Source: Escherichia phage vB_EcoS_AKFV33. Taken from it: a stretch of DNA of 64,000 nucleotides. Below the pieces are notes generated by a model. That model made no database searches and was not told the DNA's origin. It was given only the letters and a program-made list of their open reading frames with translations. Below are positions 1 to 64,000 of this stretch, in pieces (positions within the stretch are counted from its first letter, which is position 1; each line of letters begins with the position of its first letter). The translations under genes were made by a program, and so were the position numbers. The stretch lies in sequence record NC_017969.1; one strand, written 5' to 3'.

Positions 1-828
1 AGGATGGTGTTTGTAACCACGAACAGTAAAATCATCCTTACTTACCCAGGTCAATACATCCTCCAGAGTTCGGATATTTGGATTGATTTCTAGAGTAGGA
101 TGTGCAAAAGGTTCACGATCGAATTGCTTATGCTCCATCAAAACATTATACTGATCCTCATAGATATGAAGATTGATAATCTTCTGGCGTGCAATTCCTG
201 GTTTAAGGCCTGTAATCTGTGCCATTAATGCTAGAAGCGTATAGCACTGAACCATGTTAAATACTTGGCCTAACAGGAAGTCATTAGATCTCTGAAAAGA
301 GTTCAGGTATAATGTATCTCCCAAAATAGAGAACTGATGAGTGTGCATACATGGACGTAAGCAACCTTTCGAGAACTCTCCAGGATTCCAGAAGGTTAGA
401 ATTTCCCCACGATCATCAATGCCCTTCTTCAGGTTATGATAAATCTTGGCTAGTTGGTCAAACATAAGACCATCGGAATTAGTCCACTGACGTCCTTGAA
501 CACCATAGACTCGTCCCATATCATCCTCACCTTTGCGATATGGATTGTCTAGCCAAGCTAAGTTTTCATTTGCATTAGCATTCCATGTGTTAACACCAAT
601 AGCGCGGAATTGTGCTGCTGAATCATACCCACGCAGATACCCAATCATTTCCATTATTGCTTGTTTTGCAAACGCCTTACGAGTAGTAATAAGGGGGAAT
701 TCCCCTGCACCTACGTTAAAAGTAAAGTCTGCGTCAATAATGGTGAGGCAACGAACCCCCGTTCTAGGATTCGTTACCCACTGACCCTCTGATAGAATAT
801 GTTTTCCAACTTCGATATACTGATCCAT
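1..828 (-). CDS. thyA: thymidylate synthase (3' end cut by window edge)
   Basis: Minus-strand translation starts [11 protein letters not shown] at 826-828 and contains FPLITTRK and [10 protein letters not shown] blocks typical of ThyA; the reading frame runs off position 1; start overlaps the upstream stop (TAATG). Confidence 0.85.
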
Positions 829-1361
829 TAATAGGTAACCAATTCCTGTACAAATCGCAGGCTGTTATCACTGTTTGCGCCAGTTGCGTAAACTAAACGA
901 GTAGATTCATAGTTGTAATCTAGAATCGTATTATCCAGATGTACATCTGCCTCTAGTTTTTGATCACTAAAGATTGTGGATACGAAAGCACTTTCAATAT
1001 GACCATGAATATACATTTCGTACAGTAATGTTGCGCCACCTAAAACCACTGTCTGTTGATCTTTTAAGAATGTAGGCAATGTATCCCCAATCTTAGAAAT
1101 TGGAATGTAAATATCATGCGTAATATCGTCTGGCAGTGGACGATCAGCACGAATAAATAGATCAGAAGCCCCAATCATACGTTCCCTAACGGCGTATGGA
1201 AGAGCTAAATAAGTACCAGCACCAATGATGATGTTATCTGGATTCAACACGTCCAGTTGAGAATAGAAAGCATCTAGTTCTTCTTTGAAGGAACCCCATG
1301 GAAGTTTACCGTGGAGGCCGAACTCCCCATTCGGCCCAACTGCATACATTGCTGTAATCAT
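828..1361 (-). CDS. dihydrofolate reductase
   Basis: 177 aa; N-terminal GxxGxLPW-type motif ([11 protein letters not shown]); sits between thyA and nrdB as in T4/T5-type nucleotide metabolism clusters. Confidence 0.8.
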
Positions 1362-2503
1362 AAGAAATCTCCAAATTCATTACCCAGATCTTTCAGAGTA
1401 TCAGTAGAGGTTTCGGTGACTTGACCTACACGATATGCTGCACCAATCTGGATTTCTTGTGGAGCAGGCTGTAAAGAAGTGGTATCCAACCAGTTCATGA
1501 TCCACGGAATAGGGTTTTTGGTGATTACTGGTAAATGACTAGGCCATTCTACACCGATGTGCATAAATGCATTACGTCCCACAAAATACAGATATTCTTC
1601 TAGAAGTTCTGCATTTAAACCAATCAGACTACGACCTTTGAAAATGAAATGACCCCATTCAATTTCAGTTTTCAGAGTTTTCAGAAGCTGTGCGGGTGCT
1701 TTAGCCAATGCTTCATCCACCAGATCTTTGTCAAACTGCTGGAACATAATCTGGATGATTGCTTTAGACATCTGAGTGTGTAGAGCTTCATCTTTAGCGA
1801 TTAGTTGTAGGTTTTTAGCAATACCTTGCAGAATATCGTTCTCTGCTAATGCAAAGGTACATGCAAAGGATGCGTAAAACTGCATTGCTTCCAGACCGTA
1901 GATTGCAAAGTAAGCGTCTAATAGCTTAGCCTGAGTTTCACGTTTAACTTCAGGGAACTCAGTTTCTGGATACGTATTGTCGCCACGATGATCGCGTACT
2001 GCGATGAAATACTGACCTAACTGATATAGCTCATCAAATAGCTCAACAGAATCAGCGATGCGTGCGAATGCTTCCTGGTTTTTGGTTACAGAATCAATAA
2101 ATTCTGCTGGATCAGTCAGCACATTACGAATAATATTGCTATAAGCACGACTATGCAGATCTTCAAAATAGCTCCACTGCTTGAGCATACCTTCCAATTC
2201 TGGGCGACTTACAAGTGGCATAATAGCTGCTTCAGGGGCACGACTGATAAAGGAGTCAGTTTGAGTTTGCCATGCTAAGTTCAGGAGTGTAATTTCCTGA
2301 ATTTCACGCGGGAGATTACCCCACTGCTTTTTATCAGCTTCAAGACTAATTTCAGTTTCAGTCCAGAACTGGGAACGCTGCAACAGAGCTAATCGCTCTA
2401 GTTCGGGGTGTGCCACACGCACATAATCTGCGATACCCAAAGAATCACCTAGGAAAAGATCAGCGTTAGTATGGTCCCATTCTAAGTTAAGTAAAGTAGT
2501 CAT
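1358..2503 (-). CDS. nrdB: ribonucleotide reductase class Ia small subunit
   Basis: 381 aa; diiron-site-like KDEALH block; stop overlaps the DHFR start (ATGA). Confidence 0.88.
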   Translation of the reverse strand: MTTLLNLEWDHTNADLFLGDSLGIADYVRVAHPELERLALLQRSQFWTETEISLEADKKQWGNLPREIQEITLLNLAWQTQTDSFISRAPEAAIMPLVSRPELEGMLKQWSYFEDLHSRAYSNIIRNVLTDPAEFIDSVTKNQEAFARIADSVELFDELYQLGQYFIAVRDHRGDNTYPETEFPEVKRETQAKLLDAYFAIYGLEAMQFYASFACTFALAENDILQGIAKNLQLIAKDEALHTQMSKAIIQIMFQQFDKDLVDEALAKAPAQLLKTLKTEIEWGHFIFKGRSLIGLNAELLEEYLYFVGRNAFMHIGVEWPSHLPVITKNPIPWIMNWLDTTSLQPAPQEIQIGAAYRVGQVTETSTDTLKDLGNEFGDFL

Positions 2504-2997
2504 TTAGCTTCTCCGTTGTTTGCAAAGTCCCCATGAAGTTCTAGTAGTTTGATGTCTCTCCATTCTATAGCTTCTTCTAGGGTTTTAAAAGTTTTTGTGT
2601 AAGATTTGCCGTCTTTGCCTATCCTAACCTGAAATGAAGTGCCTTTTACACGAATATTTTTCATTCCAAGCTGGTTATCCGCTCTTGCACACGAGTTCAT
2701 AGAATTTTGAGAACTCGTGGCTTCACGGAGATTATCCCAGGCACAGTTGGACGGATTAGTATCTTTATGGTCGATTTTTCCTTCTGGTATTTCTCCAGTC
2801 ATATACAAGAAGGCTAGGCGATGAGCTAAATATTGAACTCCTTCAACTTTTATACGAAGATACCCTAATTTATCGTAGGTTCCTGCTTTAGCGTTCCATA
2901 AATGCTTTGCTAAAGTTTTTCTTGGGAGCCAGGTAAATTCGCCAGTTTCAGGGTCATAGGAGATTAGCTCTTTTAATCTACTCTGTGTTAATTTCAT
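2500..2997 (-). CDS. HNH homing endonuclease (free-standing)
   Basis: 165 aa; HKDTNPSNCAWDNLREAT block fits the HNH_3 motif; inserted between nrdB and nrdA; AGA/AGG/ATA-rich codon usage unlike its neighbours. Confidence 0.75.
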   Translation of the reverse strand: MKLTQSRLKELISYDPETGEFTWLPRKTLAKHLWNAKAGTYDKLGYLRIKVEGVQYLAHRLAFLYMTGEIPEGKIDHKDTNPSNCAWDNLREATSSQNSMNSCARADNQLGMKNIRVKGTSFQVRIGKDGKSYTKTFKTLEEAIEWRDIKLLELHGDFANNGEAK

Positions 2998-3078
2998 ATA
3001 GATATTATAGCAAATCTGGTAGCGATTAGCAAGTAAAATTTCAAAGAAAAAGGAGACCCGAAGATCTCCTTGTTTTTA

Positions 3079-5409
3079 TTAAATAGTACAACCACCGGAT
3101 GCACAACCGGCTGCTTCTTCTCCAGCACCTCCACCATTTGCGGTATTGAAGTTAGCGTAATACCAAGTTTTCCACCCATACTTAACAGCAGTCATGAAAT
3201 CACGAACTACTACTGGGCCAGGAATGATTTCATTCTCAAACTTGGTGTAGTCATAGTACATATTCGTACTGATAGACTGACTGAAGAATTTCTGCATAGT
3301 TGCTACCCATTTGATCCACTCGATACGATCTACATCATAAGCCAGTTTATAGCTCATTAACGTTTCCCAATCGGTTGCACCTGGAGCAATTGCAATTACT
3401 TTATTTACTGCACTACCTTTAATAGATACAATCTTACGAGGCGGTTCGATAGAGTTAGTAACTCCTAGCAGAACAGAAGAACTTTCTCCTGGCATCTGAG
3501 CAGTCAGAACAGAGTTACGCATACCATATTTCAGAATATCTGCACGCAGAGACTCCCAATCCATTTCTAGACCTACGGATACCAGTTCATCAACAGTTTT
3601 CTTGTACGTGTCGATTACCAGAATTCCTTTAGATGGTTTAGTGCGATCAAACCACTCGCATGCACCCTGTTCTTTAGCTAGGCGTACAGAGGCTTTATGC
3701 AGGAAGTAAGACAGTTTTTCAGCCTCACGGTGAATCCAGTTACGGGCTTCAATACCTTCATAAGCCAGACCTTCTGCTGCCATTGCACCTGCTGCGTTCA
3801 TTAGTCCAATACCAACATTACGACGTTTCTTAGCCGTATATTCCATAGTTGGGAACGGATAATCCTGAATTTCAATAATTGTATCAACGAATTTCAGAAG
3901 GATGTAGCAAGTTTTTTCCCACTCAGCCAGAGATTCCATGCGCCCAAGTACAACACCACCTAAGTTACACAGAGATACTTCACCAATATCCTCCGGCTTC
4001 ATTTGATCAAGCTGCTCTTTTGTCTTATACAGCTCTGTGATATGATGGAACGGGCGTGTAGGCTGAGTAATTTCAACACAAAGGTTTGTCATACGGATCG
4101 GATCAAGGAAGTTACCGTGACGATTAGATTCCCCGATGTGATGAGCATACATACGTCCTGTTTCCATTCGGATACGTAGCCAAGTATCTAGGATTTCTTT
4201 TGCAGAGACTTTAGGAGCTGCAGGAACTGTTTTTCCTTCGTGGTCGATCTTTGTAAGAGATGCCACACGTTTCTCCGCTGCCACGTAGATTTCTTCAAAT
4301 TTAGCCTCGTCATCACTATAAAACGCTTCATGAACTTCTGGAGCATAGAAGTATGACATTAGCGTAATATCTTCGTTTTTAAGATAACGTTTTAACAAAA
4401 GATTGTTAAAGCTCAGAGAATAATCCATCTTATCGATTTTATTCTCATCTGTAGCACGTTGTTGCTTAACCTGCATCAATTGAATGATTTCAGGGTCGAA
4501 GTATGGATAAGACACTGTAGCAGAACCACCACGAGTTTGCTGAGTATTGGCCTTTACTGAGCGGTCAATGTGTCGATAATATGGTAGTTTTCCGGAATGC
4601 GGGAATGCCCCATTTCGCACCGGATCAGCAATTGATCGGCTTTCAAGATGATACCCGATTCCCGCTCTGGCTGCGACCATTTTGAAGACGATGTGCTCGG
4701 CGGTGTCGATTGAATCCAACGTGTCAGTGGAATCCACGAGGCAGCAACTAGCAAATCCACGGTCACTAGAGCGCAGACCAACCAGTGGCGGCGTAGGAAC
4801 GTTGATTTTGTGGAGTGACATTGCGTTGTAGAGGTCGATTGCATCTAGAATTGTCCAGTTAGGTTGAGATAACATCGCCATTGCCATACCCATGTAGGCA
4901 AACTGCGGAGTTTCATAAATTTCACCAGTGGCTATGTTACGACGGGAATACTTATCAAAGAACTGCTTCAGTCCACCACTAGTAAAAAGACGGTCACGAT
5001 CATGGTCGATAACCTGATTCAGAGCTTCAAATTGCTCATCGGTAATCCATGCACTCATGTCTTCCCATGCACCTACGCTAACCATGTGGTCATGGAAGAA
5101 GCGCAGAGAAGGCGGTTCGAAGGAATCATAAAGGCGTTTACGCATTTGCGCAAGACGTAATTCCTTTGCTGGCACATCATATGCTGGATTATCTTTAATA
5201 AGACTTTCAGCAGCTTTAATTAATGCATCCATCAGAGTGTCGGAATCTACAACCCCTTTAGGCAGAGTTTTTTGAGCAGCCATAGTAATGGCTGACCAAC
5301 TTACATCAACTGTTTTGCAACCATACTCTGCCCAACCATTTAGTTTTTCAGGAGCAAAGTCTTCTACAGTACCGTCACGTTTAATTACTTTTTCAATGCG
5401 ATGGCTCAT
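3079..5409 (-). CDS. nrdA: ribonucleotide reductase class Ia large subunit
   Basis: N-terminal ATP-cone-like segment (VIKRDGTVEDF), active-site NLCVEI block, C-terminal Cys pair (CASGGCTI). Start placed at ATG 5407-5409, which has an AAGGAAA Shine-Dalgarno; the track ORF extends upstream to 5514 without one. Confidence 0.9.
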   Translation of the reverse strand: MSHRIEKVIKRDGTVEDFAPEKLNGWAEYGCKTVDVSWSAITMAAQKTLPKGVVDSDTLMDALIKAAESLIKDNPAYDVPAKELRLAQMRKRLYDSFEPPSLRFFHDHMVSVGAWEDMSAWITDEQFEALNQVIDHDRDRLFTSGGLKQFFDKYSRRNIATGEIYETPQFAYMGMAMAMLSQPNWTILDAIDLYNAMSLHKINVPTPPLVGLRSSDRGFASCCLVDSTDTLDSIDTAEHIVFKMVAARAGIGYHLESRSIADPVRNGAFPHSGKLPYYRHIDRSVKANTQQTRGGSATVSYPYFDPEIIQLMQVKQQRATDENKIDKMDYSLSFNNLLLKRYLKNEDITLMSYFYAPEVHEAFYSDDEAKFEEIYVAAEKRVASLTKIDHEGKTVPAAPKVSAKEILDTWLRIRMETGRMYAHHIGESNRHGNFLDPIRMTNLCVEITQPTRPFHHITELYKTKEQLDQMKPEDIGEVSLCNLGGVVLGRMESLAEWEKTCYILLKFVDTIIEIQDYPFPTMEYTAKKRRNVGIGLMNAAGAMAAEGLAYEGIEARNWIHREAEKLSYFLHKASVRLAKEQGACEWFDRTKPSKGILVIDTYKKTVDELVSVGLEMDWESLRADILKYGMRNSVLTAQMPGESSSVLLGVTNSIEPPRKIVSIKGSAVNKVIAIAPGATDWETLMSYKLAYDVDRIEWIKWVATMQKFFSQSISTNMYYDYTKFENEIIPGPVVVRDFMTAVKYGWKTWYYANFNTANGGGAGEEAAGCASGGCTI

Positions 5410-5551
5410 TTGGCTTTCCTTTTTATAGTTATCAGGATTTAAGGAATATTCTACTTTATTATCGGTCATTAGGCAAATAAAATTTTCTGATAGAAAAGGC
5501 CCGAGTATTTTCATACCCAGGCCCTGTATATTACCAGTCTAGCTTTTTAGC

Positions 5552-5773
5552 TTATTCAATTACTTTAGCTCTAGCTACTTCTTTTAATAGAATATCTATG
5601 GAGGTGCTCAGCTCGTTATAATTGAATGGTTTATTTGGATTTGAGGTTACAATTTTCCACGCTAGGGTTGTCTTAGGACTTTCTTCCCCTTCCTTACGTG
5701 TAATCATATTAGCAGCACTCAGTGAAGTACGATGTATTTTAGTTTTACGGCTCAGATGAACGACGTTTCCCAT
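5552..5773 (-). CDS. hypothetical small basic protein
   Basis: 73 aa from the internal Met (MGNVVHLSRK) that follows the phoH stop in a TAATATG arrangement; no recognisable motif. Confidence 0.35.
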   Translation of the reverse strand: MGNVVHLSRKTKIHRTSLSAANMITRKEGEESPKTTLAWKIVTSNPNKPFNYNELSTSIDILLKEVARAKVIE

Positions 5774-5774
5774 A

Positions 5775-6536
5775 TTACACCTTCCCCATGTCTTTAAAGA
5801 TGTCATAGAATGCTTTAGACTCAACAGAACGAACGTTATCAATCAATTCGATCATTGAGAATGGGGCATTTTCGTATTTCTCATAGACTTCCATAAGGAG
5901 TGCTAGACCTGAGTCACCTTTAATGTCTTTCTGAGCTATATCTCCGCAGATAATTAAACGGCAGTCTTGTCCTACACGAGTTAGAAGACAAATCATTGCC
6001 TCAACGGAAATATTCTGAGCTTCATCGACAATTACATAGGAGTTGTTGAAAGTTCTGCCACGAGCATGTTCGACAGCCAAAAATTTAATTTTCTGACGTT
6101 CGACATATCCCTTATAGGCATGATCGCCGATGGCCCATTTCATACCATCAGCTATTGGCTCCAACCAAGGCTCTAGCTTTTCTGCTAGATCACCAGGAAG
6201 CATACCAAGAGACTTACCTAGAGGTTCATTAGGACGTACGAGGATAACTTGCTCAATATCTGAGTGAATGTCTACGAGTTCCTGAGCTGCAAGAACGGAC
6301 GGAATAAAGGTTTTACCAGTACCTGGCTCACCGATACCCACAGTCACTGTGTTGTTCTTGATCATATTGATATATGATTTTTGCTCGCGGTTTTTACCTA
6401 CTAGGGATTTAGCAACTGGGTTAGCGTAATCATTAGAAAAATCAGCCTGAATTACGTTATTCTCATACTTGTTGCCACGCTTTCTTGAACCATTGCGGTT
6501 CTCTCTTTTTTGACGTGCTTTTCCCATAAATAACAC
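5775..6536 (-). CDS. phoH: PhoH-like ATPase
   Basis: 253 aa; Walker A GEPGTGKTF and Walker B-like VIVDEAQN; GGAG Shine-Dalgarno before the start. Confidence 0.85.
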   Translation of the reverse strand: MLFMGKARQKRENRNGSRKRGNKYENNVIQADFSNDYANPVAKSLVGKNREQKSYINMIKNNTVTVGIGEPGTGKTFIPSVLAAQELVDIHSDIEQVILVRPNEPLGKSLGMLPGDLAEKLEPWLEPIADGMKWAIGDHAYKGYVERQKIKFLAVEHARGRTFNNSYVIVDEAQNISVEAMICLLTRVGQDCRLIICGDIAQKDIKGDSGLALLMEVYEKYENAPFSMIELIDNVRSVESKAFYDIFKDMGKV

Positions 6537-6600
6537 TCCTATAGTGTACTTCGCTAACAGAGGATCAACAAAAAGATCTTGTTTATCAACTTACAAATAT

Positions 6601-6629
6601 ATTATACCAATATATACAGTAAAAAGCAA
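6601..6629 (-). promoter_or_regulatory. sigma70-type promoter for the minus-strand phoH/nrdA unit
   Basis: Reverse complement gives TTGCTT, 17 nt spacer, TATAAT, about 60 nt upstream of phoH. Confidence 0.6.
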
Positions 6630-6829
6630 CTACAATTTTAAATAAGCCTATGATATTGCATTTAAATAAAAAATTTGCTTGCTTTTAACGTGAGATGTGT
6701 GATACTAGATAATCATTTTATATCGCGTACACGAGTGCGTGATTATACAATCTTTAATAGAAATTGGCAAATAAAATTTTTTCAAAAATTGATTAAAGTC
6801 AAGTTATTTAAGAATGCTAAAAAATTTTA

Positions 6830-6858
6830 TTGACATAGTGGTATTTTTATATTATACT
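6830..6858 (+). promoter_or_regulatory. sigma70 promoter (TTGACA-17-TATACT)
   Basis: Consensus -35 and near-consensus -10 with 17 nt spacing, followed by an AGGAG Shine-Dalgarno and the ATG at 6882. Confidence 0.75.
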
Positions 6859-6881
6859 ATGTACTAAATAGGAGAAATAAA

Positions 6882-7550
6882 ATGCCAAAGAAATTGAGTA
6901 CGGAAGAAGTCAATAATAGACTTTTAGATAGAGGAATTGTCTTAGTTGGGGAGTATATAAATGCTAATACTAAGGCTAGTTTTAGATGTTCAGTGGGGCA
7001 TGTATGGGAAACAAAACCATCAGTGTTACTTAACATGGGATTTGGATGTCCATATTGCAGTGGGAAAGCTAAACTAACTCCTGAAGTAATAAACCAGGAA
7101 TTAAGTAATAAAGGAATACAAATAGTAGGCAAATATGTAAATAATAGAACTCCGACCCTTTTTAGGTGTGAAAATGGCCATGAGTGGAATACTACTATTA
7201 ATGCAGTGAAAAATTTAGACAGTAATTGCCCGATATGTAAAAAAGAAGGCAGGTCTAAAACAAAACTATATGTTATGTATAGTGAATCTTTAGGTACTAA
7301 GATTGGTATCTCTAATAAACCGGGAACTAGATTAGGAAAAATTAGCAGAAATGCTAATATACCAGATCTTAAATTATTTAAAGTATTTGATATCTTAGAT
7401 TATACTAAGTGCCGTAAAATTGAGAAAGCAGCACATGAGCATTTTAAAGAATGGAACTGCTATTATAAGGATTTTGATGGTGCTACAGAGTTTTTTGATA
7501 TTGAACCAGATACAGCAGTAAAATTTATTGAGGAAAATATTAATGACTGA
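6882..7550 (+). CDS. T5orf172-domain protein (GIY-YIG-like endonuclease candidate) with two N-terminal zinc-ribbon-like modules
   Basis: 222 aa; two tandem modules of the form GEYxN..TK..F.C..GH.W...CP.C, then a C-terminal TK(I/V)GIS...TEFF region resembling the T5orf172 domain; AT-rich rare-codon usage; paralog of 58536..59210. Confidence 0.7.
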   Translation: MPKKLSTEEVNNRLLDRGIVLVGEYINANTKASFRCSVGHVWETKPSVLLNMGFGCPYCSGKAKLTPEVINQELSNKGIQIVGKYVNNRTPTLFRCENGHEWNTTINAVKNLDSNCPICKKEGRSKTKLYVMYSESLGTKIGISNKPGTRLGKISRNANIPDLKLFKVFDILDYTKCRKIEKAAHEHFKEWNCYYKDFDGATEFFDIEPDTAVKFIEENIND

Positions 7551-9390
7551 AGCTGAATTATTCGATAATATCTATGGTATTACAGATGGCTTTGCAGACT
7601 CTACCCTAAAGCATAATAATGCTAATAAACCCTCTGAGCGTTTTCCTACTCAGCGGGATATGATTGCAGGTGAACTAAGTAAATTTTTAACCTTGCAAGA
7701 AATGCCCGTACAGATCAGGACAGCACACTCAATCGGAGATATTCATTTCCATGACTTGGATTATTCCCTTTTGGGCATGACTAACTGTTGTCTAGTAGCT
7801 CTGGAAGATATGCTAAAAAATGGTATGAAGGTTGGTAATGCTGAAATTAGCACTCCAAACTCTATCACTACTGCGGCGGCTATTACTGCTCAGATTATCA
7901 CTCAGGTTAGCTCCCATCAGTATGGTGGTACTTCTGTAGATCGCCTTGATGAAGTATTAGCCCCTTATGTTCGTAAATCCTATGACAAAAATCATGCGTT
8001 TGCAAAACGTTGGACTAAGGATGAAGCCAAAGCATCAGTAATGGCTACGGAGATGACTGAAAAAGAAGTCTATGACGCTTGTCAGGGTTTAGAATATGAA
8101 ATCAATACCATGTTCAACTCTAATGGTCAGAGTCCATTTATTACCTTTGGTTTTGGTCTAGGAACTTCCTGGGAAGCACGTCTAGTACAGAAAGCAGTAC
8201 TGAAAGTACGCATGGATGGTTTAGGTATCAATAAACGTACAGCTATCTTCCCGAAACTGGTATTTGTACTTCGCGATGGCGTAAATATGAAACCAGGAGA
8301 TGTTAATTATGACATCAAGAAGTTAGCTATGAAATGTACTGCTGAACGTATGTATCCAGATTATATCAGCTATGACAAGGTTGTAGAAGTTACTGGAGAC
8401 TATAAAGTTTCTATGGGCTGCCGTTCATTCCTAGCTGCTGCAGAAGATGGTGAAACTGCTGGCCGTAATAACTTAGGTGTTGTTTCTGTAAACTTGCCTA
8501 GAATTGCTATCGAAGCTGAAGGAAATATTGATCTATTCTTTGATTTGCTTGAGCTACGTGTGGATACAGCGTTAAAAGCATTGGAGTGGAGAGTTGATCG
8601 CTTAAAATACATCCAAGCTAAAGCTGCACCCATCCTCTATATGTCAGGAGCCTTTGGGTTACGCTTGGAGCCTGATGAATATGTATTCGATCATTTCTAT
8701 AACCGTGCTTCTGTATCTCTAGGGTATATTGGTTGCCATGAAATGCTACAGTTCATGTTCGGCAAAGATGTAGACACAATGTCAGAGACCTGCATCAAGT
8801 TTGTTCAGCGTGTATTGCAGTACATGCGAGATAGAGTCGATCAGAAGAAGGAAGAGACTAAGTTAGGTTATAGCCTGTATGCTACACCGTCAGAGTCCCT
8901 ATGTGATAGGTTTTGCCGTTTAGACCGTGAATATTTCCCAGAGCATGAAGATATTCTGTCTAAAGGATACTACACTAACTCGCACCACCTTGATGTAGAG
9001 CGTAAAGTTGCTCCTAACGTGAAATTTGATTATGAATCTAACTTTACGCCTATTGCTTCTGGTGGGTGCATTTCCTATGTAGAACTACCGGATATGAAAC
9101 GATTCCCAGATGCACTGGAATGGGTTATTAATTATGCTGCTAGTAAGGTTCATTACTTCGGTATTAATACCCCAGTGGATTCTTGTGGTAAATGTGGATT
9201 CTTAGGTGAAACAATAGCATCCGAAGATGGATTCAAGTGCCCTATCTGTGGTAATCATGACCCCGAAACTCTTGAAGTAACTCGTCGAGTTTGTGGGTAT
9301 CTTGGAAATCCAGGTGCTCGTCCGTTTAACCCAGGAAAACAACATGAGGTTATGGGCAGGGTGAAACATCAGGATATTCGAGCTAAGTAA
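7543..9390 (+). CDS. nrdD: anaerobic ribonucleoside-triphosphate reductase
   Basis: C-terminal glycyl-radical motif RVCGYLG preceded by a Cys zinc ribbon (CGKCGF...CPICG); start placed at ATG 7543 with a GAGGA Shine-Dalgarno (the track begins at TTG 7528). Confidence 0.9.
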   Translation: MTEAELFDNIYGITDGFADSTLKHNNANKPSERFPTQRDMIAGELSKFLTLQEMPVQIRTAHSIGDIHFHDLDYSLLGMTNCCLVALEDMLKNGMKVGNAEISTPNSITTAAAITAQIITQVSSHQYGGTSVDRLDEVLAPYVRKSYDKNHAFAKRWTKDEAKASVMATEMTEKEVYDACQGLEYEINTMFNSNGQSPFITFGFGLGTSWEARLVQKAVLKVRMDGLGINKRTAIFPKLVFVLRDGVNMKPGDVNYDIKKLAMKCTAERMYPDYISYDKVVEVTGDYKVSMGCRSFLAAAEDGETAGRNNLGVVSVNLPRIAIEAEGNIDLFFDLLELRVDTALKALEWRVDRLKYIQAKAAPILYMSGAFGLRLEPDEYVFDHFYNRASVSLGYIGCHEMLQFMFGKDVDTMSETCIKFVQRVLQYMRDRVDQKKEETKLGYSLYATPSESLCDRFCRLDREYFPEHEDILSKGYYTNSHHLDVERKVAPNVKFDYESNFTPIASGGCISYVELPDMKRFPDALEWVINYAASKVHYFGINTPVDSCGKCGFLGETIASEDGFKCPICGNHDPETLEVTRRVCGYLGNPGARPFNPGKQHEVMGRVKHQDIRAK

Positions 9391-9397
9391 GCTAATC

Positions 9398-9430
9398 AGC
9401 CGGGTTGCTAGTCGACCTGGCTTTTATTTT
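9398..9430 (+). terminator. rho-independent terminator after nrdD
   Basis: AGCCGGGT / ACCTGGCT stem (one G-U pair) followed by a T-rich run. Confidence 0.55.
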
Positions 9431-9432
9431 AT

Positions 9433-9461
9433 TTGCTTTCAGCCAAAAATTTATATATAAT
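9433..9461 (+). promoter_or_regulatory. T5-type early promoter (TTGCTT-17-TATAAT)
   Basis: Exact -10 consensus with 17 nt spacing, then the conserved leader AGATTTATAAATTTGAGGAGG shared by the other promoters of this family. Confidence 0.8.
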
Positions 9462-9490
9462 AGATTTATAAATTTGAGGAGGTAGGAATT

Positions 9491-9871
9491 ATGACTTTAA
9501 AACCGTATATAGTGGAGTCTACGTGTGGCAGTTTCCACCTGGGTGTGGATGATATTGCTGAGGCTGTCTTTGCTGCCACAGGTGATTACTCTCATATAGG
9601 GGGTGCTGGGTACCCCACCGTTATTGGCGATTGGGTGGAAACAAATCTAGATGTGTCGCCTTATAACCCGTATTGCTTGTTTGATGAAGACAGAGATGAG
9701 GTAAAGTGTAATCTTGAATTTGTGTATAATAGAGTATTAAAAGTATACCAACGTAGTCCCGAGGGGTACGAAGATATTACTTGTAGTATTAAACAGTATC
9801 TTAAAGATGTATACTCTAGTTTTTCTGACGAAGGCCTAGAAACAGTTGCAGTGGAGTTTAATAATGACTAA
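9491..9871 (+). CDS. hypothetical protein
   Basis: 126 aa; first gene after the promoter; no CxxxCxxC radical-SAM motif, so not an NrdG activase. Confidence 0.5.
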   Translation: MTLKPYIVESTCGSFHLGVDDIAEAVFAATGDYSHIGGAGYPTVIGDWVETNLDVSPYNPYCLFDEDRDEVKCNLEFVYNRVLKVYQRSPEGYEDITCSIKQYLKDVYSSFSDEGLETVAVEFNND

Positions 9872-10070
9872 GAATGTGAAACACCTTAAATATCGCTTAA
9901 TCTATAACGGACGTATGGAAACAGAAGATCTGGCCCAATTAGCTATTAATTCTAATGAGGTTATGGTGCGTGCGCTAGCAATTGAAAAGTTGCGTGCTTC
10001 TTATGAAAATCATGTTATGGAACTAGAGGAGAAACTGTATGGACTTCTTGAATCAGAGTCTAAAAAGTAA
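9864..10070 (+). CDS. hypothetical protein
   Basis: 68 aa from ATG 9864 with a GGAG Shine-Dalgarno; overlaps the upstream stop. Confidence 0.45.
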   Translation: MTKNVKHLKYRLIYNGRMETEDLAQLAINSNEVMVRALAIEKLRASYENHVMELEEKLYGLLESESKK

Positions 10071-10233
10071 TCCAGAAAACATGCTTATTGAGCAATGGAA
10101 CTTTGGTTATAATGCCGGTATAGCTACTTGTATTGCTAGATTGGATATGCTTATTAAGCAAGAAAAGGTACGCCCGGAGGAAGCAATTTTACTCCGAAAT
10201 ATTATCGAAGGATTTAAGCAAGGAATCGTATAG
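10039..10233 (+). CDS. hypothetical protein
   Basis: 64 aa; GAGGAG Shine-Dalgarno 7 nt upstream. Confidence 0.45.
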   Translation: MDFLNQSLKSNPENMLIEQWNFGYNAGIATCIARLDMLIKQEKVRPEEAILLRNIIEGFKQGIV

Positions 10234-11051
10234 TGCGTAGATTAATTATTATTAGCGGTGCAGGTTTGAGTGTTGAAAGTGGTGTACGAGCTTTTCGTAC
10301 TGATACTGCTAGTGGTAAAGCACTGTGGGATGATTATGATCTAGAAGAAGTATGTAATATTCATGCCTTTCGTGGTAATTTTTATCATAAAACCCATATG
10401 TTTTACAACAAGCGTCGTGAAGAGCTAAAAACTGTTGAACCCAATCTTGCACACTTGCGTATTGGTGAATGGTATAAACAATATCCAGGTCAAGTAGTAA
10501 ACTTGACTACCAACGTTGATGACCTTATTGAGCGTGCTGGCGTTCCACATAGTGACATTCTGCACATTCACGGATATTTAAAAGAGGTTGTTGTAGCTGA
10601 TAGCTACAATAGTAGCAATAAACGGATTATTGATGTAGGGTATAATTCTATTGATCCAGATGATTATAAATGGGTTAAACCTAATGTTATCTTCTTTGGT
10701 GAGGTTGCTCCTGCCTATAAAACAATGTATGAGGTTTTTGATGGTATCACCAGTCATGATATGATCATCATTGTTGGGTGCTCTAACCAAGTAATTAACT
10801 TCTACTGGGAGCTATTTCCTATTCTGAATCTTACTGCTGCAAAACTTATGGTAGTTAACTATTACGATAGTGCAGTAGCTATGGAACCAGGCTATCAGGG
10901 CATGACTCGTAGTGAAATGTATCAGTTAGAAGAACGTGGTATTCCTTACTGGAGTAAAGGTGCTGTGGATGCCTTTAGTGATCCCGATTTTATTGCTCGT
11001 GTGGAAGCTCATCTAGAAGGTAAACCCTATGTCCAACAAAAGCATGTGTGA
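10233..11051 (+). CDS. sirtuin-like (Sir2 family) protein lacking the zinc-ribbon module
   Basis: 272 aa; GTG start overlapping the upstream stop; sirtuin blocks in order: GAGLSVESGVRAFR, TTNVDDLIERAG, HIHGYL (catalytic His), PNVIFFGE, IIIVGCS; no Cys cluster where canonical sirtuins bind zinc. Confidence 0.7.
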   Translation: MRRLIIISGAGLSVESGVRAFRTDTASGKALWDDYDLEEVCNIHAFRGNFYHKTHMFYNKRREELKTVEPNLAHLRIGEWYKQYPGQVVNLTTNVDDLIERAGVPHSDILHIHGYLKEVVVADSYNSSNKRIIDVGYNSIDPDDYKWVKPNVIFFGEVAPAYKTMYEVFDGITSHDMIIIVGCSNQVINFYWELFPILNLTAAKLMVVNYYDSAVAMEPGYQGMTRSEMYQLEERGIPYWSKGAVDAFSDPDFIARVEAHLEGKPYVQQKHV

Positions 11052-11211
11052 TCTTTTAGTGTGGCCGGACGGTAGTTGGTGCTACCGTTTCGAATTTGCT
11101 ACCGATGATTTCTCATGGAAGAGTGATGATTTCTGTGTTATCTATGAAGATACAGCAGAATGGAAAGAGTTCCTTATTAAGGAGGGAGAATATGGTGAAG
11201 AAGATTTTTAA
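11029..11211 (+). CDS. hypothetical small acidic protein
   Basis: 60 aa, Asp/Glu-rich C-terminus; overlaps the Sir2-like stop. Confidence 0.4.
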   Translation: MSNKSMCDLLVWPDGSWCYRFEFATDDFSWKSDDFCVIYEDTAEWKEFLIKEGEYGEEDF

Positions 11212-11377
11212 GGGTATCTGGAAAGGTCTAGTATGGTTTGTCAACCTAATCGGTATGATTACCATTTATTCTCTGTTCCTATCTGTTATGTGGGGTAAAG
11301 GTGAATTGAAGGTTCCAGTTCCTTTTACTGATGAAGTTAAAGTCTGGACGTGGGATGCTACTGGTGGAAATAAGTAA
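11192..11377 (+). CDS. small membrane protein
   Basis: 61 aa from ATG 11192 with an AAGGAGGG Shine-Dalgarno; one hydrophobic helix (WFVNLIGMITIYSLFLSVMW). Confidence 0.5.
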   Translation: MVKKIFKGIWKGLVWFVNLIGMITIYSLFLSVMWGKGELKVPVPFTDEVKVWTWDATGGNK

Positions 11378-11870
11378 TACTCCTGTGATTTTCCTGGATA
11401 TTGATGGGGTGCTCAATTCGAGCATCTCCCACCATCATGCACCTGATGATGAAAAGATTTTCTTTGGGAGTGACTGGGTTTTCAAACCGCTTCTCAAGGC
11501 TTTTCAAGATTTTATTCGTCCTTCCTCGATAATGATTGTTGGGGTATCCTCATGGTTCTCTGTCAGGAATGAGATGGAGAACGTTCAGATTATGACCGGA
11601 TTAGGTCTTATCGATCGTTTTCTTGGTACAACGGATTTTACTGGTGGTGGATTATCTAGGGGTAATTCTGTTCTTCGCTTCGTTGAAAAGCATAAGCTCA
11701 AACATTGGTGTGTACTGGATGACGCTGGTGCTATGATGTATCAGTATCCAACGGTTATAGTCAATGGTAGAACTGGAATAAATCTTCAAGATTTAAAAGC
11801 TGTTAGCTATATGCTAGAATTTAGCCCAGATCTTGAAATGTGTAAATCCTTACAACAATTTAAGGTGTAA
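11331..11870 (+). CDS. HAD-superfamily-like hydrolase (phosphatase candidate)
   Basis: FLDIDGVLN near the N-terminus fits HAD motif I (DxDG); true start uncertain (ATG 11331, ATG 11355 or a later GTG). Confidence 0.45.
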   Translation: MKLKSGRGMLLVEISNTPVIFLDIDGVLNSSISHHHAPDDEKIFFGSDWVFKPLLKAFQDFIRPSSIMIVGVSSWFSVRNEMENVQIMTGLGLIDRFLGTTDFTGGGLSRGNSVLRFVEKHKLKHWCVLDDAGAMMYQYPTVIVNGRTGINLQDLKAVSYMLEFSPDLEMCKSLQQFKV

Positions 11871-11872
11871 AT

Positions 11873-12301
11873 ATGTTCAATAATGTATTCTCTAAAGAAG
11901 CTAACCCAATTTTGGTTAACTTTTGGCGTACTCTCCCAGCTAGCCTGTATAATGAGGCTATTAACTCTTTGAAAATATGGTGTGAGAATAACGAAATCTC
12001 CTTTGCTTTTAAAGATGATATTGATGAGGCTCCCTGTATTGGTTTAATTGTGCAGGTAGAGGAGGGTCTTGAAGAGATTGTGGGCTGGAAAGAGTTAGAC
12101 GAAATGGGCTTAGTTTTTGCGTTAAATTATAAACTGTTTATGCCTGCTAAGCATCGCCTTGTTGTTAACTATAAAACTAGTGAATCTCCTGGTTTTCAGG
12201 TTAATGAACGTTATGGTTGGTCTTACTCACCGGAAGAAGTAAATGAGGGGATTCAGAAACTTCGACGTTTCGGGTATATGATCCCGGGTTTAACTGCTTA
12301 A
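11873..12301 (+). CDS. hypothetical protein (tandem paralog A)
   Basis: 142 aa; shares PCIG, W.E...L..ALN..LF.P and Y.PGL blocks with the next ORF. Confidence 0.5.
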   Translation: MFNNVFSKEANPILVNFWRTLPASLYNEAINSLKIWCENNEISFAFKDDIDEAPCIGLIVQVEEGLEEIVGWKELDEMGLVFALNYKLFMPAKHRLVVNYKTSESPGFQVNERYGWSYSPEEVNEGIQKLRRFGYMIPGLTA

Positions 12302-12310
12302 GGAGGCAGG

Positions 12311-12703
12311 ATGGAACAAGTATATTGGCGTCAGATTGACCCTAGTTTGGTGAAACGTGCGGAGAAGCTGCTACAACGTTGGTTGGGGGTAAGGCAAGCC
12401 TCCTTCTCTTTTCCGGAGCAGCAAACGGATGATCCATGCATTGGCGTTTTCCTGTCTGGATATGCCGGGGAATGGGAGATGGATTGGAATGAATTGTCCG
12501 CTATGAGTTTAATTGTTGCCCTAAATTTCTCTTTGTTCCATCCACGTGGTTTGGCCATATGTCGTGTGCCTGATGACGGTTGTTCGCCCCATCTTTTACA
12601 GGTGGAAGATGATATTTGGGAGTACACTCCAGATATTCTCAAAGAAGCTAAAGAACAATTAAACCGTGTTGGGATTTATGTTCCAGGCCTAAATGATGAA
12701 TGA
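12311..12703 (+). CDS. hypothetical protein (tandem paralog B)
   Basis: 130 aa; paralog of 11873..12301; AGGAGG Shine-Dalgarno. Confidence 0.5.
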   Translation: MEQVYWRQIDPSLVKRAEKLLQRWLGVRQASFSFPEQQTDDPCIGVFLSGYAGEWEMDWNELSAMSLIVALNFSLFHPRGLAICRVPDDGCSPHLLQVEDDIWEYTPDILKEAKEQLNRVGIYVPGLNDE

Positions 12704-12794
12704 TTTTTATTAGCTGAAATTTGTAATCCGGGCTATTAGTGCTCGGATTATTACATAATCTTTCCAGTCGATTGACAGTCAAAATAAATTGTCG

Positions 12795-12825
12795 TTGACA
12801 ATTTGGATGGATTATGTAATAATAT
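12795..12825 (+). promoter_or_regulatory. sigma70 promoter for the HNH gene
   Basis: TTGACA at 12795-12800, about 17 nt spacer, TAATAT-type -10; flanked by TTGAC-containing inverted repeats. Confidence 0.55.
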
Positions 12826-12842
12826 ATGTATTGGAGGTGAGG

Positions 12843-13295
12843 ATGTCATTCACACAGCAAGAACTTTTAGATAACTTCCGATATGAAGATGGTAAGTTAT
12901 TTAGAACTACAGGAAGAAATGCAGGGAAAGAATGTTGTGTTTCTACGGGTAACGGATATTATCGTATATCTCTAGGGAATAGGACTATGCTTCGGCATAG
13001 AGCAATATTTTTAATGCATCATGGATACTTACCTGATTTAGTAGATCATGTGAATACTATAAAAGGTGATGATCGTATTGAAAATCTTAGAGAGCAGACA
13101 GTGTCCGGTAATCTAAGAAATATCAAATATAAGAAAGGAATGCATGTTTACCCTTCTGGTAGTAAGAACTGGCAAGTAGTATTTACTATTAACCGTAAAC
13201 GTATAGTTAAAGGAACATATGACAACTATGAGGTTGCATGTTCTATGGCCAAGATGTTTAGAGGTCAATTATACGGTAGGGAATCAATCCAGTAA
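12843..13295 (+). CDS. HNH homing endonuclease (free-standing)
   Basis: HHGYLPDLVDHVNTIKGDDRIENLREQT fits the HNH_3 motif; start placed at ATG 12843 with a GGAGGTGAGG Shine-Dalgarno; AGA/AGG/ATA-rich codons. Confidence 0.75.
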   Translation: MSFTQQELLDNFRYEDGKLFRTTGRNAGKECCVSTGNGYYRISLGNRTMLRHRAIFLMHHGYLPDLVDHVNTIKGDDRIENLREQTVSGNLRNIKYKKGMHVYPSGSKNWQVVFTINRKRIVKGTYDNYEVACSMAKMFRGQLYGRESIQ

Positions 13296-13303
13296 AATTT
13301 CAT

Positions 13304-13333
13304 TTGCAAGGGAGTATTATTTTATAGTATAAT
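13304..13333 (+). promoter_or_regulatory. T5-type early promoter (TTGCAA-18-TATAAT)
   Basis: Near-consensus elements followed by the ATAAATGAGAGA leader; it fires into a roughly 490 nt region with no convincing ORF. Confidence 0.6.
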
Positions 13334-13828
13334 ATTCCCATAAATGAGAGACATTAGTAAAAATTGATTTTGCTAATTTTTCTTGTTTACAATCCGCGAT
13401 ACGGAACAGTTAGGCTGCCCCATTAAGGGTTGTTTTAACTATTACTAGTGTTTATATTGCATTAGTTAATCTTCAATTAAGTGATCTGTGTACCCTGAAT
13501 TCGGAAAGGTAAATCCAAACCGTGCATATTTAGCTCGTTATATAGGCAGAGCTTTATATGGGGGTGCGAACGAAAAGAGCAGCGAATGGCGGCACGTACA
13601 GTAGTCACCTACCAATAGGATAGTGAGGACAAATAGAATCGGCTTAGCGGCCAATGACCTAGGTTCTATTCTGTATATGAGCGAAGAGAGCACAGCACTG
13701 AGATATGATAACTTATTCATATTGTTTGATGATAATTGATGTTTACGTAAATAGTAGTAATAGTTGTTCTATTCTTTCTGAATAGTCCTAAAGAAAAGAT
13801 TTCTATTAATCAACACAGGAGTATTGTT

Positions 13829-16618
13829 GTGTTTTCTATCCTCCAAGGTCACGCCGGGTTTTCTCGTGATTTAGCAACAGGTATTTGGCGAGAAATCAAA
13901 GCGGAAGATTATACCTTTGCCAAACGATTCTCGAAAGAGCATCCAGAAGGTAAACCAGCTTCTATGCCCTTCAAATTTGATGTAATAGAAGAGCACGACC
14001 CACAAAGCCTTGCCGAAATGTTACCACTTATGAGACGTTTAACGTCTGACCCTCATATCGTTGCGGTACGAGGTCGATGTCTTGCACCTAAAAATAATGT
14101 GCGACGTAAGAAAGGTAACTTTAATGTATCCAACCCTAGCAATATTATTGCTATGGACGTGGATGGTATCCTAGATACCGGTGGGTATGACAAGTTTAAT
14201 CTTGTAGGTATGGCTCGACATATTATTAGGATGTTAAATAGTATTAGTGAGGATATGTTTCCTCTTGATGCAGGGTTTATCGCTCATGCATCGTCTTCGG
14301 CTGGGCTAAAACCAGGTATCCGAATGCACTTAATACTAGAATCTAATGTTAAGGTAACTCAGGGTCAAATCAAATTCTTATTTACATCTATCAACGAAAG
14401 TAGTAGACAAAAGTATGGCTTTGATATTGCCGACTTAGCTTATTACTCTTCCGTACAGCTCCATTATTTTGCAGATCCGTTATTTACCGATGGTATAGTA
14501 GATCCGTTTAAAGCGGAGAGTAAGCCACGTCTGGTATATGTTAAAGGTTCGAAGGTAAATTTGCCCAATAATCTGGTTGACTATGAAACAACTAGAGGGG
14601 AATTTAAGGAAGAGTTTTATTCTTTACTTGATCAAATTAAAGGCAAAAAGATTGCTTCTGATAAAGTAGAAGAAACCATCAGCGAATTGGAAGAAGCCGA
14701 GGATGGGGTGTACTTGCGTATTATCCCCAAACTCTACCATAGAGCATTAGAGGATGGTGTTGATTTCGCATGGCTAGAACGTGAGATTAAACCCGCTTTA
14801 TCTGAATATATTGCAACTAAAGATAACAGTCGTAATATTCAAGATTACTTTAATAACGGTCGTAAGCAGGCTCTCAAAGCGTTTGTTAATAATTCTAAAC
14901 GTGAGATCCCATTAAATCTGAAGGGTGTTCCACTCAAGAAATTAGAAGTGGATTCTCCACCAGAAGTTCCGTACCTGAAGATTAACATTGTGCCTCCAAA
15001 AGGCCATATAACATTTGTTAAGGCAAGTCTTGGTACTGGTAAGACTACGGCAGTAACTAAATGGCTGGACGCAGGTGTTCTTCCTGGCAACTTTTTAGCA
15101 GTTACAAATACTAGAGCACTGGTATCTTCAAACGCTAAGAAATTTAGCGCAGGACAATATGATAAGTCTGTAGATATGCTCAACTTTAAACGTGGAGCTA
15201 TTGATCGTATGTCTACAACTATCCACTCTTTGCATAAGTTCAAAAGTTTTATTGGTCAAATAGATACCATTTTTATTGATGAATGTGATGCTGTAATGAA
15301 TGATCTATTATTCGCACCTGTTGTTAAGCAACGTCGCGAATGTATTCAAGTTCTACGTGACATCCTCATGACAGCTAAAACTGTAATTCTATCTGATGGG
15401 GATATTAGTGCAGAAACAATTGAAGCATATGGTTCTCTAATTGATTTTGATAAACCAGTAGCATTTTATAATCATCACCGTAAGATGCTGTCAAAAGCTC
15501 ATGCTTATGAGTTCCCGGATGAATCCAGTATTTGGGTTGCACTTCAGACCTCTCTAGAGATGGGTGAGAAATCTATCCTAGTATCTGATTGTGGGCCGGA
15601 TGAACTGAATGAGAAGGGCATGGCGTTGCGTCGTAATACGGGTGCGTTAGTTAAGGAAATCCACTCAAACTCTACGTCTGATGTAGATATTCGACGTATT
15701 CTGGATTACACAACTAATGAGCTAATTGACCAACAAATTGATTGCTTATTATGTAGTCCATCCGTAACTAGTGGTGTTGACTTCAACTATTTTGATAACG
15801 TATTCGTTATTACTAGAACCAGCAACCAAGCGCCAAACATGCGTTTCCAAGCAATCAGGCGCGACCGTGGTGCTCAGAACATTTATTATTTTATTGATAA
15901 ATCTACGAGTGGATTCTCCGCAGGTTCTGAACAATATAATATTGATGAGGGTTGGCTGGAGTTAGCACAGCAATTATACGCACGTCGTAGGGAGCTGGAA
16001 TCTAGGAATTATACTAGTACCTTACGTTATTACTTGCTTGATCAGGGTGCAACTATTGATATTTTCAGTGAAAGCTGGGGAACTATCGAAGGTGCAGGCA
16101 AAGAGTATACAGAAGAGCGAATCAAAGCCATTTTGTATTCAACTCCTGATTATTGCGCTCCACGTCATGCGGATGCGTATGAAGCTAAACTACTTCTTGT
16201 TCGCTACTATCATCTTGAGTCTATTAAAGATGTAACAGTTGAGCATGTTGAACAATATATCAAGGATAAACCTAATGATCGGGCTGCATTCTTCCATAAA
16301 ATGCACGAGATGTTCTGGGAAGATATTAAGAAGTGTTCAAATGTCACTATCAAACCATTCATAGAAGCTCTGAAAGGTAAGAAGAAAGATTTCTTCCTTA
16401 AAACAGGTCAGAGTGCTAACCCAAAATATGCCAGAATGTATCTTGGTATGATGGGTATTGGTAAAGATATGAACACGGAGAATATTGTAGACTGGTACAG
16501 AACTTATTGTAAAATCGAGTGTATGCCAATCCCATATAAGTTTATGACTGATGAGGAGAAACATATGCATGATGAAGCAATGGCAGAGCTAGGTGCTAGA
16601 AATGACAGTGAAGAATAA
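13829..16618 (+). CDS. helicase-like P-loop NTPase (putative replication origin-binding protein)
   Basis: 929 aa; GTG start with an AGGAG Shine-Dalgarno; Walker A SLGTGKTT and Walker B FIDECD; the product name comes from my recollection of T5-like annotations. Confidence 0.6.
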   Translation: MFSILQGHAGFSRDLATGIWREIKAEDYTFAKRFSKEHPEGKPASMPFKFDVIEEHDPQSLAEMLPLMRRLTSDPHIVAVRGRCLAPKNNVRRKKGNFNVSNPSNIIAMDVDGILDTGGYDKFNLVGMARHIIRMLNSISEDMFPLDAGFIAHASSSAGLKPGIRMHLILESNVKVTQGQIKFLFTSINESSRQKYGFDIADLAYYSSVQLHYFADPLFTDGIVDPFKAESKPRLVYVKGSKVNLPNNLVDYETTRGEFKEEFYSLLDQIKGKKIASDKVEETISELEEAEDGVYLRIIPKLYHRALEDGVDFAWLEREIKPALSEYIATKDNSRNIQDYFNNGRKQALKAFVNNSKREIPLNLKGVPLKKLEVDSPPEVPYLKINIVPPKGHITFVKASLGTGKTTAVTKWLDAGVLPGNFLAVTNTRALVSSNAKKFSAGQYDKSVDMLNFKRGAIDRMSTTIHSLHKFKSFIGQIDTIFIDECDAVMNDLLFAPVVKQRRECIQVLRDILMTAKTVILSDGDISAETIEAYGSLIDFDKPVAFYNHHRKMLSKAHAYEFPDESSIWVALQTSLEMGEKSILVSDCGPDELNEKGMALRRNTGALVKEIHSNSTSDVDIRRILDYTTNELIDQQIDCLLCSPSVTSGVDFNYFDNVFVITRTSNQAPNMRFQAIRRDRGAQNIYYFIDKSTSGFSAGSEQYNIDEGWLELAQQLYARRRELESRNYTSTLRYYLLDQGATIDIFSESWGTIEGAGKEYTEERIKAILYSTPDYCAPRHADAYEAKLLLVRYYHLESIKDVTVEHVEQYIKDKPNDRAAFFHKMHEMFWEDIKKCSNVTIKPFIEALKGKKKDFFLKTGQSANPKYARMYLGMMGIGKDMNTENIVDWYRTYCKIECMPIPYKFMTDEEKHMHDEAMAELGARNDSEE

Positions 16619-16835
16619 AAAATGGGAAACAAGGAAGTTCCCAGTAAAAGAACGTAAAGTTCCTGTTTACGACACTTCGGAAAAGCTATGTAGGGTGGTA
16701 CCGCCCAGATTAGCTGGCATCCCTAACATATCCGAATGGTTACTTAAACAACGGAAAACCAACGTGTCTCTTCGCATCGGCTTTGAGTTAGATAAAGTCT
16801 ATGCTGAACTTGCTTCTTTGCTCAAGGAATCGTAA
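16602..16835 (+). CDS. hypothetical protein
   Basis: About 77 aa; overlaps the end of the 929 aa gene; weak ribosome-binding site. Confidence 0.3.
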   Translation: MTVKNKKWETRKFPVKERKVPVYDTSEKLCRVVPPRLAGIPNISEWLLKQRKTNVSLRIGFELDKVYAELASLLKES

Positions 16836-16843
16836 AAATTTAT

Positions 16844-16872
16844 TTGCTTTCAGGAAAATTTTTCTGTATAAT
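16844..16872 (+). promoter_or_regulatory. T5 early promoter, PN25-like
   Basis: TTGCTT, 17 nt, TATAAT, then AGATTCATAAATTTGAGAGAGGAGTTTAAATATG; from memory this matches the classical T5 PN25 promoter and its leader nearly base for base. Confidence 0.85.
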
Positions 16873-16903
16873 AGATTCATAAATTTGAGAGAGGAGTTTA
16901 AAT

Positions 16904-17608
16904 ATGGCCGGTTCTCGCAGAAAGAAACATATCCATGAAATCCCGGATGAAGTCTTCAAAAAAGTTATAGAGCATCTAGAGAACGGTGGTACTAAGAAAG
17001 CAGCATGTGAAATGCTTGGCGTATCATCCAATCCAACTATGGAAAGGATGATTGAAGAATGGCAAGACCGCCAGATTCAAGTTGCCGAAATGAAGAAAAA
17101 GAAACGTGGCACACTCATTGAAGGCATTGAGTTAGCTAACGTTATTGAGCAGTATTTATCTGGTGATTCTTTTGAAGAGATTGCCGATCGTAATTATCGA
17201 TCTGTAGCAATGGTTAAATCTGTTCTGGAACGCTATGGTGCTTTGCTTCGTTTGAACGATATTGTAGACCCATTGAATCCTCCAATTATTCCTGATGATG
17301 CTGTAGCAGAAGAATTTGCAGTTGGTGAGCTTGTTTGGGTTCCTGGATACCAGTGTATCGGTGAAATCAAAAAAGCAATGGATAATCCTGTTGGTTGTTA
17401 CCGTGTATGGCTTCTATCAGAAGGCAAACAACAGAACGTTCATTATATGAATTACGAGCTGGCTTCTGTTAAACATCTGGAAAAGCTAGGGGTTGATGTA
17501 AAATCTCTGGGATACAAGTGGACTCGTGAAGAAGTAATTTCGTTGATTAACGAAGCTGTTAAGGCTGCCCTGAAACTTGATAAAGAAAAAGGAAAACGCC
17601 GTGAGTAA
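16904..17608 (+). CDS. putative DNA-binding protein with N-terminal helix-turn-helix
   Basis: 234 aa; the gene downstream of the PN25-like promoter; HTH-like KKAACEMLGVSSNPTMERM. Confidence 0.5.
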   Translation: MAGSRRKKHIHEIPDEVFKKVIEHLENGGTKKAACEMLGVSSNPTMERMIEEWQDRQIQVAEMKKKKRGTLIEGIELANVIEQYLSGDSFEEIADRNYRSVAMVKSVLERYGALLRLNDIVDPLNPPIIPDDAVAEEFAVGELVWVPGYQCIGEIKKAMDNPVGCYRVWLLSEGKQQNVHYMNYELASVKHLEKLGVDVKSLGYKWTREEVISLINEAVKAALKLDKEKGKRRE

Positions 17609-17852
17609 ACTAACAGATTTGCTTAAAGATGGGGAAGTAAAAACTCTGTATCGTAGAAGCTGGGATAATGACAATAATGGCTTAGTGTTACTAACTTTAG
17701 ACGCTGACTCAGATGTAGTTACCCAACATACCTGGGTAGCTGGTAGTTATCCCTATAGTGAGGTTGTTACGTTAACAGTATGCGAAGCTATTGCTGACGA
17801 TTGGGAGATTGCCAGCATTGATGATATGCTTGCTGTTGGCCTGGTGGAGTAA
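17601..17852 (+). CDS. hypothetical protein
   Basis: 83 aa from GTG 17601 with an AAGGA Shine-Dalgarno; overlaps the upstream stop. Confidence 0.4.
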   Translation: MSKLTDLLKDGEVKTLYRRSWDNDNNGLVLLTLDADSDVVTQHTWVAGSYPYSEVVTLTVCEAIADDWEIASIDDMLAVGLVE

Positions 17853-17868
17853 CTACAGAAAAATTTCA

Positions 17869-17898
17869 GTTGCTTAATCCTATAATTCTTGATATAAT
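17869..17898 (+). promoter_or_regulatory. T5-type early promoter (TTGCTT-18-TATAAT)
   Basis: Consensus hexamers upstream of the codon-optimised ORF at 17956. Confidence 0.65.
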
Positions 17899-17955
17899 AT
17901 TCTCATAGTTTGAAAGAACTATTCTGTTTAATTCTTAATTAAGGAAATATAAAAT

Positions 17956-18366
17956 ATGACTACTCCAACTCAGTGGACTGATGAACTGTTCGAAAAAATG
18001 TCTTCCGAATACGTTGCTCGTATGGAGCAATTCCCAGAGGATGAACGTCCGGGTGTTAGCATGGAAATTGTTAGCGAAATTGCCCAGGAAAATGGTGTAA
18101 CTCCGAACGGTTTTCGTATGAAGCTGACTAAAGCAGGTTTGTATATCAAGAAAGCTGCTGGCTCTGCTTCTAAATCTAGCGCATCTACTGGAGAAAAAGC
18201 TTCCGGTGGTTCTCGTACCTCCAAAGCCCAAGCTCACGCCGATCTTCGCTCAGCATTCTCTGATGCTGGCCTAGCACCAGATTTTCTGGATGATGCAATT
18301 ATCGACAAACTGACCGGTAAAGCGGCTGCTCATCTGGCAGAAGCAATCCGAGCTATCACTAAGTAA
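17956..18366 (+). CDS. hypothetical abundant early protein
   Basis: 136 aa; codon usage strongly biased to E. coli high-expression codons (CTG, CGT, GGT, AAA); own promoter. Confidence 0.55.
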   Translation: MTTPTQWTDELFEKMSSEYVARMEQFPEDERPGVSMEIVSEIAQENGVTPNGFRMKLTKAGLYIKKAAGSASKSSASTGEKASGGSRTSKAQAHADLRSAFSDAGLAPDFLDDAIIDKLTGKAAAHLAEAIRAITK

Positions 18367-18402
18367 TTTTTAGATAAATCCACCAACAAAAGGAACACAG
18401 TT

Positions 18403-18699
18403 ATGACCAAAGCTGAAATTATCGCACAATGTGAAAAATTTGGTGAGTTTTATCTTCATTACGAGAAACTTCGTCAGAAAGGAACCACGTACCTTCAGGG
18501 TACGATGGAATTTGATCCAGCCCAAGATAAATATCTAGCTGAGCGTATTAAACGTGAACGTATTCGTAAAGCGAAAGATGATGAGATCCTTGTCTTCTCT
18601 CGTACTAATGATAGCTTCCGTTTTATTCCTGTCGAGAAAGTCCGTCGTGTGACCAGCCTCCAATCAGAGTTAGATCGTGCTTCTCCAGTAGGCCGATAA
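18403..18699 (+). CDS. hypothetical protein
   Basis: 98 aa; AAAGGAACA ribosome-binding site; followed by a terminator. Confidence 0.5.
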   Translation: MTKAEIIAQCEKFGEFYLHYEKLRQKGTTYLQGTMEFDPAQDKYLAERIKRERIRKAKDDEILVFSRTNDSFRFIPVEKVRRVTSLQSELDRASPVGR

Positions 18700-18709
18700 G
18701 AAACCAATT

Positions 18710-18730
18710 AGCCCCTATATGGGGCTTTTT
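18710..18730 (+). terminator. rho-independent terminator
   Basis: GCCCC-TATAT-GGGGC hairpin followed by TTTTT. Confidence 0.75.
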
Positions 18731-18749
18731 GTGTATTTGGGATATGTAA

Positions 18750-19058
18750 ATGAGCGAACAGGTAAATCAAAACTATGAAGGACACGTTGATGACCAGTCC
18801 ATCATACTTTGGGAGAAGGAGGGGGAACAAGTAAGATTAACAGTATCTGAATTTCGTGGGAATCTATACATGGGTATTCGTTACTGGCTTCTTGATATTA
18901 ATGATGAATGGTTTCCAACGAAATCTGGCTTCTCTTTTCCTTACACCCTAGAAACAACATCACAGCTTTTCTATGCGTTTACACAGATTCTTAGCGAATC
19001 TGAGGTTTTACATGAAGTACAGAAACGAGCTGAAGAACTCAAAGCCAAGAATGCCTAG
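18750..19058 (+). CDS. hypothetical protein
   Basis: 102 aa. Confidence 0.45.
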   Translation: MSEQVNQNYEGHVDDQSIILWEKEGEQVRLTVSEFRGNLYMGIRYWLLDINDEWFPTKSGFSFPYTLETTSQLFYAFTQILSESEVLHEVQKRAEELKAKNA

Positions 19059-19072
19059 TTCTTGGCTTTTTC
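19044..19072 (+). terminator. rho-independent terminator overlapping the stop codon
   Basis: GCCAAGA / TCTTGGC stem followed by TTTTTC. Confidence 0.65.
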
Positions 19073-19085
19073 TTTATAAATGTAC

Positions 19086-19114
19086 TTGCTTTCAACTCAG
19101 TTTTGTTATATAAT
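19086..19114 (+). promoter_or_regulatory. T5-type early promoter (TTGCTT-17-TATAAT)
   Basis: Consensus elements upstream of ligA. Confidence 0.75.
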
Positions 19115-19145
19115 ATTTATATAAATTAACGAGAGATATAAATAA

Positions 19146-20117
19146 ATGACTAATGTAAAAGAATTTATTAAACGCTGTCAAGAAGCATATTATCAAGGTA
19201 TGTCTTTAATCTCTGATGAGGAGTATGATTGCCTGGTAAAACGCTTCCCATTAGAAGAAGAGATCGGACCTAAGGGTGATATTCCACATCTATATCGTAT
19301 GTATTCTTTACAGAAAGTTTATTATAATCGTGGAGATAAACCCCCATTTAACCCATTAGGTCAGGTAGAAACTGATAAGTTAGATGGTTGTGCGATTTCT
19401 CTGTTATATATTAATGGCGAATTTGTTCAAGCACTAACTCGTGGTAATGGTATTCTAGGGAATGATGTCACAAGCAACGTAAGATTGCTGAACATCCCTC
19501 AAAAGATTTCCCAAAAAGTACCTACTCAAATCACTGGTGAAGTTCTAATTACAAAAGAAGTAGAAAATAAACGTAACTTTGCCTCTGGTGCTATTAACCT
19601 CAAAGATAGCGATGATTTCGTACAACGTATCGGGGAAGGTGGTTTAATCTTCGTTGCATACGGTATCCAGTGTTCTGCTGAATCTGTAGGTATTACAGAA
19701 ACGTATTTAAAAGATATGCTTTGGCTAGAGAATGAGAACTTCTTAACAGTTGTTAATGTGCGTTCCTTCTTTAAATGGATTCCGACGGACGGTAAAGTTG
19801 TTCGTATTAATGATAACAACAAATTCTTCCGTGAAGGCTGGACTAATAAATTCCCTCGTGGAGCATTCGCTATTAAAGAGGATGAAGAAGGCGAGATTAC
19901 AACTCTTACTAAAGTTGAATGGCAGGTAGGAGCTTCTGGTAAAGTAACTCCAGTTGGTTATTTCGAACCGGTAATTATTGATGATGCTACAATTGTTAAA
20001 GCGACTCTTAATAACGTTGATTATATTAACTCTCTTGATCTAGAGATCGGTTGCCAGATTCGAGTGATTCGTGCTGGTGGTGTAATCCCGTGCATAGTAG
20101 AGCGAGTATATGATTAA
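19146..20117 (+). CDS. ligA: NAD-dependent DNA ligase, N-terminal part (Ia, adenylation and OB domains)
   Basis: 323 aa; N-terminal ISDEEYD-type Ia motif, KLDG adenylation lysine motif, OB-fold-like C-terminus; ends exactly at the domain boundary before the zinc finger. Confidence 0.85.
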   Translation: MTNVKEFIKRCQEAYYQGMSLISDEEYDCLVKRFPLEEEIGPKGDIPHLYRMYSLQKVYYNRGDKPPFNPLGQVETDKLDGCAISLLYINGEFVQALTRGNGILGNDVTSNVRLLNIPQKISQKVPTQITGEVLITKEVENKRNFASGAINLKDSDDFVQRIGEGGLIFVAYGIQCSAESVGITETYLKDMLWLENENFLTVVNVRSFFKWIPTDGKVVRINDNNKFFREGWTNKFPRGAFAIKEDEEGEITTLTKVEWQVGASGKVTPVGYFEPVIIDDATIVKATLNNVDYINSLDLEIGCQIRVIRAGGVIPCIVERVYD

Positions 20118-20167
20118 TACATAACCCTTTGCTACCCATCTACCATATAGGAATTATAAAGTGGTTA

Positions 20168-20196
20168 TTGACATTTTCGCCGCTTAGGTATATACT
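20168..20196 (+). promoter_or_regulatory. sigma70 promoter (TTGACA-17-TATACT) inside the ligase split
   Basis: Consensus -35 with 17 nt spacing in the 199 bp spacer between the ligase parts. Confidence 0.65.
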
Positions 20197-20260
20197 ATTA
20201 TCATTCAGTTGAGGGATAGAAAGTTATGGCGAGGGTAAGCAAAGTTAGTTAAAATTGTAG

Positions 20261-20289
20261 TTGCTAAATGCTTAAATACTTGCTATAAT
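20261..20289 (+). promoter_or_regulatory. T5-type early promoter (TTGCTA-17-TATAAT)
   Basis: Second promoter in the spacer, directly upstream of the second ligase ORF. Confidence 0.65.
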
Positions 20290-20316
20290 ATTTATATAAA
20301 TTGATAAGGAAGAAAT

Positions 20317-21090
20317 TTGATGAAAATCGAAATTCCAACACAATGTCCCTCTTGTGGTTCTAAGCTAGATCTTGTCAACGGACAATTATTCTGTCGGAAT
20401 AAGTCCAACTGTCCAGCGCAATCAAGTAAGTTAATTGAGAACTTCTGTACAAAAATGAAGTTAAAGGGCTTTGGTCCAAAAACTATTGAGAAGCTGGAGC
20501 TGACGAAGATTTCAGAACTATTTTACCTAACCGAAGAAGATTTGGTTAGAGCCGTGGGTAGCAAGGTTGCCGCTAAGTTAATTAGCGAATTAAATACTAA
20601 AGTTCGCGGAGACATTGACTTTGGTTCAGTTCTCGGTTCTTTAGGAATCCCTCTAATTGGAGAGGTTGCAGCAAAGAAATTATCCCAAAATTGCACTAGC
20701 TTCCACGATGTGAAGGCTGACGGCAAGGCTGGAGAAAATTATAAAGCCTGGCTAAATTCCCCACAGGGCAAGGATGTTATCGAATTACCGTGGAAATTCT
20801 CAACTGGTGCTAAAACTAAAACCGTCGTTACTGATGATTTAGTTGCCCAGCCAAATGGAATCGCGGTATGTATTACCGGATCTTTGCAAGATTTTGCAAA
20901 TCGAACGGATGCAACAAACTATTTAGAAGGTCTAGGATACACGGTTAAGAAATCCGTTACCAAAGACGTAAAATACCTGATCTGTGAGGATGAATCAAAA
21001 CGTTCTTCCTCATCTTATAAGAAAGCCGAAACGAATGGGATAGAAATCCTGTCGATTAAAGAACTATTGGAGAAAAATAATAATGTCTAA
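20317..21090 (+). CDS. ligB: NAD-dependent DNA ligase, C-terminal part (zinc finger, HhH, BRCT)
   Basis: 257 aa; Cys4 zinc finger (CPSCGS...CRNKSNC), helix-hairpin-helix LKGFGPKTIEKL, BRCT-like C-terminus. Confidence 0.8.
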   Translation: MMKIEIPTQCPSCGSKLDLVNGQLFCRNKSNCPAQSSKLIENFCTKMKLKGFGPKTIEKLELTKISELFYLTEEDLVRAVGSKVAAKLISELNTKVRGDIDFGSVLGSLGIPLIGEVAAKKLSQNCTSFHDVKADGKAGENYKAWLNSPQGKDVIELPWKFSTGAKTKTVVTDDLVAQPNGIAVCITGSLQDFANRTDATNYLEGLGYTVKKSVTKDVKYLICEDESKRSSSSYKKAETNGIEILSIKELLEKNNNV

Positions 21091-21850
21091 ACTGAACTGG
21101 AACGTAGAAGGTGTAACCGAGTCTCTGAAAGCAAAAGCCACTGCTCTGGGTGTTTCTGTAATCTCTCAAGAACAAGTAGCCGCTATCGCTGCTGAACTGG
21201 CTGCTGAAACTGGCAAAGATGTTACCGCTCGCTCTGTTGGCTCTAAACTGCGTAAAGAAGGTTTTGAAGTACAGAAAGCTAACGAAGTACAGAAATCCCC
21301 GTGGACTCCTGAGCAGGAAGCTGAACTGGTTGATTTCCTGAACGCTCATGCTGGTCAGTATACCTATGCTGAAATCGCTGCTGCTGTAGCTGGTGGTCAG
21401 TTCGGTGCTAAGCAGGTACAGGGTAAGATTCTGAGCCTGGAAATGACCGCTTCTGTTAAGCCAACCGAAAAAGCTGCTGCTGTTCGTTCCTTCACTCCGG
21501 ATGAAGAAACTGATTTTGTTAATCAGGTTGTTGCTGGCGCTACTATTGAAGCTATCGCTGCTCACTTCGGTCGTAATATCAAGCAGATCCGTGGTAAAGC
21601 TCTGAGTTTGCTTCGTGAAGGTCGTATCGCTGCTATGCCGGTACAGGAAACTTCAAGTGCTAAAACTCGTGAAGATCTGTTAGAAGGTCTGGATCTGGTT
21701 AACATGACTGTTGCTGAGATCGCTGAGAAAACTGGTAAGTCTGAGCGCGGTGTTAAATCTATGCTGTCTCGTCGTGGTCTGGTTGCTAAGGACTATGATG
21801 GTGCCGCTAAGCGTGCTAAACTGGATGCAAAAGCTGCGGCTGCTGAATAA
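21083..21850 (+). CDS. Ala-rich protein with four tandem HTH-like repeats (abundant early DNA-binding protein candidate)
   Basis: 255 aa; four repeats of the form xTxAEIAxxxGxxxxxVxGKxLSxxxxG; codon usage strongly biased to high-expression codons. Confidence 0.55.
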   Translation: MSKLNWNVEGVTESLKAKATALGVSVISQEQVAAIAAELAAETGKDVTARSVGSKLRKEGFEVQKANEVQKSPWTPEQEAELVDFLNAHAGQYTYAEIAAAVAGGQFGAKQVQGKILSLEMTASVKPTEKAAAVRSFTPDEETDFVNQVVAGATIEAIAAHFGRNIKQIRGKALSLLREGRIAAMPVQETSSAKTREDLLEGLDLVNMTVAEIAEKTGKSERGVKSMLSRRGLVAKDYDGAAKRAKLDAKAAAAE

Positions 21851-21867
21851 TCTGGTAAATTAAACCT

Positions 21868-21899
21868 AAGGGGAGGGGGCTATGCTCCTTCCCCTTTTT
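21868..21899 (+). terminator. rho-independent terminator
   Basis: AAGGGGA...TCCCCTT stem followed by TTTTT. Confidence 0.7.
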
Positions 21900-21932
21900 G
21901 CATTTAGAAGGCACGAAAGCGTGCAAAGGAGA

Positions 21933-23405
21933 ATGACCTTGTTTAACGTGCAAGCTGTAGTGTTGAAGATGCTTCTAGCTTCCGAACAGAAGCAAATAGC
22001 ATTGGAAACATTCTCAAAACTGCATAAAGATCATTTTAATGACGCTTTCTCCTCAATTTACCAAGCCGTCCAGAATTATTATAAAAAATATAACACAATG
22101 CCGTCCATTGACGCACTTATGCTTGAAGCTAATAGGAACGCCCGCCTTTCTCAAGCTCTAGTCGTCTTAGCTAACACTCAAATTCCAGAAGTGAGCATGG
22201 AACAGGCACTTGAAGTCCTAGAGGCTGAATATACACAGGATTTATTCCTGAAGCTTCTAGAAACAGACGTGCTTCAAGATTTAACAATGCTGGATCAGGG
22301 AGAAATTCTCAACCGAGTTGCCTCCCTTCACTTAAAATTAGAAGAGAAAGTAACGAATACTGGAAAAGTATTCAACGCAGATAACATGCGTATTTTCCAG
22401 AGAGAAGAAGATACCAAACTGAACTTAATCGCTCTTGGTATTTGTAATGAGTTCGACGCTCAAATTGGTTTAGCTCGCACAGAAACGTTACTGCTTGGTG
22501 GTTGGCGTGGTACTGGTAAATCCATTATCTGTTCAAACATACAGGTTCAGCAATATTTGAATGGAGATATTGCTCCATACTTCTCAATTGAGATGAAAGA
22601 ACATGAAGTATTTAGACGTAATCTAGCCATGTTAGCCGGGGTATCAGCACTAGCAATGCGTAATAATACTCTAGAAGGTGCAGCTCTATTGAGATTAGCC
22701 AGAACTAGAGCTAGAATGTTTAATGGGGGTGAAGAGCTTTTTGATAACTTCGTTAAACAGTACACAATGGCTAAGATGAGTGATTTCTACGATATGGAGA
22801 GTAAGCTAATAGAGGGATATGAACTACATACTCCTATGATTATCGTTTATGACCCTGAACTGTCCATTACAACAGTTGACGTAGAATTAAATAAATTAGT
22901 TGCTAGATATGGTGATAAAGTTACAGTAGCTTTACTGGACTATATTAACCAAACCCGACTTCCAGATTCTAAAACCATTGATATGTATGACTGGAAAGAA
23001 CAGATGGTTGTTAGCTCGTCTTTCAAATCTATCTGCCAGAAACATAACGTGGCTGGTGTAGCTCCTTACCAGATCGATCAAGATGGTAGAACACGTATGT
23101 CAAAGGGTATTCTTGATTCCGCAGACATGGCTGCTAATCTTAATGCTGCAAAAGCTGATAATGGTCAAGGTGCTATTATGTTTGACTTCGTTAAGACTCG
23201 TTCTTCTGATAGCGTGAAGTTTATGCCTAAAATGAACTGGGAAACCTTGCGGATGGATAACACTACCAACCTAGCGATGGAAGATATATCTCAAATGGAA
23301 GCTGAGTTCGTTATCCCTATTGAGAAGGATAAGCCGGCTCAACCTAAACGTGCTAAGAAAGACAAAACCGAAAATTCAACAGGTGAACAGGCCAGCGATA
23401 TATGA
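21933..23405 (+). CDS. replicative DNA helicase (DnaB-like)
   Basis: Walker A GGWRGTGKS in the C-terminal half; directly upstream of the primase with overlapping stop and start; start uncertain (track begins at 21882 inside the terminator). Confidence 0.6.
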   Translation: MTLFNVQAVVLKMLLASEQKQIALETFSKLHKDHFNDAFSSIYQAVQNYYKKYNTMPSIDALMLEANRNARLSQALVVLANTQIPEVSMEQALEVLEAEYTQDLFLKLLETDVLQDLTMLDQGEILNRVASLHLKLEEKVTNTGKVFNADNMRIFQREEDTKLNLIALGICNEFDAQIGLARTETLLLGGWRGTGKSIICSNIQVQQYLNGDIAPYFSIEMKEHEVFRRNLAMLAGVSALAMRNNTLEGAALLRLARTRARMFNGGEELFDNFVKQYTMAKMSDFYDMESKLIEGYELHTPMIIVYDPELSITTVDVELNKLVARYGDKVTVALLDYINQTRLPDSKTIDMYDWKEQMVVSSSFKSICQKHNVAGVAPYQIDQDGRTRMSKGILDSADMAANLNAAKADNGQGAIMFDFVKTRSSDSVKFMPKMNWETLRMDNTTNLAMEDISQMEAEFVIPIEKDKPAQPKRAKKDKTENSTGEQASDI

Positions 23406-24292
23406 GTAGAATAACAGAACTACTTGATCTGAAAGGCATTGAATATAAAGACACAGGTGGGGACATCCTCATCTGTTGTCTCAATCCAGATCATGACGAT
23501 AAACACCCAAGTTTGCGTATTGATCCTGAAACAGGTATTATGCACTGCTTGAGTTGTGGCTTCGGTAAAGGTATACCGAGCATTTACCATTATTTTAATG
23601 AGACTCAGTACCGACAGTCTCCAAGACTATCGCAGGTACGTAAAAAGATTTCAGAGATTAGGAATGGATCTACAAATCTTGCAATTCCTGAATCTGCTTA
23701 CCTTTTCGAAGGTGATTTCCGAGGTATAAGTTCTAAGACCTTGAAGAAATATTTTGCTTTCCAACACCAAGCAGACTGGGAAGGCAGAATTGTATTCCCA
23801 ATCACAGATGCTGTTGGACGCAATATCCTATTTTTGGGTCGTTCTATAAACAGTTCTGCCCCTCCTAAATACTTAGTAAAACCAAAACAAGTTTCACCAC
23901 CGATTTTCCCTGTACGATATAATACTCCAGTTCTTATTCTAGTTGAAGGTATCTTTGATATGCTGAACCTAGAGGATAATGGTATAGACTATGCTTCTTG
24001 CTGCTTTGGTACACATCAGTTTACTTCAGATAACATTGCAGATAAGTTTAGCCCTTATATTATTGCTGGTGTTAAAGTTGTTGTTATCTTACTAGATAAT
24101 GATGCTTCTGGTAATAAAGCTGCACAAGCACTGGCTAAGCTAATTCGTACAAAAACGCGTTTAACACCTGTAGTTGCTAACTTTCTTCTACCTGAAGGTA
24201 AAGACCCAGGTGACTTAAATAAAGAAGAAATTGATATGTTAGCAAAACGTATTGAAATTTTAGTTGCTGAATCGCTTAAAGATTTGGTATAA
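23402..24292 (+). CDS. DNA primase (zinc finger and TOPRIM)
   Basis: 296 aa; N-terminal zinc-binding CxH...CxxC segment, TOPRIM-like EGIFD and LLDNDASG blocks. Confidence 0.8.
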   Translation: MSRITELLDLKGIEYKDTGGDILICCLNPDHDDKHPSLRIDPETGIMHCLSCGFGKGIPSIYHYFNETQYRQSPRLSQVRKKISEIRNGSTNLAIPESAYLFEGDFRGISSKTLKKYFAFQHQADWEGRIVFPITDAVGRNILFLGRSINSSAPPKYLVKPKQVSPPIFPVRYNTPVLILVEGIFDMLNLEDNGIDYASCCFGTHQFTSDNIADKFSPYIIAGVKVVVILLDNDASGNKAAQALAKLIRTKTRLTPVVANFLLPEGKDPGDLNKEEIDMLAKRIEILVAESLKDLV

Positions 24293-24354
24293 TATATTGG
24301 TAAGTTAGAGAAGAAACACTGAAGTTATACTTACTTACCAAGAGGAGATTAAAT

Positions 24355-26922
24355 TTGAAAATCGCAGTAGTTGATAAAGCCCTAAACAACACTCGTTACG
24401 ATAAACATTTCCAGCTATACGGCGAGGAAGTTGATGTATTTCATATGTGTAACGAGAAGTTATCTGGTCGTTTGCTTAAAAAGCACATTACTATTGGAAC
24501 ACCAGAAAACCCATTTGATCCGAATGATTATGATTTTGTTATACTAGTAGGTGCCGAACCTTTCCTGTATTTCGCAGGTAAGAAAGGCATTGGTGACTAT
24601 ACTGGTAAACGTGTAGAATATAATGGATACGCTAACTGGATTGCGAGTATTAGCCCAGCCCAGTTACACTTTAAACCTGAAATGAAACCAGTTTTCGATG
24701 CAACAGTAGAGAATATCCACGATATTATCAATGGTCGTGAGAAGATTGCAAAAGCTGGTGATTACCGTCCTATTACTGACCCTGATGAGGCAGAAGAATA
24801 TATCAAGATGGTGTATAATATGGTTATCGGACCTGTCGCATTCGACTCCGAAACCTCAGCACTATACTGTCGAGATGGTTATCTGCTTGGTGTTTCTATG
24901 TCTCACCAAGAGTATCAGGGTGTATATATCGATTCTGATTGTCTCACAGAGGTTGCAGTATATTATCTCCAGAAAATTCTGGATAGTGAAAACCATACTA
25001 TTGTTTTTCACAACTTGAAGTTTGATATGCACTTTTATAAGTACCATCTGGGACTTACTTTTGATAAAGCGCATAAAGAACGCAGGCTTCATGATACCAT
25101 GTTGCAACACTATGTTCTAGATGAACGTCGTGGTACTCATGGCTTGAAATCTCTAGCAATGAAGTATACCGATATGGGTGACTATGACTTTGAACTAGAT
25201 AAGTTCAAGGAGGATTACTGCAAAGCACATAAAATCAAGAAAGAAGATTTCACCTATGATTTAATTCCGTTTGATATTATGTGGCCTTACGCTGCGAAAG
25301 ATACTGATGCCACCCTACGTTTGCACAACTTCTTCTTACCAAAAATTGAGAAGAATGAAAAACTTTGTAGTCTGTATTATGATGTCCTAATGCCTGGTTG
25401 TGTATTTCTCCAGCGTGTTGAGGATCGTGGTGTACCTATTTCTATTGATCGTTTAAAAGAAGCTCAGTACCAGTTAACCCATAATCTGAATAAAGCTCGT
25501 GAAAAACTGTATACTTATCCAGAAGTCGTTCAGCTAGAGAAAGATCAGAACGAAGCGTTTAACCCAAACTCTGTTAAACAACTCCGTGTTCTTCTGTTTG
25601 ATTATGTTGGCTTAACTCCAACAGGTAAATTGACGGATACTGGAGCAGATTCTACGGATGCAGAAGCTCTGAACGAACTGGCTACGCAGCATCCAATTGC
25701 TAAGACTCTACTAGAGATTCGTAAGCTGACTAAGCTGATCTCTACTTATGTTGAGAAGATTCTTCTGAGTATTGATGCAGATGGTTGCATTCGTACTGGT
25801 TTCCACGAACATATGACTACTTCTGGTCGTCTGAGTTCTTCTGGTAAACTGAACTTGCAACAGCTACCTCGTGATGAATCTATTATCAAGGGTTGTGTAG
25901 TAGCTCCTCCTGGGTATCGTGTAATCGCATGGGACTTAACAACTGCGGAAGTTTATTATGCTGCTGTTCTATCTGGTGATAGAAATATGCAACAGGTATT
26001 TATCAACATGAGAAATGAACCTGATAAATACCCGGACTTCCACTCTAACATCGCACACATGGTATTTAAGCTCCAATGCGAACCCCGTGATGTTAAAAAG
26101 CTGTTCCCAGCTTTGCGTCAAGCAGCTAAAGCAATCACCTTTGGTATTCTGTATGGTTCTGGCCCAGCTAAAGTAGCTCATTCTGTTAACGAAGCTCTTC
26201 TGGAACAGGCTGCTAAGACAGGAGAACCGTTTGTTGAATGTACTGTTGCGGATGCGAAGGACTATATTGAAACTTACTTCGGTCAGTTCCCGCAGCTTAA
26301 GCGTTGGATTGATAAGTGCCACGATCAGATCAAGAATCATGGATTTATCTATAGTCACTTTGGTCGTAAACGTCGTCTGCATAATATCCATTCCGAAGAC
26401 CGTGGTGTTCAGGGTGAAGAAATTCGTTCTGGATTTAACGCAATCATTCAGTCTGCTTCTTCTGATAGTCTCCTTTTAGGTGCTGTAGATGCAGATAATG
26501 AGATCATTTCTCTTGGCCTAGAACAAGAGATGAAGATTGTTATGCTGGTTCATGACTCCGTAGTTGCTATTGTTCGTGAGGATTTGATCGACCAATACAA
26601 TGAAATCCTGATTCGTAATATTCAGAAAGACCGTGGTATCAGTATTCCTGGCTGTCCGATTGGTATTGATTCAGATTCTGAAGCTGGAGGTTCTCGTGAC
26701 TATTCTTGTGGTAAGATGAAGAAACAGCATCCATCAATCGCTTGTATTGATGATGATGAATATACTCGTTATGTCAAGAGTGTATTACTTGATGCAGAGT
26801 TCGAGTATAAGAAACTAGCTGCAATGGATAAAGAGCATCCAGATCATAGCAAATACAAGGATGATAAGTTTATTGCTGTATGTAAAGATTTGGATAACGT
26901 GAGAAGGATTCTCGGTGCTTGA
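24355..26922 (+). CDS. DNA polymerase, family A, with 3'-5' exonuclease
   Basis: 855 aa (the length I recall for T5 DNA polymerase); exo I motif FDSET, polymerase motif B RQAAKAITFGILYG; TTG start with a GAGGAG Shine-Dalgarno. Confidence 0.9.
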   Translation: MKIAVVDKALNNTRYDKHFQLYGEEVDVFHMCNEKLSGRLLKKHITIGTPENPFDPNDYDFVILVGAEPFLYFAGKKGIGDYTGKRVEYNGYANWIASISPAQLHFKPEMKPVFDATVENIHDIINGREKIAKAGDYRPITDPDEAEEYIKMVYNMVIGPVAFDSETSALYCRDGYLLGVSMSHQEYQGVYIDSDCLTEVAVYYLQKILDSENHTIVFHNLKFDMHFYKYHLGLTFDKAHKERRLHDTMLQHYVLDERRGTHGLKSLAMKYTDMGDYDFELDKFKEDYCKAHKIKKEDFTYDLIPFDIMWPYAAKDTDATLRLHNFFLPKIEKNEKLCSLYYDVLMPGCVFLQRVEDRGVPISIDRLKEAQYQLTHNLNKAREKLYTYPEVVQLEKDQNEAFNPNSVKQLRVLLFDYVGLTPTGKLTDTGADSTDAEALNELATQHPIAKTLLEIRKLTKLISTYVEKILLSIDADGCIRTGFHEHMTTSGRLSSSGKLNLQQLPRDESIIKGCVVAPPGYRVIAWDLTTAEVYYAAVLSGDRNMQQVFINMRNEPDKYPDFHSNIAHMVFKLQCEPRDVKKLFPALRQAAKAITFGILYGSGPAKVAHSVNEALLEQAAKTGEPFVECTVADAKDYIETYFGQFPQLKRWIDKCHDQIKNHGFIYSHFGRKRRLHNIHSEDRGVQGEEIRSGFNAIIQSASSDSLLLGAVDADNEIISLGLEQEMKIVMLVHDSVVAIVREDLIDQYNEILIRNIQKDRGISIPGCPIGIDSDSEAGGSRDYSCGKMKKQHPSIACIDDDEYTRYVKSVLLDAEFEYKKLAAMDKEHPDHSKYKDDKFIAVCKDLDNVRRILGA

Positions 26923-27412
26923 TTTCAAATTGCCCGTATATGCTTTACGGGCTTTTGTATCAATTGAGCAAGAAGGTGATTATTCCGTAATTACAACAAG
27001 ATATAATAAATATGTGCTAGATAACAGGAAGTTGCCTGGCACTTTTTCTCAACGTAGGCTTATTCTATTTGAGAAACGGAAAGAATTACCATATAAGCTC
27101 TATCCTATTAGGGGTAGAATATCAATGTTGTCTCAATTAGTTGGGTCAAAGCGTAGCCAATTTATAGATTCTGATGGAAATCTTATTAACTGGAAGAAAA
27201 CTACATTTTATGATGTTGTCACCTCTAAAGTTTTGCATTCAGCTAGAATTTATAACGGAAAATACCAATGCTATGTAGCTAAAGTTCCATATCCATTTGT
27301 ATTATCCTATGTTCCAGCTTATATAAGCTATATTCTGGTAAATAATAGCCCTGTTATTTACCAAGTCCATCAAGAGGAGCCTGAAATTCCTAGACTTAGA
27401 ATAAAATTATGA
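26915..27412 (+). CDS. hypothetical protein, atypical codon usage (possible mobile insertion)
   Basis: 165 aa; GTG start overlapping the polymerase stop; rich in AGG/AGA/ATA codons unlike the flanking replication genes; no recognisable motif. Confidence 0.45.
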   Translation: MLDFKLPVYALRAFVSIEQEGDYSVITTRYNKYVLDNRKLPGTFSQRRLILFEKRKELPYKLYPIRGRISMLSQLVGSKRSQFIDSDGNLINWKKTTFYDVVTSKVLHSARIYNGKYQCYVAKVPYPFVLSYVPAYISYILVNNSPVIYQVHQEEPEIPRLRIKL

Positions 27413-28761
27413 AGGTTGTTATATCTAATAAAGCCTATTTCAAGCCCGATGATGAACTTTGGGATTATTGTAGTAAGCAAACCACTTATCACATTGAGAC
27501 AATGACTAGTAAATACCCTATTATGTATAAGAATAGTGGTGTTGTTGCTAAAGAGATTAAGTGGATTCCTATCACGCGTCTGGATTTACTAGATGCTAAA
27601 GGAGTAAAATACGAATTAGTCGATAAACGCACATTAGCTCCGGTAGATATACCAAAACCTAAGTTCAAGCTGCGCGAAGAAGATCAGCTTCCAATATACG
27701 AAGAATGCGATGATACCTGTATTATTAATGGTAAGCCTGGATTTGGTAAAACTATCCTAGCCCTTGCACTTGCGTATAAATTTGGCCAGAAAACTTTGGT
27801 AATTTGTACCAACACATCTATTCGTGAAATGTGGGCGGCAGAAGTTCGTAAATGGTTTGGGTTTGAACCAGGTATCATAGGTTCTGGGAAATACAATATT
27901 GATCCACCAATTGTGGTCAGTAATATTCAAACAGTGAATAAACATGCGAATAATCTTTCTAAAGTATTCGGTACTGTTATAGTTGATGAAGTTCACCATT
28001 GTGTGGCTACAACTTTCACTAACTTCCTAGAAATATCATGTGCTCGCTATAAGATCGGACTATCTGGAACATTAAAACGGAAAGATGGTCTACAAGTCAT
28101 GTTCAAAGATTTCTTTGGATATAAGATCTTTAGCCCACCGGTTAATAATACTATTGCTCCTACAATCCATAGGTACTCCGTGCCTGTTGAGCTATCAGGA
28201 AACCAAAACGTACCGTGGGCATTACGTGCTAATGATGTGTATAATCATCCTGAATATAGGGAGACTATTATAAATCTAGCACATTTATATGTGAATATGG
28301 GGCATAAAGTACTCATTGTAAGTGACAGAACAGAGTTAATCCAAACAGTACTAGAAGCTCTTGCACAGCGTGGTGTTACAACATATGAAATTATAGGGGC
28401 AACTCACTTAGATGACCGATTAAAAATTCAGGAAGATATAGCAAAAGGTGGACCTTGTGTACTTGCAGCCGCTCAAAGTATCTTCTCTGAGGGTATTTCC
28501 CTTAATGAATTATCTTGCTTAATAATGGGCAGTCTCATTAATAATGAGTCTCTCATTGAACAGCTCGCAGGCCGTGTTCAACGTATTGTCGATGGTAAAC
28601 TAGACCCTATTGTTGTGGATCTAATTATGAAAGGCGGCACTGGACTAAGACAGGCTTCTGGACGTATGGCAGTATATCGTAACAACGGGTGGAAAACTAT
28701 TACCATGACTCCTGAGAAAGCAGTTCAATTAGCTAAAATTGCATTTGGCAACAGCTCATAA
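27409..28761 (+). CDS. SF2 DNA helicase (T5 D10-like)
   Basis: 450 aa; Walker A GKPGFGKT and DEVH box (VDEVHH). Confidence 0.8.
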   Translation: MKVVISNKAYFKPDDELWDYCSKQTTYHIETMTSKYPIMYKNSGVVAKEIKWIPITRLDLLDAKGVKYELVDKRTLAPVDIPKPKFKLREEDQLPIYEECDDTCIINGKPGFGKTILALALAYKFGQKTLVICTNTSIREMWAAEVRKWFGFEPGIIGSGKYNIDPPIVVSNIQTVNKHANNLSKVFGTVIVDEVHHCVATTFTNFLEISCARYKIGLSGTLKRKDGLQVMFKDFFGYKIFSPPVNNTIAPTIHRYSVPVELSGNQNVPWALRANDVYNHPEYRETIINLAHLYVNMGHKVLIVSDRTELIQTVLEALAQRGVTTYEIIGATHLDDRLKIQEDIAKGGPCVLAAAQSIFSEGISLNELSCLIMGSLINNESLIEQLAGRVQRIVDGKLDPIVVDLIMKGGTGLRQASGRMAVYRNNGWKTITMTPEKAVQLAKIAFGNSS

Positions 28762-28773
28762 ATGATGTATAAT
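28745..28773 (+). promoter_or_regulatory. T5-type early promoter (TTGGCA-17-TATAAT)
   Basis: Overlaps the helicase 3' end; followed by the ACATAAATTTGAGAGAG leader. Confidence 0.55.
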
Positions 28774-28844
28774 ATATACATAAATTTGAGAGAGAAAGTT
28801 TCGGATTGATAAGAAAGTCCGAAGCAGAAAAATAAAAATTTTAG

Positions 28845-28874
28845 TTGCTAAATTCTCTCGAAATCTAGTATAAT
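28845..28874 (+). promoter_or_regulatory. T5-type early promoter (TTGCTA-18-TATAAT)
   Basis: Second copy 100 bp downstream with the same ACATAAATTCGAGGAG leader. Confidence 0.6.
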
Positions 28875-28981
28875 ATATACATAAATTCGAGGAGAAAATA
28901 AAAATTAAATTCTTCGATTATGAAAAGCTATACTTACTAGCTAGAGGAAATTCCGACCTAATTATTAAGCTATTCAAAAGA

Positions 28982-29266
28982 ATGCTTACAGAGCCTGATG
29001 CTCACCAATTATTGGTCGGTTCCTCATTCATTTTGAATGAATCAACAATAGTTGATAATCCAAATAAATTGTCTAACAGACAACTGGCAGAATATCTAGG
29101 AATTTTAAGTCTACGAAATTATGCCGAATACAAGTTTACAAACGATCCTAGTTTGGACATACAATATGTTCCAGTATGGATACCACGTTTAGTAATCGAC
29201 ACTAACCCACTAATCGCAATTAACAAATCAAAATTAATCTTTAAAGAGGAAATAAAATATGGCTAA
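28982..29266 (+). CDS. hypothetical protein
   Basis: 94 aa; no in-frame ATG upstream back to the preceding stop. Confidence 0.4.
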   Translation: MLTEPDAHQLLVGSSFILNESTIVDNPNKLSNRQLAEYLGILSLRNYAEYKFTNDPSLDIQYVPVWIPRLVIDTNPLIAINKSKLIFKEEIKYG

Positions 29267-30032
29267 GTCTTGGGGCGAAACTACTGGCGGTTCTAACGAT
29301 AAAATCGAATTCCTGAAGTTCAACAACGGTATCACTCGTGTTCGTATCGTTTCTGGTGTTCTTCCACGTTATGTCTATTGGCTGACTAATAAAGAGGGTA
29401 ACGTAGCTCCTTTCGAATGTCTCCGTTTTAACCGTGACAAAGAGAGCTTTGTTCGTGGTAAAGCTGACCCGGTTCATGAGATGGGCTTCTTTGAGAAAGA
29501 GCTGGATAAAGATGGTAATCGTGTTCCCCTGAAACCGAAGAAAAACTATATCGCTTTTGTTATCGACCGTTCTGATAACAAACTGAAAGTAATGGAAGTC
29601 AAGGCTACTATTCTGAAGGGCATCCAGTCTATCATGAAGCAGCTGAGCCTGGCAACTCCGTTTGATATTGATATTTCTATCGAGAAAAAAGGTAAAGGTT
29701 TCGATACTGAGTATGATGTACAGCAGATTGCTGCTATGCAGTTCCAGATTAAGCTGCAAGATCCTAACAGTGCAGAATCTAAGCAATATGCTGCGGATGT
29801 CGATCTGATCGGTGAAGCTATGTGTGATAAAGATGGCGACATCATTAAGTTCGAAAAAGTTCCTTCTCTGGAACAAACCTATCCGGTTCCTACCTATGAA
29901 GAGCAGAAAGAAGCAATTCTAGCCTTCATGGAGGGTCGCGAGAATAAAGATGATGATGCCAAATCTGGTAATAGCAATGCAGGTTCCCAGAAAGGTATTG
30001 ACTCAGAAGCTGCAAGCGATCTGGACGACTAA
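29259..30032 (+). CDS. hypothetical abundant protein with acidic C-terminal tail (ssDNA-binding protein candidate)
   Basis: 257 aa; high-expression codon bias; Asp/Glu-rich C-terminus ending ASDLDD, as seen in phage SSBs; the function is inferred only. Confidence 0.4.
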   Translation: MAKSWGETTGGSNDKIEFLKFNNGITRVRIVSGVLPRYVYWLTNKEGNVAPFECLRFNRDKESFVRGKADPVHEMGFFEKELDKDGNRVPLKPKKNYIAFVIDRSDNKLKVMEVKATILKGIQSIMKQLSLATPFDIDISIEKKGKGFDTEYDVQQIAAMQFQIKLQDPNSAESKQYAADVDLIGEAMCDKDGDIIKFEKVPSLEQTYPVPTYEEQKEAILAFMEGRENKDDDAKSGNSNAGSQKGIDSEAASDLDD

Positions 30033-30038
30033 TAAATA

Positions 30039-30064
30039 GAGGGGCTTCGGCCCCTTTCTTTTTA
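30039..30064 (+). terminator. rho-independent terminator
   Basis: GGGGC-TTCG-GCCCC hairpin followed by TTTCTTTTT. Confidence 0.8.
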
Positions 30065-30068
30065 ACCA

Positions 30069-31046
30069 ATGAGAATATTATTTAGTGCTGATCATCATAT
30101 CAAACTAGGACAAGATAAAATTCCAAAGGAATGGCAGAAGCGTCGCTTCCTGATGCTAGGAGAACGGTTAAATGATATATTCCATAATCATAACTGTGAT
30201 CTTCATATTGCTGGTGGTGATATACTTGATGTTGCCGACCCGTCGTCAGAAGAAATAGAACTGCTTGAACAGTTCATGTCAAGACTTGACCATCCAGGCA
30301 AAATCTTTACTGGAAATCATGAAATGTTAACGAAAACCATTTCATGCCTATATCATTATGCAGGAGTTATTAATAAAGTAACGAGTGGGAAGTGGGAGGT
30401 AGTTACCAAACCATATCGTTCCCCTGAATTTGATATTGTTCCGTATGATGAAATCCATAAGTCTAAGTGGAAACCATCTGAATCAAAACTATGTTTCACG
30501 CATGTTCGTGGTGAAATCCCTCCACATGTAAAACCAGAAATTGATCTAACTAAGTACAACTGTTATGATACTGTAATTGCTGGCGATTTACACTCTTATA
30601 CTAATAGCCAGACTATCGGATCTACCAGACTCCTCTACCCAGGGTCTCCATTAACTACATCGTTCCATAGAGAACGCACAAAAGGTACAAATGGTTGCTT
30701 TATCGTTGATACCGACACATTAAAAGTAGAATGGATTGAACTAGGTGATTTACCACAACTGATTCGTAAAACAATCGGAGTTGGTGAAGAGATGGAACCT
30801 AGTGATTATGATCGTGTAGTCTATGAAGTTACTGGTGACGTTGTTCAATTAAAGTCTATCAAAGACTCTGATTTATTAGATAAGAAGATTAACCATCGAG
30901 TTACTAAAGACGCTAAGTTAAATCTTGTTGATCTTGATATGTTAGGTGAACTTGAACTTTACTTCCGTGAAGTTGAGAAGCTATCTCAAGGCGACATTGA
31001 TAGAATCTTGGCTAGAGCTGCGAAATATGTCAAAGATTACAATTAA
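30069..31046 (+). CDS. SbcD/Mre11-like nuclease
   Basis: 325 aa; calcineurin-like phosphoesterase motifs SADHH, GGDILD, GNHE. Confidence 0.85.
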   Translation: MRILFSADHHIKLGQDKIPKEWQKRRFLMLGERLNDIFHNHNCDLHIAGGDILDVADPSSEEIELLEQFMSRLDHPGKIFTGNHEMLTKTISCLYHYAGVINKVTSGKWEVVTKPYRSPEFDIVPYDEIHKSKWKPSESKLCFTHVRGEIPPHVKPEIDLTKYNCYDTVIAGDLHSYTNSQTIGSTRLLYPGSPLTTSFHRERTKGTNGCFIVDTDTLKVEWIELGDLPQLIRKTIGVGEEMEPSDYDRVVYEVTGDVVQLKSIKDSDLLDKKINHRVTKDAKLNLVDLDMLGELELYFREVEKLSQGDIDRILARAAKYVKDYN

Positions 31047-32865
31047 GACACTAAAATTTAGTAACGTTATGTCTTACGGTAAGGACATCGTAATCCATTT
31101 CGATAAGAATCCAGTTACTCAACTAATTGGGGGCAATGGGCTAGGGAAATCCACCATTGCTACTGTTATTGAAGAACTCTTTTATAATAAGAACTCACGC
31201 GGTATTAAGAAAGATGCTCTGTTCTCTTGGTCTTCCCCGAAAAAAGAGTATGATATGCACGCTTACTTCTCGAAAGATGAAGATGAGTACGAACTGCATA
31301 AAGTAGTTAAATCAACTGCTAAAGTAACTCTTATTAAGAATGGAGAAGATATTAGTGGACACACGGCAACTCAAACATACAAGATGATTGAAGAGATTAT
31401 GGGTGGTGACTTCCAAACATTCACCAAACTGATTTATCAATCAGTGGGTTCCAATCTAGACTTTCTAAAAGCAACAGATGCAACACGTAAGGCTTTTCTT
31501 GTTAACTTGTTCAATCAAGAACAGTATAAAGAAATGTCAGAAACTATTAAGGCTGACCGTAAAGAAATAGCAAATACCTTAAATAATTTGCAGGGCCAAA
31601 TGGCTGTAATTACGAAAATCCTTAATGGAAAGAATAATCTGGGAACTTTGCAGGAACCTGTAGAAGTACCAGAGTTTGATGAAGAGCCATTAGCACAAGA
31701 ACTTACTGAATCGAAAATTAAGGCGGCATTAGCCAAGTCTCAAGAGGCTAATATTACTAAATTGCGTAATTTGGACAAAGCTGTACAAGTTGCCGAACAA
31801 TCTTTCGAGCCTTTCAAAAATTTACCCGCGCCCACTGACCAAAATGAAGAGATCTCGAGTGTTACGCGTGACCTAACGATTGTGACCTCACGTGCGAGCG
31901 AAGTTAAGAAACGTTATCAGAAGTTCAAGCAAGAGGCTTCAAATACTGAATGTCCTACCTGTGGTACTCATCTGGATACAACTGCTGCGCAAAAAGCAAT
32001 GGATATGGCTAGAACAGAATATGATCCTCTGTTCAAAGAGAAGCAATCTCTTGAAGCTAAGCTAGAACAGTTGAAGAAAGAACAACTTGAGTACGTTGCA
32101 TATACTAGAGCAAAGGATGCTTTGGATAAGGCAGTAGCAGCTAGAGACGAGTTCAAAAATTCAATGAGTGATGCTTCTTTTGAAGAACTCAATGTGCAAA
32201 TCCTACAGGTGCAAATCCGACAATTAGAACAGGAAATAGCTGATGGACGTTCTAAGGTTGCAATTGCTAAAGAACATAATGCAAATGTTGAGTTAGCCAA
32301 TGCAAAATATAAGGCGAAACTAGAACAGATTGAGAAAGCTGAGGCAGAAATGTCTGAGATTACTTCCAAACTGGATGGAGTATCAGAAGCTGTTGCTGAT
32401 CTCGATATTCTGATTGCTGCATTAAAGAATCTAGTAGGATATAAGCTAGAGCATAGTGTGAAAGTATTTGAAGAACTAATTAATAAATACCTTTCCATTA
32501 TGACTGGTGGTAAGTTCGCACTTGGATTTGAGCTTGATGAAACAAAATTACAAGTAGTAATCTTCAATGATGGAAATCGTACCAGTATGGAGAACTGCTC
32601 TACTGGTCAACAGAGTAGAATTAACCTAGCAACCCTGTTAGCTATTCGGATGCTGTTAACATCTATTAGTAAAGTTAATATTAATCTTCTATTCCTTGAT
32701 GAAGTAATTAGCTTTATTGATACAAAAGGACTTGATACTCTTGTTGAATTATTAAATGAGGAAGAAAGTCTAAATTCTATCATTGTTTCTCATGGGCATA
32801 CGCATCCACTAGCTCATAAGATTACTGTCAAAAAAGATGCAGAAGGATTTTCCTACTTAGAATAA
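31027..32865 (+). CDS. SbcC/Rad50-like ATPase
   Basis: N-terminal Walker A GGNGLGKST, long central coiled coil, C-terminal Walker B LLFLDEV; start placed at ATG 31027 (track begins at 30946, overlapping sbcD). Confidence 0.85.
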   Translation: MSKITIKTLKFSNVMSYGKDIVIHFDKNPVTQLIGGNGLGKSTIATVIEELFYNKNSRGIKKDALFSWSSPKKEYDMHAYFSKDEDEYELHKVVKSTAKVTLIKNGEDISGHTATQTYKMIEEIMGGDFQTFTKLIYQSVGSNLDFLKATDATRKAFLVNLFNQEQYKEMSETIKADRKEIANTLNNLQGQMAVITKILNGKNNLGTLQEPVEVPEFDEEPLAQELTESKIKAALAKSQEANITKLRNLDKAVQVAEQSFEPFKNLPAPTDQNEEISSVTRDLTIVTSRASEVKKRYQKFKQEASNTECPTCGTHLDTTAAQKAMDMARTEYDPLFKEKQSLEAKLEQLKKEQLEYVAYTRAKDALDKAVAARDEFKNSMSDASFEELNVQILQVQIRQLEQEIADGRSKVAIAKEHNANVELANAKYKAKLEQIEKAEAEMSEITSKLDGVSEAVADLDILIAALKNLVGYKLEHSVKVFEELINKYLSIMTGGKFALGFELDETKLQVVIFNDGNRTSMENCSTGQQSRINLATLLAIRMLLTSISKVNINLLFLDEVISFIDTKGLDTLVELLNEEESLNSIIVSHGHTHPLAHKITVKKDAEGFSYLE

Positions 32866-32868
32866 AAC

Positions 32869-33351
32869 ATGGCTGTAGATAGTAGAGAGAAAGGTAAACG
32901 CGGTGAATATCAGGTAAGAGATATTCTACGTGAGCGTACAGGTCTTGAGTGGGAACGTGTTCCTGGCTCTGGTGCTTTTGGCCAGAGCCATGGACTGAAG
33001 GGTGACATCTACCTTCCACCACAAAGTGGACACATTAGTAAATACTGCTTCGAAGTTAAGTGGTATAAAGATGATAATATATCAAGTAATTTATTTAATG
33101 TTGGTGAATCCACTCTAGAGAAGTGGTGGCAGCAGTGCTCACGTGAAGGTGAGCAGATGAACTCAAAACCTGCATTAATATTCAAGAAAGACAGAGGACA
33201 GTGGTTAATAGCTTTGGATAGCTCAGACCCGATGGTTGACAACTTAATGAGTCGTACCCATATGGTGTTAAATAAGAAAGACATGGAAATCGTAATTGGT
33301 TTATTTGAGCCGTGGCTACATCATGCATCTGTTGAGGACTTAATTAAATAA
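32869..33351 (+). CDS. putative nuclease (possible PD-(D/E)xK fold)
   Basis: 160 aa; GDIYL ... FEVK spacing suggests a restriction-endonuclease-like motif; sits between sbcC and the flap endonuclease. Confidence 0.35.
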   Translation: MAVDSREKGKRGEYQVRDILRERTGLEWERVPGSGAFGQSHGLKGDIYLPPQSGHISKYCFEVKWYKDDNISSNLFNVGESTLEKWWQQCSREGEQMNSKPALIFKKDRGQWLIALDSSDPMVDNLMSRTHMVLNKKDMEIVIGLFEPWLHHASVEDLIK

Positions 33352-34226
33352 TGAGTAAATCCTGGGGAAAATTTATTGAAGAAGAGGAAGCTGAAATGGC
33401 TTCCCGTCGTAACCTAATGATTGTCGATGGAACTAACTTAGGCTTTCGCTTCAAACATAACAATAGTAAAAAACCATTTGCCTCAAGTTATGTTTCCACT
33501 ATTCAGTCTCTAGCAAAATCTTATTCTGCTAGAACTACAATAGTTTTAGGGGATAAAGGGAAGTCTGCATTCCGCTTAGAGCATCTACCAGAGTATAAAG
33601 GGAATCGAGATGAGAAATACTCTCAGCGTACGGAAGAGGAGAAAGCGTTAGATGAGCAGTTCTTCGAGTATTTGAAAGATGCTTTCGAACTATGTGAAAC
33701 TACATTCCCAACTTTCACTATTCGTGGTGTAGAAGCAGATGATATGGCAGCTTATATTGTTAAGCTGATCGGGCATCTATATGATCACGTTTGGCTGATT
33801 TCTACTGACGGTGACTGGGATACTTTATTAACTGATAAAGTATCTCGCTTCTCTTTCACAACACGTCGTGAATACCATCTTCGTGATATGTATGAGCATC
33901 ATAATGTTGACGATGTAGAGCAGTTTATCTCTCTGAAAGCAATTATGGGTGATTTAGGAGATAATATCCGTGGTGTTGAAGGTATTGGGGCAAAACGCGG
34001 ATATAATATTATTCGTGAATTTGGTAACGTTCTGGATATTATTGATCAGCTTCCACTGCCTGGAAAACAGAAATATATACAGAATTTAAATGCTTCGGAA
34101 GAATTGCTTTATCGAAACCTAATTCTGGTTGATTTACCTACCTACTGTGTGGATGCTATTGCTGCTGTAGGTCAAGATGTATTAGATAAGTTTACAAAAG
34201 ATATTTTGGAGATTGCAAAACAATGA
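33351..34226 (+). CDS. flap endonuclease / 5'-3' exonuclease (T5 D15-like)
   Basis: 291 aa; the N-terminus MSKSWGKFIEEEEAEMASRRNLMIVDGTNLGFRF matches my recollection of T5 D15 almost residue for residue. Confidence 0.93.
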   Translation: MSKSWGKFIEEEEAEMASRRNLMIVDGTNLGFRFKHNNSKKPFASSYVSTIQSLAKSYSARTTIVLGDKGKSAFRLEHLPEYKGNRDEKYSQRTEEEKALDEQFFEYLKDAFELCETTFPTFTIRGVEADDMAAYIVKLIGHLYDHVWLISTDGDWDTLLTDKVSRFSFTTRREYHLRDMYEHHNVDDVEQFISLKAIMGDLGDNIRGVEGIGAKRGYNIIREFGNVLDIIDQLPLPGKQKYIQNLNASEELLYRNLILVDLPTYCVDAIAAVGQDVLDKFTKDILEIAKQ

Positions 34227-34669
34227 TTAAAATTAAACTAACTCATCCAGATTGTATGCCTAAGATTGGTTCCGAAGATGCCGCAGGTATGGATCTGCGA
34301 GCATTCTTTGGTACTAACCCTGCTGCAGATTTACGTGCTATTGCACCAGGCAAATCCTTAATGATTGACACCGGTGTCGCGGTAGAAATTCCGCGAGGTT
34401 GGTTCGGTTTGGTAGTTCCACGTAGTTCTTTAGGTAAACGCCATCTGATGATTGCAAATACAGCAGGGGTGATCGACTCAGACTATCGTGGAACTATTAA
34501 GATGAACCTGTTCAACTACGGTTCTGAAATTCAAACTCTGGAGAATTTTGAAAGACTTTGTCAGCTAGTAGTAGTACCACACTACTCAACTCATAATTTT
34601 GAAATCGTTGACGAACTAGGAGAGACTAATCGTGGGGAAGGTGGATTTGGAAGTTCAGGAAGCAAATAA
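34223..34669 (+). CDS. dut: dUTPase
   Basis: 148 aa; dUTPase motifs AAGMDLRA, IANTAGVIDSDYRG, RGEGGFGSSG. Confidence 0.9.
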   Translation: MIKIKLTHPDCMPKIGSEDAAGMDLRAFFGTNPAADLRAIAPGKSLMIDTGVAVEIPRGWFGLVVPRSSLGKRHLMIANTAGVIDSDYRGTIKMNLFNYGSEIQTLENFERLCQLVVVPHYSTHNFEIVDELGETNRGEGGFGSSGSK

Positions 34670-34895
34670 TTTTACTGATCCTAATATGATAGGTATTGAT
34701 ACTAATATGTCAACTTATCAGATTAAAACTGCTGAACCAGAAACGGTTGTACTAAAAACAGATAAAGAAGGTAATGTTATTTTCTGGGATCCTGAAGGTT
34801 TTGTGAATCTTTGTACTAATACAGATAATGAGCATTTAAAAATACTATTAGCTATTTATAATCTTGGTATTATAGAAGGTTGTAGAAGAGAATAA
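34632..34895 (+). CDS. hypothetical protein
   Basis: 87 aa; GTG start with an AGGAG Shine-Dalgarno inside the dut 3' end; last plus-strand early ORF. Confidence 0.4.
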   Translation: MGKVDLEVQEANNFTDPNMIGIDTNMSTYQIKTAEPETVVLKTDKEGNVIFWDPEGFVNLCTNTDNEHLKILLAIYNLGIIEGCRRE

Positions 34896-34896
34896 T

Positions 34897-34936
34897 AGAA
34901 AAAACCCCAGCGGATTTTGTCCGCTGGGGTTTCTTA
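34897..34936. terminator. bidirectional rho-independent terminator at the early/late convergence point
   Basis: CCCCAGCGG-ATTTTGT-CCGCTGGGG hairpin flanked by an A-run upstream and a T-run downstream. Confidence 0.85.
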
Positions 34937-35270
34937 TTATGATATTAGCTAATATTTTTAGTTTGCCCCTATTTGAGTGGGTTATTTAGATGTTTTTAGT
35001 GCCACTATCCCTGCCACCAAATCCTACGTTTGTCTACTTAGATACTAGACAAATCCTAGTAGACTACAAGGGTTGGGGCTACTCTAGGCCTATCTCTACC
35101 ATGCCAGGATCATGAATGCCTTTTAAGCTCCGTTGTTATATTTGGTATATTAAAATACTATACCCTCTCGTTGGCGATAACACCGAAGTTGGCCATACAT
35201 ATTACGGCCAACATCAGAATAGGATAGAAAATTCTACATCTACAGAATTTTTATAGGAATCCAGGTAACG

Positions 35271-36944
35271 TTACTTCTGTACCATTAGGTTGACCAGCTC
35301 TCTGAGTTCAGCTAATTCAGCTTTCACCTCAGCCAACTCCCTATCCTGCTCCTGTACTACTGCCACGATATCTGCTAGTATCGCACGATCGTTCAGGTTG
35401 AGCATTCCAGACATGCTACCGGAAAACGCGTAAATCTCATCCGCTTCTTTAGCTTCCTGAGCAATAAATCCTCGATCTTTACGCCCATCTGATAGCCATT
35501 CAAACTCACGCGCAATAAGGTGGTTAATACGGTCGCGGGGGGTGTTACCTTCCGTATTGGTGATGTCTGTGATCTTGTCTTTTAGGCGACGATCTGAACC
35601 GCCAGGTTGGATAAGGCCTAAATTAGTGTCGATACATGAATTTTCCCATTTAAACGCCCAATATTTATTACCGCCTACGGCTCTAGTAATATTTAGTTGT
35701 ACGGCTCTAAATTGTGTACTACCTTCACGTATGCCACCAAATTCCCATCTATCATCATACCAATGACCACGAATAATATTTACGTAGGTATTACCTTCGC
35801 TACTAGGAGTAACATTGAAAAACTCGATGGCGTTGGGCTCTCCAGTATTACCTACATAGAAACCACCTAGCCCTGGAACCGTTACCGCACCACCTGAGCT
35901 AACAGACATTACCTCCCTAGACGTACCTTCTTGTCCTTTCACTTCAAGCGCAGAATAAAAATCTGTCCCAAAACGGATCTTGGTACGCAATTGTGAGACG
36001 TATGCTTCCGCACCTGCAATATTGTACACAGATCGCACAGCGCCGCCATATGCCGTTACGCCGCTTGCGGGTTCGGTTGCATCGCCATTAATGACACTCC
36101 ATGATGTATTTGCTGCAATAAATCCACCGGACGCACGGATTACCCACACACCGACAAAGTTGCGCGTAAGGATTTCATCAGTGGATGCGCCATAAATCGG
36201 ACTTGAAATTGAAGCATTGAAGTCACAGGTGTTATAACGTCCAGAAAGAGCTGTACTTCCTGGTGGGATTCCGTCACCTCTTCCGTCAGGGAAAGCATTA
36301 TTGCTTGCATTAAAACAACCACCTGTTTGACCTAATACTTGGCCGTAGGTTTGAGAGGCATAAGTGGTGAAAAAACCTGTAATATTAGGCGCAGCGGATT
36401 CGAACAGTTGCCCATTTGCACCACTATTCCCACCATCTCCACGGCCATAAAGAGCACGTATTGATCCCTCCTGCACCCCATTCTTATCTGGAACACGAAA
36501 GGTTGTTGTCCCATCCCCAGATGAGTACTTACCACGCTGAAATTTATCCGCTAACCATACGGAATCCTCTATAACACCAACCATTTGAGCGTATGCCCAA
36601 AGCTCCGGCCAGTCAGCCCTGTTAAGAAGCTGCCCATCAGAAACTACTTCATAAGGTTGAATATACGCACGGCTATCGCGAAGGTGGAAATCACCAACAC
36701 CGTAATTCATAACACCATTCATAGTGGGACCGACTGTACCGGTGTTAATCTTATTCTCTACCCAACGTTTAGTTGCGGCATCATAGTCCCCAACAGGATC
36801 TCCCGCAAGAGGGGTGGACCCAATAGGACGCACATTTAACCATGCTGCTGCACGGTCTGCAAGATCGGATAAATTGTTGTTTTTATCCATCTTTTCGTCT
36901 TTAAGTTTTGTAATATCCTGGGGGATATTAGTATAAGTAGTCAT
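35271..36944 (-). CDS. tail fiber protein with C-terminal intramolecular chaperone (peptidase S74-like) domain
   Basis: 557 aa; C-terminal GGSDRRLKDKITDI ... coiled-coil tail typical of auto-cleaving fiber chaperone domains; Gly-rich beta-rich body. Confidence 0.7.
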   Translation of the reverse strand: MTTYTNIPQDITKLKDEKMDKNNNLSDLADRAAAWLNVRPIGSTPLAGDPVGDYDAATKRWVENKINTGTVGPTMNGVMNYGVGDFHLRDSRAYIQPYEVVSDGQLLNRADWPELWAYAQMVGVIEDSVWLADKFQRGKYSSGDGTTTFRVPDKNGVQEGSIRALYGRGDGGNSGANGQLFESAAPNITGFFTTYASQTYGQVLGQTGGCFNASNNAFPDGRGDGIPPGSTALSGRYNTCDFNASISSPIYGASTDEILTRNFVGVWVIRASGGFIAANTSWSVINGDATEPASGVTAYGGAVRSVYNIAGAEAYVSQLRTKIRFGTDFYSALEVKGQEGTSREVMSVSSGGAVTVPGLGGFYVGNTGEPNAIEFFNVTPSSEGNTYVNIIRGHWYDDRWEFGGIREGSTQFRAVQLNITRAVGGNKYWAFKWENSCIDTNLGLIQPGGSDRRLKDKITDITNTEGNTPRDRINHLIAREFEWLSDGRKDRGFIAQEAKEADEIYAFSGSMSGMLNLNDRAILADIVAVVQEQDRELAEVKAELAELRELVNLMVQK

Positions 36945-36954
36945 TAATCACCTC

Positions 36955-37221
36955 TTATGCCCATTTGCGTACACCGGGATTCTCAATAATGAATTGTTCG
37001 ATGTCTGACAAGTCTATATTATCTCCTACTATCCTTATATTTATGTAATAACCTTCTTTACCAATAATAGCAGGGGTTTTACTTTTAGGGTCGTCTACCA
37101 TGGGGATAAAACCAATTTCATCTATAAACACGTTACCGTAGTTTGTCTTAAGCCACCCACTATCAACGACAACATCCCGATAATGTTTTTCATCCTTGAA
37201 TTGTAAATTAATATCTTTCAC
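36955..37221 (-). CDS. hypothetical protein between the two fiber genes
   Basis: 88 aa. Confidence 0.4.
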   Translation of the reverse strand: MKDINLQFKDEKHYRDVVVDSGWLKTNYGNVFIDEIGFIPMVDDPKSKTPAIIGKEGYYINIRIVGDNIDLSDIEQFIIENPGVRKWA

Positions 37222-39576
37222 TTAAACTTTCTCCCGCATTTGACTATCTGTTAATACTCTATTCCATATTCTAAGGTTACGAATATGACCATACAATTTA
37301 GTTGAATCTGAAGGTCTACCGCCTATTTCTACTAACGAGTCCGAGTCCGTTCCTTTCCAGGTAGAACCGTGTGAGGTACCACCCTTATTCCCATTAACAA
37401 ACGAGGTGACATCTCCATTACCACTAAAAATAAAACCAAATACATGAGGAGAAAATTGTTTTTCAAATGCATAACCTCTGGATAATATAGTTGATCCACC
37501 CTCATTTACCACATACGCGTAAGGTGTAGCGGAGGTACTGTCAAATTCCGCAACAAATGCTTTTCCTTCTACGTAGTATGGCTTATTATCAATTATCATT
37601 GGGTATGTATTATTTAGTTGAAAGCTATCCCAGTTAATACTTACCTCAGCAAGTAATGAAATATTAGTTCCTGAGAAATTATTTCTTGCAGGTATAGTAA
37701 TATAATCTACAGCCCTTGTTGCAGGTGTACTCCCCGTAATAATGAAGGAGGATGCACAAAACCCTTTTTCAAATTGCGGGGTACAAAATGATATTGTATC
37801 TCCAACCTGTACAGGTTGATCATTCTCCCTACAATAATTTACAGATCCAATAGAGTTACCACCACGTTCTACAAATTTACATGTAGCTTCAACTTTCAAC
37901 CATCCGTTGTCTTCTCTATATATTCTATGTGTTATAGTACCTCTCCCTTCTACTACAGAAGAAACTTCACCGGTTTCGCAACTTATGAAAGATCTAGCGC
38001 CGAGAATAAGACCTCCGTCCTCACCTACTAAATAAAATTGCGGTGTGATATAGATACCCAAGTTTGCTTTTACTCGTATAGATAAAGAAACGTATTCATT
38101 TTGCTGACAGTTGATTGCATTTACTGTTTCACAATAAAATAATGAAGGATACTCACCTTGTGCTTTTTCGTTTACTGTCGCCGTTGCATATGCAAAACCA
38201 TACTTATCAATATTATAAGTAACATCACTACGGTATTTATCCGTATTTAATGAAGCGGGGTCATTACTATAAGTGATATAGTTTGTCCGCTGGCCTTCAA
38301 TTAAGAGTCCTTGCTTTTCAAATCTAGGCTCATCGATATTGGCAATACAAAACTCACCGTGTTTGTTTATATATGTTGCATTTGATGCGCGGGAGAAACT
38401 GACAACCTTATCCGAGGGCATTGTAATAACATCTTCACCAACTGTTATTTTCTTGTATCCTGGCGAGTAACCTGCAAGCATATCAAGCGAGTCATTAAAG
38501 GGAATCCATACGTCAGGGAATGGTTGAAGATCCGGACCCCTGTTAGCTGCAACTTCCGCACGGTCTGCTTCTGCTTTTGCACGGTCTGCTTCTGCCTTAG
38601 AGCTGTTTGCACTACCAGCAGCATTGCTAGCTTGTTGCCCGGCCTCAATAGCACTATTACCAGCTTGTGTAGCAGAAGCAGCAGCTTGGTTTTTTAAAGC
38701 TGTTGTATCAGATACCGCGCTATCCTTAATACCTTGTGTATCCGTTTTTAATTGCTCAACATCTGCTTTTAAAGTTGTTATCTCGGATACCGCGCTATTT
38801 TTAATGGCCTGGGTATCAGATTTTAACTGTTCTACATCCGCTTTTAAAGCTGTTGTCTCTGTTACAGCACTATTTTTAATGGCCTGGGTATCAGATTTTA
38901 ACTGTTCGACATCTGATTTAAGTCCTTGAATAGCAGCTACAGATTGGCTGGCAGAAGTTGCAGATCCAGCAGCATTAGTTTCACTAGTCTTCGCATTAGT
39001 TTCGCTAGTCTTCGAGTTGGTTTCAGAGATTTTTGCCGCAGATGCCGATGCAGCAGCTTGCCCAGAAAATATTTCCGCCTCATTCCTAAAACCGCTAGAA
39101 TCAGCCGCTGATTGAGCTGCATTAGTCTCACTTGCCTTTGCATTAGTCTCACTAATTTTTGCAGCAGCAGCTGATGCGTCTTCACTAGTCTTCGCATTAG
39201 TTTCGCTAGTCTTCGAGTTGGTTTCAGAGGTTTTTGCAGCTGCAGCTGATTCTGCAGATTTAGTAGCAGAAGCGGCAGACTGAGTAGCAGAAGTAGCTGA
39301 TTGAGTAGCAGAAGCTTCTGAAGCTCCAGCGGAAATAGCAGCATCATTTTCAGATTCTTTAGCATTAAGTTCTGAGGTTTTAGCAGCTATTTCAGAATCT
39401 TTTGCAGCCGCAGCAGATTTAGCGGCGGCCTCTATAGAAGATACTAACTCATTAGCAGTAATAGAGCTAATAGAATTTCCAAGAGTTACTGTGTATCTAG
39501 GAAATTTACTAGCAGTAGCTTTAGTATCATCAATATTTAATATTTGTTGTACAATAATCTTAGTAGTTATTGCCAT
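37222..39576 (-). CDS. L-shaped tail fiber protein (pb1 N-terminal-like) with C-terminal LamG-like domain
   Basis: 784 aa; N-terminus [17 protein letters not shown]...SKFPRYTVTLGNSISSITA and the SETNAKTSE repeats resemble T5 pb1 as I recall it; C-terminal GHIRNLRIWNRVLTDSQ is typical of a LamG jelly-roll. Confidence 0.75.
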   Translation of the reverse strand: MAITTKIIVQQILNIDDTKATASKFPRYTVTLGNSISSITANELVSSIEAAAKSAAAAKDSEIAAKTSELNAKESENDAAISAGASEASATQSATSATQSAASATKSAESAAAAKTSETNSKTSETNAKTSEDASAAAAKISETNAKASETNAAQSAADSSGFRNEAEIFSGQAAASASAAKISETNSKTSETNAKTSETNAAGSATSASQSVAAIQGLKSDVEQLKSDTQAIKNSAVTETTALKADVEQLKSDTQAIKNSAVSEITTLKADVEQLKTDTQGIKDSAVSDTTALKNQAAASATQAGNSAIEAGQQASNAAGSANSSKAEADRAKAEADRAEVAANRGPDLQPFPDVWIPFNDSLDMLAGYSPGYKKITVGEDVITMPSDKVVSFSRASNATYINKHGEFCIANIDEPRFEKQGLLIEGQRTNYITYSNDPASLNTDKYRSDVTYNIDKYGFAYATATVNEKAQGEYPSLFYCETVNAINCQQNEYVSLSIRVKANLGIYITPQFYLVGEDGGLILGARSFISCETGEVSSVVEGRGTITHRIYREDNGWLKVEATCKFVERGGNSIGSVNYCRENDQPVQVGDTISFCTPQFEKGFCASSFIITGSTPATRAVDYITIPARNNFSGTNISLLAEVSINWDSFQLNNTYPMIIDNKPYYVEGKAFVAEFDSTSATPYAYVVNEGGSTILSRGYAFEKQFSPHVFGFIFSGNGDVTSFVNGNKGGTSHGSTWKGTDSDSLVEIGGRPSDSTKLYGHIRNLRIWNRVLTDSQMREKV
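38693..38917 (-). repeat. 3 x 75 bp in-frame tandem repeat inside the fiber gene
   Basis: Three near-identical 75 bp units encoding the 25 aa repeat DVEQLKSDTQAIKNSAV(T/S)E(T/I)T(A/T)LKA; further degenerate Ala/Ser/Thr-rich repeats lie at 38970-39300. Confidence 0.8.
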
Positions 39577-39998
39577 TATCTAGTTACCCCATCACTGATA
39601 AATACTTTACCCTCCATTATACGAAAAGAGCTAATAGCTGATCCTATGACATCTCGTGTCATAATTATATCATAGTATCCTGCAAAACGTTGGCGAGGGT
39701 TATACTTATCTCTCTCTTTGGTAGCTTTTTCACCGATATTATCTATAGCCTCTACAGGTAAACTTATAGCTATAGCACCTTGAGCAGCATCAATAATTTT
39801 AGTAGTAAAAGATGCCAAAGTTTCCGCGTTCTCATCAAGCCCGGCCTTTATAGTACCCCTTAGGGAATACCCTGTTAAGTTAACAGGGGTATTTGTAGGT
39901 GGATAAGTACTATCATCAACATCTAAGAATTGCATCATTAGACCATAAGGTACTTTCTCATCTATCACTAAGTCTATAACTCTATTTTCAGTACTCAT
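39576..39998 (-). CDS. tail tip collar protein (p132-like, by synteny)
   Basis: 140 aa; position between pb4-like and the fiber gene as in T5. Confidence 0.45.
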
Positions 39999-40004
39999 TA
40001 TTTA

Positions 40005-42077
40005 TTACCTTATATGGATATACCCACTATTTAGGTCTATCTTCATCTTGTAGTATGCCTCAGGATTTCCTGATAACGCAGCGTTCCTATCATAAATGAT
40101 GTTAACACCGATCTGAGATAAGAAAGCATTTCCTGCTACAATTTTATCTGCCGTCACCGTCCCGTTAACAATCATGTTTCCGTGGAGAACCATTGCAGGG
40201 TTAACCCAACCAGACCCGTTCCATTGCCTTGTAAATGCTGATTGTGGGGCATTACTGTTAAATTCAGTTAATACATCATATTTAACTGGGGGAGAACCGA
40301 AGTTACTTTGAAAGAAGGAATTAGCTTGTCCATCATCCCAACCACCTAAACCTGCTATACCTACAGAGTACATCCCAGGACCACGTTGTCCATCATGCCC
40401 TATAGTACCTTCAGTACCACTCCACTGAACCACATCTGACCAGCTAGTACCCTCTAATAACCTATTAGTAACTGGATCAAGCGTACCTGTAGTGGTATAG
40501 ATATTTTGTGTCATATCTGTACGGTTAGGTGGAGTTTTTGACCAACTAGGAGGCGGATAATCTTGTTCTAGTGGTTTAGCGGGTAGAGATGTTGCTAACT
40601 TATAAACAAATACTGTTTGCTTACCTTGCATACCAGTACCCAGATCTACATCGCCATTAGGAGTTCCAATAACTACTCCACTAGAAATACGTAGCACATC
40701 ACCATCATAACGTATCCATTGTGTGGCGTTACCAATGTCTAGTTTAGCTTTGGCAGAAGTATTATCCATACCCATCCAAATACCGGAGTTATTATCACCC
40801 CAAGATTTACCTTGAGTGTAAATTGCTGGATTATCCTTACCAGATAAGTTAGTCATGATAAAGTTCGCAGCATTAATATCTCTAGTAATTACTTTACCAT
40901 CAACGTTAACAACACGGTTTATAGGATCAAAAGAAATAGGTGCTTTTCCTTCTTCATCTAGCAGACCAATGTTAATAGCACCAGTAGCTGCGTCGATTAA
41001 GAATGTCTGTCTCCAGATTTCTCCATCTTTCATGCTGCCCTTAATAAAGGCATAATTAACATCAATACCCGTCTCATTGACAAAGCTGTTGTCTAGAGGA
41101 GTATCTTCATTCAATATAAATGTTACAGGAGCTGATTCTGTTATATCTTGCTTATTTGGTCCCCAGGCAATTGATGATACCTTAAAAGTATGCTCAACTT
41201 TCCATGGGAATGATATAATTGTTGCAGCTCTAGCAGCCCCAACGTTTATCTTTTGAGCTTTAGCCCAACCAGTCTTAGCGTATTCTTCAGAGTTTATATA
41301 AGTAACCAGAAATTCACGGACATTAGCACCAGCACCACGTTCCCAGTCCCATTCTATTCTAACATCATATCGTTCCTTACCGTCTGCGATTCGTGCAGCT
41401 TTAAAGGCAATGTTAGTAGGTGCAGTAGGTGGTACGAAATTATAAGCTACAGTGAAAACGCTAGGATATTCATAATAACCAGATGAGTCAACTGTAACAC
41501 CATCTGGCATCGTAACTTGACCAGATATTCTGATCTTATAGTCACCAACAGGAACACCACCAAATTTGATAGTAGGTCCCAGTGCGCCTATATAATATTT
41601 AACCCATTCACTATCTTCTGACGCAGTACTTTTTAATTCAATAGTGCAGTAACTAGCTTCACCAGCAGTCTCTACAACAACTATTGGAGCACCAACACCA
41701 ACGTCAACGGGTTCTGATTCAGATCTTGCTGCAGTAATTATTGGCTTTTCCTTTGTTCTAAAGTTAGTTTCATTAGAGAGGTTGATACCAATCTTAGCTT
41801 CCAGTAACTCTGAGTCAATAATTGAGTCATAGAAAGCCCCCTGAATCTCATAGGAAGTAGAGGGGGTTAGATTATTAATCATTACGAAGAAAGTATCTAT
41901 ACCGGTGTAATCACGTCTATCTATACTTTCTCCTCTTTTTAACCAAAAAGATCTACCAATAACATCATAATCAGTATAAATGGAGTGCTGGACATAAGCC
42001 AAAGTATATCCAGTCATTATACTATTTAAGACCATTTTGGCTGGTGCATTATTTGAAATCATTAAATGGATGCCCAC
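40005..42077 (-). CDS. tail tip protein pb4-like
   Basis: 690 aa (pb4 is about this size in T5 as I recall); follows the pb3-like gene with overlap. Confidence 0.55.
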   Translation of the reverse strand: MGIHLMISNNAPAKMVLNSIMTGYTLAYVQHSIYTDYDVIGRSFWLKRGESIDRRDYTGIDTFFVMINNLTPSTSYEIQGAFYDSIIDSELLEAKIGINLSNETNFRTKEKPIITAARSESEPVDVGVGAPIVVVETAGEASYCTIELKSTASEDSEWVKYYIGALGPTIKFGGVPVGDYKIRISGQVTMPDGVTVDSSGYYEYPSVFTVAYNFVPPTAPTNIAFKAARIADGKERYDVRIEWDWERGAGANVREFLVTYINSEEYAKTGWAKAQKINVGAARAATIISFPWKVEHTFKVSSIAWGPNKQDITESAPVTFILNEDTPLDNSFVNETGIDVNYAFIKGSMKDGEIWRQTFLIDAATGAINIGLLDEEGKAPISFDPINRVVNVDGKVITRDINAANFIMTNLSGKDNPAIYTQGKSWGDNNSGIWMGMDNTSAKAKLDIGNATQWIRYDGDVLRISSGVVIGTPNGDVDLGTGMQGKQTVFVYKLATSLPAKPLEQDYPPPSWSKTPPNRTDMTQNIYTTTGTLDPVTNRLLEGTSWSDVVQWSGTEGTIGHDGQRGPGMYSVGIAGLGGWDDGQANSFFQSNFGSPPVKYDVLTEFNSNAPQSAFTRQWNGSGWVNPAMVLHGNMIVNGTVTADKIVAGNAFLSQIGVNIIYDRNAALSGNPEAYYKMKIDLNSGYIHIR

Positions 42078-44911
42078 TCCACAGACTGTTCTCCATCATC
42101 CCCTTCAGCTCTAATACGAAAATACAATTTTCTATTTATACCTAGAGCACCACTGTTCTGGAGAGCAAAATCTGCCTTATTATATGTTAATAAATAGTCA
42201 TAAGTATACTGATTTTCAATACGTACACTTCTTAACATCCTATTTTGCGAATCGTGTATTTCAAGGGTATAAAATATACTCTCTATTATATCTTCTTCAG
42301 GTATTCTATCCCAGGCTAGTTTCACATCTGGGCCAACAAACTCAGTTACATCTCCAGAAGCAGTATTAATTACCCTAAAATTAGATACTACACTAAGGTT
42401 TTTAGCAGAGTTAAGTTCTATAGACAGAGTCACCGGGGAACTTCTTCTACCATTAATATCTACTGCCCTTATCTCAAATATAGCCAGACCTGCTGGTTCT
42501 CCAATTATTTCTTGGATCATACGTTCGTTAGGGTTGGTCTCTAACTGTTGTACTATGTAAGGTTCGGCATGGCCTGAGTGCACAATAGAGTAATAGACTA
42601 CATTATTGGTTAGACTCGGAAGCCAGGATAACTCACCATTTTTACCTATAGAACCTACTAAACCGCCAGGAGTAGGGGTATACTTAAAGTCTCTAGGAGG
42701 AAGCACATTGTTACTAATATCTGGTATATCATTACCACTATTATCTACTTGATCAGAGTTGATAAATACATCCTCTCCATACTCTTGTAGGGTAACATTT
42801 ATCTTTCCTTCCCTAGAGTTTTCCACTTCGTCTACTAGGAAGTACTTCTTATCCCATCCGTAACGGTCGTATGTAAATGCAATAGCATCATTAGGCTCAA
42901 TACCGATGAATTGATATGGCAATGAGAAAGAAAGTGTTCTTGAGTATCTAGATTTCTTAAGTTCCCTATCAGCAAAACTTCTTGCAGTATAATAATTAGT
43001 AATATTAGCAAAAGATAGTTGTAGTTTTTTATCCAGGTTCTTGTCTTGTTCCTTATACTTGGAGTTATAGAATGTAATGGAATTAGTTTTCCAGCTAAGG
43101 GCTGGGTCTACGATAGATGCTTGAACTGAGTTGAATTTATTTCTACCAGTAGTATCTGATAGCTCCAAATCACCATAAGTATCTAGAAAATTAATCTCTA
43201 ATGGAGTATTAGAGTATTTTTCTACAGTAACCCTGTACTGGCCAGATAAGTTGTTAATAGCCCCACCGTAGGACTCTAATAAACCTTGCACATTTTTAAA
43301 TACTGATTCAGATGTATCCAGAATAGTATTCATTTGTACTATTTGTCTATTTTCTGCTAGTGGATCAGTCCACCCAACGTATCTCCAATATGGCTGCCAA
43401 GATACCTGATAGGATTCATCTATAATATCTAAAATAGCTGCTTCCTGTATTAATTGCTGAAGGGGGAACTGATCAATGGTAATATTAGCACCGTATCTAT
43501 CAGAGGTTAAGTAATCAAGTGTTTGCCAAATACCATTTAAACTAGTACTATTAGCAGTTACTCTACCATCAGAATGATAGACTTTTACTTTTTTACCTTG
43601 AATTTCAGCACTAACTTCAGGAATCTCAGTCCTATTTTCATTAATAGTGAAGCGCACCACTGCGTATGCAGTATCTAATAGTTTATACCTAGCATCCCAG
43701 TACTCCGGTCCATTGCCATTCATATTCTGAAGGTAGAACCCACGTTCTTTAGCTATATCTACTAGTACTTCAGAAGCCGTTTGATCAGATTTTCCATGAT
43801 ACGTCCAAATTCTTATGTCACCATTACCATCATTATACTTATACTCCTGCCCATGCACGGAAGGACTACTAGAAGGTGTTCCTGACGCTATTCTTTGCAT
43901 GGTGTCCCCAGCCACTTTTTTAGTACCAAAGCAGGTTCTAGCGGAGCTATCATTAGCATCTACGCAGATCATAGGGTTATCACCAAAAGAGAAATCAAGA
44001 AAACCATCAATCTCCCCCTCAGCAAAGGCGTATACGACATAAACTATGTTGGGATTGTGTAGTTCTGTATCAGCAAAAATTGGTATTCCTGGTATTTTCT
44101 GTACTCCATAAACTACTGGGATATATTTAGCAGCAAGGTTAAAATCTATATCTACTTCCTTAGTGACAGTTTCATAGTATTTTTTAAGGCTGTAGCTTCT
44201 AGATAAGCCAAATAGTTTTTTCTTTGATTTTAGCTTATACCTTTCTTCCTGTACTTGGTACTTTGCTAGTATAGATATACTCTTATTAGAATGAAAGAAC
44301 CCATAGTCTTCTTGGTACTCAGGTCTTTTAGCACCATTAGATGGTACTAACTGTCCAGCTACAACTTCAAGTCCCCTATGGGAGGCGTCATCAGTATATC
44401 TACCATTAACTCTATCAAAATCATAGAATTGGTTAGAACAATTCCAGGTAATTGTAGAGGTTCCTACTCCAGAGGTACTAATGTTATCTTTAATGCCCCC
44501 TCCAGTAATCCTCCCCCTAAAGTATAGTAGAGGACCATTTGTATCTGGGTCTACTGGTAGAATAGAACCATCTTCGGTAATAATTGCTTGATGAATTGAT
44601 ACGGTTCTATCTAAGAAGGATACACCATTTTGCACTAGTTTTAGTACTTCATCCTGTGCTGTACCAGTAATAGTAAAAGATAGACTACCAATAGATAAAT
44701 CTCTATTTTGTTTGTGTGTGCTAATAGACTTAACTTTACCCGCCTGGTATAGGATGCCATTATATAGTACATCCCTAAAATAATCAGTTAAATAAATAAA
44801 AGCAGTACTAGTACCAGTAGAGCCAGGTAACTCTAGAGAAATTAGACTAGCAGTTTTTATTCTGCTATTATTTTTTAAGTAGTTTCTAGCACTATCTAGT
44901 ATTTTTTTCAT
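42062..44911 (-). CDS. baseplate hub protein pb3-like
   Basis: 949 aa, the length I recall for T5 pb3; position between Dit and pb4. Confidence 0.6.
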   Translation of the reverse strand: MKKILDSARNYLKNNSRIKTASLISLELPGSTGTSTAFIYLTDYFRDVLYNGILYQAGKVKSISTHKQNRDLSIGSLSFTITGTAQDEVLKLVQNGVSFLDRTVSIHQAIITEDGSILPVDPDTNGPLLYFRGRITGGGIKDNISTSGVGTSTITWNCSNQFYDFDRVNGRYTDDASHRGLEVVAGQLVPSNGAKRPEYQEDYGFFHSNKSISILAKYQVQEERYKLKSKKKLFGLSRSYSLKKYYETVTKEVDIDFNLAAKYIPVVYGVQKIPGIPIFADTELHNPNIVYVVYAFAEGEIDGFLDFSFGDNPMICVDANDSSARTCFGTKKVAGDTMQRIASGTPSSSPSVHGQEYKYNDGNGDIRIWTYHGKSDQTASEVLVDIAKERGFYLQNMNGNGPEYWDARYKLLDTAYAVVRFTINENRTEIPEVSAEIQGKKVKVYHSDGRVTANSTSLNGIWQTLDYLTSDRYGANITIDQFPLQQLIQEAAILDIIDESYQVSWQPYWRYVGWTDPLAENRQIVQMNTILDTSESVFKNVQGLLESYGGAINNLSGQYRVTVEKYSNTPLEINFLDTYGDLELSDTTGRNKFNSVQASIVDPALSWKTNSITFYNSKYKEQDKNLDKKLQLSFANITNYYTARSFADRELKKSRYSRTLSFSLPYQFIGIEPNDAIAFTYDRYGWDKKYFLVDEVENSREGKINVTLQEYGEDVFINSDQVDNSGNDIPDISNNVLPPRDFKYTPTPGGLVGSIGKNGELSWLPSLTNNVVYYSIVHSGHAEPYIVQQLETNPNERMIQEIIGEPAGLAIFEIRAVDINGRRSSPVTLSIELNSAKNLSVVSNFRVINTASGDVTEFVGPDVKLAWDRIPEEDIIESIFYTLEIHDSQNRMLRSVRIENQYTYDYLLTYNKADFALQNSGALGINRKLYFRIRAEGDDGEQSVEWASI

Positions 44912-45522
44912 AAACTTTCCCGTAAATTTAATGAGATGCCGGAATATGTTCCGTTATTATTTAATGTAGATCCGAAAGCATCACCATTCATGAGTTTTGT
45001 TCTAAATAGTATCCCATTAAATACTGGTTTTTCAGCTCCAGTAGTAGTTACAAATAAATCAGGATATACGTTAATAGACCATGAATTACCAGATCTATTA
45101 AATGATGTTATTTTATAAACTTTTGGGTGATTGGATAACTTAAATAAATCACCTGGTTTAGGAATACCGGTAAGAACACCTTTTGTATCCATAGTAATAT
45201 TGGAACCTTTCTGTCCAGCAGGTATATTTACTAAGTTAGTATTACCCCTAACCCTAAAAGCCTCATACTGAGGTAGTATAACATCAATGTAGCCTCCTGT
45301 CCTCTTATACTCTAGAATAAAGGAATCTAGAACACTGAATTCATCAGGAAACAATTCTGGGTAAGAAATGTTTATACCCCAGTACTGAGCGGATACCTTA
45401 ACTTCGTTAACTTTACCATTAGGTAACTCATCACGAATTACTGGGTCATTATCAATCAGGTTAACATTTTCGAATCCTAAGCCTGAAAGTTCTGGATTCG
45501 TGTATGGGTCTGGTAATCTCAT
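44908..45522 (-). CDS. distal tail protein (Dit, pb9-like)
   Basis: 204 aa; directly downstream of the tape measure gene; strong AAAGAGGAG ribosome-binding site. Confidence 0.6.
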   Translation of the reverse strand: MRLPDPYTNPELSGLGFENVNLIDNDPVIRDELPNGKVNEVKVSAQYWGINISYPELFPDEFSVLDSFILEYKRTGGYIDVILPQYEAFRVRGNTNLVNIPAGQKGSNITMDTKGVLTGIPKPGDLFKLSNHPKVYKITSFNRSGNSWSINVYPDLFVTTTGAEKPVFNGILFRTKLMNGDAFGSTLNNNGTYSGISLNLRESL

Positions 45523-45549
45523 AGTTAATTTCTCCTCTTTAATAACAAT

Positions 45550-45578
45550 ATTATAATAGTATTAGAAAATTTTATCAA
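45550..45578 (-). promoter_or_regulatory. sigma70-consensus promoter inside the tail gene cluster
   Basis: Minus strand reads TTGATA, 17 nt, TATAAT, followed by the leader ATTGTTATTAAAGAGGAGAAATTAACTATG. Confidence 0.55.
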
Positions 45579-45595
45579 GAAATTTTTATTTTTCC

Positions 45596-45625
45596 ATAAA
45601 GAAAAGGAGGACTCAAAGTCCTCCT
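45596..45625 (-). terminator. rho-independent terminator after the tape measure gene
   Basis: Minus strand: AGGAGGAC-TTTGA-GTCCTCCT hairpin followed by TTTTCTTT. Confidence 0.7.
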
Positions 45626-45631
45626 CCAGTT

Positions 45632-48600
45632 TTAAGAATTTCCTAATGTTTTCAGACTAGCACCGTTCTCATTCAGAGCTAATTCTACTGCGTCTCTCAG
45701 AGCACCACTATTACTAGAGGCAAACTCTCTAAAACTTGCAGCATCCATAGCACTAATATTCAGGATGATAGGTCTTCCTGAAGTTGAGTTAGACGAGGTT
45801 TTTAGCTCATCATTAGGTGTAGCTTTCATAGGAACCATAGGGGTAACTACTTCTGTACCATGCTCACCCATTTGATAGCTAACCCCTGGATACATATTAC
45901 CCCCCTCAGCACGAGGAACGAAAGAGTTGGCACTACCTATACCTTGATCGCCACGAATATAAGATAGTTCACCTGCATTAGCAGACATGGACACATCTAT
46001 ATTCTTCTGACGCTCTCCTAAGGTTAAGTAACTAGTTGTATCCGCCCCAGAATCCGCAATACTTGACATACTAGATGCAGAGGATGCCTGAGCAAGAGCT
46101 AATGCACCTGCCAAACCTGCCGCTACCATCAGAGGGATAGAGAACGGGTATGGTACAGCTGTTGCTGCCTGCATAACTGCTACTGCAGTTTGGATGATAA
46201 TCTGCTTCTTAGCTGCATCTTGTTGAATCTTCAGCTTTTCAGCTTCCAACTTCTTCAACTTAGCTTTAGATGCTTCTGATTTACCATCTCGTTTCTGCTC
46301 TGCTGCAATAGCCTGATCAATCGCACTAACCTGTTGACTAGTACTATATTGAATCATAGAGGCTACAGTCTGCATACCTGCTGCGATCGTGGAAGTAGTG
46401 TCTAAAGACCCCATAGAGAACTGAATCATAGCATTGGTTAAATTACCCATGCTTTGAGCTACAGCAGTTGCTTCGGAATTTAACTCAGATAGTTTAGAAA
46501 TTGCCTGATCATAAGAAGCCATTCTATTTCCCATATCAGCAAAATCTTTATCTTCTCCAGATAGTCCAGTTGTAGGAGTATACACAGCACCTAAAGAAGA
46601 TCCAACAGAAGCTTGCATCTCCGCATTTCTCTGTGCCCTTAAACCTGCTAGTTGTGCCCTAGTTTCAGCTATCTTTTTATTATACTCCGCTTGTGCCGCA
46701 GCATTACCTAATGTTTTCTGCTTTAAGTCTTCATATAATTTTAGCTGTTCCTGTAAGCGCTCCGCATTTCCCATTAGTGGTTTAGCAGTAAATTGTCTTT
46801 GCTGTTCTTCCTCTCTACCAGCAGCCATTGAAGCAATCTGATCTTGGCGGAATTTCCAGATTTCACGTTCAATTTGGGCTTGAGCACGTCTAGACTGTTC
46901 AGCCTCTTTCTGTTTATCAGCTTGTTTTGTATACCATTCGTACTTCTCCTTTTCAATGGTCAATTCAAGATTTAACTGTGCTAGACGATACTGAGTATCT
47001 GTCATAGTACGGTTATTTAAGAGAGCTATCTCACGATCTACACCCAGGATTTTATCTGTATAATCCTTAACCTTCTTCTGAGCCTCCATACCCTGATTAG
47101 TAAGTTTAAGTTTCTCCAGCTGAATTTTTTCAATTTCTTTCTCAACAGCTTTATTTCCCTGATTAGTTTGAAGTACACGGCGTAAAGCAGCTTCTTGCTC
47201 TTCTAACTGTTGGAGTTCTAAACGCCTACCAGCTTCCTGTGCTTTTTCTTTATCTTTAGTTTGGTTGTATACATCAGCTATCTTCTGTTGAACTGCTAAC
47301 TGGTTCTTAGTCTCATTACCAGTTAGTTTAACGTACTCAGATAAGGCCTGAGACGCAGTTTTCATTTCAGACAGAGTATTATAGCCTAGGTTAAGATTTT
47401 TAACGTATTCATCAGCACTCTTACCAGTACCTAGAGATAGAGATTCTATGTTTTTTATAGCATCTGCTAAAGTAGCACTAGTTTTAGCAGCAGTATCTGT
47501 ATTCTGAGCAACGTTCTGTATATCATTAGCTAAGTCACTAGCAGTTTTCTTAGTCTGATTGTATGCTTTCTGCTGCTCAGTTAGTCCTTTTAATACAGTA
47601 GAGTTAAAATCATATACAGCACCAGGATCAGTAGTATCTCTCTGTAGATTAATTTGCTTCTGAAACTCTGGACTAGCCTTTGCAGCAGCAGCCCCGGCAG
47701 CTTGATACGCTGATTTCCAAGCATTGAGGTTCTCTGTAGAATCCTCTACTTCTTTACCAAGTCTAGTTACTTGTAAACCCATAGCTGCAGTTTCTGCTAC
47801 AAATTGCTTATTGGCCTCCGAAGCACCTGCTGCTGCAAGACCAACAGGAATACCTTCACCAACTTGACGTATAGCTAGTTTTGTATAGAAATCTGCTTGT
47901 TCCATTCGTTTATCGAACTCAGATTTTAGCTTATTACGCTTATCAAGAGATTCCTTATACATATCTAGAGCTTTATTATAGCCTTCTTCAGAAGCAGCTA
48001 AACTTAAAGCAACAGCACCAACGTTGGTAGGGTCTATCTGTCTATTAGTTTTTTCTTGGGCCCTAGCTGCCTCAGCAGATATAGAAGCCTGAGATGTATA
48101 AAATACTGTGTTGATAGCATCAATTACTGGCCCTAAATACTTAGCAGCAGCTTGTTGTATTTTTCTTAGTGCAGCATCTGCATTAGCAGCAAATTGCTCC
48201 CATGGAGTTGCACGTAGTACTTCATCTAGGTAGCCAAACCGCTTAGTAGATTCAGCAATTACCGCGTTAGCGTATGCTTGTTGTTTCTGGAAAGTGGTAA
48301 GACTATTAACATTATATGTTATACCTGTGTTTGCAGCATTTAACTGTTTAACATAATCAGCGTATGCGTCATTAAGACGGATGGTGACACCAAGTTCATC
48401 CAGAAGTTCGATTTCTTGTTTAGATACGCCCTTAATTACACGGTTAAGTGCATCAGTCATATCAACGCCAAGAACAGCAGCCGCACGACGAGCTACTAAA
48501 CCAAATTTATTAAGTTGTTCAGCATCAAATCCATAAGCAGATGCTGAAGATGCCTGTCTCATTGCTTCCTCAAAAGAAATAGCATATCCAGCAGCTTCTT

Positions 48601-49312
48601 GTAGTGATCTAGCAAGGGTCTGAACAGGAGTACCTGTCTGAGTACCTACTATAACACCAAATTTTTCTAGACGATTCAGCTGATCACCTAGTTTAAGTTG
48701 TTCGAATGCAGATTGCAAAACGAAGATGTTGGAAGCAAGAGCTGCGTACATAATAGGTAAACTACCACCGATCTTAGCCATTGCCGCAAAATCACGAGTT
48801 GCACCACGTGCTGAACCAGAAGTATTACCAATAGCTCTAGAAGCTCTACCAGCGGCACCAGCAGTGTCATTAAAACCTCTAGCTGTACCACCTAATGCTC
48901 TATTAGTATCATATAGTCTATCCTGTACTTTTTCTGTTGCAGCTGCAACATCATTACCCATTGTTTTAACAGATCTAGAAACTCCATCGAATCCAATTTC
49001 TAGTTTATCTGTTACTTCAATAAGCTGGATAGCCAGGTAGTCTAGCTTATCACCAATACCATCAATGGATTTAGTGATACCAGCCATACCCCTACTAGCT
49101 TGCATTTTAGTAAGACTTTTCGCTGCTCTGTCTGCTGCCCTCTCAATGGAATAAAGAGTTCTGGGCATTTTACCTAACTGCTCATTTGTCAGTTCGGAAG
49201 CAGCAGCAGCATTTTCCAACGCATCAGATACGTTTTCAATAGACTTTGCAGTACGAGTTGCCCCCTTCTGTTTAACGTCTATTAGTAATTCTCGTATTAG
49301 CTTATCAGTCAT
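45632..49312 (-). CDS. tail tape measure protein (pb2-like)
   Basis: 1226 aa; long Ala/Gln/Lys-rich coiled-coil centre; position upstream of Dit. Confidence 0.85.
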   Translation of the reverse strand: MTDKLIRELLIDVKQKGATRTAKSIENVSDALENAAAASELTNEQLGKMPRTLYSIERAADRAAKSLTKMQASRGMAGITKSIDGIGDKLDYLAIQLIEVTDKLEIGFDGVSRSVKTMGNDVAAATEKVQDRLYDTNRALGGTARGFNDTAGAAGRASRAIGNTSGSARGATRDFAAMAKIGGSLPIMYAALASNIFVLQSAFEQLKLGDQLNRLEKFGVIVGTQTGTPVQTLARSLQEAAGYAISFEEAMRQASSASAYGFDAEQLNKFGLVARRAAAVLGVDMTDALNRVIKGVSKQEIELLDELGVTIRLNDAYADYVKQLNAANTGITYNVNSLTTFQKQQAYANAVIAESTKRFGYLDEVLRATPWEQFAANADAALRKIQQAAAKYLGPVIDAINTVFYTSQASISAEAARAQEKTNRQIDPTNVGAVALSLAASEEGYNKALDMYKESLDKRNKLKSEFDKRMEQADFYTKLAIRQVGEGIPVGLAAAGASEANKQFVAETAAMGLQVTRLGKEVEDSTENLNAWKSAYQAAGAAAAKASPEFQKQINLQRDTTDPGAVYDFNSTVLKGLTEQQKAYNQTKKTASDLANDIQNVAQNTDTAAKTSATLADAIKNIESLSLGTGKSADEYVKNLNLGYNTLSEMKTASQALSEYVKLTGNETKNQLAVQQKIADVYNQTKDKEKAQEAGRRLELQQLEEQEAALRRVLQTNQGNKAVEKEIEKIQLEKLKLTNQGMEAQKKVKDYTDKILGVDREIALLNNRTMTDTQYRLAQLNLELTIEKEKYEWYTKQADKQKEAEQSRRAQAQIEREIWKFRQDQIASMAAGREEEQQRQFTAKPLMGNAERLQEQLKLYEDLKQKTLGNAAAQAEYNKKIAETRAQLAGLRAQRNAEMQASVGSSLGAVYTPTTGLSGEDKDFADMGNRMASYDQAISKLSELNSEATAVAQSMGNLTNAMIQFSMGSLDTTSTIAAGMQTVASMIQYSTSQQVSAIDQAIAAEQKRDGKSEASKAKLKKLEAEKLKIQQDAAKKQIIIQTAVAVMQAATAVPYPFSIPLMVAAGLAGALALAQASSASSMSSIADSGADTTSYLTLGERQKNIDVSMSANAGELSYIRGDQGIGSANSFVPRAEGGNMYPGVSYQMGEHGTEVVTPMVPMKATPNDELKTSSNSTSGRPIILNISAMDAASFREFASSNSGALRDAVELALNENGASLKTLGNS

Positions 49313-49325
49313 GTTTTATTTTTCC

Positions 49326-49360
49326 CAATAAAAAAGGCTCTGGGCAAATCACCCAGAGCC
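49326..49360 (-). terminator. rho-independent terminator immediately upstream of the tape measure start
   Basis: Minus strand: GGCTCTGGG / CCCAGAGCC stem followed by TTTTTTATTGGGAAAAATAAAAC and then the ATG. Confidence 0.7.
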
Positions 49361-49395
49361 AAGCCTCATCGTGGAACGCCCATTGGAGGAAACTT

Positions 49396-49764
49396 TTATC
49401 GTGCACGAGATCTAGCATGTGGCTTAACGTTAGGAATTCTTCCGTTTTGCGGTTTATGCTTCTCAGCACGTTTACGTGCAGCATCTACAGCTTTAGCATC
49501 AAATATATTGATAATGTGTAGAACAAATTCTTTCTCTATAGGATCAGTAATCCCATAAATATCGAATAAAACACCTAGAGCAGCTTTGTCTTTGCCTATA
49601 AATATAGGAAAGTCACCCGGTATGAAACAGTCAACTAGACTGTTATAGATATTCATACTAATAGCTACAATAGGTGGAAAGTCTTCAAGTTCAACAGGCA
49701 TAGCCTTAGGGTCGGGTTCTATACCCATTGACTCACAAAGTATTAAATATTGTTGTTTAGTCAT
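49396..49764 (-). CDS. tail assembly chaperone candidate (T-like segment)
   Basis: 122 aa; immediately upstream of the tape measure gene; weak Shine-Dalgarno; its frame stays open 29 codons upstream of the ATG. Confidence 0.4.
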   Translation of the reverse strand: MTKQQYLILCESMGIEPDPKAMPVELEDFPPIVAISMNIYNSLVDCFIPGDFPIFIGKDKAALGVLFDIYGITDPIEKEFVLHIINIFDAKAVDAARKRAEKHKPQNGRIPNVKPHARSRAR

Positions 49765-49825
49765 TTTAGATGCTGAGCTTTTAATACACTTATCTGCAAA
49801 ATCAGCAACAGCATCTAGTAGTTCT

Positions 49826-50230
49826 TTACGCTTTTGGGCTACGAAAAGTATCTAAGTGGAACACTGTCTGGTTGATCCAAGAATCAAACGCAGCAGAGTT
49901 CTGCATAAGCATTACAGCATTATCACGACTAAAGGGAACTTCAGTAGCGGGATCAGCGTCTGTTTCAATCAGCATCAGTTTTTCAACATCACCAACAGTT
50001 AAGCCAGTCCAGCCTTTAATAGCTGCGTCAATAAATGCTTCAATGAACTTATCATCATCCTGTACCTGAACCAAAGTACCATTAACCCATTCATCGCGTT
50101 TAGCAGAAGAAATAACACGTTTAGAGGTAGCACGAGACATATAGTTAAGTTCTAGTTTAAAATTCGGCATACCTGGGTAGGAAAGAGTAATAGTACGAGT
50201 ATCAAGAGTAATATCTTTTAAATTAATCAT
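49826..50230 (-). CDS. tail assembly chaperone candidate (G-like segment)
   Basis: 134 aa; position between the tail tube region and the tape measure gene. Confidence 0.4.
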   Translation of the reverse strand: MINLKDITLDTRTITLSYPGMPNFKLELNYMSRATSKRVISSAKRDEWVNGTLVQVQDDDKFIEAFIDAAIKGWTGLTVGDVEKLMLIETDADPATEVPFSRDNAVMLMQNSAAFDSWINQTVFHLDTFRSPKA

Positions 50231-51126
50231 TTTTTAATTTCTCCAAAGAAATCTATTCTCACTGGGTCTGAAGAAGCAGTAGGTATAATATCCCACTCAA
50301 CTCTATACACATCTGAGAACTCTAGGCGTTTTGTAATACGTGCTGAAGGAAAATCTATAGAAATATTATTATTTCTTATATTTAAAGGTACATCTGTCTC
50401 CGGTTCGATATTGTAAACCATATCTCCTGCAAAACGTTTTAGGTAATATAGAGAAATGGTTGCCGAAGCATTCATTTCATTTACATAAGCTCTTTTATTA
50501 TTATAAATTTTATTTATATCAAAAACACTCTTATCCTCTCTCCAGGAGCACTGCTGTTGGAAAGACAAAGAGGCAGAAATAAGACCGGGTAAGATGCTGC
50601 CATTAGTAGAAGCTATTACTGGGCTGTAAGACATTACTTCACCCTGTATAATAGAAGAAGCTTCTCTATAGGTAGATACTTCTGAGAATTTCCCAGACTC
50701 AATACCAACATTAAGAATTGGTATATTCTTATCTAAAGAAAAATCTACTGTAGATACATAGCAGTTTTCAAAATATACACAGTTATTATCTTTGTTTACT
50801 ATATAGATATTGAACATAATAGGTTCAATATTACTACTATATAGTGGGAGTAAGAAAGTATTACCTTTTCTATCAAAACCTAACCATTCAAAGAAGTTAG
50901 CTTCAGTAAGAGTATTACTAAAATTTACTGCTAGAGAGATAGAAGAGGGGGTTTGAGCATTTATAATAGAGTCTGCATAGTTAGTTCTACGATGAACAGT
51001 CCTACGAAGAGTCTTGAATTCCTCGTAGGAAGTCTGTATATCATAGTTTGATAGGGCATCAAAATGAAATGCCCTACCATCATACTCAACTATAACTTTT
51101 GACTCTCTCATTAGAGAGTAGTACAT
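50227..51126 (-). CDS. tail protein (collar/p140-like, by synteny)
   Basis: 299 aa; directly downstream of the tail tube gene. Confidence 0.4.
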   Translation of the reverse strand: MYYSLMRESKVIVEYDGRAFHFDALSNYDIQTSYEEFKTLRRTVHRRTNYADSIINAQTPSSISLAVNFSNTLTEANFFEWLGFDRKGNTFLLPLYSSNIEPIMFNIYIVNKDNNCVYFENCYVSTVDFSLDKNIPILNVGIESGKFSEVSTYREASSIIQGEVMSYSPVIASTNGSILPGLISASLSFQQQCSWREDKSVFDINKIYNNKRAYVNEMNASATISLYYLKRFAGDMVYNIEPETDVPLNIRNNNISIDFPSARITKRLEFSDVYRVEWDIIPTASSDPVRIDFFGEIKK

Positions 51127-51130
51127 TTAA

Positions 51131-52528
51131 TTAGCCACCTGCTGTTACAGTAATCTGTTTAGTACCTTTAACTCCAGAACCATCTTTAGCAGTAGCTTCT
51201 ACAGTTACTTCACCAGTTTTAGTGGTGTCCGCAGTTAATAGGCCAGATTCTGGATCAATTGTGGCTGCATCACCGGCGGTGATAGCCCAAGTAACCTCCT
51301 TATTCTTTGCAGAAGAAGGAGTAACTTCAACACTCATTTGAAGAGTAGCCGAGTTGTTTACTGTAGTAGTATCACCAGCAGATTTAACAGTAATTGCGGT
51401 TACAGCATTAGTAGCACCATCACCATTAACAATCAAGTTATTAATAGTTGTTTTGGTATATTTACTAGAGAAGCCTAAGTAACCTTCATCACCAGCATCC
51501 AGATCAGATGGAATAGCTTTAAATTCTACTGAAGTACCAAGTACATCATCAGTTTCAATAGTAGGAATATTAACGTGTGCTTGTTTAGCTACTAGAATAG
51601 CCGCAGGACGTTCTTCATCGTATTCACCACCAAGTACTAGAGCAATTTCGAAGCGGTTAACTACCTTCAGAGTTTTGATAAGATCTTTATACAGCTCCAT
51701 AGAACCAAGAGATTTATCATTCAGATAAGCAGTTAATGAACCAGTTAGTTCAAATGCGCCAGTAAATGAACCGATCGGAATATTCACACGGGACATAATA
51801 TTCGGGGTTAGGTACGTGATGTTGTTATTAATAGTGAAAGTACCACCAGTAATAGGAATATCATATGCTTTACCAGAATCCATATCCTTAATTTTCAGGA
51901 TAGTAAGTTTGTTCTTAATATAAGAACTCTGGATAGTCATATAAGTTTCATCATCAATACCTAATTCATCTGGGTCAAATGGTTGCGCATCCAGAGGAAT
52001 AAGCTGATTACCATTACCAGACCAAGTTACACGACCAATATCCTCAATATCAACGTTAACTTCTGCCTGATTAATCTGACATGAATCGATATAACTCCAT
52101 GCTTTATCAGTCAGAATATAAATATGTAACATTGCTAACTCGTGATAAGAGTTATCTTTGAAGTTAACCATAAAGTTAGCTTCGTTATTGTGTGCCCCTG
52201 TATTACCTTCTAAGTTAATAGCTTTACCACTAGAAAGTGCATGCCATAACATATAGTCAGGAACGATTTGCTTCTGATCCTCTTTATTGATATAGGGCAG
52301 GATGTAAGTAGAGAAACTCCACTCAGCTGCGTTTAAAGAGTCATTAAAACGTTTAGAACCACGAGTTGGACGCGGACCAGCTTCATTAACAGTAATATCT
52401 GTTGAGTTACTGTCCTGACCCCAAGAAATATCATCCTGAACTAGAATCTCTTGCGTGTTGGTCTTATTATGACCAGTCTTAACCGTAGACACGAAGATTC
52501 GAGTATTACGTAATAGTTGTAAAGACAT
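51131..52528 (-). CDS. major tail tube protein (pb6-like) with C-terminal Ig-like domain
   Basis: 465 aa; C-terminal Big_2-like segment (TAITVKSAGDTTTVNNSATLQMSVEVTPS...KEVTWAI); high-expression codon usage. Confidence 0.7.
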   Translation of the reverse strand: MSLQLLRNTRIFVSTVKTGHNKTNTQEILVQDDISWGQDSNSTDITVNEAGPRPTRGSKRFNDSLNAAEWSFSTYILPYINKEDQKQIVPDYMLWHALSSGKAINLEGNTGAHNNEANFMVNFKDNSYHELAMLHIYILTDKAWSYIDSCQINQAEVNVDIEDIGRVTWSGNGNQLIPLDAQPFDPDELGIDDETYMTIQSSYIKNKLTILKIKDMDSGKAYDIPITGGTFTINNNITYLTPNIMSRVNIPIGSFTGAFELTGSLTAYLNDKSLGSMELYKDLIKTLKVVNRFEIALVLGGEYDEERPAAILVAKQAHVNIPTIETDDVLGTSVEFKAIPSDLDAGDEGYLGFSSKYTKTTINNLIVNGDGATNAVTAITVKSAGDTTTVNNSATLQMSVEVTPSSAKNKEVTWAITAGDAATIDPESGLLTADTTKTGEVTVEATAKDGSGVKGTKQITVTAGG

Positions 52529-52554
52529 TTAATTATTTTCTCCTAATCTGTAAC

Positions 52555-53040
52555 TTATCTGCGAAGTGACCTACGTGGAGGCTGATACCTCACTGTTACA
52601 TTTATTTCTGCTAAACCATATGGGGCCAGTAGACCCTCATCTGTACTAACTGATGTAATGATCATATCAGTTGCCTCACATGGGAAGGTCGATCCATTAG
52701 GTTTACTAACAGTATATTCTAAATTTCCACCTGTGTCAATAACGGTTTTTATATCCGCTACGAGTTTTTCAAGTTGCTCTTGAATGTCTGTTTTCTCTTT
52801 ATCATACACCAGGATAGGAAGTTCTAAAAACATCCACTGTTGACCTGAGGGAAGATACTGCCCAGTTTCAGTTCCGATATGAACTGCCACATAAGGAAAC
52901 TCTCGTATTTCCTCAAATTTATAAGTTTGACGAGAAACGTTTCCATATAGGTTATTAAAATATTCGTCAGGTTGAGAACCGTCCAACTGTTTAGATATAC
53001 GGTCAACCAGAGCTTGTGCAATACTTGTTCTATGATCCAT
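52555..53040 (-). CDS. tail terminator / tail completion protein candidate
   Basis: 161 aa; position between head-completion genes and the tail tube. Confidence 0.35.
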   Translation of the reverse strand: MDHRTSIAQALVDRISKQLDGSQPDEYFNNLYGNVSRQTYKFEEIREFPYVAVHIGTETGQYLPSGQQWMFLELPILVYDKEKTDIQEQLEKLVADIKTVIDTGGNLEYTVSKPNGSTFPCEATDMIITSVSTDEGLLAPYGLAEINVTVRYQPPRRSLRR

Positions 53041-53043
53041 TTA

Positions 53044-53811
53044 TTAGGTTCCTTGATTAACCTTGATTTTATATCTAGAGTGAATCAGGTCTCTTGCAGC
53101 TTTTGCTATAGCCTCACCAATAAGTTTTTGTGGGTTTCTAGCACCTGGGTAGGGTCGTAAAGATAATCTTCTATATGTAGATACTGCTGGATTAAATACA
53201 GAATATGGACGTACCATATAATTATACGTCACGTTTAGTTCGGGGGCACCTTTACTAGTCTCTGCATCCCTAAGCATAACATCTTTAATTTTTAGAGAAT
53301 TTGCAAATCTACCAGTTCTAAACTTTAATGGCGCTCCTGCCTTTTTCATATCTTTTATCAAATATTCCTTAGCAACTATTTCAAGAATAGTACGCATATT
53401 ACTATTTGATACAAAACGACCGGAAGCACCTGTTACTGCACCAGAATAACCATCTTCCACATCTCTAGGATCACCGAAGTTTACCTGTACTCTACCTGTA
53501 GAACGTTTTTTACCTACAGCAGATTTTTTACCAGCGGTTGCTTGTATTAAGTTCTCTAGAGCACCTAAATCTCCCGAAAGATCTAAACTAGAGGATACCG
53601 CTTTTAGTATAGAGGCTGTTCTAACATCAAGAAGATCTTGTGATACGGGTTTTGAAAACTTAAAAGATACTTGAGCAACAGTACCATCTCTGGTAGGATC
53701 TTTCAGTCCTGTTTCAACAGAATATACAACAGTATTCTTATTGTTCTCGGAACGCCCAACATTATCTAGCTGCTCCTTAATAATTTGTGTAGCTAAATCA
53801 GAAAGAGACAT
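53044..53811 (-). CDS. head-tail joining protein candidate
   Basis: 255 aa; synteny only. Confidence 0.3.
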   Translation of the reverse strand: MSLSDLATQIIKEQLDNVGRSENNKNTVVYSVETGLKDPTRDGTVAQVSFKFSKPVSQDLLDVRTASILKAVSSSLDLSGDLGALENLIQATAGKKSAVGKKRSTGRVQVNFGDPRDVEDGYSGAVTGASGRFVSNSNMRTILEIVAKEYLIKDMKKAGAPLKFRTGRFANSLKIKDVMLRDAETSKGAPELNVTYNYMVRPYSVFNPAVSTYRRLSLRPYPGARNPQKLIGEAIAKAARDLIHSRYKIKVNQGT

Positions 53812-54323
53812 TATACTCTCCTGTAAACTTCAATAATAGTACGAATATGCTCTGGAATACCAGACTTAGTATTATTAAAAGTAACTGTTTCTCCGCCAAT
53901 TGTTTTAGCTTGACGGTAATCCTGTTTATGCCAATGATCTACTAGCATACATGCTGCAAGTTTGAGATCCTCAGGTATTGGATTAAATCCACCTTGTGTG
54001 TATTCTACATCCATATAACCTTCTGGAGGATTAAATTTGAGAAGGATAATACCGTCAGAGTATAGCTTATACTGCTCTGGGTCAATCTCATTATCGTTAA
54101 TCGTCACTTTAGTTACGGAGGTAGCAGATGGTGAACTAAGAAAATATTTCCTACGTGTAGGTTTTGTATTGATTAACTGATCTACCGCATCAGCATCATC
54201 CATGCCTAGAAGGCTCGTAATCAGCGCATTGGCAGCAGTAATCATCATTTCTACACCAGACTCTAATTCAGGTCGTTTTAAACTACCGTATAATCTATAA
54301 TCTTCGGCTGTGATGATTTGCAT
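53811..54323 (-). CDS. head completion / adaptor protein candidate
   Basis: 170 aa; begins 10 nt after a terminator that follows the capsid gene. Confidence 0.3.
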   Translation of the reverse strand: MQIITAEDYRLYGSLKRPELESGVEMMITAANALITSLLGMDDADAVDQLINTKPTRRKYFLSSPSATSVTKVTINDNEIDPEQYKLYSDGIILLKFNPPEGYMDVEYTQGGFNPIPEDLKLAACMLVDHWHKQDYRQAKTIGGETVTFNNTKSGIPEHIRTIIEVYRRV

Positions 54324-54333
54324 TTATTTTTCC

Positions 54334-54362
54334 CAATAAAAAAGGAGAGCCGAAGCTCTCCT
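54334..54362 (-). terminator. rho-independent terminator after the major capsid gene
   Basis: Minus strand: AGGAGAGC-TTCG-GCTCTCCT followed by TTTTTTATTGGGAAAAATAA and then ATG. Confidence 0.8.
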
Positions 54363-54382
54363 TATCGGCTGAAAAGCCTGTA

Positions 54383-55759
54383 TTAAGATGCAGCGTAAGC
54401 ACCAGATACAACGCCATTACTAAAGTAACGTTGCAGGTTAACACGCTGAGTAACGTAGTACGCATCACGCTGTTTACCAGCTTGACGCTCACGTTCAACA
54501 GTAACAGCACGCTGACGAGGCATTACAAAGTTATCTTTGTAAACAATAACTGCGAACTCTTTATCTGCTGCTTTAGCTGGGAAATACTCAGAAACTACAA
54601 CCGGAAGACCGTAAATACGACCAACCTGACCTTGCAGTTTAACAGCATCATTACCAACCTGTGCAACATCCTGCCATTCTTCATCTTCCAGCAGATCGTA
54701 GTAAGCATCCATAGATACGATCAGTACCAGTTTGCTCAGTTTCAGACCATGACGGCCCAGTTTACGACGCAGTTTAGAAATGGTTTTAGCAGTTACTAGT
54801 ACAGAACCATCAGCTTTAGCTTCGGTGGTAACTTTAGCACTATCTTCACTAGCCAGAGTCAACAGACCTTTCGGCTGACCAGTACCATTACCAGTCATAA
54901 ACGCTTCTTCGATAGAAACGGCATGTGCTTCGATCAGACGCTTACGCAGCAGAGGCAGCAGGGAGAAGATTGCATCTTCTTCAGTTTCATCAGTGATGAA
55001 GGACTTAGCAGCCAGCTTGTAAGTTTTGAAACTAATCTCAGTCAGAGTACCTTTAACTTCGTCACCAACAGTTTCGTCAGTACCGAATTTGGAAGCATCT
55101 ACCCAAGTAGCTTTTCCAGCTTCTGGTTCAACGAGCATAGTAAGAATTTTGCTGGACATTGGCAGCTCATCGAACAGTGCACCAACTACTAATTCTTTCT
55201 GCAGATCACGGATAATACGGGTGGAAAAGATGGTTTCGTATGCTTCGCTAGACATAGAAACAGAAGAAGAACCATTAACAGCCTTAACGTGGGCTTTACC
55301 ATGCTCAGTTTCGAATACATCCTTCTCCATCATATAGGACAGAAGAACTAGTTTTTCAACTTCGTCTTCGAAAGCTTCCTGAGTACCATACAGTGCTTTA
55401 GCTACGCTATCACCAACGAAGGAACGACCTTCACGAGCTGCTAGCAGAGATTTGATTTCGTCCTGAAGACCAACAATAGTTTCCTGCTGTTTTTCTACAG
55501 TCTGTGCAAACAGTTCTGCGCTCTTCTTGGATTTTTCATCCAGGGATTTAACCAGTTCCAGAGCTTCTTCTAGCTTCTGACGATCTTCGCCAACTGCTTT
55601 AGAAACCAGATCATTCATACGAGCCAGTTCTTTTTCTTCCTGCTCTTTACGCATACGTTCAGCTTCAGCAGCTTTCTGAGCAGCAGTAAGACCTTCCAGA
55701 GATTTAGCCAGATCACCCAGACCAAGTTCTTCTTTCAGCTTATTAATATCAATAGTCAT
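54383..55759 (-). CDS. major capsid protein precursor (pb8-like) with N-terminal scaffold-like delta domain
   Basis: 458 aa; N-terminal ~120 aa strongly coiled-coil and charged, consistent with a fused scaffold domain; high-expression codon usage. Confidence 0.8.
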   Translation of the reverse strand: MTIDINKLKEELGLGDLAKSLEGLTAAQKAAEAERMRKEQEEKELARMNDLVSKAVGEDRQKLEEALELVKSLDEKSKKSAELFAQTVEKQQETIVGLQDEIKSLLAAREGRSFVGDSVAKALYGTQEAFEDEVEKLVLLSYMMEKDVFETEHGKAHVKAVNGSSSVSMSSEAYETIFSTRIIRDLQKELVVGALFDELPMSSKILTMLVEPEAGKATWVDASKFGTDETVGDEVKGTLTEISFKTYKLAAKSFITDETEEDAIFSLLPLLRKRLIEAHAVSIEEAFMTGNGTGQPKGLLTLASEDSAKVTTEAKADGSVLVTAKTISKLRRKLGRHGLKLSKLVLIVSMDAYYDLLEDEEWQDVAQVGNDAVKLQGQVGRIYGLPVVVSEYFPAKAADKEFAVIVYKDNFVMPRQRAVTVERERQAGKQRDAYYVTQRVNLQRYFSNGVVSGAYAAS

Positions 55760-55776
55760 TTTTAAATAATTCTCCG

Positions 55777-56409
55777 TTATTCTTTAACGTAGCCTAAAGC
55801 TATCGCAAGTTTTTCTAGTTCAGAAAGATTACGTTCTTGAGCTGGGACAGCTTTAGAACTTATTGCAGTAAAAGATTTACGCCATTCAGTATAATCATGA
55901 CCATTCATGCTCTTAGCGAGATTGAATGTTGAGTCCTGATTACAAGGTACAGAAACTACCGAAACTTCGTATAGTTCTAAATCTTTAATAATAAATATAT
56001 CAGTAGCTTCATCCCATTCTGCATCTAGGCAGCGGAATCCGATACTAAAAGTTTTCAGTACACCGTTTTTAATTAGTGAAAAGATGGCCGGGTCAGAACT
56101 CTCATAGATCTCGCATTCGATTTCGAGACCCATTTCAGTAGGATTAAGATCAATACACTTGCCGATTGGACGACGATGGTCGTGTCCAAAAAGAATAATC
56201 GGGTTTTTCATGTAGTTAGCAAGTGCATTAGATGTTTTCCACGCAGAAGCAGGAATTACATCACCAGCGCGATCTTTACTAATTGTATTAGCGAATCCAC
56301 GGATTTTTACAACACCCTCTTTGGATTCGCTATCAATAGATTTAATATAAGCATCTAAATGAACGGGTGCTGATTTTAACTTGTTATAGTCAATAGCAGC
56401 TTGTGTCAT
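55777..56409 (-). CDS. prohead maturation protease candidate (pb11-like)
   Basis: 210 aa; located between the decoration/portal genes and the capsid gene. Confidence 0.55.
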   Translation of the reverse strand: MTQAAIDYNKLKSAPVHLDAYIKSIDSESKEGVVKIRGFANTISKDRAGDVIPASAWKTSNALANYMKNPIILFGHDHRRPIGKCIDLNPTEMGLEIECEIYESSDPAIFSLIKNGVLKTFSIGFRCLDAEWDEATDIFIIKDLELYEVSVVSVPCNQDSTFNLAKSMNGHDYTEWRKSFTAISSKAVPAQERNLSELEKLAIALGYVKE

Positions 56410-56412
56410 TTA

Positions 56413-56895
56413 TTAGCCTCCAACCCCAGGGTTAACTGTCACAGTACACGCAGTAGAATCCTTACTTACTCGCTTACTATCTGTTACAGTTACTTTATAA
56501 GAGCCGGCATCCTCAGCTGCTGCTGTAGGCTTAGTATAGGTAGCTCCTGAAGCATCCGGAATAGGAGAACCATCTTTAGTCCATGCATAAGTATATGGAC
56601 CAGTACCACCAGTTGCAGTAACAGAAAGTGTTAATGCTGCTCCCTCTTCAACGGACATGCTAGCAATTAAATCTTTAGAAAGAGTTAATGGTGGAGCAGG
56701 AGGAACTGCTTTACCATATGCCTCTACAAATTTCTTCCATACTTTGCGGTTAGTATGCGCAGATGAAAGTCCTAATTCTCTACGCAGAAAAGCATAGCTA
56801 GGAACATATTTATGCGCAGCAACCGTAGCAAAGAAGATATGAGATTCTGGTAGTTTTTCACCAAAAATGGTCTTTAGACCACTATAATCAATCAT
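56413..56895 (-). CDS. capsid decoration protein with Ig-like domain (pb10-like)
   Basis: 160 aa; C-terminal Ig-like segment TLSVTATGGTGPYTYAWTKDGSPI. Confidence 0.6.
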   Translation of the reverse strand: MIDYSGLKTIFGEKLPESHIFFATVAAHKYVPSYAFLRRELGLSSAHTNRKVWKKFVEAYGKAVPPAPPLTLSKDLIASMSVEEGAALTLSVTATGGTGPYTYAWTKDGSPIPDASGATYTKPTAAAEDAGSYKVTVTDSKRVSKDSTACTVTVNPGVGG

Positions 56896-58109
56896 TCTTT
56901 ATCTCCCTCGGTGGAACCTTGAGGTCTACCACCTTCTTGACCGGATACGCCTGTTGCAGAACCAGCGACGTTAGCAGGAATACGAATCTTACTCATCTGC
57001 TCATCATCTAAAGGCTCAAGGTTCAGCTCTAAACGAGCTTCGTTACCAGTTATAATACCATTATTAACCAATGAGGTTAAATGTTTAGCCTCAGATTCTT
57101 TATCTGGTGTTAATGCAGCTACTTCCTTAGTATTAGGAGTAATCTTATAACCAAAAAAGAAAGTAAGAGAACTAGTCAGTTTGTTCAGCATAGGAATGAT
57201 AGTCATATAATAGAACAATTCGATGTTTGGTCGAATATTCGCATTATTACCACCATCAAGCAGTACTTGCGGAACTCCAAAGGCTAGACAAATAGATTTA
57301 TTAAATCCTTCGATGTCTTCCTTAAAGTCTAGATCTTTAAAAGAGGATATTTGGGAGTACGGTTTAGCTTTCATACCACCATCTAGAATCAGGACAGAAG
57401 ACTGACCAGTACTAGGATTATAATCGAGTTGTAATTCTTCTTGTTTACGCTCACGCAATTTCTTGTTCAGGATTTCATCCGTCTCAAGAATAAGACCAAT
57501 CACGGTTCCGTTATCTAGGAATTTCTCTTTAAAGTTAAGCATCTTAGAACGCTTTTCAAGAGAATCAATAACAGTAGCAACACGAGATTGTCCAGAAATT
57601 TGAGAATTTGTGCCACACACGTAACTGTTATCCTTTATAAAGATAATCTCATCTACGCGATAGTCTATCTGATTATTAAATATAAACTTTTTGATAAACT
57701 TATTGGCATCTGCCTCGACCTGCATAAGAGCAGCCGGGACATGGTAAAGCGATGTGCCATCCCAATAGATGTATGCACAACCTTCAAAAAGTAGGTCAGT
57801 GACTACAAGTCTACGGAATGTGCTTATATCCATGAATGGATTAGGTCGTACATTTAAGAGAGTGTCTAGAGTCTTTGTTTTGACGCCATTAGCGTACGTA
57901 ACAATATTATATTTATCTCCGACAGTATAAGAACACTCCGCCGCACTATCTATAACCATATTAGCAGTTCTATTGAGAATCTCAATTTTACTGTAGGCTT
58001 GTCCAGTGGTAAAAGGCTTACGGTTAGTGCGATGACTAACTGGTTCCATGTCTCTTATAATACGTTGACCCGGATTTAACTTTTCAGTAATCCAGCTTTT
58101 TAAACCCAT
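56892..58109 (-). CDS. portal protein (pb7-like)
   Basis: 405 aa; upstream of the decoration, protease and capsid genes. Confidence 0.65.
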   Translation of the reverse strand: MGLKSWITEKLNPGQRIIRDMEPVSHRTNRKPFTTGQAYSKIEILNRTANMVIDSAAECSYTVGDKYNIVTYANGVKTKTLDTLLNVRPNPFMDISTFRRLVVTDLLFEGCAYIYWDGTSLYHVPAALMQVEADANKFIKKFIFNNQIDYRVDEIIFIKDNSYVCGTNSQISGQSRVATVIDSLEKRSKMLNFKEKFLDNGTVIGLILETDEILNKKLRERKQEELQLDYNPSTGQSSVLILDGGMKAKPYSQISSFKDLDFKEDIEGFNKSICLAFGVPQVLLDGGNNANIRPNIELFYYMTIIPMLNKLTSSLTFFFGYKITPNTKEVAALTPDKESEAKHLTSLVNNGIITGNEARLELNLEPLDDEQMSKIRIPANVAGSATGVSGQEGGRPQGSTEGDKE

Positions 58110-58561
58110 TATAAGAACCTTGCGAATCCTGATTTTGTTTCAGTCTTGACTTGTGTCTTTTCTTGAGGATTCTGTAATTTGTCTTTCTGCTTTTGAACCC
58201 ACGCTTTTTGCTTATTAGCAGAAAATAAAGGAGGTTCTTTTGTGTAAACCTTATGTAATAATTGGTGATGGTGCTGGCACAATGTTACCACATCCCTAAC
58301 TAACTCATGCTCATATTTCTTGTAGAATGCTTCCCTATTTGAAAGGACGATATTCTCATCAGTGAAATCCAGCTGGAGTTCTTTAGCAAATTTTTTTATT
58401 AGCTGAGATATAGTATGATAATGGTGAAGTTCTAGGTCTTCACTACTACCACATATAGCACAGCAACCATCCTTACTATACCTAGATTTTATACCATCCC
58501 TCATTATGGAAATGGCATCACGTTTGTACTTAGTATTAGTGGCCATAATCCTCCAATCCAA
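58109..58561 (-). CDS. HNH endonuclease
   Basis: 150 aa; Cys/His-rich HNH-like blocks (CAICGSSEDLELHHYH ... CQHHHQLLH); overlaps the portal start. Confidence 0.6.
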   Translation of the reverse strand: MDWRIMATNTKYKRDAISIMRDGIKSRYSKDGCCAICGSSEDLELHHYHTISQLIKKFAKELQLDFTDENIVLSNREAFYKKYEHELVRDVVTLCQHHHQLLHKVYTKEPPLFSANKQKAWVQKQKDKLQNPQEKTQVKTETKSGFARFL

Positions 58562-59210
58562 AGCTACTTAGAAAGATTACTATATCCTCAGGAGCAACAT
58601 TAAAAAATTCCGTGCTTCCTGTAAAATTAGAAAACCCACAGTTTTTATTATAATATTCTCTGTGAACTTCCTTTTCTAAATCTAAAGCAGTCTCTCTATC
58701 TGGCAGATGATACATGGTGAACAAGTATAGGTCAGAAAATCCAGATTCTCTTTTAACTTCATTCAGCCGTTTCTCAGGGTATAAGCTTATGCCTACTTTA
58801 GTACCACTAGAGGAGGACATGATATAGAGGAATCCGCCATTCTCCCACTTAAGAGAACAATAAGGACATCTCTTACCTTGAGTCAATCCATCTAAGGTAA
58901 TTAAACAGTCATGCCCCTTATTGCAGCGTAGATGTAGTTTTGTTTTAGCATTAGTATAGCTGCTTAACAGAGTATACCCTATATTAGATATTCTGTTATT
59001 AACTTCATCTAACGATATTGTATTATTGGAGCAGTGTGGACAACCTCTCCCCATATGGAGTATAGAATGTGGTGTTGCTTCCCAAACGTGTGCTCTCTGG
59101 CATTTAAATACTGTTTTTGTACGTTGGTTTACATATTCACCGACAATTTGGATTCCACGATCAGCTAATCTAATATTTATATCTTTTATTGTTAGCTTTT
59201 GTCGACTCAT
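58536..59210 (-). CDS. T5orf172-domain protein (second paralog)
   Basis: 224 aa; same two-zinc-ribbon plus T5orf172-like architecture as 6882..7550 (shared GEYVN.RTK..F.C...H.WE, CP.CS, TK.GIS, STEFF blocks). Confidence 0.7.
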   Translation of the reverse strand: MSRQKLTIKDINIRLADRGIQIVGEYVNQRTKTVFKCQRAHVWEATPHSILHMGRGCPHCSNNTISLDEVNNRISNIGYTLLSSYTNAKTKLHLRCNKGHDCLITLDGLTQGKRCPYCSLKWENGGFLYIMSSSSGTKVGISLYPEKRLNEVKRESGFSDLYLFTMYHLPDRETALDLEKEVHREYYNKNCGFSNFTGSTEFFNVAPEDIVIFLSSFGLEDYGH

Positions 59211-59381
59211 AGAATCTCCTACACCCCATGTAGAGCATTAATTTTTCTTGTTTACGTTCTATTATGGGAGAAGTTCTCCCGATCAATGAATATAGTATAC
59301 ATAATCGTATCGAATTTGTAAAGGGGATTTTAAAATGCAGGAATGGGATACCAACTGAGTAGTATCCCATCCTATACTTAT

Positions 59382-60698
59382 TTATTTACCACGGGAAATA
59401 GAGTAAATTCCATAGCGCAGAGCATCACAGAGGTGAGAGTTAGCATCATGACGTGGTTTTTCACGTGATAATTTTTCTTCACCTTCTTGGAAATCCCACT
59501 TGTAATTCTGCAATGCGTGAATTAATGAGGAACATGAAGCATCCACAATAATCTTGCCCTGCTGGAATAGCGCTTGCAAGCATGCTAGACCATCTAGGAC
59601 AGATTTTTTAGCTGGAGCCGATGCAATTTCATGCTCATACGCTAAGTCCTGACGGAACTGAGCTGCGGCAGAGTCAACAAAAACACGATCAACTTTATAA
59701 CGATCTATACAGTGTTGAATATACGCAGCATGCTGAGCTGTGGTTTTCTCCGCCTGCTGGTACTCTTCTAATACATAGTAAGTATCCGTATCGTAATGAT
59801 ATTTAATAGTAAGAACTGCTGTAGGATCACGATAACCAACGTCAATGCCAAGTAAGGTTTCGAATGCTTCGTCATCTTTAAAGAAGTGACGCATACCTTT
59901 GAGGTCTTTAACATGATCGATAGCGTTAAAGGTATCAAAGATCTGACCTTCGAATACAGAGAAATCAGCCTCATATTCCTGACGGAAGTAGTTTTTACTA
60001 ACTGTGCGACGTGCTTCTTCTATGTCATTCAGGTCAGCACGTGGGTTATCACGATACGTACCATGAATAGATACCCAGTTAGGCAATGTATCATCAAATC
60101 CATAGGCGTAAAACTCTTTAAACCAGTTACCACCACGAGGAGTAGAGATAAATAGAGCCTTAGAGTTTGGTTTATCTAGGGTAGGGCGCAACTGAACTCT
60201 AAAGGCATCGCCACCAACATCGGAAATTGCCGCCTCATCGAAGATGATAAAGTCATATGAACGTCCAACTGCGGAGTCAGCCTGCGCCGCAGAAGCTAGT
60301 TTAAACAGAGAACCATTAGCTAACTCAATCTCTTTATCTTTAGCGTTCTCACGTTCAGTTTGTAGGCCATACTTCTTAATAAGACCACGAATCTGAGACC
60401 ATCCGATATTGGCCAGTGAGTAGTTAGGGGCAACTACTAGCACCTTCACATTAGGTTCCAGCAATTTTAGGAACCCAAGAGTATACGCTATAAAAGACTT
60501 GCCCACACGGCGTGATACACACGCCGTTACAAAACGATGTCTAGGGTCTTCTAGAGCATTGATGATCGCTATTTGAGGACCATTAGGTGTAATACCTTCT
60601 TGTGCTAGTATTCCGGAAACAGGTAGACGAAAGAAACGTTTGTCTATTCCGAAATCAATAACATCTACTGTATTAACGTAGGGTCTTGATACTTCCAT
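59382..60698 (-). CDS. terminase large subunit
   Basis: 438 aa; Walker A-like SRRVGKS near the N-terminus; nuclease-like C-terminal half. Confidence 0.8.
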   Translation of the reverse strand: MEVSRPYVNTVDVIDFGIDKRFFRLPVSGILAQEGITPNGPQIAIINALEDPRHRFVTACVSRRVGKSFIAYTLGFLKLLEPNVKVLVVAPNYSLANIGWSQIRGLIKKYGLQTERENAKDKEIELANGSLFKLASAAQADSAVGRSYDFIIFDEAAISDVGGDAFRVQLRPTLDKPNSKALFISTPRGGNWFKEFYAYGFDDTLPNWVSIHGTYRDNPRADLNDIEEARRTVSKNYFRQEYEADFSVFEGQIFDTFNAIDHVKDLKGMRHFFKDDEAFETLLGIDVGYRDPTAVLTIKYHYDTDTYYVLEEYQQAEKTTAQHAAYIQHCIDRYKVDRVFVDSAAAQFRQDLAYEHEIASAPAKKSVLDGLACLQALFQQGKIIVDASCSSLIHALQNYKWDFQEGEEKLSREKPRHDANSHLCDALRYGIYSISRGK

Positions 60699-61180
60699 TA
60701 CTTCTTACCTCCAGTAGCCAGGGAAGTAATTAAGTCCATATAGTTTTGATCCCCAGCTCCAGCAATAATGTTATTCTGGATATTGGTCTGGTTAGCAGGA
60801 GTACGGGCTGCTGCCTTCACTTTCTCCAATTCTACCATCATTTTCATTTCTTCCATCTTCATCTTGTGTGCCTTCCAGAGAATGTCCATAATATCCTGGT
60901 CAGAACCCATGCCGGTTTCTTCTAGTTCCTCTAGTTTACGCTTAATAACTTCATCTAGAACACCAAACAAACGATCTCTGTTACGGAATCCACTTTCCAT
61001 AAAAATATCGTTTAAGTAGTTCTTAACTTCGCTACGATTCATAATATCTCGGAAAGCAATTTCGGACATTCCAAGACTACGTGCGGCAGAAGGCACATCG
61101 CTACCACACTGTAAATAAGCTTCAATTACATCCATCCCTTCAGGGGACATAAGATCTGGTACTAATACATCATTTGCCAT
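60698..61180 (-). CDS. terminase small subunit candidate
   Basis: 160 aa; HTH-like N-terminus; directly upstream of and overlapping the large subunit. Confidence 0.55.
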
Positions 61181-61190
61181 ATTTCCTCCT

Positions 61191-62948
61191 TTAGGTAAGG
61201 CGTTGAACTGTTACTCTTAATCTAGGTAGGAAAACTGCACTACCTAAACTTACGTGCATAACTACCCCTAATTCTACATTTCCATTTCCTAGATTTTTAA
61301 CTGTATATATGAAACTATTTCTACTTAGTGCATTATTAGGTGTGTATCTAAATGCAGATGTAGTATGAAAGGGTACTAAGTAACCTACAGGTAATGTTAA
61401 AATCTGGTGGAATATTGCATCTCCATTACTATAGCTATAAGCCCTTCTTCCCTGCACCTGAAATACACCGTTATTCCATGTATTAGCTGGAACACCAGCA
61501 CAATTAAGATTACCAGATATAACTTCAGTAGTAAGAATAACGGTAGCATTACCTCCTGGAATTCCTAGTCCAATAGTAGATAAAGCCACATATCTATCTC
61601 CAGTTCCTGGATAGTAAGGAGTAATATCATCCCCCATGTAAGAACTACCAACATTTCCACTAAAAAGTCTCAGAGGAACTGAAGAGGGCCCCCAAACAAC
61701 ACCATGTTCGTTACCAATAGTATTATTACTTGAGTTTACGTACCATTGCTTACCAGCTCCGAATTTGTAAATACTAATTTGAGACTTAGCCCCTCCGTGA
61801 TCTACAGGAGACCATAAACTCCCGTTACTAGAACCTACAAGTTCACACCTTGCAGTGGTATCTCCGAAGGCTCCAGTGTACGCTGCGTTATTTCCAATGA
61901 ATTCCATATCTGGCCTATAGCCTAAGTTACCAAAAGCATTTTGGTTGATAAACTTATACCCAGTATTCGGTAAACTAACCCCTTTTATAGTAAAATTAGA
62001 GGGAGAAATAAGAATATCTGAACCAGTAAAAGGATTACCAGAAATACCCATATTACCATTAGAATACCTCAGATTAAGTACATACCAAATAACCTTAGTA
62101 GGAGTTATGTTATACCAATCCTGTAATATTGTAGCATTACCAGATTGATTAGCTAAATTAGTTGTAGAACCTCTACAAACAAATCTATTACCCCCATCAT
62201 GATACATAGTATTTACATTACCAGGAAGACCTTGTCTTACCCCACCATACCCACGTATATTAGAGCTACAAACATAAAACCAATCGTGTCCTCTGTATGC
62301 TGATCCTAAAGGAGACATCCATCCTGGGTCCCAGTAATATTGGTTATTACCATCTATAGGTACTGTACTACTATTAGTAGGAAAACCCAGCTGTGCAAAA
62401 GCTTCTGCAACAGTAATACCTACTGGAGCTCCTGCACCTGGCCTAACTATACCATGATAAGTACTATGTAGGGTGGTTCCACCAGTACCATTTCTAGAGA
62501 TAGATTCTTCATGCCCTATAGATGGGTTATAGTTATATGTTCCAGATGCCAGGCTATTACCAAATGCAAATCCACTAGTTTGGGAAACGCTAGCAAAAGA
62601 TCTAAAGGGGTCTGCTTGAGTAGCAACTATAGTTTGACCTACCTTACTCTGAGTACCATTAAGAAAAGCCCTATGAGTACCATTAATCTCAATAGCAGTT
62701 AGTATAACTCTACCTGGGTCATTAGATTTAATATTTATTATGTCAGAGGGCATCTGACATACAAAAAACCCATTTCCAGCATCACCTAACCCAGCCTCAT
62801 AAGTACCATCAACTAGGACAAATGGCATATCACTATGAAAAATACTATTATTATTTGGACTATAGTGACTATTAATGTCACCACCAGATTCAGTATTTAA
62901 AGATAGTACGGTCTTACCATCGCTATATTTTCCAGCGAAAAAACCCAT
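61191..62948 (-). CDS. receptor-binding tail protein (pb5-like)
   Basis: 585 aa, Gly/Asn/Ser-rich; transcribed divergently from an llp-like lipoprotein gene, the arrangement I recall for T5 oad/llp. Confidence 0.55.
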
Positions 62949-62973
62949 ATAATCTCCTATTATAAAAATGTAT

Positions 62974-63002
62974 TTGCTTTCATCCCTCTATTTTGCTATA
63001 AT
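62974..63002 (+). promoter_or_regulatory. T5-type early promoter (TTGCTT-17-TATAAT) for llp
   Basis: Consensus elements followed by the AGATTCATAAATTAGAAATGGAGAG leader and the llp ATG at 63034. Confidence 0.8.
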
Positions 63003-63033
63003 AGATTCATAAATTAGAAATGGAGAGATAAAT

Positions 63034-63300
63034 ATGAAAAAGTTTGTGATTGCACTAGTTGCCGCAGTTATGTTATCTGGTTGTGCACCTGCTCCTAAAC
63101 CATTTTGTACGGGATTTGTAAAATCTTTTGGCGGTGCGGGAGAAGAACATTACGGTCTCAAGGTTCAAAAAGTTCGTATTAAGGGAGATCGCTTTCCAGT
63201 AGTACAGCTCCGTACTAAGTTTGGGTGGTGGGATCTCAGTCAGTTTGACCTTAAATATGGTGATTGTAAATTTAAACTAGAGCAATCTAACTACCTGTAA
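63034..63300 (+). CDS. llp: receptor-blocking lipoprotein (Llp-like, superinfection exclusion)
   Basis: 88 aa; signal peptide with lipobox (VMLSGC); small, divergent from the receptor-binding protein gene. Confidence 0.7.
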   Translation: MKKFVIALVAAVMLSGCAPAPKPFCTGFVKSFGGAGEEHYGLKVQKVRIKGDRFPVVQLRTKFGWWDLSQFDLKYGDCKFKLEQSNYL

Positions 63301-63477
63301 TTAGTATAAAGCAAAAAGACATCTAAGTAAACTAAATTTTTTATTTCTTGGATGGTATATTGGCAGAAAACACTATGCAAGAAAGTGAAAAGTCCTTCTA
63401 GGAAGTCACGAGCATGGTTGGTTATGCACAAACTATAAAATATTTTAAAATAGCATATTTACAGGAGTATGAAAGAT

Positions 63478-63606
63478 ATGTCAAATAAAAGAAAGAACAG
63501 ACGCGGAGAAGTGTACGAAGCGTGGATTAATATTTATGGATTTGGTTTTGTATTATTCCTAATCTTCGTAGGCTTTTGGTTAGCAGCTATGGCGGGGTGG
63601 ATATAA
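63478..63606 (+). CDS. small membrane protein
   Basis: 42 aa, below the track cutoff; AGGAG Shine-Dalgarno 8 nt upstream; basic N-terminus then one transmembrane helix. Confidence 0.45.
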   Translation: MSNKRKNRRGEVYEAWINIYGFGFVLFLIFVGFWLAAMAGWI

Positions 63607-63710
63607 TGGGAGTAATAATTATTGTTTTATTAGTTGTGGTAATTCTAGGGCAGTGTGTCTTGGATAACCACTTAGCTCGTATTGAACGTAAGCTACGGGA
63701 ATATAAATAA
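63606..63710 (+). CDS. small membrane protein
   Basis: 34 aa; start overlaps the previous stop (TAATG); hydrophobic N-terminal helix and basic C-terminus. Confidence 0.4.
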   Translation: MGVIIIVLLVVVILGQCVLDNHLARIERKLREYK

Positions 63711-63955
63711 TGTTTAGTATTATAATTGCTTTTATTATCGGGATACTCGCGGGAGTTTTCGGGACGACTGCGGCAATCAATAAGCATCGGGAATATATTG
63801 CGGGGGTGACGCGGGAGATTGCGGAAAGGGAGCGGAAGTTTGACGAGAAACGTGCGGAGTTTGAGAGAGAATGGTCGGATGGATCTCGGGCGTCGCGGAA
63901 GAGATTTCGTGAGTTTAAACCTGAACATCGTTTTGATGACCCTTCTATGCGCTAA
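63710..63955 (+). CDS. small membrane protein
   Basis: 81 aa; start overlaps the previous stop (TAATG); N-terminal transmembrane helix and Arg/Glu-rich C-terminus. Confidence 0.45.
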   Translation: MFSIIIAFIIGILAGVFGTTAAINKHREYIAGVTREIAERERKFDEKRAEFEREWSDGSRASRKRFREFKPEHRFDDPSMR

Positions 63956-64000
63956 TTTGACTTTTTGCCAAATTTCATAAGATTACACATGGAGGTGTGT

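Follow-up and report, generated by a model that had tools for sequence, protein, structure and literature searches.

An anaerobic ribonucleotide reductase gene without a phage-encoded activase gene in a T5-like phage: probable activation by host NrdG

Phages that encode NrdD, the catalytic subunit of class III (anaerobic) ribonucleotide reductase (RNR), but not its radical-SAM activase NrdG have been described before. RNRdb contained 30 phage NrdD versus 21 phage NrdG proteins in 2009 (PMC2795772), and the nrdD-only pattern has been published with T5 explicitly named (Dwivedi et al. 2013, PMC3653736). The same study reported for T5, SPC35, and EPS7 that phoH separates the class I from the class III RNR genes. 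The nrdD-only gene pattern is thus already known and, because it has long been documented, the finding of nrdD without nrdG adds nothing new by itself. In T5, nrdB, nrdA, and phoH are encoded on one strand and nrdD, ORF094, and Sir2 on the other, without nrdG. Phage T4 differs in that its own activase is encoded directly downstream, in an nrdD-mobC-nrdG operon, and in E. coli NrdD (b4238) is likewise co-encoded with NrdG (b4237). In one precedent, a glycyl-radical protein encoded by a phage depends on a host activase: Y06I of T4, a spare-part glycyl-radical protein like its E. coli counterpart YfiD (GrcA), is activated by the host PFL-AE (PMC8683613). However, in this case the partner enzyme is PFL and the activase is PflA, rather than NrdD and NrdG.

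The window analyzed here, i.e., the whole stretch of about 64 kb, belongs to the genome of about 110 kb of a T5-like phage (Demerecviridae), and its best matches in the phage collection had nucleotide identities of about 95-97%. Both subunits of the class Ia RNR are encoded on the minus strand, the small subunit by nrdB (1358..2503; Pfam Ribonuc_red_sm, 9.6e-36) and the large subunit by nrdA (3079..5514; Pfam Ribonuc_red_lgC, 1.5e-119). A gene for a phoH-like ATPase (5775..6536, minus strand; Pfam PhoH, 3.6e-61) lies between the class I and the class III RNR genes. The latter are represented by nrdD on the plus strand (ATG at 7543, stop at 9390), which encodes the 615-aa catalytic subunit of a class III ribonucleoside-triphosphate reductase. 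The presence of nrdA, nrdB, and nrdD, the lack of nrdG, and the position of phoH reproduce the published nrdD-only pattern (PMC3653736). The gene order was the same as in T5, and the T5 NrdD protein (AY587007, 53880..55754) was 95% identical to that of the window, which has a different N-terminus.

The initial annotation had ascribed a glycyl-radical motif and a zinc ribbon to nrdD, and both features were confirmed. The protein matched the Pfam family NRDD (PF13597) in full length (E 1.7e-171, profile positions 2-562 of 562) as well as Gly_radical (E 1.2e-22), and the Pfam search gave no match to an N-terminal ATP-cone. Among the protein structures, it matched 9d3x (E 2.5e-189) and T4 NrdD (1h78, E 3.5e-176). 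Like the phage protein, T4 NrdD has no ATP-cone; the two are about 49% identical and have the catalytic residues and the zinc ribbon in common. E. coli NrdD is 54% identical over its residues 110-705, but it contains about 100 additional N-terminal amino acids that are absent from the phage protein. Pairwise mapping onto the T4 numbering placed Cys293 (codon 8419..8421, plus strand, as are all nrdD features) at the thiyl-radical Cys290, Cys82 (7786..7788) at C79, and Asn310 (8470..8472) at N311. The C-terminal zinc ribbon CgkC...CpiC (9184..9249), with Cys548, Cys551, Cys566, and Cys569, was aligned to C543, C546, C561, and C564 of T4. The glycyl-radical motif RVCGY (9286..9300) was aligned to T4 G580, the counterpart of Gly585 (codon 9295..9297), and to the RVCGY of E. 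coli; it was the sole match to R[VT][SC]G[YW] in all six frames of the window.

Because no activase is encoded, nrdD might be viewed as a remnant that is non-functional or diverted to another function, and whose product is never converted to a radical enzyme. This is very unlikely, as none of the catalytic residues is missing and both the zinc ribbon and the glycine are conserved. In addition, the dN/dS values for nrdD were 0.028 in comparison to EH7 and 0.095 in comparison to T5; such low values (0.03-0.10) argue for strong purifying selection and thus for a functional gene. Moreover, more than 500 Demerecviridae records have retained nrdD, and three diverged alleles occur in the same slot.

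To find an activase gene, the window was searched by tblastn with three NrdGs and with an HMM built from three NrdG sequences. The best E-value for NrdG in the window was about 3, while the positive controls yielded values from 1e-33 to 1e-108. Also, no radical-SAM gene was found in the window. The six-frame translation of the window contained one CxxxCxxC (CX3CX2C) motif, in a frame of 103 codons (38386..38694, plus strand). This frame is not a gene, because it lies antisense to a minus-strand ORF of 784 aa (37222..39576) in the tail-gene region, so that the earlier claim that the motif is missing from the ORFs of the window stands. The spacings CX2CX2C, CX4CX2C, CX5CX2C, and CX2CX4C, and any three close cysteines, occurred in the window in short or antisense frames, with the exception of one triplet in PhoH, which is non-Fe-S-like. 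No Fe-S cluster motif was seen in the ORFs of the window.

About 46 kb of the genome, comprising the pre-early region and the early/tRNA region, lie beyond the window, and the initial annotation had considered that the activase may be encoded elsewhere in the genome. Therefore, relatives were checked instead, namely EH7 and T5, which have nucleotide identities of about 97% and 93%, respectively, over the region of the finding. Six-frame searches of both complete genomes did not reveal any NrdG homologue, and the best E-values across the window and the two genomes were about 0.4-3. The CX3CX2C motif was confined in EH7 and T5 to ORFs of about 90-104 aa without a radical-SAM Pfam match (T5 ORF053 and EH7 32650..32922), or to unannotated or antisense frames. 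T5 ORF053 and its EH7 equivalent, which contain CICSCWMC and adjoin a GrcA-like gene, are proteins of about 100 aa without Pfam domains, which match a PHROG without assigned function; they were rejected as activases because they are too small for a radical-SAM barrel. A 90-aa ORF of EH7 with the sequence CHWECPTC was rejected as a zinc-ribbon-like small protein (weak match to DUF7695). In addition, a 93-aa ORF after nrdD in EH7 was considered as an nrdG relic, as its stretch KDKWLWIDYE resembles KDIWLWTGYK of NrdG, but the similarity was too weak (22 residues, 8.3 bits, E 0.43 over 4599 segments).

The results for further phages were in agreement. No NrdG was found within 3 kb on either side of nrdD in the Demerecviridae PM135, GZ8, and phC11; in the NrdG-encoding comparison phages, nrdG was located within about 2.6 kb downstream of nrdD in five out of five cases. 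Throughout the phage collection, records with NrdD outnumbered those with NrdG by 273 (Salmonella), 126 (Escherichia), 81 (Klebsiella), and 4 (Shigella), and the numbers of T5-like records were 271-295, 128-138, 80-82, and 4, respectively. These are aggregate record counts by host genus, not counts per genome, and their match points to a lack of NrdG in the whole T5-like family. T5 is also found among the nrdD-only phages in published surveys (PMC3653736). Taken together, these results did not bear out an activase gene elsewhere in the phage genome, which we regard as extremely improbable. A complete class III system with nrdD and nrdG, as in T4, was found neither in the window nor in EH7 or T5. 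The gene content is best explained by a phage that possesses nrdAB for a class Ia (aerobic) RNR and nrdD for the catalytic subunit of a class III (anaerobic) RNR, but does not encode the radical-SAM activase NrdG.

The ORF after nrdD was analyzed as a further candidate. An intrinsic-terminator-like hairpin with a T-run was detected by a scan 8 nt past the nrdD stop (9398..9431, plus strand; 10-bp stem with 6 GC pairs), and in T5 a terminator is annotated at the equivalent position relative to nrdD. The promoter-like sequence TTGCTT-17 nt-TATAAT (9433..9461, plus strand) was read from the sequence and is the positional counterpart of the annotated T5 early promoter T5P31; downstream of it, the ribosome binding site GAGGAGG is present (9476..9482, plus strand). 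A consensus promoter scan did not yield 9433..9461, because its -35 hexamer matches the consensus at just three of six positions. From this putative promoter, the following ORF of 126 aa (9491..9871, plus strand) would be transcribed as a separate unit. It encodes an acidic protein (pI 4.2) that is the equivalent of T5 ORF094 and has no assigned function (phrog_11748, E 7.8e-75). As initially annotated, it contains four scattered cysteines only (positions 12, 62, 73, and 98). Cys12 alone was invariant among 14 homologues, and the other three were substituted. Searches for Radical_SAM or NrdG homology in this ORF gave neither a Pfam match nor a match to the NrdG HMM, but solely phrog_11748, and the CX3CX2C [4Fe-4S]/SAM motif was absent. 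Based on the scattered cysteines with one invariant position, the lack of NrdG homology, and the putative terminator and promoter upstream, the ORF was rejected as an activase. Its homologues formed 24 clusters, in which the long contigs (62-121 kb) were without exception T5-like, as was every name given by the source; it is a T5-family ORFan. In EH7, its slot is occupied by the unrelated 93-aa ORF mentioned above. A structure prediction with AlphaFold2, based on a 14-sequence alignment, was unusable (mean pLDDT 57.9; about 36-37 for the other four models).

Next, the glycyl-radical loop was compared, defined as residues 672-705 of E. coli NrdD (34 residues). The loop of E. coli is nearly identical to that of the phage protein (VTRRVCGYLGxPxARPFNxGKQ). 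The identity to E. coli was 73.5% for the NrdD of the window, whereas the loop of T4 was less host-like (52.9%). For five NrdG-less Demerecviridae NrdDs, including alleles that are just about 60-72% identical to that of the window, the identity to the host loop was 70.6-76.5%, in contrast to 52.9-64.7% for six enterobacterial phages that carry NrdG, in a comparison of 34 residues from phylogenetically non-independent sequences. When the divergence of the loop was related to that of the core, NrdG-encoding phages of the rV5-like and phAPEC8-like types overlapped with the NrdG-less group. The host-like loop in NrdG-less phages is a small and suggestive addition to the known pattern.

Because nrdD is intact and the phage has no activase gene, borrowing of host NrdG, the other option of the initial annotation, is the most likely solution. 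The gene nrdG was found in every complete E. coli genome (5426 of 5426). This ubiquity, the purifying selection on nrdD, the host-like loop, and the precedent of T4 Y06I make activation by pre-existing host NrdG the best explanation, and we consider it to be probable on the basis of these sequence comparisons. Alternatively, NrdD could be activated by a factor other than NrdG, either another host activase, e.g., PflA, or an unrecognized non-homologous phage protein. Such a factor is conceivable since T5 and EH7 encode a second glycyl-radical protein, a GrcA-like homologue of Y06I/YfiD (its gene lies outside of the window), which should use PflA and is not accompanied by a phage PflA; in addition, no function is known for many of the early ORFs. 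However, the phage NrdD loop matches the loop of host NrdD and contains RVCGY, versus RVSGY in the phage GrcA-like protein, and according to RNRdb, NrdG is the activase specific for NrdD (PMC2795772). Furthermore, Fe-S cluster motifs were lacking in the ORFs of the window, and the 126-aa ORF has a single invariant cysteine and is probably transcribed separately. Altogether, a non-NrdG activator seems unlikely. Still less likely is the specific version that host NrdG is not used at all and NrdD is matured via a recruited PFL activase, or via a small early phage protein that adapts a host radical-SAM enzyme; if true, this would be a new way to activate a class III RNR.

Activation by host NrdG would fit the physiology of infection. 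The host nrdDG operon is induced by FNR, and therefore an enterobacterial host that grows anaerobically, e.g., in the gut, would already contain NrdG at the time of infection. T5 shuts the host down early and degrades the host genome, so that activation would plausibly depend on NrdG made before infection. This pre-existing pool should suffice, because the activase is needed for installation of the radical only, and not for turnover. We infer that freshly synthesized phage NrdD would receive its radical at Gly585 from host NrdG, in a reaction that uses SAM and reduced flavodoxin. Since it has no ATP-cone, the phage NrdD would presumably escape feedback inhibition by dATP and could thus provide dNTPs rapidly for the synthesis of phage DNA. 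A literature search on nrdD and nrdG of T5 and Demerecviridae, and on NrdD/NrdG cross-reactivity, did not find an experimental test of the activation of a T5-type NrdD by host NrdG. If host NrdG is obligatory, T5-like phages in the gut and other anaerobic niches would have nrdG as a host-dependency factor, which could bear on phage therapy and on host-range work that is done aerobically only. In that case, the phages would encode just the catalytic subunit, which is dose-limiting and oxygen-labile, and the host would provide the maturase.

One further difference from the arrangement in T5, SPC35, and EPS7 is an additional T5orf172-type endonuclease ORF directly upstream of nrdD (6882..7550, plus strand), which shares 8 nt with the start of nrdD. 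This homing-endonuclease-like ORF combines a DUF4379 treble-clef zinc finger (Pfam, 4e-11) with a T5orf172 domain (2e-08). It was found in few relatives only, and most T5-like genomes matched from query position 815 onward (window position 7614). The endonuclease ORF is an optional insertion and lies outside of the RNR system.

The nrdD gene of the window (ATG at 7543 to stop at 9390, plus strand) encodes a 615-aa protein that covers the entire Pfam NRDD profile (E 1.7e-171), matches Gly_radical (1.2e-22), and matches solved NrdD structures (9d3x, E 2.5e-189; T4 1h78, E 3.5e-176). Its identity with residues 110-705 of E. coli NrdD is 54%; the N-terminal segment of about 100 residues of the host enzyme is missing, and no ATP-cone domain was detected with Pfam. 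The initial annotation had reported a glycyl-radical motif and a zinc ribbon, and mapping to T4 numbering verified both: the glycyl radical residue G580 of T4 corresponds to G585, and the zinc-ribbon residues C543/C546/C561/C564 correspond to C548/C551/C566/C569. Residues C79, C290, and N311 of T4 are likewise kept, as C82, C293, and N310. The dN/dS values of nrdD were 0.095 versus T5 and 0.028 versus EH7, i.e. the gene is under strong purifying selection. Furthermore, nrdD is kept across the T5-like family, where it occurs as at least three alleles sharing only about 60-72% identity with that of the window. Purifying selection and family-wide retention together imply that NrdD must function. 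The nrdD gene of the Salmonella phage phC11, a Tequintavirus (locus L012, 3001..4827), occupies the identical genomic slot and has only 59.5% identity with that of the window, which points to allelic replacement within Tequintavirus.

The activase NrdG was searched for in the window with tblastn (word size 2, E up to 100), using NrdG of E. coli, T4, and the Vibrio phage VMJ710 as queries. The best E value in the window was about 3, and a profile made from the three proteins had no match there, whereas the identical queries recovered the T4 and VMJ710 genes with E values of 1e-33 to 1e-108. A six-frame scan found CxxxCxxC only once, in a 103-codon frame (38386..38694, plus strand), which was rejected as a gene because a 784-aa ORF of the tail-gene region lies on the opposite strand; the claim that no ORF in the window carries this motif was thus upheld. 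Relaxed cluster motifs, or any three close cysteines, were confined to short or antisense frames in the six-frame translation of the window; the exception is PhoH, the cysteine triplet of which is not Fe-S-like.

The 126-aa ORF that follows nrdD (9491..9871, plus strand) corresponds to T5 ORF094 and falls into phrog_11748, a family of unknown function. Its cysteines are indeed four and scattered, as noted initially, at positions 12, 62, 73, and 98. Homologues formed only 24 clusters among 5.8 billion proteins, and all long contigs (62-121 kb) as well as every source-given name among them were T5-like. Among 14 aligned members, C12 alone was invariant (C62 is replaced by Y, C73 by H/Y/N/P, and C98 by W/K/E), and therefore the protein cannot bind an Fe-S cluster. 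With a pI of 4.2 it is acidic, and its predicted structure (pLDDT 57.9) was of too low quality for use. An intrinsic-terminator-like hairpin (9398..9431) lies directly 3' of nrdD, and the ORF is preceded by a promoter-like TTGCTT-17-TATAAT and a GAGGAGG ribosome-binding site; hairpin and promoter-like site correspond to an annotated terminator and the promoter T5P31 of T5. With these elements in between, nrdD and the ORF are probably not co-transcribed. The slot itself is a swap cassette, occupied by the phrog_11748 ORF in the window and T5 and by an unrelated 93-aa ORF (phrog_7953; 22691..22972 of the EH7 sequence L001) in EH7. The resemblance of the latter to NrdG (KDKWLWIDYE versus KDIWLWTGYK, 8.3 bits, E 0.43) was too weak for an nrdG relic.

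Alternatively, the activase might be encoded elsewhere in the genome, as the initial annotation had considered, because about 46 kb (the pre-early and the early/tRNA region) are outside the window. Megablast with 6800..10300 and two 25-kb blocks matched several hundred T5-like phages, all Demerecviridae (Tequintavirus and Epseptimavirus); the best matches in the phage collection were EH7, NBEco002, and Kenya-K20, with about 95-97% identity, and none of the records was identical to the window. According to the alignment with EH7 and T5, the window extends from the dihydrofolate reductase/nrdB region across the replication genes as far as those for tail, head, and terminase. The same searches in the complete EH7 and T5 genomes did not find NrdG (best E about 0.4-1). 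The three CX3CX2C occurrences examined there, which lie in small annotated ORFs or in frames without annotation, are incompatible with a radical-SAM enzyme: T5 ORF053 and the equivalent ORF of EH7 carry CICSCWMC in a protein of about 100 aa, lack a Pfam domain, and belong to a PHROG of unknown function, a 90-aa EH7 ORF is zinc-ribbon-like, and a T5 frame is antisense to annotated genes. In the more distant Demerecviridae Proteus PM135, Klebsiella GZ8, and Salmonella phC11, which retain the synteny nrdA-phoH / nrdD-small ORFs-(Sir2)-obp, NrdG was absent within 3 kb of nrdD; in all five NrdG-encoding comparison phages (RB69, phiKp_5, FL04, JES2013, and DE16), it lies within about 2.6 kb 3' of nrdD. 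The phage collection contained an NrdD homologue in 2910 records and an NrdG homologue in 2273. Compared as aggregate totals rather than genome by genome, the NrdD excess by genus (Salmonella 273, Escherichia 126, Klebsiella 81, Shigella 4) parallels the T5-like records defined by nucleotide similarity (271-295, 128-138, 80-82, and 4, respectively). An activase elsewhere in the phage genome is thus very unlikely. Aeromonas phage records also contained more NrdD (108) than NrdG (53), consistent with a second, independent nrdD-only phage group reported previously (PMC3653736).

The initial observation of an nrdD without a recognisable nrdG is therefore correct, and this feature of T5-like phages has been documented before. 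T5 has the same arrangement as the window, many phages carry only nrdD together with nrdAB, and T5, SPC35, and EPS7 have been named as phages in which phoH separates the class I from the class III genes (Dwivedi et al. 2013, PMC3653736). RNRdb listed 30 phage NrdD versus 21 NrdG in 2009 and describes NrdG as the specific activase required by class III RNR (PMC2795772).

Reliance on host NrdG, the first interpretation offered initially, is the best-supported explanation and probably applies. The phage NrdD would remain a substrate of host NrdG, which would activate the phage enzyme; all 5426 complete E. coli genomes contained nrdG. If NrdG-less enzymes have to stay host-NrdG substrates, a host-like stretch at the positions aligned to E. 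coli NrdD 672-705 is expected. Over these 34 positions of related sequences, five NrdG-less Demerecviridae NrdDs (consensus VTRRVCGYLG(S/N)PG(A/S)RPFNxGKQxEV..RVKH) had 70.6-76.5% host identity, with 53-55% in their core, and six enterobacterial phages that encode NrdG themselves had 52.9-64.7%. In T4 and RB69 the stretch was less conserved than the core, and after normalization to the core the rV5-like and phAPEC8-like phages overlapped the NrdG-less group. The host-like stretch is thus only suggestive of host NrdG use. The lack of an ATP-cone suggests that carrying nrdD could provide a feedback-insensitive, high-dose catalytic subunit. An experimental test of host-NrdG dependence was not found in the literature.

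A precedent for a host activase acting on a phage glycyl-radical protein is T4 Y06I, which is activated by host PFL-AE (PMC8683613). Outside the window, T5 (L007, 27577..27945) and EH7 (L005, 28709..29077) encode a GrcA/YfiD-like autonomous glycyl-radical protein of 122 aa (RVSGY; Pfam Gly_radical 3.6e-18), and neither genome encodes the PFL activase PflA. This second glycyl-radical protein must rely on an activase supplied by the host.

Three homing-endonuclease-like ORFs are grouped around the RNR genes of the window: an HNH_3 ORF between nrdB and nrdA (2500..2997, minus strand), a DUF4379/T5orf172 ORF that shares 8 nt with the start of nrdD (6882..7550, plus strand), and a second HNH_3 ORF further downstream of nrdD (12789..13295, plus strand). 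The T5orf172 ORF was found in only a few relatives and accompanies an NrdD N-terminus unlike that of T5. Also located 3' of nrdD are a Sir2-family gene (10233..11051), a gene (11331..11870) with HAD_SAK_2, which is the HAD domain that 'Swiss Army Knife' RNA repair proteins carry, and two tandem DUF7415 paralogues (11873..12301 and 12311..12703), all on the plus strand.

Follow-up and report, generated by a model that had tools for sequence, protein, structure and literature searches.

A T5.102-type Sir2-like protein and its HAD phosphatase partner in the early operon of Escherichia phage vB_EcoS_AKFV33: a tentative role in RNA 2'-phosphate removal

The sirtuin operon of T5-like phages is real and already known. 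T5.102 has carried the annotation "Sir2-like" since 2004, Sir2-like genes are annotated in the records of both T5 and FFH1, and annotated copies exist in hundreds of genomes. Two published analyses bear on its function. Skliros et al. (2016; PMC5107563) described phage Sir2/CobB proteins without a zinc site, named T5 among the carriers of a homolog, and proposed that the sirtuin of KVP40-type phages deacetylates host acetyl-CoA synthetase. Iyer, Burroughs, Anantharaman and Aravind (2022; PMC9503650) described a T5-like neighbourhood in which the sirtuin is accompanied by a "Swiss-army-knife" HAD phosphatase, and predicted that its sirtuin removes RNA 2'-phosphates in a KptA-like manner. Experimental work on the function of a T5.102-type sirtuin was not found in our literature searches. 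Here we describe the corresponding locus in a window of 64,000 nucleotides from phage AKFV33 (NC_017969.1), for which an initial annotation had overlooked both the existing gene annotation and the published RNA 2'-phosphate hypothesis.

The T5.100-T5.107 early operon in AKFV33

Comparison of the window identifies the source as a T5-like phage (96.6% nucleotide identity to FFH1, 92% to T5) and shows positions 9433-12703 to be its T5.100-T5.107 early operon, flanked as in T5 by nrdD on one side and the origin-binding protein gene on the other. All features described here lie on the plus strand. The upstream limit of the operon is the intrinsic nrdD terminator, a hairpin followed by a T-run (9398-9422), which was found by a terminator scan and which the T5 record annotates at the homologous place; from there to 12703 run nine ORFs whose junctions are overlaps or gaps of a few bases at most. 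Reading of the sequence places a T5-type early promoter at 9433-9461, with a -35 element TTGCTT (9433-9438), a 17-nt spacer and a -10 element TATAAT (9456-9461), and a near-identical sequence occurs in T5, whose record annotates a promoter there. A generic promoter scanner did not call it, because the -35 hexamer fits the consensus at 3 of 6 positions and falls under the threshold. After the last gene, an imperfect hairpin without a T-run (12725-12749), likewise read from the sequence and not reported by the terminator scanner, occupies the position of a putative terminator in the T5 record. The initial description of a phage early accessory operon, with about nine tightly packed genes behind a single promoter, is supported. 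That this operon is "built around" its sirtuin was too strong a statement, as phage DT57C keeps the pair of DUF7415 genes without Sir2 and HAD, phage Sugarland has Sir2 and DUF7415 without HAD, and the operon genes are of mosaic ancestry. AKFV33 also differs from T5 beyond the end of the operon, where it has an HNH endonuclease insertion.

The operon opens with ORF1 (9491-9871; 126 aa), a very acidic T5.100 homolog (pI 4.2; PHROG 11748) that is 97-99% identical to its T5 and FFH1 counterparts. It is followed by ORF2 (9864-10070; 68 aa; PHROG 5236), a homolog of T5.101 and FFH1 ORF101 whose start was chosen to suit both the extent of the PHROG 5236 match and the annotated FFH1 gene, and by ORF3 (10039-10233; 64 aa), assigned as a homolog of FFH1 ORF102 from PHROG and homolog comparison. 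ORF3 is extra with respect to T5, as it is in FFH1: a nucleotide match to window positions 10077-10181 was not found in T5, and the gene is not annotated there. Beyond the Sir2 gene, whose end it overlaps, lies ORF5 (11029-11211; 60 aa), a highly acidic protein (pI 4.05) recognised by homolog comparison, with 97% identity to its TrudiRoth homolog and only 53-59% to those of T5 and FFH1. Since its place directly after Sir2 is kept in Sugarland, ORF5 is possibly a partner or regulator of the Sir2-like protein. ORF6 (11192-11377; 61 aa; PHROG 11166) starts at an ATG at 11192 preceded by the ribosome-binding site AAGGAGGG and is 100% identical to its TrudiRoth counterpart; tblastn searches of T5 and FFH1 returned no match, and it corresponds to T5.104 by position only. 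ORF6 is basic, and the one hydrophobic helix in its sequence suggests a putative membrane protein; ORF5 and ORF6 fit the small acidic and small membrane partners first described. In the ORF5/ORF6 segment AKFV33 follows the Epseptimavirus type and differs from T5.

The remaining three genes encode the T5.105 ortholog, a HAD-superfamily phosphatase (11355-11870), and two acidic DUF7415 paralogs, A (11873-12301; 142 aa; T5.106 ortholog) and B (12311-12703; 130 aa; T5.107 ortholog), which share 33% identity. The phosphatase, for which ATG 11355 and GTG 11364 are the candidate starts, belongs to the HAD_SAK_2 family (Pfam PF18143; E 2.9e-20, 73.5 bits against a cutoff of 27.5) and has an intact motif I (DIDGV); its comparison with PDB sequences gave no match. 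A HAD-like hydrolase and tandem paralogs had been correctly named as partners of the sirtuin, but the statement that none has an assignment did not hold, given the HAD_SAK_2 and DUF7415 families in Pfam.

A sirtuin that has lost its zinc ligands

Profile matches place the 272-aa product of the GTG-initiated ORF at 10233-11051, the T5.102 ortholog, in the SIR2 family with E values that chance cannot account for (Pfam SIR2, E 1.5e-24; PHROG 2162, E 3e-120). The sirtuin blocks reported initially occur in order, with GAGLSVESGVRAFR at residue 9, TTNVDDL at 92, HG at 113 and PNVIFFGE at 150. The best match among PDB sequences is E. coli CobB (E 9e-18), which is also the nearest fold in a Foldseek search with the structure model (pLDDT 90; E 1e-17, TM 0.84), in agreement with the sirtuin fold first proposed. 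The description of the protein as zinc-module-less was right about the ligands: C41 and C183 are its only cysteines, neither lies in a zinc-ribbon position, and a CxxC pair is absent. The loss of the module was overstated, however, as the model keeps three ribbon-region strands (114-122, 131-134 and 147-152), suggesting that only the metal ligands, the four zinc cysteines, have gone.

All residues for NAD+ binding and sirtuin catalysis are kept. Those invariant in 34 homologs comprise G9/A10/G11/S13, F21, R22, N94, D96, H113, V152, F154, F155 and E157, and N94, H113 and G114 are invariant across 142 representatives. At residue 93, Thr replaces the Gln of the canonical motif, and beyond this Q93T change and the cysteine loss we found no positions that separate the clade from zinc-containing relatives. 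Matches occur in 996 phage records from many genera, 852 of them covering at least 80% of the protein, and sequence comparison shows that it groups with the cysteine-less sirtuins abundant in phage genomes. The protein is acidic, with a pI of 5.6 and a net charge of about -9.

Possible functions of the Sir2-like protein and its partner

Judging by its sequence, the Sir2-like protein is probably an active NAD+-consuming enzyme that uses the normal two-step sirtuin reaction. We tentatively favour, at a probability of roughly 0.35, an explanation in which it removes RNA 2'-phosphates together with its HAD partner, as an accessory pair that rescues cleaved RNAs. In the first step an oxygen of the substrate's anionic group would attack C1' of the nicotinamide ribose, with departure of nicotinamide, and in the second the adduct would be resolved by the ribose 2'-OH activated by His113. 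Following Iyer et al. (2022), the substrate is tentatively taken to be the RNA 2'-phosphate left once a 2',3'-cyclic end has been opened; the phosphate would leave in the style of KptA/Tpt1, as ADP-ribose 1'',2''-cyclic phosphate. The HAD_SAK_2 phosphatase would then take a phosphate either from an RNA end or from the ADP-ribose-phosphate by-product, and tRNAs or mRNAs that host ribonucleases have cleaved would be rescued. Within the same explanation, the two DUF7415 genes and the small ORFs would be separate modules that share the transcript. The Sir2/HAD pair would be accessory and dispensable for laboratory growth, as suggested by the viable phage DT57C, in which natural deletion has left only a 90-aa Sir2/HAD remnant.

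Several lines of evidence point to RNA 2'-phosphate chemistry. The two-step mechanisms of sirtuins and Tpt1 appear chemically parallel, and the phosphate/RNA context of this sirtuin group is reproduced independently in other phage lineages: rV5 has the gene order Rnl1 RNA ligase, cREC, Sir2; a Mydovirus has cREC, P-loop kinase, a 74-aa ORF, Sir2; and the jumbo Asteriusvirus has Sir2, a Nudt16-like Nudix gene, cREC. In the AKFV33 window the sirtuin's neighbour of this kind is HAD_SAK_2, and it is to precisely such an SP15/T5-type neighbourhood that the prediction of Iyer et al. (2022) applies. Elsewhere, rnlA of Aeromonas phage Ah1 is flanked by a HAD gene and a half-size DUF7415 gene, and in Acinetobacter phage ABPH49 a HAD_SAK_2 homolog heads an operon of Prs-like and NAPRTase-like genes. 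The latter position parallels that of the ADPR-1''-phosphate phosphatase demonstrated for NARP1 operons of the extended type, making an ADP-ribose-phosphate substrate plausible for the HAD protein.

Other observations count against the RNA reading. Homologs of RNA ligase, cREC and Nudix are absent from the window and from T5 positions 1-62 kb, and a kinase search of the same sequences gave nothing convincing (one weak match, E 0.027, near T5 dnk); with no RNA ligase found in this T5-like DNA, the repair pathway would be incomplete unless a host ligase helps. An acidic protein would be unusual as an RNA-binding enzyme, the function of cREC is itself a prediction, and the sirtuins of Sugarland, phi92-like and KVP40-type phages are without any RNA-repair neighbour. 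Moreover, the conserved acyl-lysine tunnel residues and YxxR dyad would be expected of a plain deacylase.

Lysine deacylation is accordingly a near-equal rival, if itself a doubtful one: an ordinary CobB/SIRT5-type enzyme, favouring acetyl or the acidic acyl groups (succinyl, malonyl, glutaryl), would free proteins of the host or the phage from inhibitory acylation early in infection, and the HAD protein would be unrelated or act on the O-acyl-ADP-ribose by-product. The nearest sequences and folds, CobB, Sir2Af1/2 and SIRT5, are deacylases, as is every matching NCBIfam model, and in both sequence and model the protein resembles the CobB/SIRT5 class. In the alignment with CobB its Y58-x-x-R61 dyad falls on the segment FYNARR, Y58, R61 and R62 being invariant in the clade, and VxFFGE and the other residues aligned with the CobB acyl-lysine tunnel are invariant as well. 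In SIRT5 and CobB, the YxxR dyad serves to bind the carboxylate of a succinyl group. Acetylation of phage proteins occurs in infected cells. From their model of the KVP40-type homolog, Skliros et al. (2016; PMC5107563) concluded that it retains the acetyl-lysine tunnel. Against this, all NCBIfam CobB models score the protein far under their curated cutoffs (99 bits for a cutoff of 243, 89 bits for one of 320), by which, on sequence, it is not a CobB ortholog; hosts already encode CobB; and deacylation leaves unexplained the repeated linkage of these sirtuins to cREC, Nudix, Rnl1, kinase and HAD genes across phage lineages.

It is unlikely that the protein is a macromolecular ADP-ribosyltransferase that, like T4 Alt/ModA/ModB or SirTM-type sirtuins, marks proteins or nucleic acids of the host for take-over. 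Sirtuins are able to ADP-ribosylate (reviewed by Iyer et al. 2022; PMC9503650), an ART-fold gene was not seen in the T5 annotation inspected, and the gene shares its early operon with several small acidic proteins of a kind typical of host take-over. Unlike in SirTM systems, however, a Macro-domain partner is absent, and the catalytic His and deacylase-type residues are all retained.

Less probable still is the NAD+ hydrolase or NAD+/ADP-ribose-directed counter-defence factor of the initial annotation, which would, for example, destroy ADP-ribose-derived immune signals or manipulate NAD+ pools. Phages and their hosts contend centrally over NAD+, NARP3 genes for NAD+ salvage occur in some T5-like phages, and the ABPH49 HAD_SAK_2 homolog sits in an operon resembling those for NAD+ reconstitution. 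The analogy with immune Sir2 NADases is nevertheless unsupported, because the protein is of CobB/SIRT5-class likeness, its invariant dyad and tunnel residues included, and matches no PADLOC defence Sir2 model at E ≤ 0.01; its fold neighbours are deacylases rather than ThsA, DSR or Sir2-HerA, and the domain stands alone without a defence-type sensor or partner. In TrudiRoth, the 12 kb around the Sir2 operon (genes 49-57) do not include NARP3 (genes 86/87). An NAD-dependent DNA ligase, seen in TrudiRoth, is moreover encoded by T5-like phages, so that a drain on NAD+ would harm the phage and a free-running phage NADase is implausible.

Very unlikely is an inactive or decaying gene whose small domain was destabilised by zinc loss: the deletion of Sir2 in DT57C, truncation of HAD in Shivani and missing zinc ligands would fit, but the breadth of the phage matches, the invariance of catalytic residues among homologs down to about 50% identity and a model confident even in the ribbon strands argue against it.

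Comparison with known systems

The defence Sir2 NADases (ThsA, DSR1/2, Sir2-HerA and SIR2-APAZ) share with the AKFV33 protein their superfamily and NAD+ as substrate; they are not among the best 50 structural neighbours of the model, and the AKFV33 protein is without a sensor domain or a partner gene. With KptA/Tpt1 the likeness would be one of chemistry, the proposed transfer of ADP-ribose from NAD+ to a phosphate oxygen and subsequent cyclisation by the ribose 2''-OH, whereas the folds are unrelated (ART against Rossmann-type sirtuin). We know of no sirtuin shown to act on RNA phosphates. CobB and human and zebrafish SIRT5, which are class III sirtuin deacylases, have in common with the T5.102 ortholog the GAGxS, FR, N-x-D, HG and FGE motifs and the YxxR dyad, but only about 25% of residues are identical, the phage protein lacks the zinc cysteines, and TTNVD replaces TQNID. 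Closer is the Sir2/CobB protein of KVP40-type Vibrio phages, 35% identical and likewise reported without a zinc site, although these phages belong to a different family and their gene is without HAD or DUF7415 neighbours.

The AKFV33 operon does not differ in kind from the type 3 RNA-repair neighbourhood of the phage sirtuin clade, described in Escherichia phage SP15 (Iyer et al. 2022; PMC9503650). SP15 was confirmed as T5-like, and its DUF7415 protein is 92% identical to that of AKFV33. What the present analysis adds to that description is that no RNA ligase, kinase or cREC could be recognised in the T5-like DNA searched, and that the Sugarland operon is without HAD. Closest of all are T5.102, the "putative Sir2-like protein" of T5, and its Demerecviridae orthologs (PHROG 2162), which share with the AKFV33 protein the same locus, the same length and about 93% amino acid identity, flanked in T5 by the same T5.100-T5.107 genes.

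Identity and mosaic structure of the operon

In a megablast search the stretch 9433-12703 matched 444 GenBank phage records, all T5-like by name, with Escherichia phage FFH1 as the top match (96.6% identity) and T5 itself at 92%. In the T5 record the homologous stretch is bounded by nrdD (T5.099) and by T5.108, which encodes the replication-origin binding protein; eight genes (T5.100-T5.107) are annotated in it, preceded by a terminator and a promoter and followed by a putative terminator. In the FFH1 record nine genes are annotated. On the basis of this homology to the FFH1/T5 locus we assign the window to a Tequintavirus genome and 9433-12703 to the well-known T5.100-T5.107 early operon. The ORF list, together with inspection of start codons and ribosome-binding sites, bore out the nine tightly packed genes described in the initial annotation. 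All lie on the plus strand (9491-9871, 9864-10070, 10039-10233, 10233-11051, 11029-11211, 11192-11377, 11355/11364-11870, 11873-12301 and 12311-12703), with junctions that overlap or leave gaps of a few bases at most. A terminator scan located the nrdD terminator hairpin at 9398-9422, and directly after it we found the promoter that had been proposed for the operon (TTGCTT-17 nt-TATAAT, 9433-9461), T5 having an annotated promoter at a near-identical sequence. A generic promoter scanner did not report this site because its -35 hexamer fits only three consensus positions; we take the promoter to resemble closely the classical strong T5 promoters such as PN25. No tRNA genes were found in the window, and T5 carries about two dozen elsewhere in its genome.

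The partner proteins were likewise much as first described: two are small, one acidic (60 aa, pI 4.05) and one basic with a single hydrophobic stretch (61 aa), and alongside them are a HAD hydrolase and a tandem pair of paralogs that share 33% identity. The statement that none has an assigned function did not hold, as the hydrolase belongs to Pfam HAD_SAK_2 and the paralogs to DUF7415. Nor is the operon built around the sirtuin (10233-11051); it is a mosaic of exchangeable modules. Compared with Epseptimavirus TrudiRoth, ORF5 (11029-11211), ORF6 (11192-11377) and the HAD protein are 97%, 100% and 91% identical, respectively, whereas the sirtuin is only 51% and the DUF7415 proteins 70-75% identical; furthermore, the DNA of ORF5 and ORF6 (11033-11364) has no nucleotide match in T5 or FFH1. 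Since the 51% identical sirtuin lies between the same flanks, operons that are otherwise alike carry one or other of two sirtuin alleles that have diverged deeply. In phage DT57C, a 90-aa in-frame remnant annotated as 'defective' joins the end of Sir2 to the end of HAD and both DUF7415 genes are kept, so that the Sir2/HAD pair is dispensable and the DUF7415 pair independent of it.

Several further features of the locus were observed. ORF5, which is small and acidic, overlaps the 3' end of the sirtuin gene and shares the motif LxWP[DN]GSWCYR with a homolog in the Klebsiella T5-like phage Sugarland (locus L008, 4437-4601). The Sugarland sirtuin is only 48% identical, yet the ORF5 homolog still directly follows it, and ORF5 could be a dedicated sirtuin partner or regulator. 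PHROG 18062, labelled 'Sir2 (NAD-dependent deacetylase)', matches residues 88-179 of the HAD protein (11592-11870, E 7e-58) and weakly the Sir2 end, and through this label 'Sir2' occurs twice in this operon in RefSeq records. The family appears to have been seeded by Sir2/HAD fusion remnants of the DT57C type (DT57C locus L012, 2980-3252), which would make its Sir2 label a propagated mis-annotation. Downstream of the operon, a stretch of ~609 bp (12719-13327) holds an HNH_3 homing-endonuclease ORF (12789-13295) with a near-consensus promoter (TTGACA-17 nt-AATAAT, 12795-12823) and stands in place of ~100 bp in FFH1, T5 and TrudiRoth being similar; it has the look of a homing endonuclease that recently inserted after the operon, ahead of the gene for the origin-binding protein.

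A sirtuin that has lost its zinc ligands

The 272-aa protein encoded at 10233-11051 is a genuine sirtuin without zinc cysteines. The four motifs originally named are present, at residues 9, 92, 113 and 150, and the sirtuin fold that they implied is corroborated by both profile and structure. Pfam SIR2 (PF02146) matches with 87.4 bits against a cutoff of 24 (E 1.5e-24) over profile positions 1-178 of 180, and PHROG 2162, 'Sir2 (NAD-dependent deacetylase)', matches with E 3e-120. Among solved structures, E. coli CobB (1s5p) is nearest in sequence (E 9e-18), with the archaeal Sir2Af proteins and SIRT5 next. The predicted structure (mean pLDDT 90, pTM 0.88) has a Rossmann-type fold and a small domain, is superposable on solved sirtuins, and finds CobB 1s5p as its top Foldseek match in the PDB (E 1.1e-17, target-normalised TM 0.84), all 50 matches listed being canonical deacylase sirtuins. 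Scores against the NCBIfam CobB models are all far under their cutoffs (NF040867, 89 bits against 320; NF001753, 99 bits against 243), and we therefore do not consider the protein, on its profile scores, to be a CobB ortholog.

Catalytic residues are strongly conserved. In an alignment of 34 close homologs (48-96% identity), G9, A10, G11, S13, F21, R22, Y58, R61, R62, T92, T93, N94, D96, H113, G114, K149, P150, V152, F154, F155 and E157 are invariant, a set that takes in the Asn/Asp pair and the catalytic His as well as the cofactor-binding loop, positions that align with the acyl-lysine tunnel, and a Y-x-x-R dyad. The dyad, Y58-x-x-R61, aligns with the FYNARR segment of CobB; it is the signature of class III sirtuins, in which it binds the carboxylate of succinyl-lysine. 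Across a wider set of 142 representatives, obtained from a HMMER scan of 1.84 billion representative proteins (2932 relatives at E<=0.001) by aligning those of the best 150 that were at least 200 residues long, N94 and H113 are invariant and both residues of the dyad are present in 100.

The initial annotation held that the protein has no zinc ribbon, which proved correct for the cysteines but not for the ribbon itself. C41 and C183 are the only cysteines, and none occurs between H113 and K149 (the HG to KPNV motifs) in any of the 34 close homologs; strands are nevertheless still predicted at the ribbon site (114-122, 131-134 and 147-152), so that in the model the ribbon is retained and only the metal ligands are lost. 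From the alignment, this loss is a derived trait of a sub-clade, in which the Gln of the QN(I/V)D motif is replaced by Thr (T93). The nearest representatives (33/142) combine TTNVD with no cysteines, 73/142 combine Gln with at least three cysteines, the farther relatives having TQN(I/V)D with four, and mixed states also occur (Gln without cysteines in 14, Thr with cysteines in 9). One zinc-containing relative, 44% identical, is encoded on a contig with ordinary cellular genes, including one for lipoate-protein ligase. Other than Q93T, no position was found to switch between the cysteine-less and zinc-containing groups. Clade-specific substitutions in the substrate loop (VxP region) were considered and rejected, as there are none besides Q93T and the loop varies in zinc-containing relatives too.

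Genomic neighbours of the phage sirtuins

A tblastn search with the sirtuin found matches in 996 phage records of the collection searched, among them T5-like phages of three genera, with identities of 58-62% in rV5-like phages and Mydovirus, 51% in phi92-like phages, 35-43% in KVP40-like Vibrio phages and 37% in the jumbo Asteriusvirus. In rV5, genes for T4-type RNA ligase 1 and then a cREC domain protein precede Sir2, and a gene for a 237-aa protein that matches no Pfam family follows it. In a Mydovirus (Klebsiella phage K45PH128C2) the real ORFs encode cREC, a P-loop kinase, a 74-aa ORF, Sir2 and a 433-aa ORF, the last of which is likely a ligase, judging by a KxDG-type motif in its translation. 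Asteriusvirus has the order Sir2, a Nudt16-like Nudix protein and cREC. From these neighbourhoods we conclude that the link between the sirtuin and phosphate- or nucleotide-processing enzymes is real, recurring in at least two lineages distinct from the T5-like phages, and that it is not universal: no informative flanking genes were found in phi92-like VEcB or KVP40, and Sugarland has the order nrdD, a 70-aa ORF, Sir2, the ORF5 homolog and two DUF7415 genes, with no HAD.

Two apparent links to NAD+ metabolism were discarded. In the K45PH128C2 record (OY978796.1, locus L004) the annotated coordinates disagree with the real ORFs, and the majority of features carry a partial or pseudo flag; through this shift, names such as 'nicotinamide-nucleotide adenylyltransferase' land on the sirtuin gene, and the apparent placement of Sir2 beside 'NMN adenylyltransferase' and 'PnuC' is an artefact. 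A linkage to NARP3 NAD+ salvage also failed, genes 86/87 of TrudiRoth not lying within 12 kb of its Sir2 operon (genes 49-57), and no NadR or PnuC annotation occurs in the T5 stretches examined.

The HAD protein (11355/11364-11870) matches HAD_SAK_2 (PF18143, 'HAD domain in Swiss Army Knife RNA repair proteins') with 73.5 bits against a cutoff of 27.5 (E 2.9e-20). Its catalytic DxDG(V/T) motif is intact (VIFLDIDGVLN), with a later DD motif in CVLDDAG, and it has no sequence match in the PDB. Homologs were matched in 493 phage records. In Aeromonas phage Ah1, denA and rnlA have a HAD_SAK_2 gene and a half-size DUF7415 gene on their flanks; the homologs in Morganella phage MP1 and Aeromonas phage PAc have uninformative hypothetical proteins as neighbours. 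In Acinetobacter phage ABPH49 (locus L009, 5980-9201) a HAD_SAK_2 gene, 38-39% identical, overlaps the start of a Prs-like gene that is followed by a NAPRTase-like gene, an arrangement that looks like a NARP1 NAD+ reconstitution operon with a phosphatase added. According to a 2026 preprint, some NARP1 operons include a Macro-domain phosphatase (Adpp) that turns ADPR-1''-phosphate into ADP-ribose. By analogy with this single ABPH49 locus, the HAD substrate may be an ADP-ribose phosphate instead of an RNA end.

Both paralogs (11873-12301 and 12311-12703) pass the DUF7415 (PF24187) profile threshold. In Jiaodavirus T4-like phages a half-size (77-aa) DUF7415 gene separates nrdD from nrdG, stop and start codons overlapping (locus L018, 2480-2713, in Klebsiella phage vB_Kpn_AM_K3), and another lies directly after rnlA in Ah1 (locus L007, 7995-8228). 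In T5-like phages the DUF7415 pair is likewise downstream of nrdD, and the family may be tied to anaerobic ribonucleotide reductase instead of the sirtuin.

Candidate reactions and related systems

The literature already covers the gene, its zinc-free state and its HAD partner, and offers two hypotheses about function. The Sir2 annotation of T5.102 ('putative Sir2-like protein') dates from the 2004 GenBank record. Skliros et al. 2016 (PMC5107563), working from a KVP40-type sirtuin, listed T5 among the phages carrying the gene, proposed that salt bridges stand in for the metal, judged the acetyl-lysine tunnel to be conserved and suggested host acetyl-CoA synthetase as a deacetylation target. 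Iyer et al. 2022 (PMC9503650) proposed that a distinct clade of phage sirtuins is KptA-like and removes 2'-phosphates from cleaved RNAs. The Sir2La preprint contained no relevant text on a zinc-free sirtuin, and we found no experimental work on any phage-encoded sirtuin in the literature.

Our proposals for function start from a sirtuin whose fold is predicted with confidence, which is strongly conserved and has all its catalytic residues, and which lies behind an early-type promoter. Such an enzyme probably consumes NAD+ by the usual two steps of sirtuin chemistry, an anionic group supplying the oxygen nucleophile, and two substrates compete. We put the probability that its substrate is an RNA 2'-phosphate, removed in the manner of KptA, at roughly one in three. 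HAD_SAK_2 would then clear a terminal phosphate or the ADP-ribose-phosphate by-product, and T5-like phages could, with a host ligase, rescue tRNAs cut by host nucleases. The recurrent linkage to RNA ligase, cREC, kinase, Nudix and HAD points this way, as does the close formal parallel that we draw between the sirtuin and Tpt1 mechanisms, and we tentatively extend it to a convergence, in which a cysteine-less sirtuin removes RNA 2'-phosphates by NAD+-dependent ADP-ribosyl transfer on a fold unrelated to that of Tpt1/KptA. Against it, searches of the window and of T5 1-62 kb gave no convincing homolog of RNA ligase, kinase, cREC, Nudix or CCA enzyme, the window is free of tRNA genes, and the sirtuin is acidic (pI 5.6).

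That the protein is instead a lysine deacylase is nearly as probable: deacylation is favoured by homology and by the invariance of both the YxxR dyad and the positions that align with the acyl-lysine tunnel, and it leaves the neighbourhoods unexplained. A macromolecular ADP-ribosyltransferase is unlikely; in SirTM systems the sirtuin adjoins a Macro-domain gene, and none of the nine operon ORFs nor the downstream HNH ORF contains a Macro domain. The NADase or counter-defence factor suggested in the initial annotation is less probable again. It found no backing in the PADLOC defence-system profiles, none of which matches the sirtuin at E<=0.01, or among the 50 fold matches listed, which include no defence-type Sir2. 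Two further observations speak against a phage enzyme that simply drains NAD+: an NAD-dependent DNA ligase is among the products of T5-like phages (seen in TrudiRoth), and the NARP3 genes of TrudiRoth are far from its Sir2 operon. A decaying gene is very improbable given the conservation of the catalytic residues.

As the gene, the loss of the zinc site and the HAD neighbour were all previously reported, there is nothing new in the finding itself, and since RNA 2'-phosphate removal has been predicted in print, only a proof of it would be novel. Removal of RNA phosphates would make this the first sirtuin with demonstrated activity on a nucleic-acid phosphate, extending sirtuin chemistry to nucleic acids and adding a phage RNA-repair route; deacylation would mean that the acylation of host or phage proteins is actively edited by phages. 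Either outcome would shed light on an accessory function that is widespread in phages employed in therapy and biocontrol, the sirtuin being spread over T5-like, rV5-like, phi92-like, KVP40-like and jumbo phages.

Compared with known systems, the sirtuin differs from the defence Sir2 NADases (ThsA, DSR, Sir2-HerA, SIR2-APAZ), which have a fused or adjacent sensor or partner such as SLOG, HerA, pAgo or TIR. It has none, being a stand-alone domain whose neighbours are small ORFs, HAD and DUF7415 proteins. The window instead matches the type 3 (SP15-like) neighbourhood of Iyer et al. 2022, with Sir2 (10233-11051) and HAD_SAK_2 (11355-11870) in one operon. SP15 is itself T5-like, since its DUF7415 protein is 92% identical to the window copy, and the same Sir2 and HAD_SAK_2 arrangement is found in T5, FFH1 and TrudiRoth.

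What the first reader, a model, noticed from the sequence alone, without database searches (positions are those of the whole stretch)
13296..13828. 530 bp non-coding region with its own early promoter upstream of the helicase-like origin-binding candidate
A near-consensus promoter at 13304-13333 fires into about 490 nt with no convincing ORF (the only candidate is antisense, hydrophobic and lacks a Shine-Dalgarno) before the 929 aa gene begins with GTG. This could be a structured 5' leader, a small RNA, or origin-proximal DNA with binding sites for the downstream protein.
Basis: seen in the sequence. Interest (0 to 1): 0.4.

Follow-up and report, generated by a model that had tools for sequence, protein, structure and literature searches.

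The report
Conserved structured RNA leader before T5 helicase
The 490 bases between an early promoter and the replication helicase gene of this T5-like phage encode a large, intricately folded RNA that is conserved across the phage family, matches no curated RNA family searched, and has no known function.

Summary
The window is a T5-like phage, closest to Escherichia phage H8. A sigma-70 promoter (13304-13333) precedes 488 nt with no conserved ORF. The 929-aa GTG-initiated gene that follows is the T5 D2 bipolar helicase, annotated "replication origin binding protein".

The gap is a highly structured plus-strand RNA:
- a 5'-terminal hairpin (13341-13389);
- a domain with invariant ACGGAACAG..GGCUGCCCC (13390-13432);
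- a ~38-bp long-range stalk (13436-13480 with 13722-13766) enclosing a ~240-nt multi-helix core, which holds an invariant UUAGCG hairpin (13641-13652);
- a hairpin just before the ribosome site, and a hairpin that pairs the GUG start.

Every helix recurs in up to eight lineages with different sequences. There are 60 G-U pairs against 1 A-C, and swapping strands between lineages drops pairing from 100% to 58%. The leader is more conserved than the flanking genes. Rfam, E. coli genomes, plasmids and the literature gave nothing.

No terminator, iterons or GC-skew turn were found. It is therefore most likely a cis-acting leader of the D2 mRNA. The stalk may be a processing site that releases the core. 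Its function is unproven.

The parts
13304..13333 (+). Sigma-70 early promoter (-35 TTGCAA, 18-nt spacer, -10 TATAAT); inferred start near 13340
   Evidence: 10/12 match. A homologous promoter is annotated in T5 NC_005859 at 58999-59073. The motif is conserved in all lineages. The start site itself is inferred, not mapped.
13341..13389 (+). HP1: 5'-terminal long hairpin (13341-51/13379-89 and 13353-62/13368-77, loop AUUGA)
   Evidence: Present in the MFE. RNAalifold shows compensatory pairs. In the unfitted alignment, helix 1 has 7 of 16 pairs changed on both sides. The sequence differs in DU_PP_V, L045, L064, Eos and Kpn but still pairs.
13390..13432 (+). P1 domain: helix CAAUCC/GGGUUG enclosing hairpin GG-AA-CAGU[UAG]GCUG-CC, with near-invariant AUACGGAACAG..GGCUGCCCCA
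   Evidence: helix 4 is 94% paired, with 4 pairs changed on both sides. P1 covaries: GAGG/CCUC in Eos and CCGAGCAU/AUGCUUGG in Kpn.
13436..13480 (+). 5' strand of the long-range stalk (LR)
   Evidence: It pairs with 13722-13766, about 38 bp in the constrained fold. A stalk of 19-39 bp is found at the same place in all 9 sequences tested, with different sequence in each lineage and 2-10 G-U pairs. The plus-strand duplex is -25.0 kcal/mol against -11.8 for the minus strand. The repeat finder reports it as inverted repeats I1 and I2. In one search, helices 5 and 6 have 20 pairs changed on both sides.
13481..13698 (+). Core domain closed by P3 (GUG-AU-CUGUG 13481-90 with CACAG-CAC 13691-98). It contains Pa 13492-96/13561-65, Pe 13525-29/13556-60, Pc 13532-36/13549-53, Pv 13596-601/13671-76 and GUC/GAC 13604-06/13628-30
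   Evidence: P3 has seven sequence variants, all paired, helix 7 is 91% paired with 7 of 8 pairs changed on both sides. Within type A, double compensatory changes occur at 13489/13692, 13598/13674 and 13605/13629. For the Pa/Pd/Pe/Pc/Pb junction in relatives, 94.4% of cells are paired, 14 of 21 pairs changed on both sides, and 0/500 shuffles match. In the window that model matches only weakly but colinearly, at 13481-13590 (E=0.3). Region 13566-13595 is unresolved.
13632..13670 (+). Pu: helix AAUAGAAUC/GGUUCUAUU with inner hairpin GGC[UUAGCG]GCC (13641-13652) and a 9-nt 3' internal loop. CUUAGCGG is invariant in the aligned lineages
   Evidence: Covariance model R1 gives one plus-strand hit per phage (window 13631-13670, E=1e-6), with weak hits in L034/L035 and Proteus phages. 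Covariation score is 0.507 against at most 0.24 for slid controls. Double compensatory changes occur at 13633/13669 and 13634/13668.
13699..13715 (+). Plast hairpin (UGAG/CUUA). Relatives have AAGGGG/CCCCUU and similar, with a loop resembling GUUGCCA
   Evidence: seven lineage variants, all paired.
13722..13766 (+). 3' strand of the long-range stalk (LR)
   Evidence: Same evidence as for the 5' strand.
13769..13785 (+). HPrbs hairpin CUAUUC-UUUCU-GAAUAG, 2 nt after the stalk and ~33 nt before the Shine-Dalgarno
   Evidence: It covaries: CUUUCC/GGAAAG (DU_PP_V), CCAUC/GAUGG (Eos), CUAUC/GAUAG (Kpn), AUACUAU/AUAGUAU (L064). Present in the MFE.
13812..13833 (+). Hairpin with the Shine-Dalgarno AGGAG partly in the loop and the GUG start codon (13829-31) base-paired
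   Evidence: Present in the MFE. A C13816U change in the L006 group keeps the pair as U-G. Seen only in Markadamsvirinae, so this is inference.
13829..16618 (+). D2 bipolar SF2 helicase / 'replication origin binding protein' gene served by the leader
   Evidence: PMC3632103. D2 protein type co-segregates with leader type.

Best explanation
The gap encodes a conserved, elaborately folded plus-strand RNA that forms the 5' leader of the D2 replication-helicase mRNA.

Shown:
- A promoter sits at a conserved position.
- There is no ORF and no terminator.
- Eleven or more helices are kept by compensatory change across Demerecviridae lineages.
- The strand asymmetry identifies the plus strand.
- The leader is more conserved than the flanking genes.
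- Leader type co-segregates with D2 type.

Inferred mechanism:
- Host RNA polymerase starts near 13340.
- The transcript opens with a 49-nt terminal hairpin, which probably guards the 5' end.
- About 300 nt later the two arms of a ~38-bp stalk meet and enclose a ~240-nt multi-helix core.
- The stalk ends 2 nt before a hairpin that precedes the ribosome site, and the GUG start is itself paired.
- The fold therefore most likely sets the stability and translation of D2 mRNA, possibly through binding of D2 or another factor.
- The stalk has the size of an RNase III substrate. Cleavage there would separate the D2 message from the leader and free the core, as with rRNA processing stems and the lambda N leader.
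For: - The region is in 442 T5-like phage records, mostly at 90-99% identity.
- The leader is more conserved than the genes around it. Against Salmonella phage 1-29 (L006) it is 92.7% identical, versus 85.3% for D2 and 72.0% for the upstream gene. Against T5 the figures are 98.6%, 95.0% and 92.4%.
- RNAalifold on 6 lineages gives 44 pairs, 19 of them with compensatory changes.
- The long-range stalk is 19-39 bp in all 9 sequences tested, with different sequences; the plus strand is far more stable than the minus strand.
- In the curated helices, 534 of 549 pairs are canonical, with 60 G-U against 1 A-C.
- Pairing is 100% within a lineage, 58% when strands are swapped between lineages, and 91% when read on the minus strand.
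- The unconstrained MFE contains 84 of the 90 comparative pairs.
- On an unfitted MAFFT alignment, 74.3% of cells are paired against 38-46% for slid controls. The covariation score is 0.350 against at most 0.139, and 0/500 shuffles match.
- Sub-models confirm this.
- Within type A there are 5 double compensatory pairs and 7 one-sided changes that keep pairing.
- No terminator lies between the promoter and D2 in the window, Proteus or L034 lineages.
- D2 protein type tracks leader type.
Against: - No transcript data were available, so the start site, read-through and any processing are all inferred.
- The folding z-score alone is modest (-1.99).
- Part of the core (13566-13595) is unresolved.
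- Several inner helices of the window's type A variant rest on hand alignment. The model of the relatives' junction matches the window only at E=0.3.
- Proteus phages carry a second 12/12 consensus promoter directly before D2. DU_PP_V and L045 have TATAAT within the 3' stalk arm. D2 may therefore also be made without the leader, which weakens a purely cis role.
- Co-segregation with D2 may be simple linkage.
- No ligand, protein partner or RNase III cleavage has been shown.
Confidence: 0.6

Rival explanations
1. The stalk-enclosed core is a trans-acting non-coding RNA in its own right, such as a ribozyme, a ribonucleoprotein component, a replication cofactor or an anti-defence decoy. It would merely be co-transcribed with D2 and excised at the stalk.
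For: - The architecture (a long processing-type stem around a compact multi-helix domain with invariant loops UUAGCG and ACGGAAC) resembles excised stable RNAs.
- In Proteus phages the module lies 290-620 nt upstream of D2, which has its own consensus promoter.
- In the L034 lineage ~170 nt separate the stalk from D2.
- The size and complexity are unusual for a bacterial leader.
Against: - No terminator follows the module in any lineage.
- In Markadamsvirinae the stalk abuts the ribosome-site hairpin.
- It is always immediately upstream of D2, one copy per genome.
- Nothing indicates a target or partner.
Confidence: 0.2
2. The leader is a riboswitch-like sensor. The conserved core would bind a metabolite or ion and alter D2 translation or mRNA decay.
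For: - Invariant nucleotides are concentrated in loops and junctions, with covarying stems.
- An alternative local hairpin competes with the 5' stalk arm (13435-41 with 13461-67; read from the sequence).
- Nucleotide-metabolism genes such as nrdD lie upstream.
Against: - No Rfam riboswitch matched, even at E<=10.
- There is no terminator/antiterminator platform.
- The start-codon hairpin is limited to one subfamily.
- The 5' half of the core differs strongly between types A and B, which is unlike a fixed ligand pocket.
Confidence: 0.08
3. The region is the phage replication origin. It would work either through DNA sites or a cruciform recognised by D2 (as HSV oriS is by UL9), or as a transcript-primed origin in which the promoter-driven RNA forms an R-loop (ColE1 RNA II or T4 oriF type).
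For: - It lies directly upstream of the UL9-like initiator candidate D2.
- It has a strong promoter and AT-rich inverted-repeat arms.
- Leader type co-varies with D2 type, most in D2 residues 1-130.
- T5 replication origins remain poorly studied (PMC3632103; PMC10055335).
Against: - Direct-repeat families have only 2 copies, consistent with chance.
- No GC-skew turn is seen at 13.5 kb; the sign changes are near 6 and 34 kb.
- Editing data suggest dominant unidirectional T5 replication from one genome end (PMC10055335).
- The 60:1 G-U to A-C asymmetry and the covariation of many small internal helices point to a single-stranded plus-strand fold, not duplex sites.
- The stalk arms are ~250 nt apart, which is poor for cruciform extrusion.
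Confidence: 0.08
4. The stalk arms are terminal inverted repeats of a miniature mobile element, or the conservation merely reflects recent common ancestry with no function.
For: Inverted repeats of 18 nt flank ~290 nt. Indel variation exists nearby, including a ~97-nt insertion in 51 of 440 records.
Against: - There is one copy per genome, always at the same locus, in 442 records.
- It is present in subfamilies whose D2 proteins are only 56-79% identical.
- The arms differ in sequence between lineages but stay complementary, with G-U pairs on one strand only.
- The internal helices covary.
Confidence: 0.02

Closest known systems
RNase III-processed phage leaders and rRNA processing stems (lambda N leader, T7 early mRNA sites, stems flanking 16S/23S rRNA)
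   Same: A long, imperfect double-stranded RNA stem is formed by sequences far apart in an early transcript. It lies just upstream of a ribosome site and encloses a structured RNA. At ~38 bp, its length fits RNase III substrates (from established knowledge of the enzyme).
   Different: No cleavage has been shown here. The enclosed RNA is a ~240-nt conserved domain of unknown role, not rRNA. Lambda and T7 sites are local hairpins of ~20-30 bp rather than a stem spanning 330 nt.
Translational operators of phage replication genes (T4 gene 43, gene 32, RegA targets)
   Same: An RNA structure sits at the 5' end of a replication-protein mRNA, with possible autoregulation. Leader type and D2 type co-segregate.
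   Different: T4 operators are single hairpins or pseudoknots of 20-40 nt next to the start codon. This leader is 488 nt with more than 11 helices. No D2-RNA binding is known.
ColE1 RNA II and T4 oriF/oriG transcript-primed origins
   Same: A promoter drives a several-hundred-nt non-coding structured transcript next to replication functions.
   Different: No evidence of an R-loop, an RNase H site or an origin was found here. The transcript continues into a protein gene.
Large structured non-coding RNAs associated with phages (GOLLD, ROOL) and other large orphan RNAs (OLE, raiA)
   Same: It is large and multi-helical, strongly covarying, phage-borne and of unknown biochemical function.
   Different: There is no sequence or structure match to any of them in Rfam 15. 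This RNA is fixed in a 5' UTR upstream of one specific gene and restricted to Demerecviridae.
HSV oriS/oriL recognised by UL9
   Same: The downstream protein carries the UL9-type Herpes_ori_bp region. Inverted repeats lie next to the gene.
   Different: HSV origins are short palindromes with repeated UL9 boxes in duplex DNA. Here there are no repeated boxes, and the constraint is on a single-stranded plus-strand fold.

Membership tests
Sigma-70 (T5 early-type) promoter | -35 and -10 hexamers with 16-18 nt spacing at a conserved position | tested here: met
   TTGCAA-18-TATAAT, 10/12. Annotated promoter at the homologous T5 site. Conserved AAATTTTACTTGC-N17-TATAATAT in all lineages.
Sigma-70 (T5 early-type) promoter | Mapped transcription start | not testable with these tools
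   No transcript data available; the start near 13340 is inferred from the -10 position.
Any curated Rfam 15 family (RNase P, tmRNA, 6S, group I/II introns, riboswitches, GOLLD, ROOL and others) | Covariance-model score at or above the family's gathering threshold | tested here: not met
   No hit in the whole window. Nothing relevant at E<=10 in 12700-14300. Nothing relevant in 8 divergent homologous loci either. A loose motif resemblance to RNase P (ACAGAAC..GGCU) was not borne out.
Structured cis-acting 5' leader of an mRNA | Lies on the coding strand between promoter and start codon with no intervening terminator | tested here: met
   no plus-strand terminator-like site in the window, Proteus or L034 leaders.
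Structured cis-acting 5' leader of an mRNA | Secondary structure conserved through compensatory substitutions | tested here: met
Structured cis-acting 5' leader of an mRNA | Measured effect on expression of the downstream gene | not testable with these tools
   Needs reporter fusions or phage mutants.
RNase III processing stem | About two or more turns of mostly continuous double-stranded RNA | tested here: met
   About 38 predicted pairs, 13436-13480 with 13722-13766; 19-39 bp in every lineage. This is prediction only.
RNase III processing stem | Cleavage by RNase III in vivo or in vitro | not testable with these tools
   No data; a literature search found nothing for T5.
Riboswitch | Ligand-binding aptamer coupled to a mutually exclusive expression platform | tested here: inconclusive
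   Invariant loops and junctions exist. No terminator platform was found. The start-codon hairpin occurs in only one subfamily, and the core's 5' half varies strongly between types.
Replication origin (iteron/DUE or UL9-box type) | Three or more repeated initiator-binding sites | tested here: not met
   Only two-copy direct-repeat families of 10-22 nt.
Replication origin (iteron/DUE or UL9-box type) | Compositional-skew turn or other mark of replication polarity change at the site | tested here: not met
   Cumulative GC skew rises steadily through 13.5 kb; sign changes are near 6 and 34 kb. This is weak evidence in phages.
Replication origin (iteron/DUE or UL9-box type) | Initiation activity or D2 binding | not testable with these tools
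   Needs marker-frequency analysis or binding assays.
MITE / inverted-repeat mobile element | Multiple copies or variable insertion sites | tested here: not met
   One place per record in 442 records. One model hit per locus and one in the 64-kb window. No match in E. coli genomes or plasmids.
Small protein-coding gene | An ORF conserved in position and frame among relatives | tested here: not met
   9-19 stops per plus-strand frame in most lineages. The longest ORFs differ in strand and position between lineages.

The most novel reading that the evidence does not exclude
The stalk-enclosed core, together with the ACGGAAC domain, is a previously unrecognised class of large structured RNA. It would be specific to T5-like phages (Demerecviridae) and have a biochemical activity of its own, for example a ribozyme, a ligand or protein sensor, or an RNA cofactor of the D2 initiator helicase in starting T5 DNA replication. 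It would be released from the early transcript by cleavage of its processing stem.
Probability: 0.25. Interest if true: 0.85.

Novelty: new variant of a known kind. Interest (0 to 1): 0.62.

Why it matters
T5 is a classic model phage. Its replication initiation is still poorly understood, and its reference annotation shows only a promoter and empty space here.

A 488-nt leader with a ~38-bp long-range stem and a ~240-nt covarying core is far larger and more complex than known phage translational operators. It is more conserved than the genes around it and is found across several subfamilies of the phage family.

Large, intricately folded orphan RNAs are rare, and several have turned out to be ribozymes or RNA machines. 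If this one controls or assists the D2 initiator helicase, it offers a direct experimental handle on how T5-like phages time and start DNA replication.

It also flags mis-annotated small ORFs and extended D2 starts in many deposited genomes. It provides a seed alignment for a new RNA family.

Tried and rejected
- **RNase P-like RNA.** Motif resemblances (ACAGAAC..GGCU, CCAUAGG..GGUAAGGCC) prompted Rfam E-value scans of the window and 8 divergent loci. Nothing was found, and the motif order does not fit.
- **Second promoter at 13364-13393 (9/12).** By eye on the sequences printed, the -10 is weak or absent in other lineages. It also lies inside HP1 and P1, which covary, so it was not adopted.
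- **HP1 as an intrinsic terminator.** Its U-run is paired with the 5' GAGAGA, and the stem is AU-rich.
- **Minus-strand terminator-like site at 13655-13638.** This is just the reverse of the Pu hairpin.
- **RNAduplex on whole leader halves.** The run timed out, and duplex energies for real sequences were no better than for shuffles.
- **Ungapped stem scores against mononucleotide shuffles.** These did not discriminate on their own. Only positional consistency across lineages did.
- **Motif scan of 185,579 genomes.** It gave one hit, in Arthrobacter, about what chance predicts.
- **'Swapped cassette' idea for type A versus type B cores.** This was softened because D2 co-segregates with leader type. 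The recombination break lies upstream of the leader.
- **Model R2 of the relatives' three-way junction.** It does not find type A, Eos or Kpn with default filters.
- **Vibrio-phage leaders.** They showed no detectable homolog of the Pu motif.
- **Literature searches.** Searches for T5 origin mapping, non-coding RNAs, RNase III processing and the sequence motifs themselves returned nothing relevant.

Full report
**Identity and context.** The window is a T5-like phage of the Demerecviridae. Region 12700-14400 is 97.9% identical to Escherichia phage H8 and matches 443 phage records. The finding's 533 nt match 442 records, mostly at 90-99% identity.

The downstream 929-aa ORF (13829-16618, GTG start) is annotated "replication origin binding protein". 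It has a Herpes_ori_bp match at residues 389-533. It is the biochemically characterised T5 D2 bipolar SF2 helicase. The published cloning primer equals window 13829 onward, and D2 amber mutants show no net DNA replication (PMC3632103).

In the T5 reference record the homologous interval carries only an annotated terminator (58952-76) and promoter (58999-59073), followed by ~470 unannotated bases before the CDS at 59545. In this window an HNH homing-endonuclease ORF (12789-13295) replaces the terminator.

**Check of the observation.**
- The promoter TTGCAA-18-TATAAT lies at 13304-13333 (10/12).
- Such matches are as frequent as in shuffled sequence (20 found, 19.3 expected). The promoter's credibility therefore comes from the T5 annotation and from conservation of AAATTTTACTTGC-N17-TATAATAT in every lineage.
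- The 488 nt that follow have 13-16 stops in each plus-strand frame.
- The 60-aa antisense ORF does not appear among the ORFs of a 92.7%-identical relative, and no ORF is shared among lineages.
- No plus-strand terminator-like site lies between promoter and gene.

**Architecture conserved well beyond T5.** The same layout appears in Markadamsvirinae, Mccorquodalevirinae (Pectobacterium phage DU_PP_V and L045), a metagenomic relative (L064), phage Eos and Klebsiella phages. A ~600-800-nt gap upstream of D2 also occurs in the L034/L035 lineage and the Proteus phages, each with a Pu match and a stalk candidate (see below); Vibrio phages have the gap. The layout is:
1. terminator of the upstream operon;
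2. strong promoter;
3. hairpin starting at the transcript's 5' end;
4. about 400 nt of GC-richer sequence;
5. hairpin, ribosome site and the D2 gene.

Invariant islands stand out in otherwise diverged sequence: AUACGGAACAG..GGCUGCCCCA and GGCUUAGCGGCC.

**It is a structured plus-strand RNA.** The comparative model for the window is as follows.

| Element | Window coordinates |
|---|---|
| HP1 | 13341-51/13379-89 and 13353-62/13368-77 |
| P1 (encloses GG-AA-CAGU[UAG]GCUG-CC) | 13390-95/13427-32 |
| Long-range stalk, ~38 bp | 13436-13480 with 13722-13766 |
| P3 | GUG-AU-CUGUG 13481-90 with CACAG-CAC 13691-98 |
| Pa | 13492-96/13561-65 |
| Pe | 13525-29/13556-60 |
| Pc | 13532-36/13549-53 |
| Pv | 13596-601/13671-76 |
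| GUC/GAC | 13604-06/13628-30 |
| Pu, with inner GGC[UUAGCG]GCC at 13641-52 | 13632-40/13662-70 |
| Plast | 13699-702/13712-15 |
| HPrbs | 13769-74/13780-85 |
| Hairpin pairing the GUG start | 13812-18/13827-33 |

The evidence is:
- RNAalifold on six lineages gives 44 pairs, 19 of them with compensatory changes.
- The stalk exists in all nine sequences tested, at 19-39 bp with different sequences and 2-10 G-U pairs. It is much more stable on the plus strand than on the minus strand (for example -25.0 against -11.8 kcal/mol).
- In the curated helices, 534 of 549 pairs are canonical, with 60 G-U against 1 A-C.
- Pairing is 100% within a lineage, 58% when the two strands are taken from different lineages, and 91% when read on the minus strand.
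- The unconstrained minimum-free-energy fold of 13341-13840 (-132.4 kcal/mol) already contains 84 of the 90 comparative pairs.
- On a plain MAFFT alignment not fitted to the structure, 74.3% of cells pair against 38-46% with slid partners. 66 pairs changed on both sides against 33-45. The covariation score is 0.350 against at most 0.139, and 0 of 500 shuffles reach any measure.
- A covariance model of Pu finds one plus-strand hit per phage. It also gives weak hits in the L034/L035 and Proteus lineages, and none in Vibrio phages. Its covariation score is 0.507 against at most 0.24.
- A model of the Pa/Pd/Pe/Pc/Pb junction in type B, DU_PP_V, L045 and L064 gives 94.4% paired cells and 14 of 21 pairs changed on both sides.
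- That junction model matches the window's own divergent type A version only weakly, but at the colinear place: 13481-13590, E=0.3 with filters off.
- Between the window and the 92.7%-identical L006 group, five pairs changed on both sides and seven on one side while keeping pairing. Most broken pairs lie in helices predicted by energy alone.
- The plus-strand fold is more stable than the minus strand (-101.6 against -80.7 kcal/mol; z -1.99 against -1.04).

**Selection.** The leader is more conserved than the coding sequence around it. Against L006 it is 92.7% identical, versus 85.3% for D2 and 72.0% for the upstream gene. Against T5 the figures are 98.6%, 95.0% and 92.4%.

Two versions of the core circulate in Markadamsvirinae. 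Type A includes T5 and this window. Type B includes CitS1 and many Salmonella phages, and shows only 68% identity over the leader.

D2 proteins cluster with leader type. Types A and A2 are ~93% identical to each other, B is 86-91% identical to them, and B sequences are 94-100% identical among themselves. The largest difference is in D2 residues 1-130. By contrast, the upstream gene of a type B phage is 94% identical to the window's. Leader and D2 therefore travel together, and recombination breaks lie upstream of the leader.

**What it is not.**
- Not a curated RNA family: Rfam 15 gives nothing at gathering thresholds. It also gives nothing relevant at E<=10 in the window or in eight divergent homologs. 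No tRNA or tmRNA was found.
- Not borrowed from the host or from plasmids.
- Not obviously an origin. Repeat families have two copies only. Cumulative GC skew rises straight through the site, with sign changes near 6 and 34 kb. Editing data suggest dominant unidirectional T5 replication from one genome end (PMC10055335).
- Not a multi-copy mobile element: there is one place per record.
- Literature searches, including searches for the motifs themselves, found no description.

**Mechanism.**

*Shown:* the promoter position, the absence of an ORF and of a terminator, the fold, its strand, its conservation, and its linkage to D2.

*Inferred:* the transcript starts near 13340 with a terminal hairpin that would protect the 5' end. 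The stalk closes only after ~300 nt have been made, packaging a ~240-nt core. The stalk ends 2 nt before HPrbs and ~50 nt before the Shine-Dalgarno, and the GUG start is paired. I therefore favour a cis-acting leader that sets D2 mRNA stability and translation (confidence about 0.6). D2 autoregulation is a natural but untested option.

The stalk has the dimensions of an RNase III substrate. Cleavage there would detach the D2 message and release the core, as with rRNA processing stems or the lambda N leader. This step is speculative (about 0.3).

A trans-acting role for the core is the main rival (0.2). It gains weight from two observations. Proteus phages have a second 12/12 promoter directly before D2, with no terminator in between. 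Other lineages have extra spacing between stalk and gene. The riboswitch and origin readings remain possible but less likely (0.08 each).

**Novelty and value.** Structured leaders are a known kind of element. This one has no detectable relative among the families searched. It is unusually large and complex, and it sits in a model phage upstream of its replication initiator. I rate it a new variant of a known kind, with interest 0.62. There is a roughly one-in-four chance that it is a new class of functional large RNA.

Noticed in passing
window 12789-13295 (and up to ~13345): An HNH_3 homing-endonuclease ORF sits between the second DUF7415 gene and the leader promoter, where T5 has a terminator. 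From the HNH stop to ~13345 the sequence differs from T5: the promoter's -35, spacer and discriminator are replaced and only the -10 is kept. The cassette therefore seems to have brought or converted the upstream half of the promoter. 41 of 443 records cover at least 80% of the query that includes it.
   Followed up: partly
L018 958-1053; also Shivani L001 ~3700-3800: A ~97-nt insertion lies between HP1 and P1 in 51 of 440 T5-like records, one copy per genome. It is flanked by a TTTTTCTT duplication and carries its own hairpin plus a small stem with a U-run, which Shivani annotates as a terminator. It occurs with both type A and type B cores. Its effect on read-through into the core is unknown.
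   Followed up: partly
L002 (phage oselot) 2542-2572: There is a tandem triplication of ATTTTGCTA within the 3' arm of HP1, annotated as a repeat_region in the record.
   Followed up: no
Homologous leaders in GenBank records (e.g. L040 890-1442, L043 1021-1645, oselot CDS start at L002 2925): Several deposited genomes annotate 30-55-aa hypothetical proteins or an upstream-extended D2 start inside the leader. In the lineages where I scanned ORFs, none is conserved in position or frame, so these calls are probably spurious.
   Followed up: partly
window 13663-13672 and 13766-13775: There is an exact 10-nt direct repeat, GTTCTATTCT. One copy is the 3' strand of Pu and the other is the 5' arm of the pre-ribosome-site hairpin. 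Either could pair with 13632-39, giving a possible alternative pairing. By eye it is absent from type B leaders.
   Followed up: no
window 13411-13415 and 13787-13791: The bases UUAGG in and beside the loop of the ACGGAAC-domain hairpin are complementary to CCUAA just after the pre-ribosome-site hairpin. The Eos equivalent (CUCGG/UCGAG) also pairs, but DU_PP_V and Klebsiella phages pair poorly. This is a possible tertiary contact and is unverified.
   Followed up: no
L041 (Proteus phage VTCCBPA139) 705-733 and 1435-1464: Two perfect 12/12 sigma-70 consensus promoters are present. One lies at the start of a ~770-nt leader and one directly before D2, with no terminator between them.
   Followed up: partly
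window 11873-12301 and 12311-12703: Two adjacent paralogous genes with DUF7415 domains lie upstream of the leader. They are the T5.106/T5.107 homologs, and their function is unknown.
   Followed up: no
window ~6000 and ~34000: GC skew changes sign near 6 kb and 34 kb. In T5, divergent promoters between phoH and nrdD suggest the first change tracks a switch in transcription direction; I did not check gene orientation in the window at either place. Neither coincides with the D2 leader.
   Followed up: no
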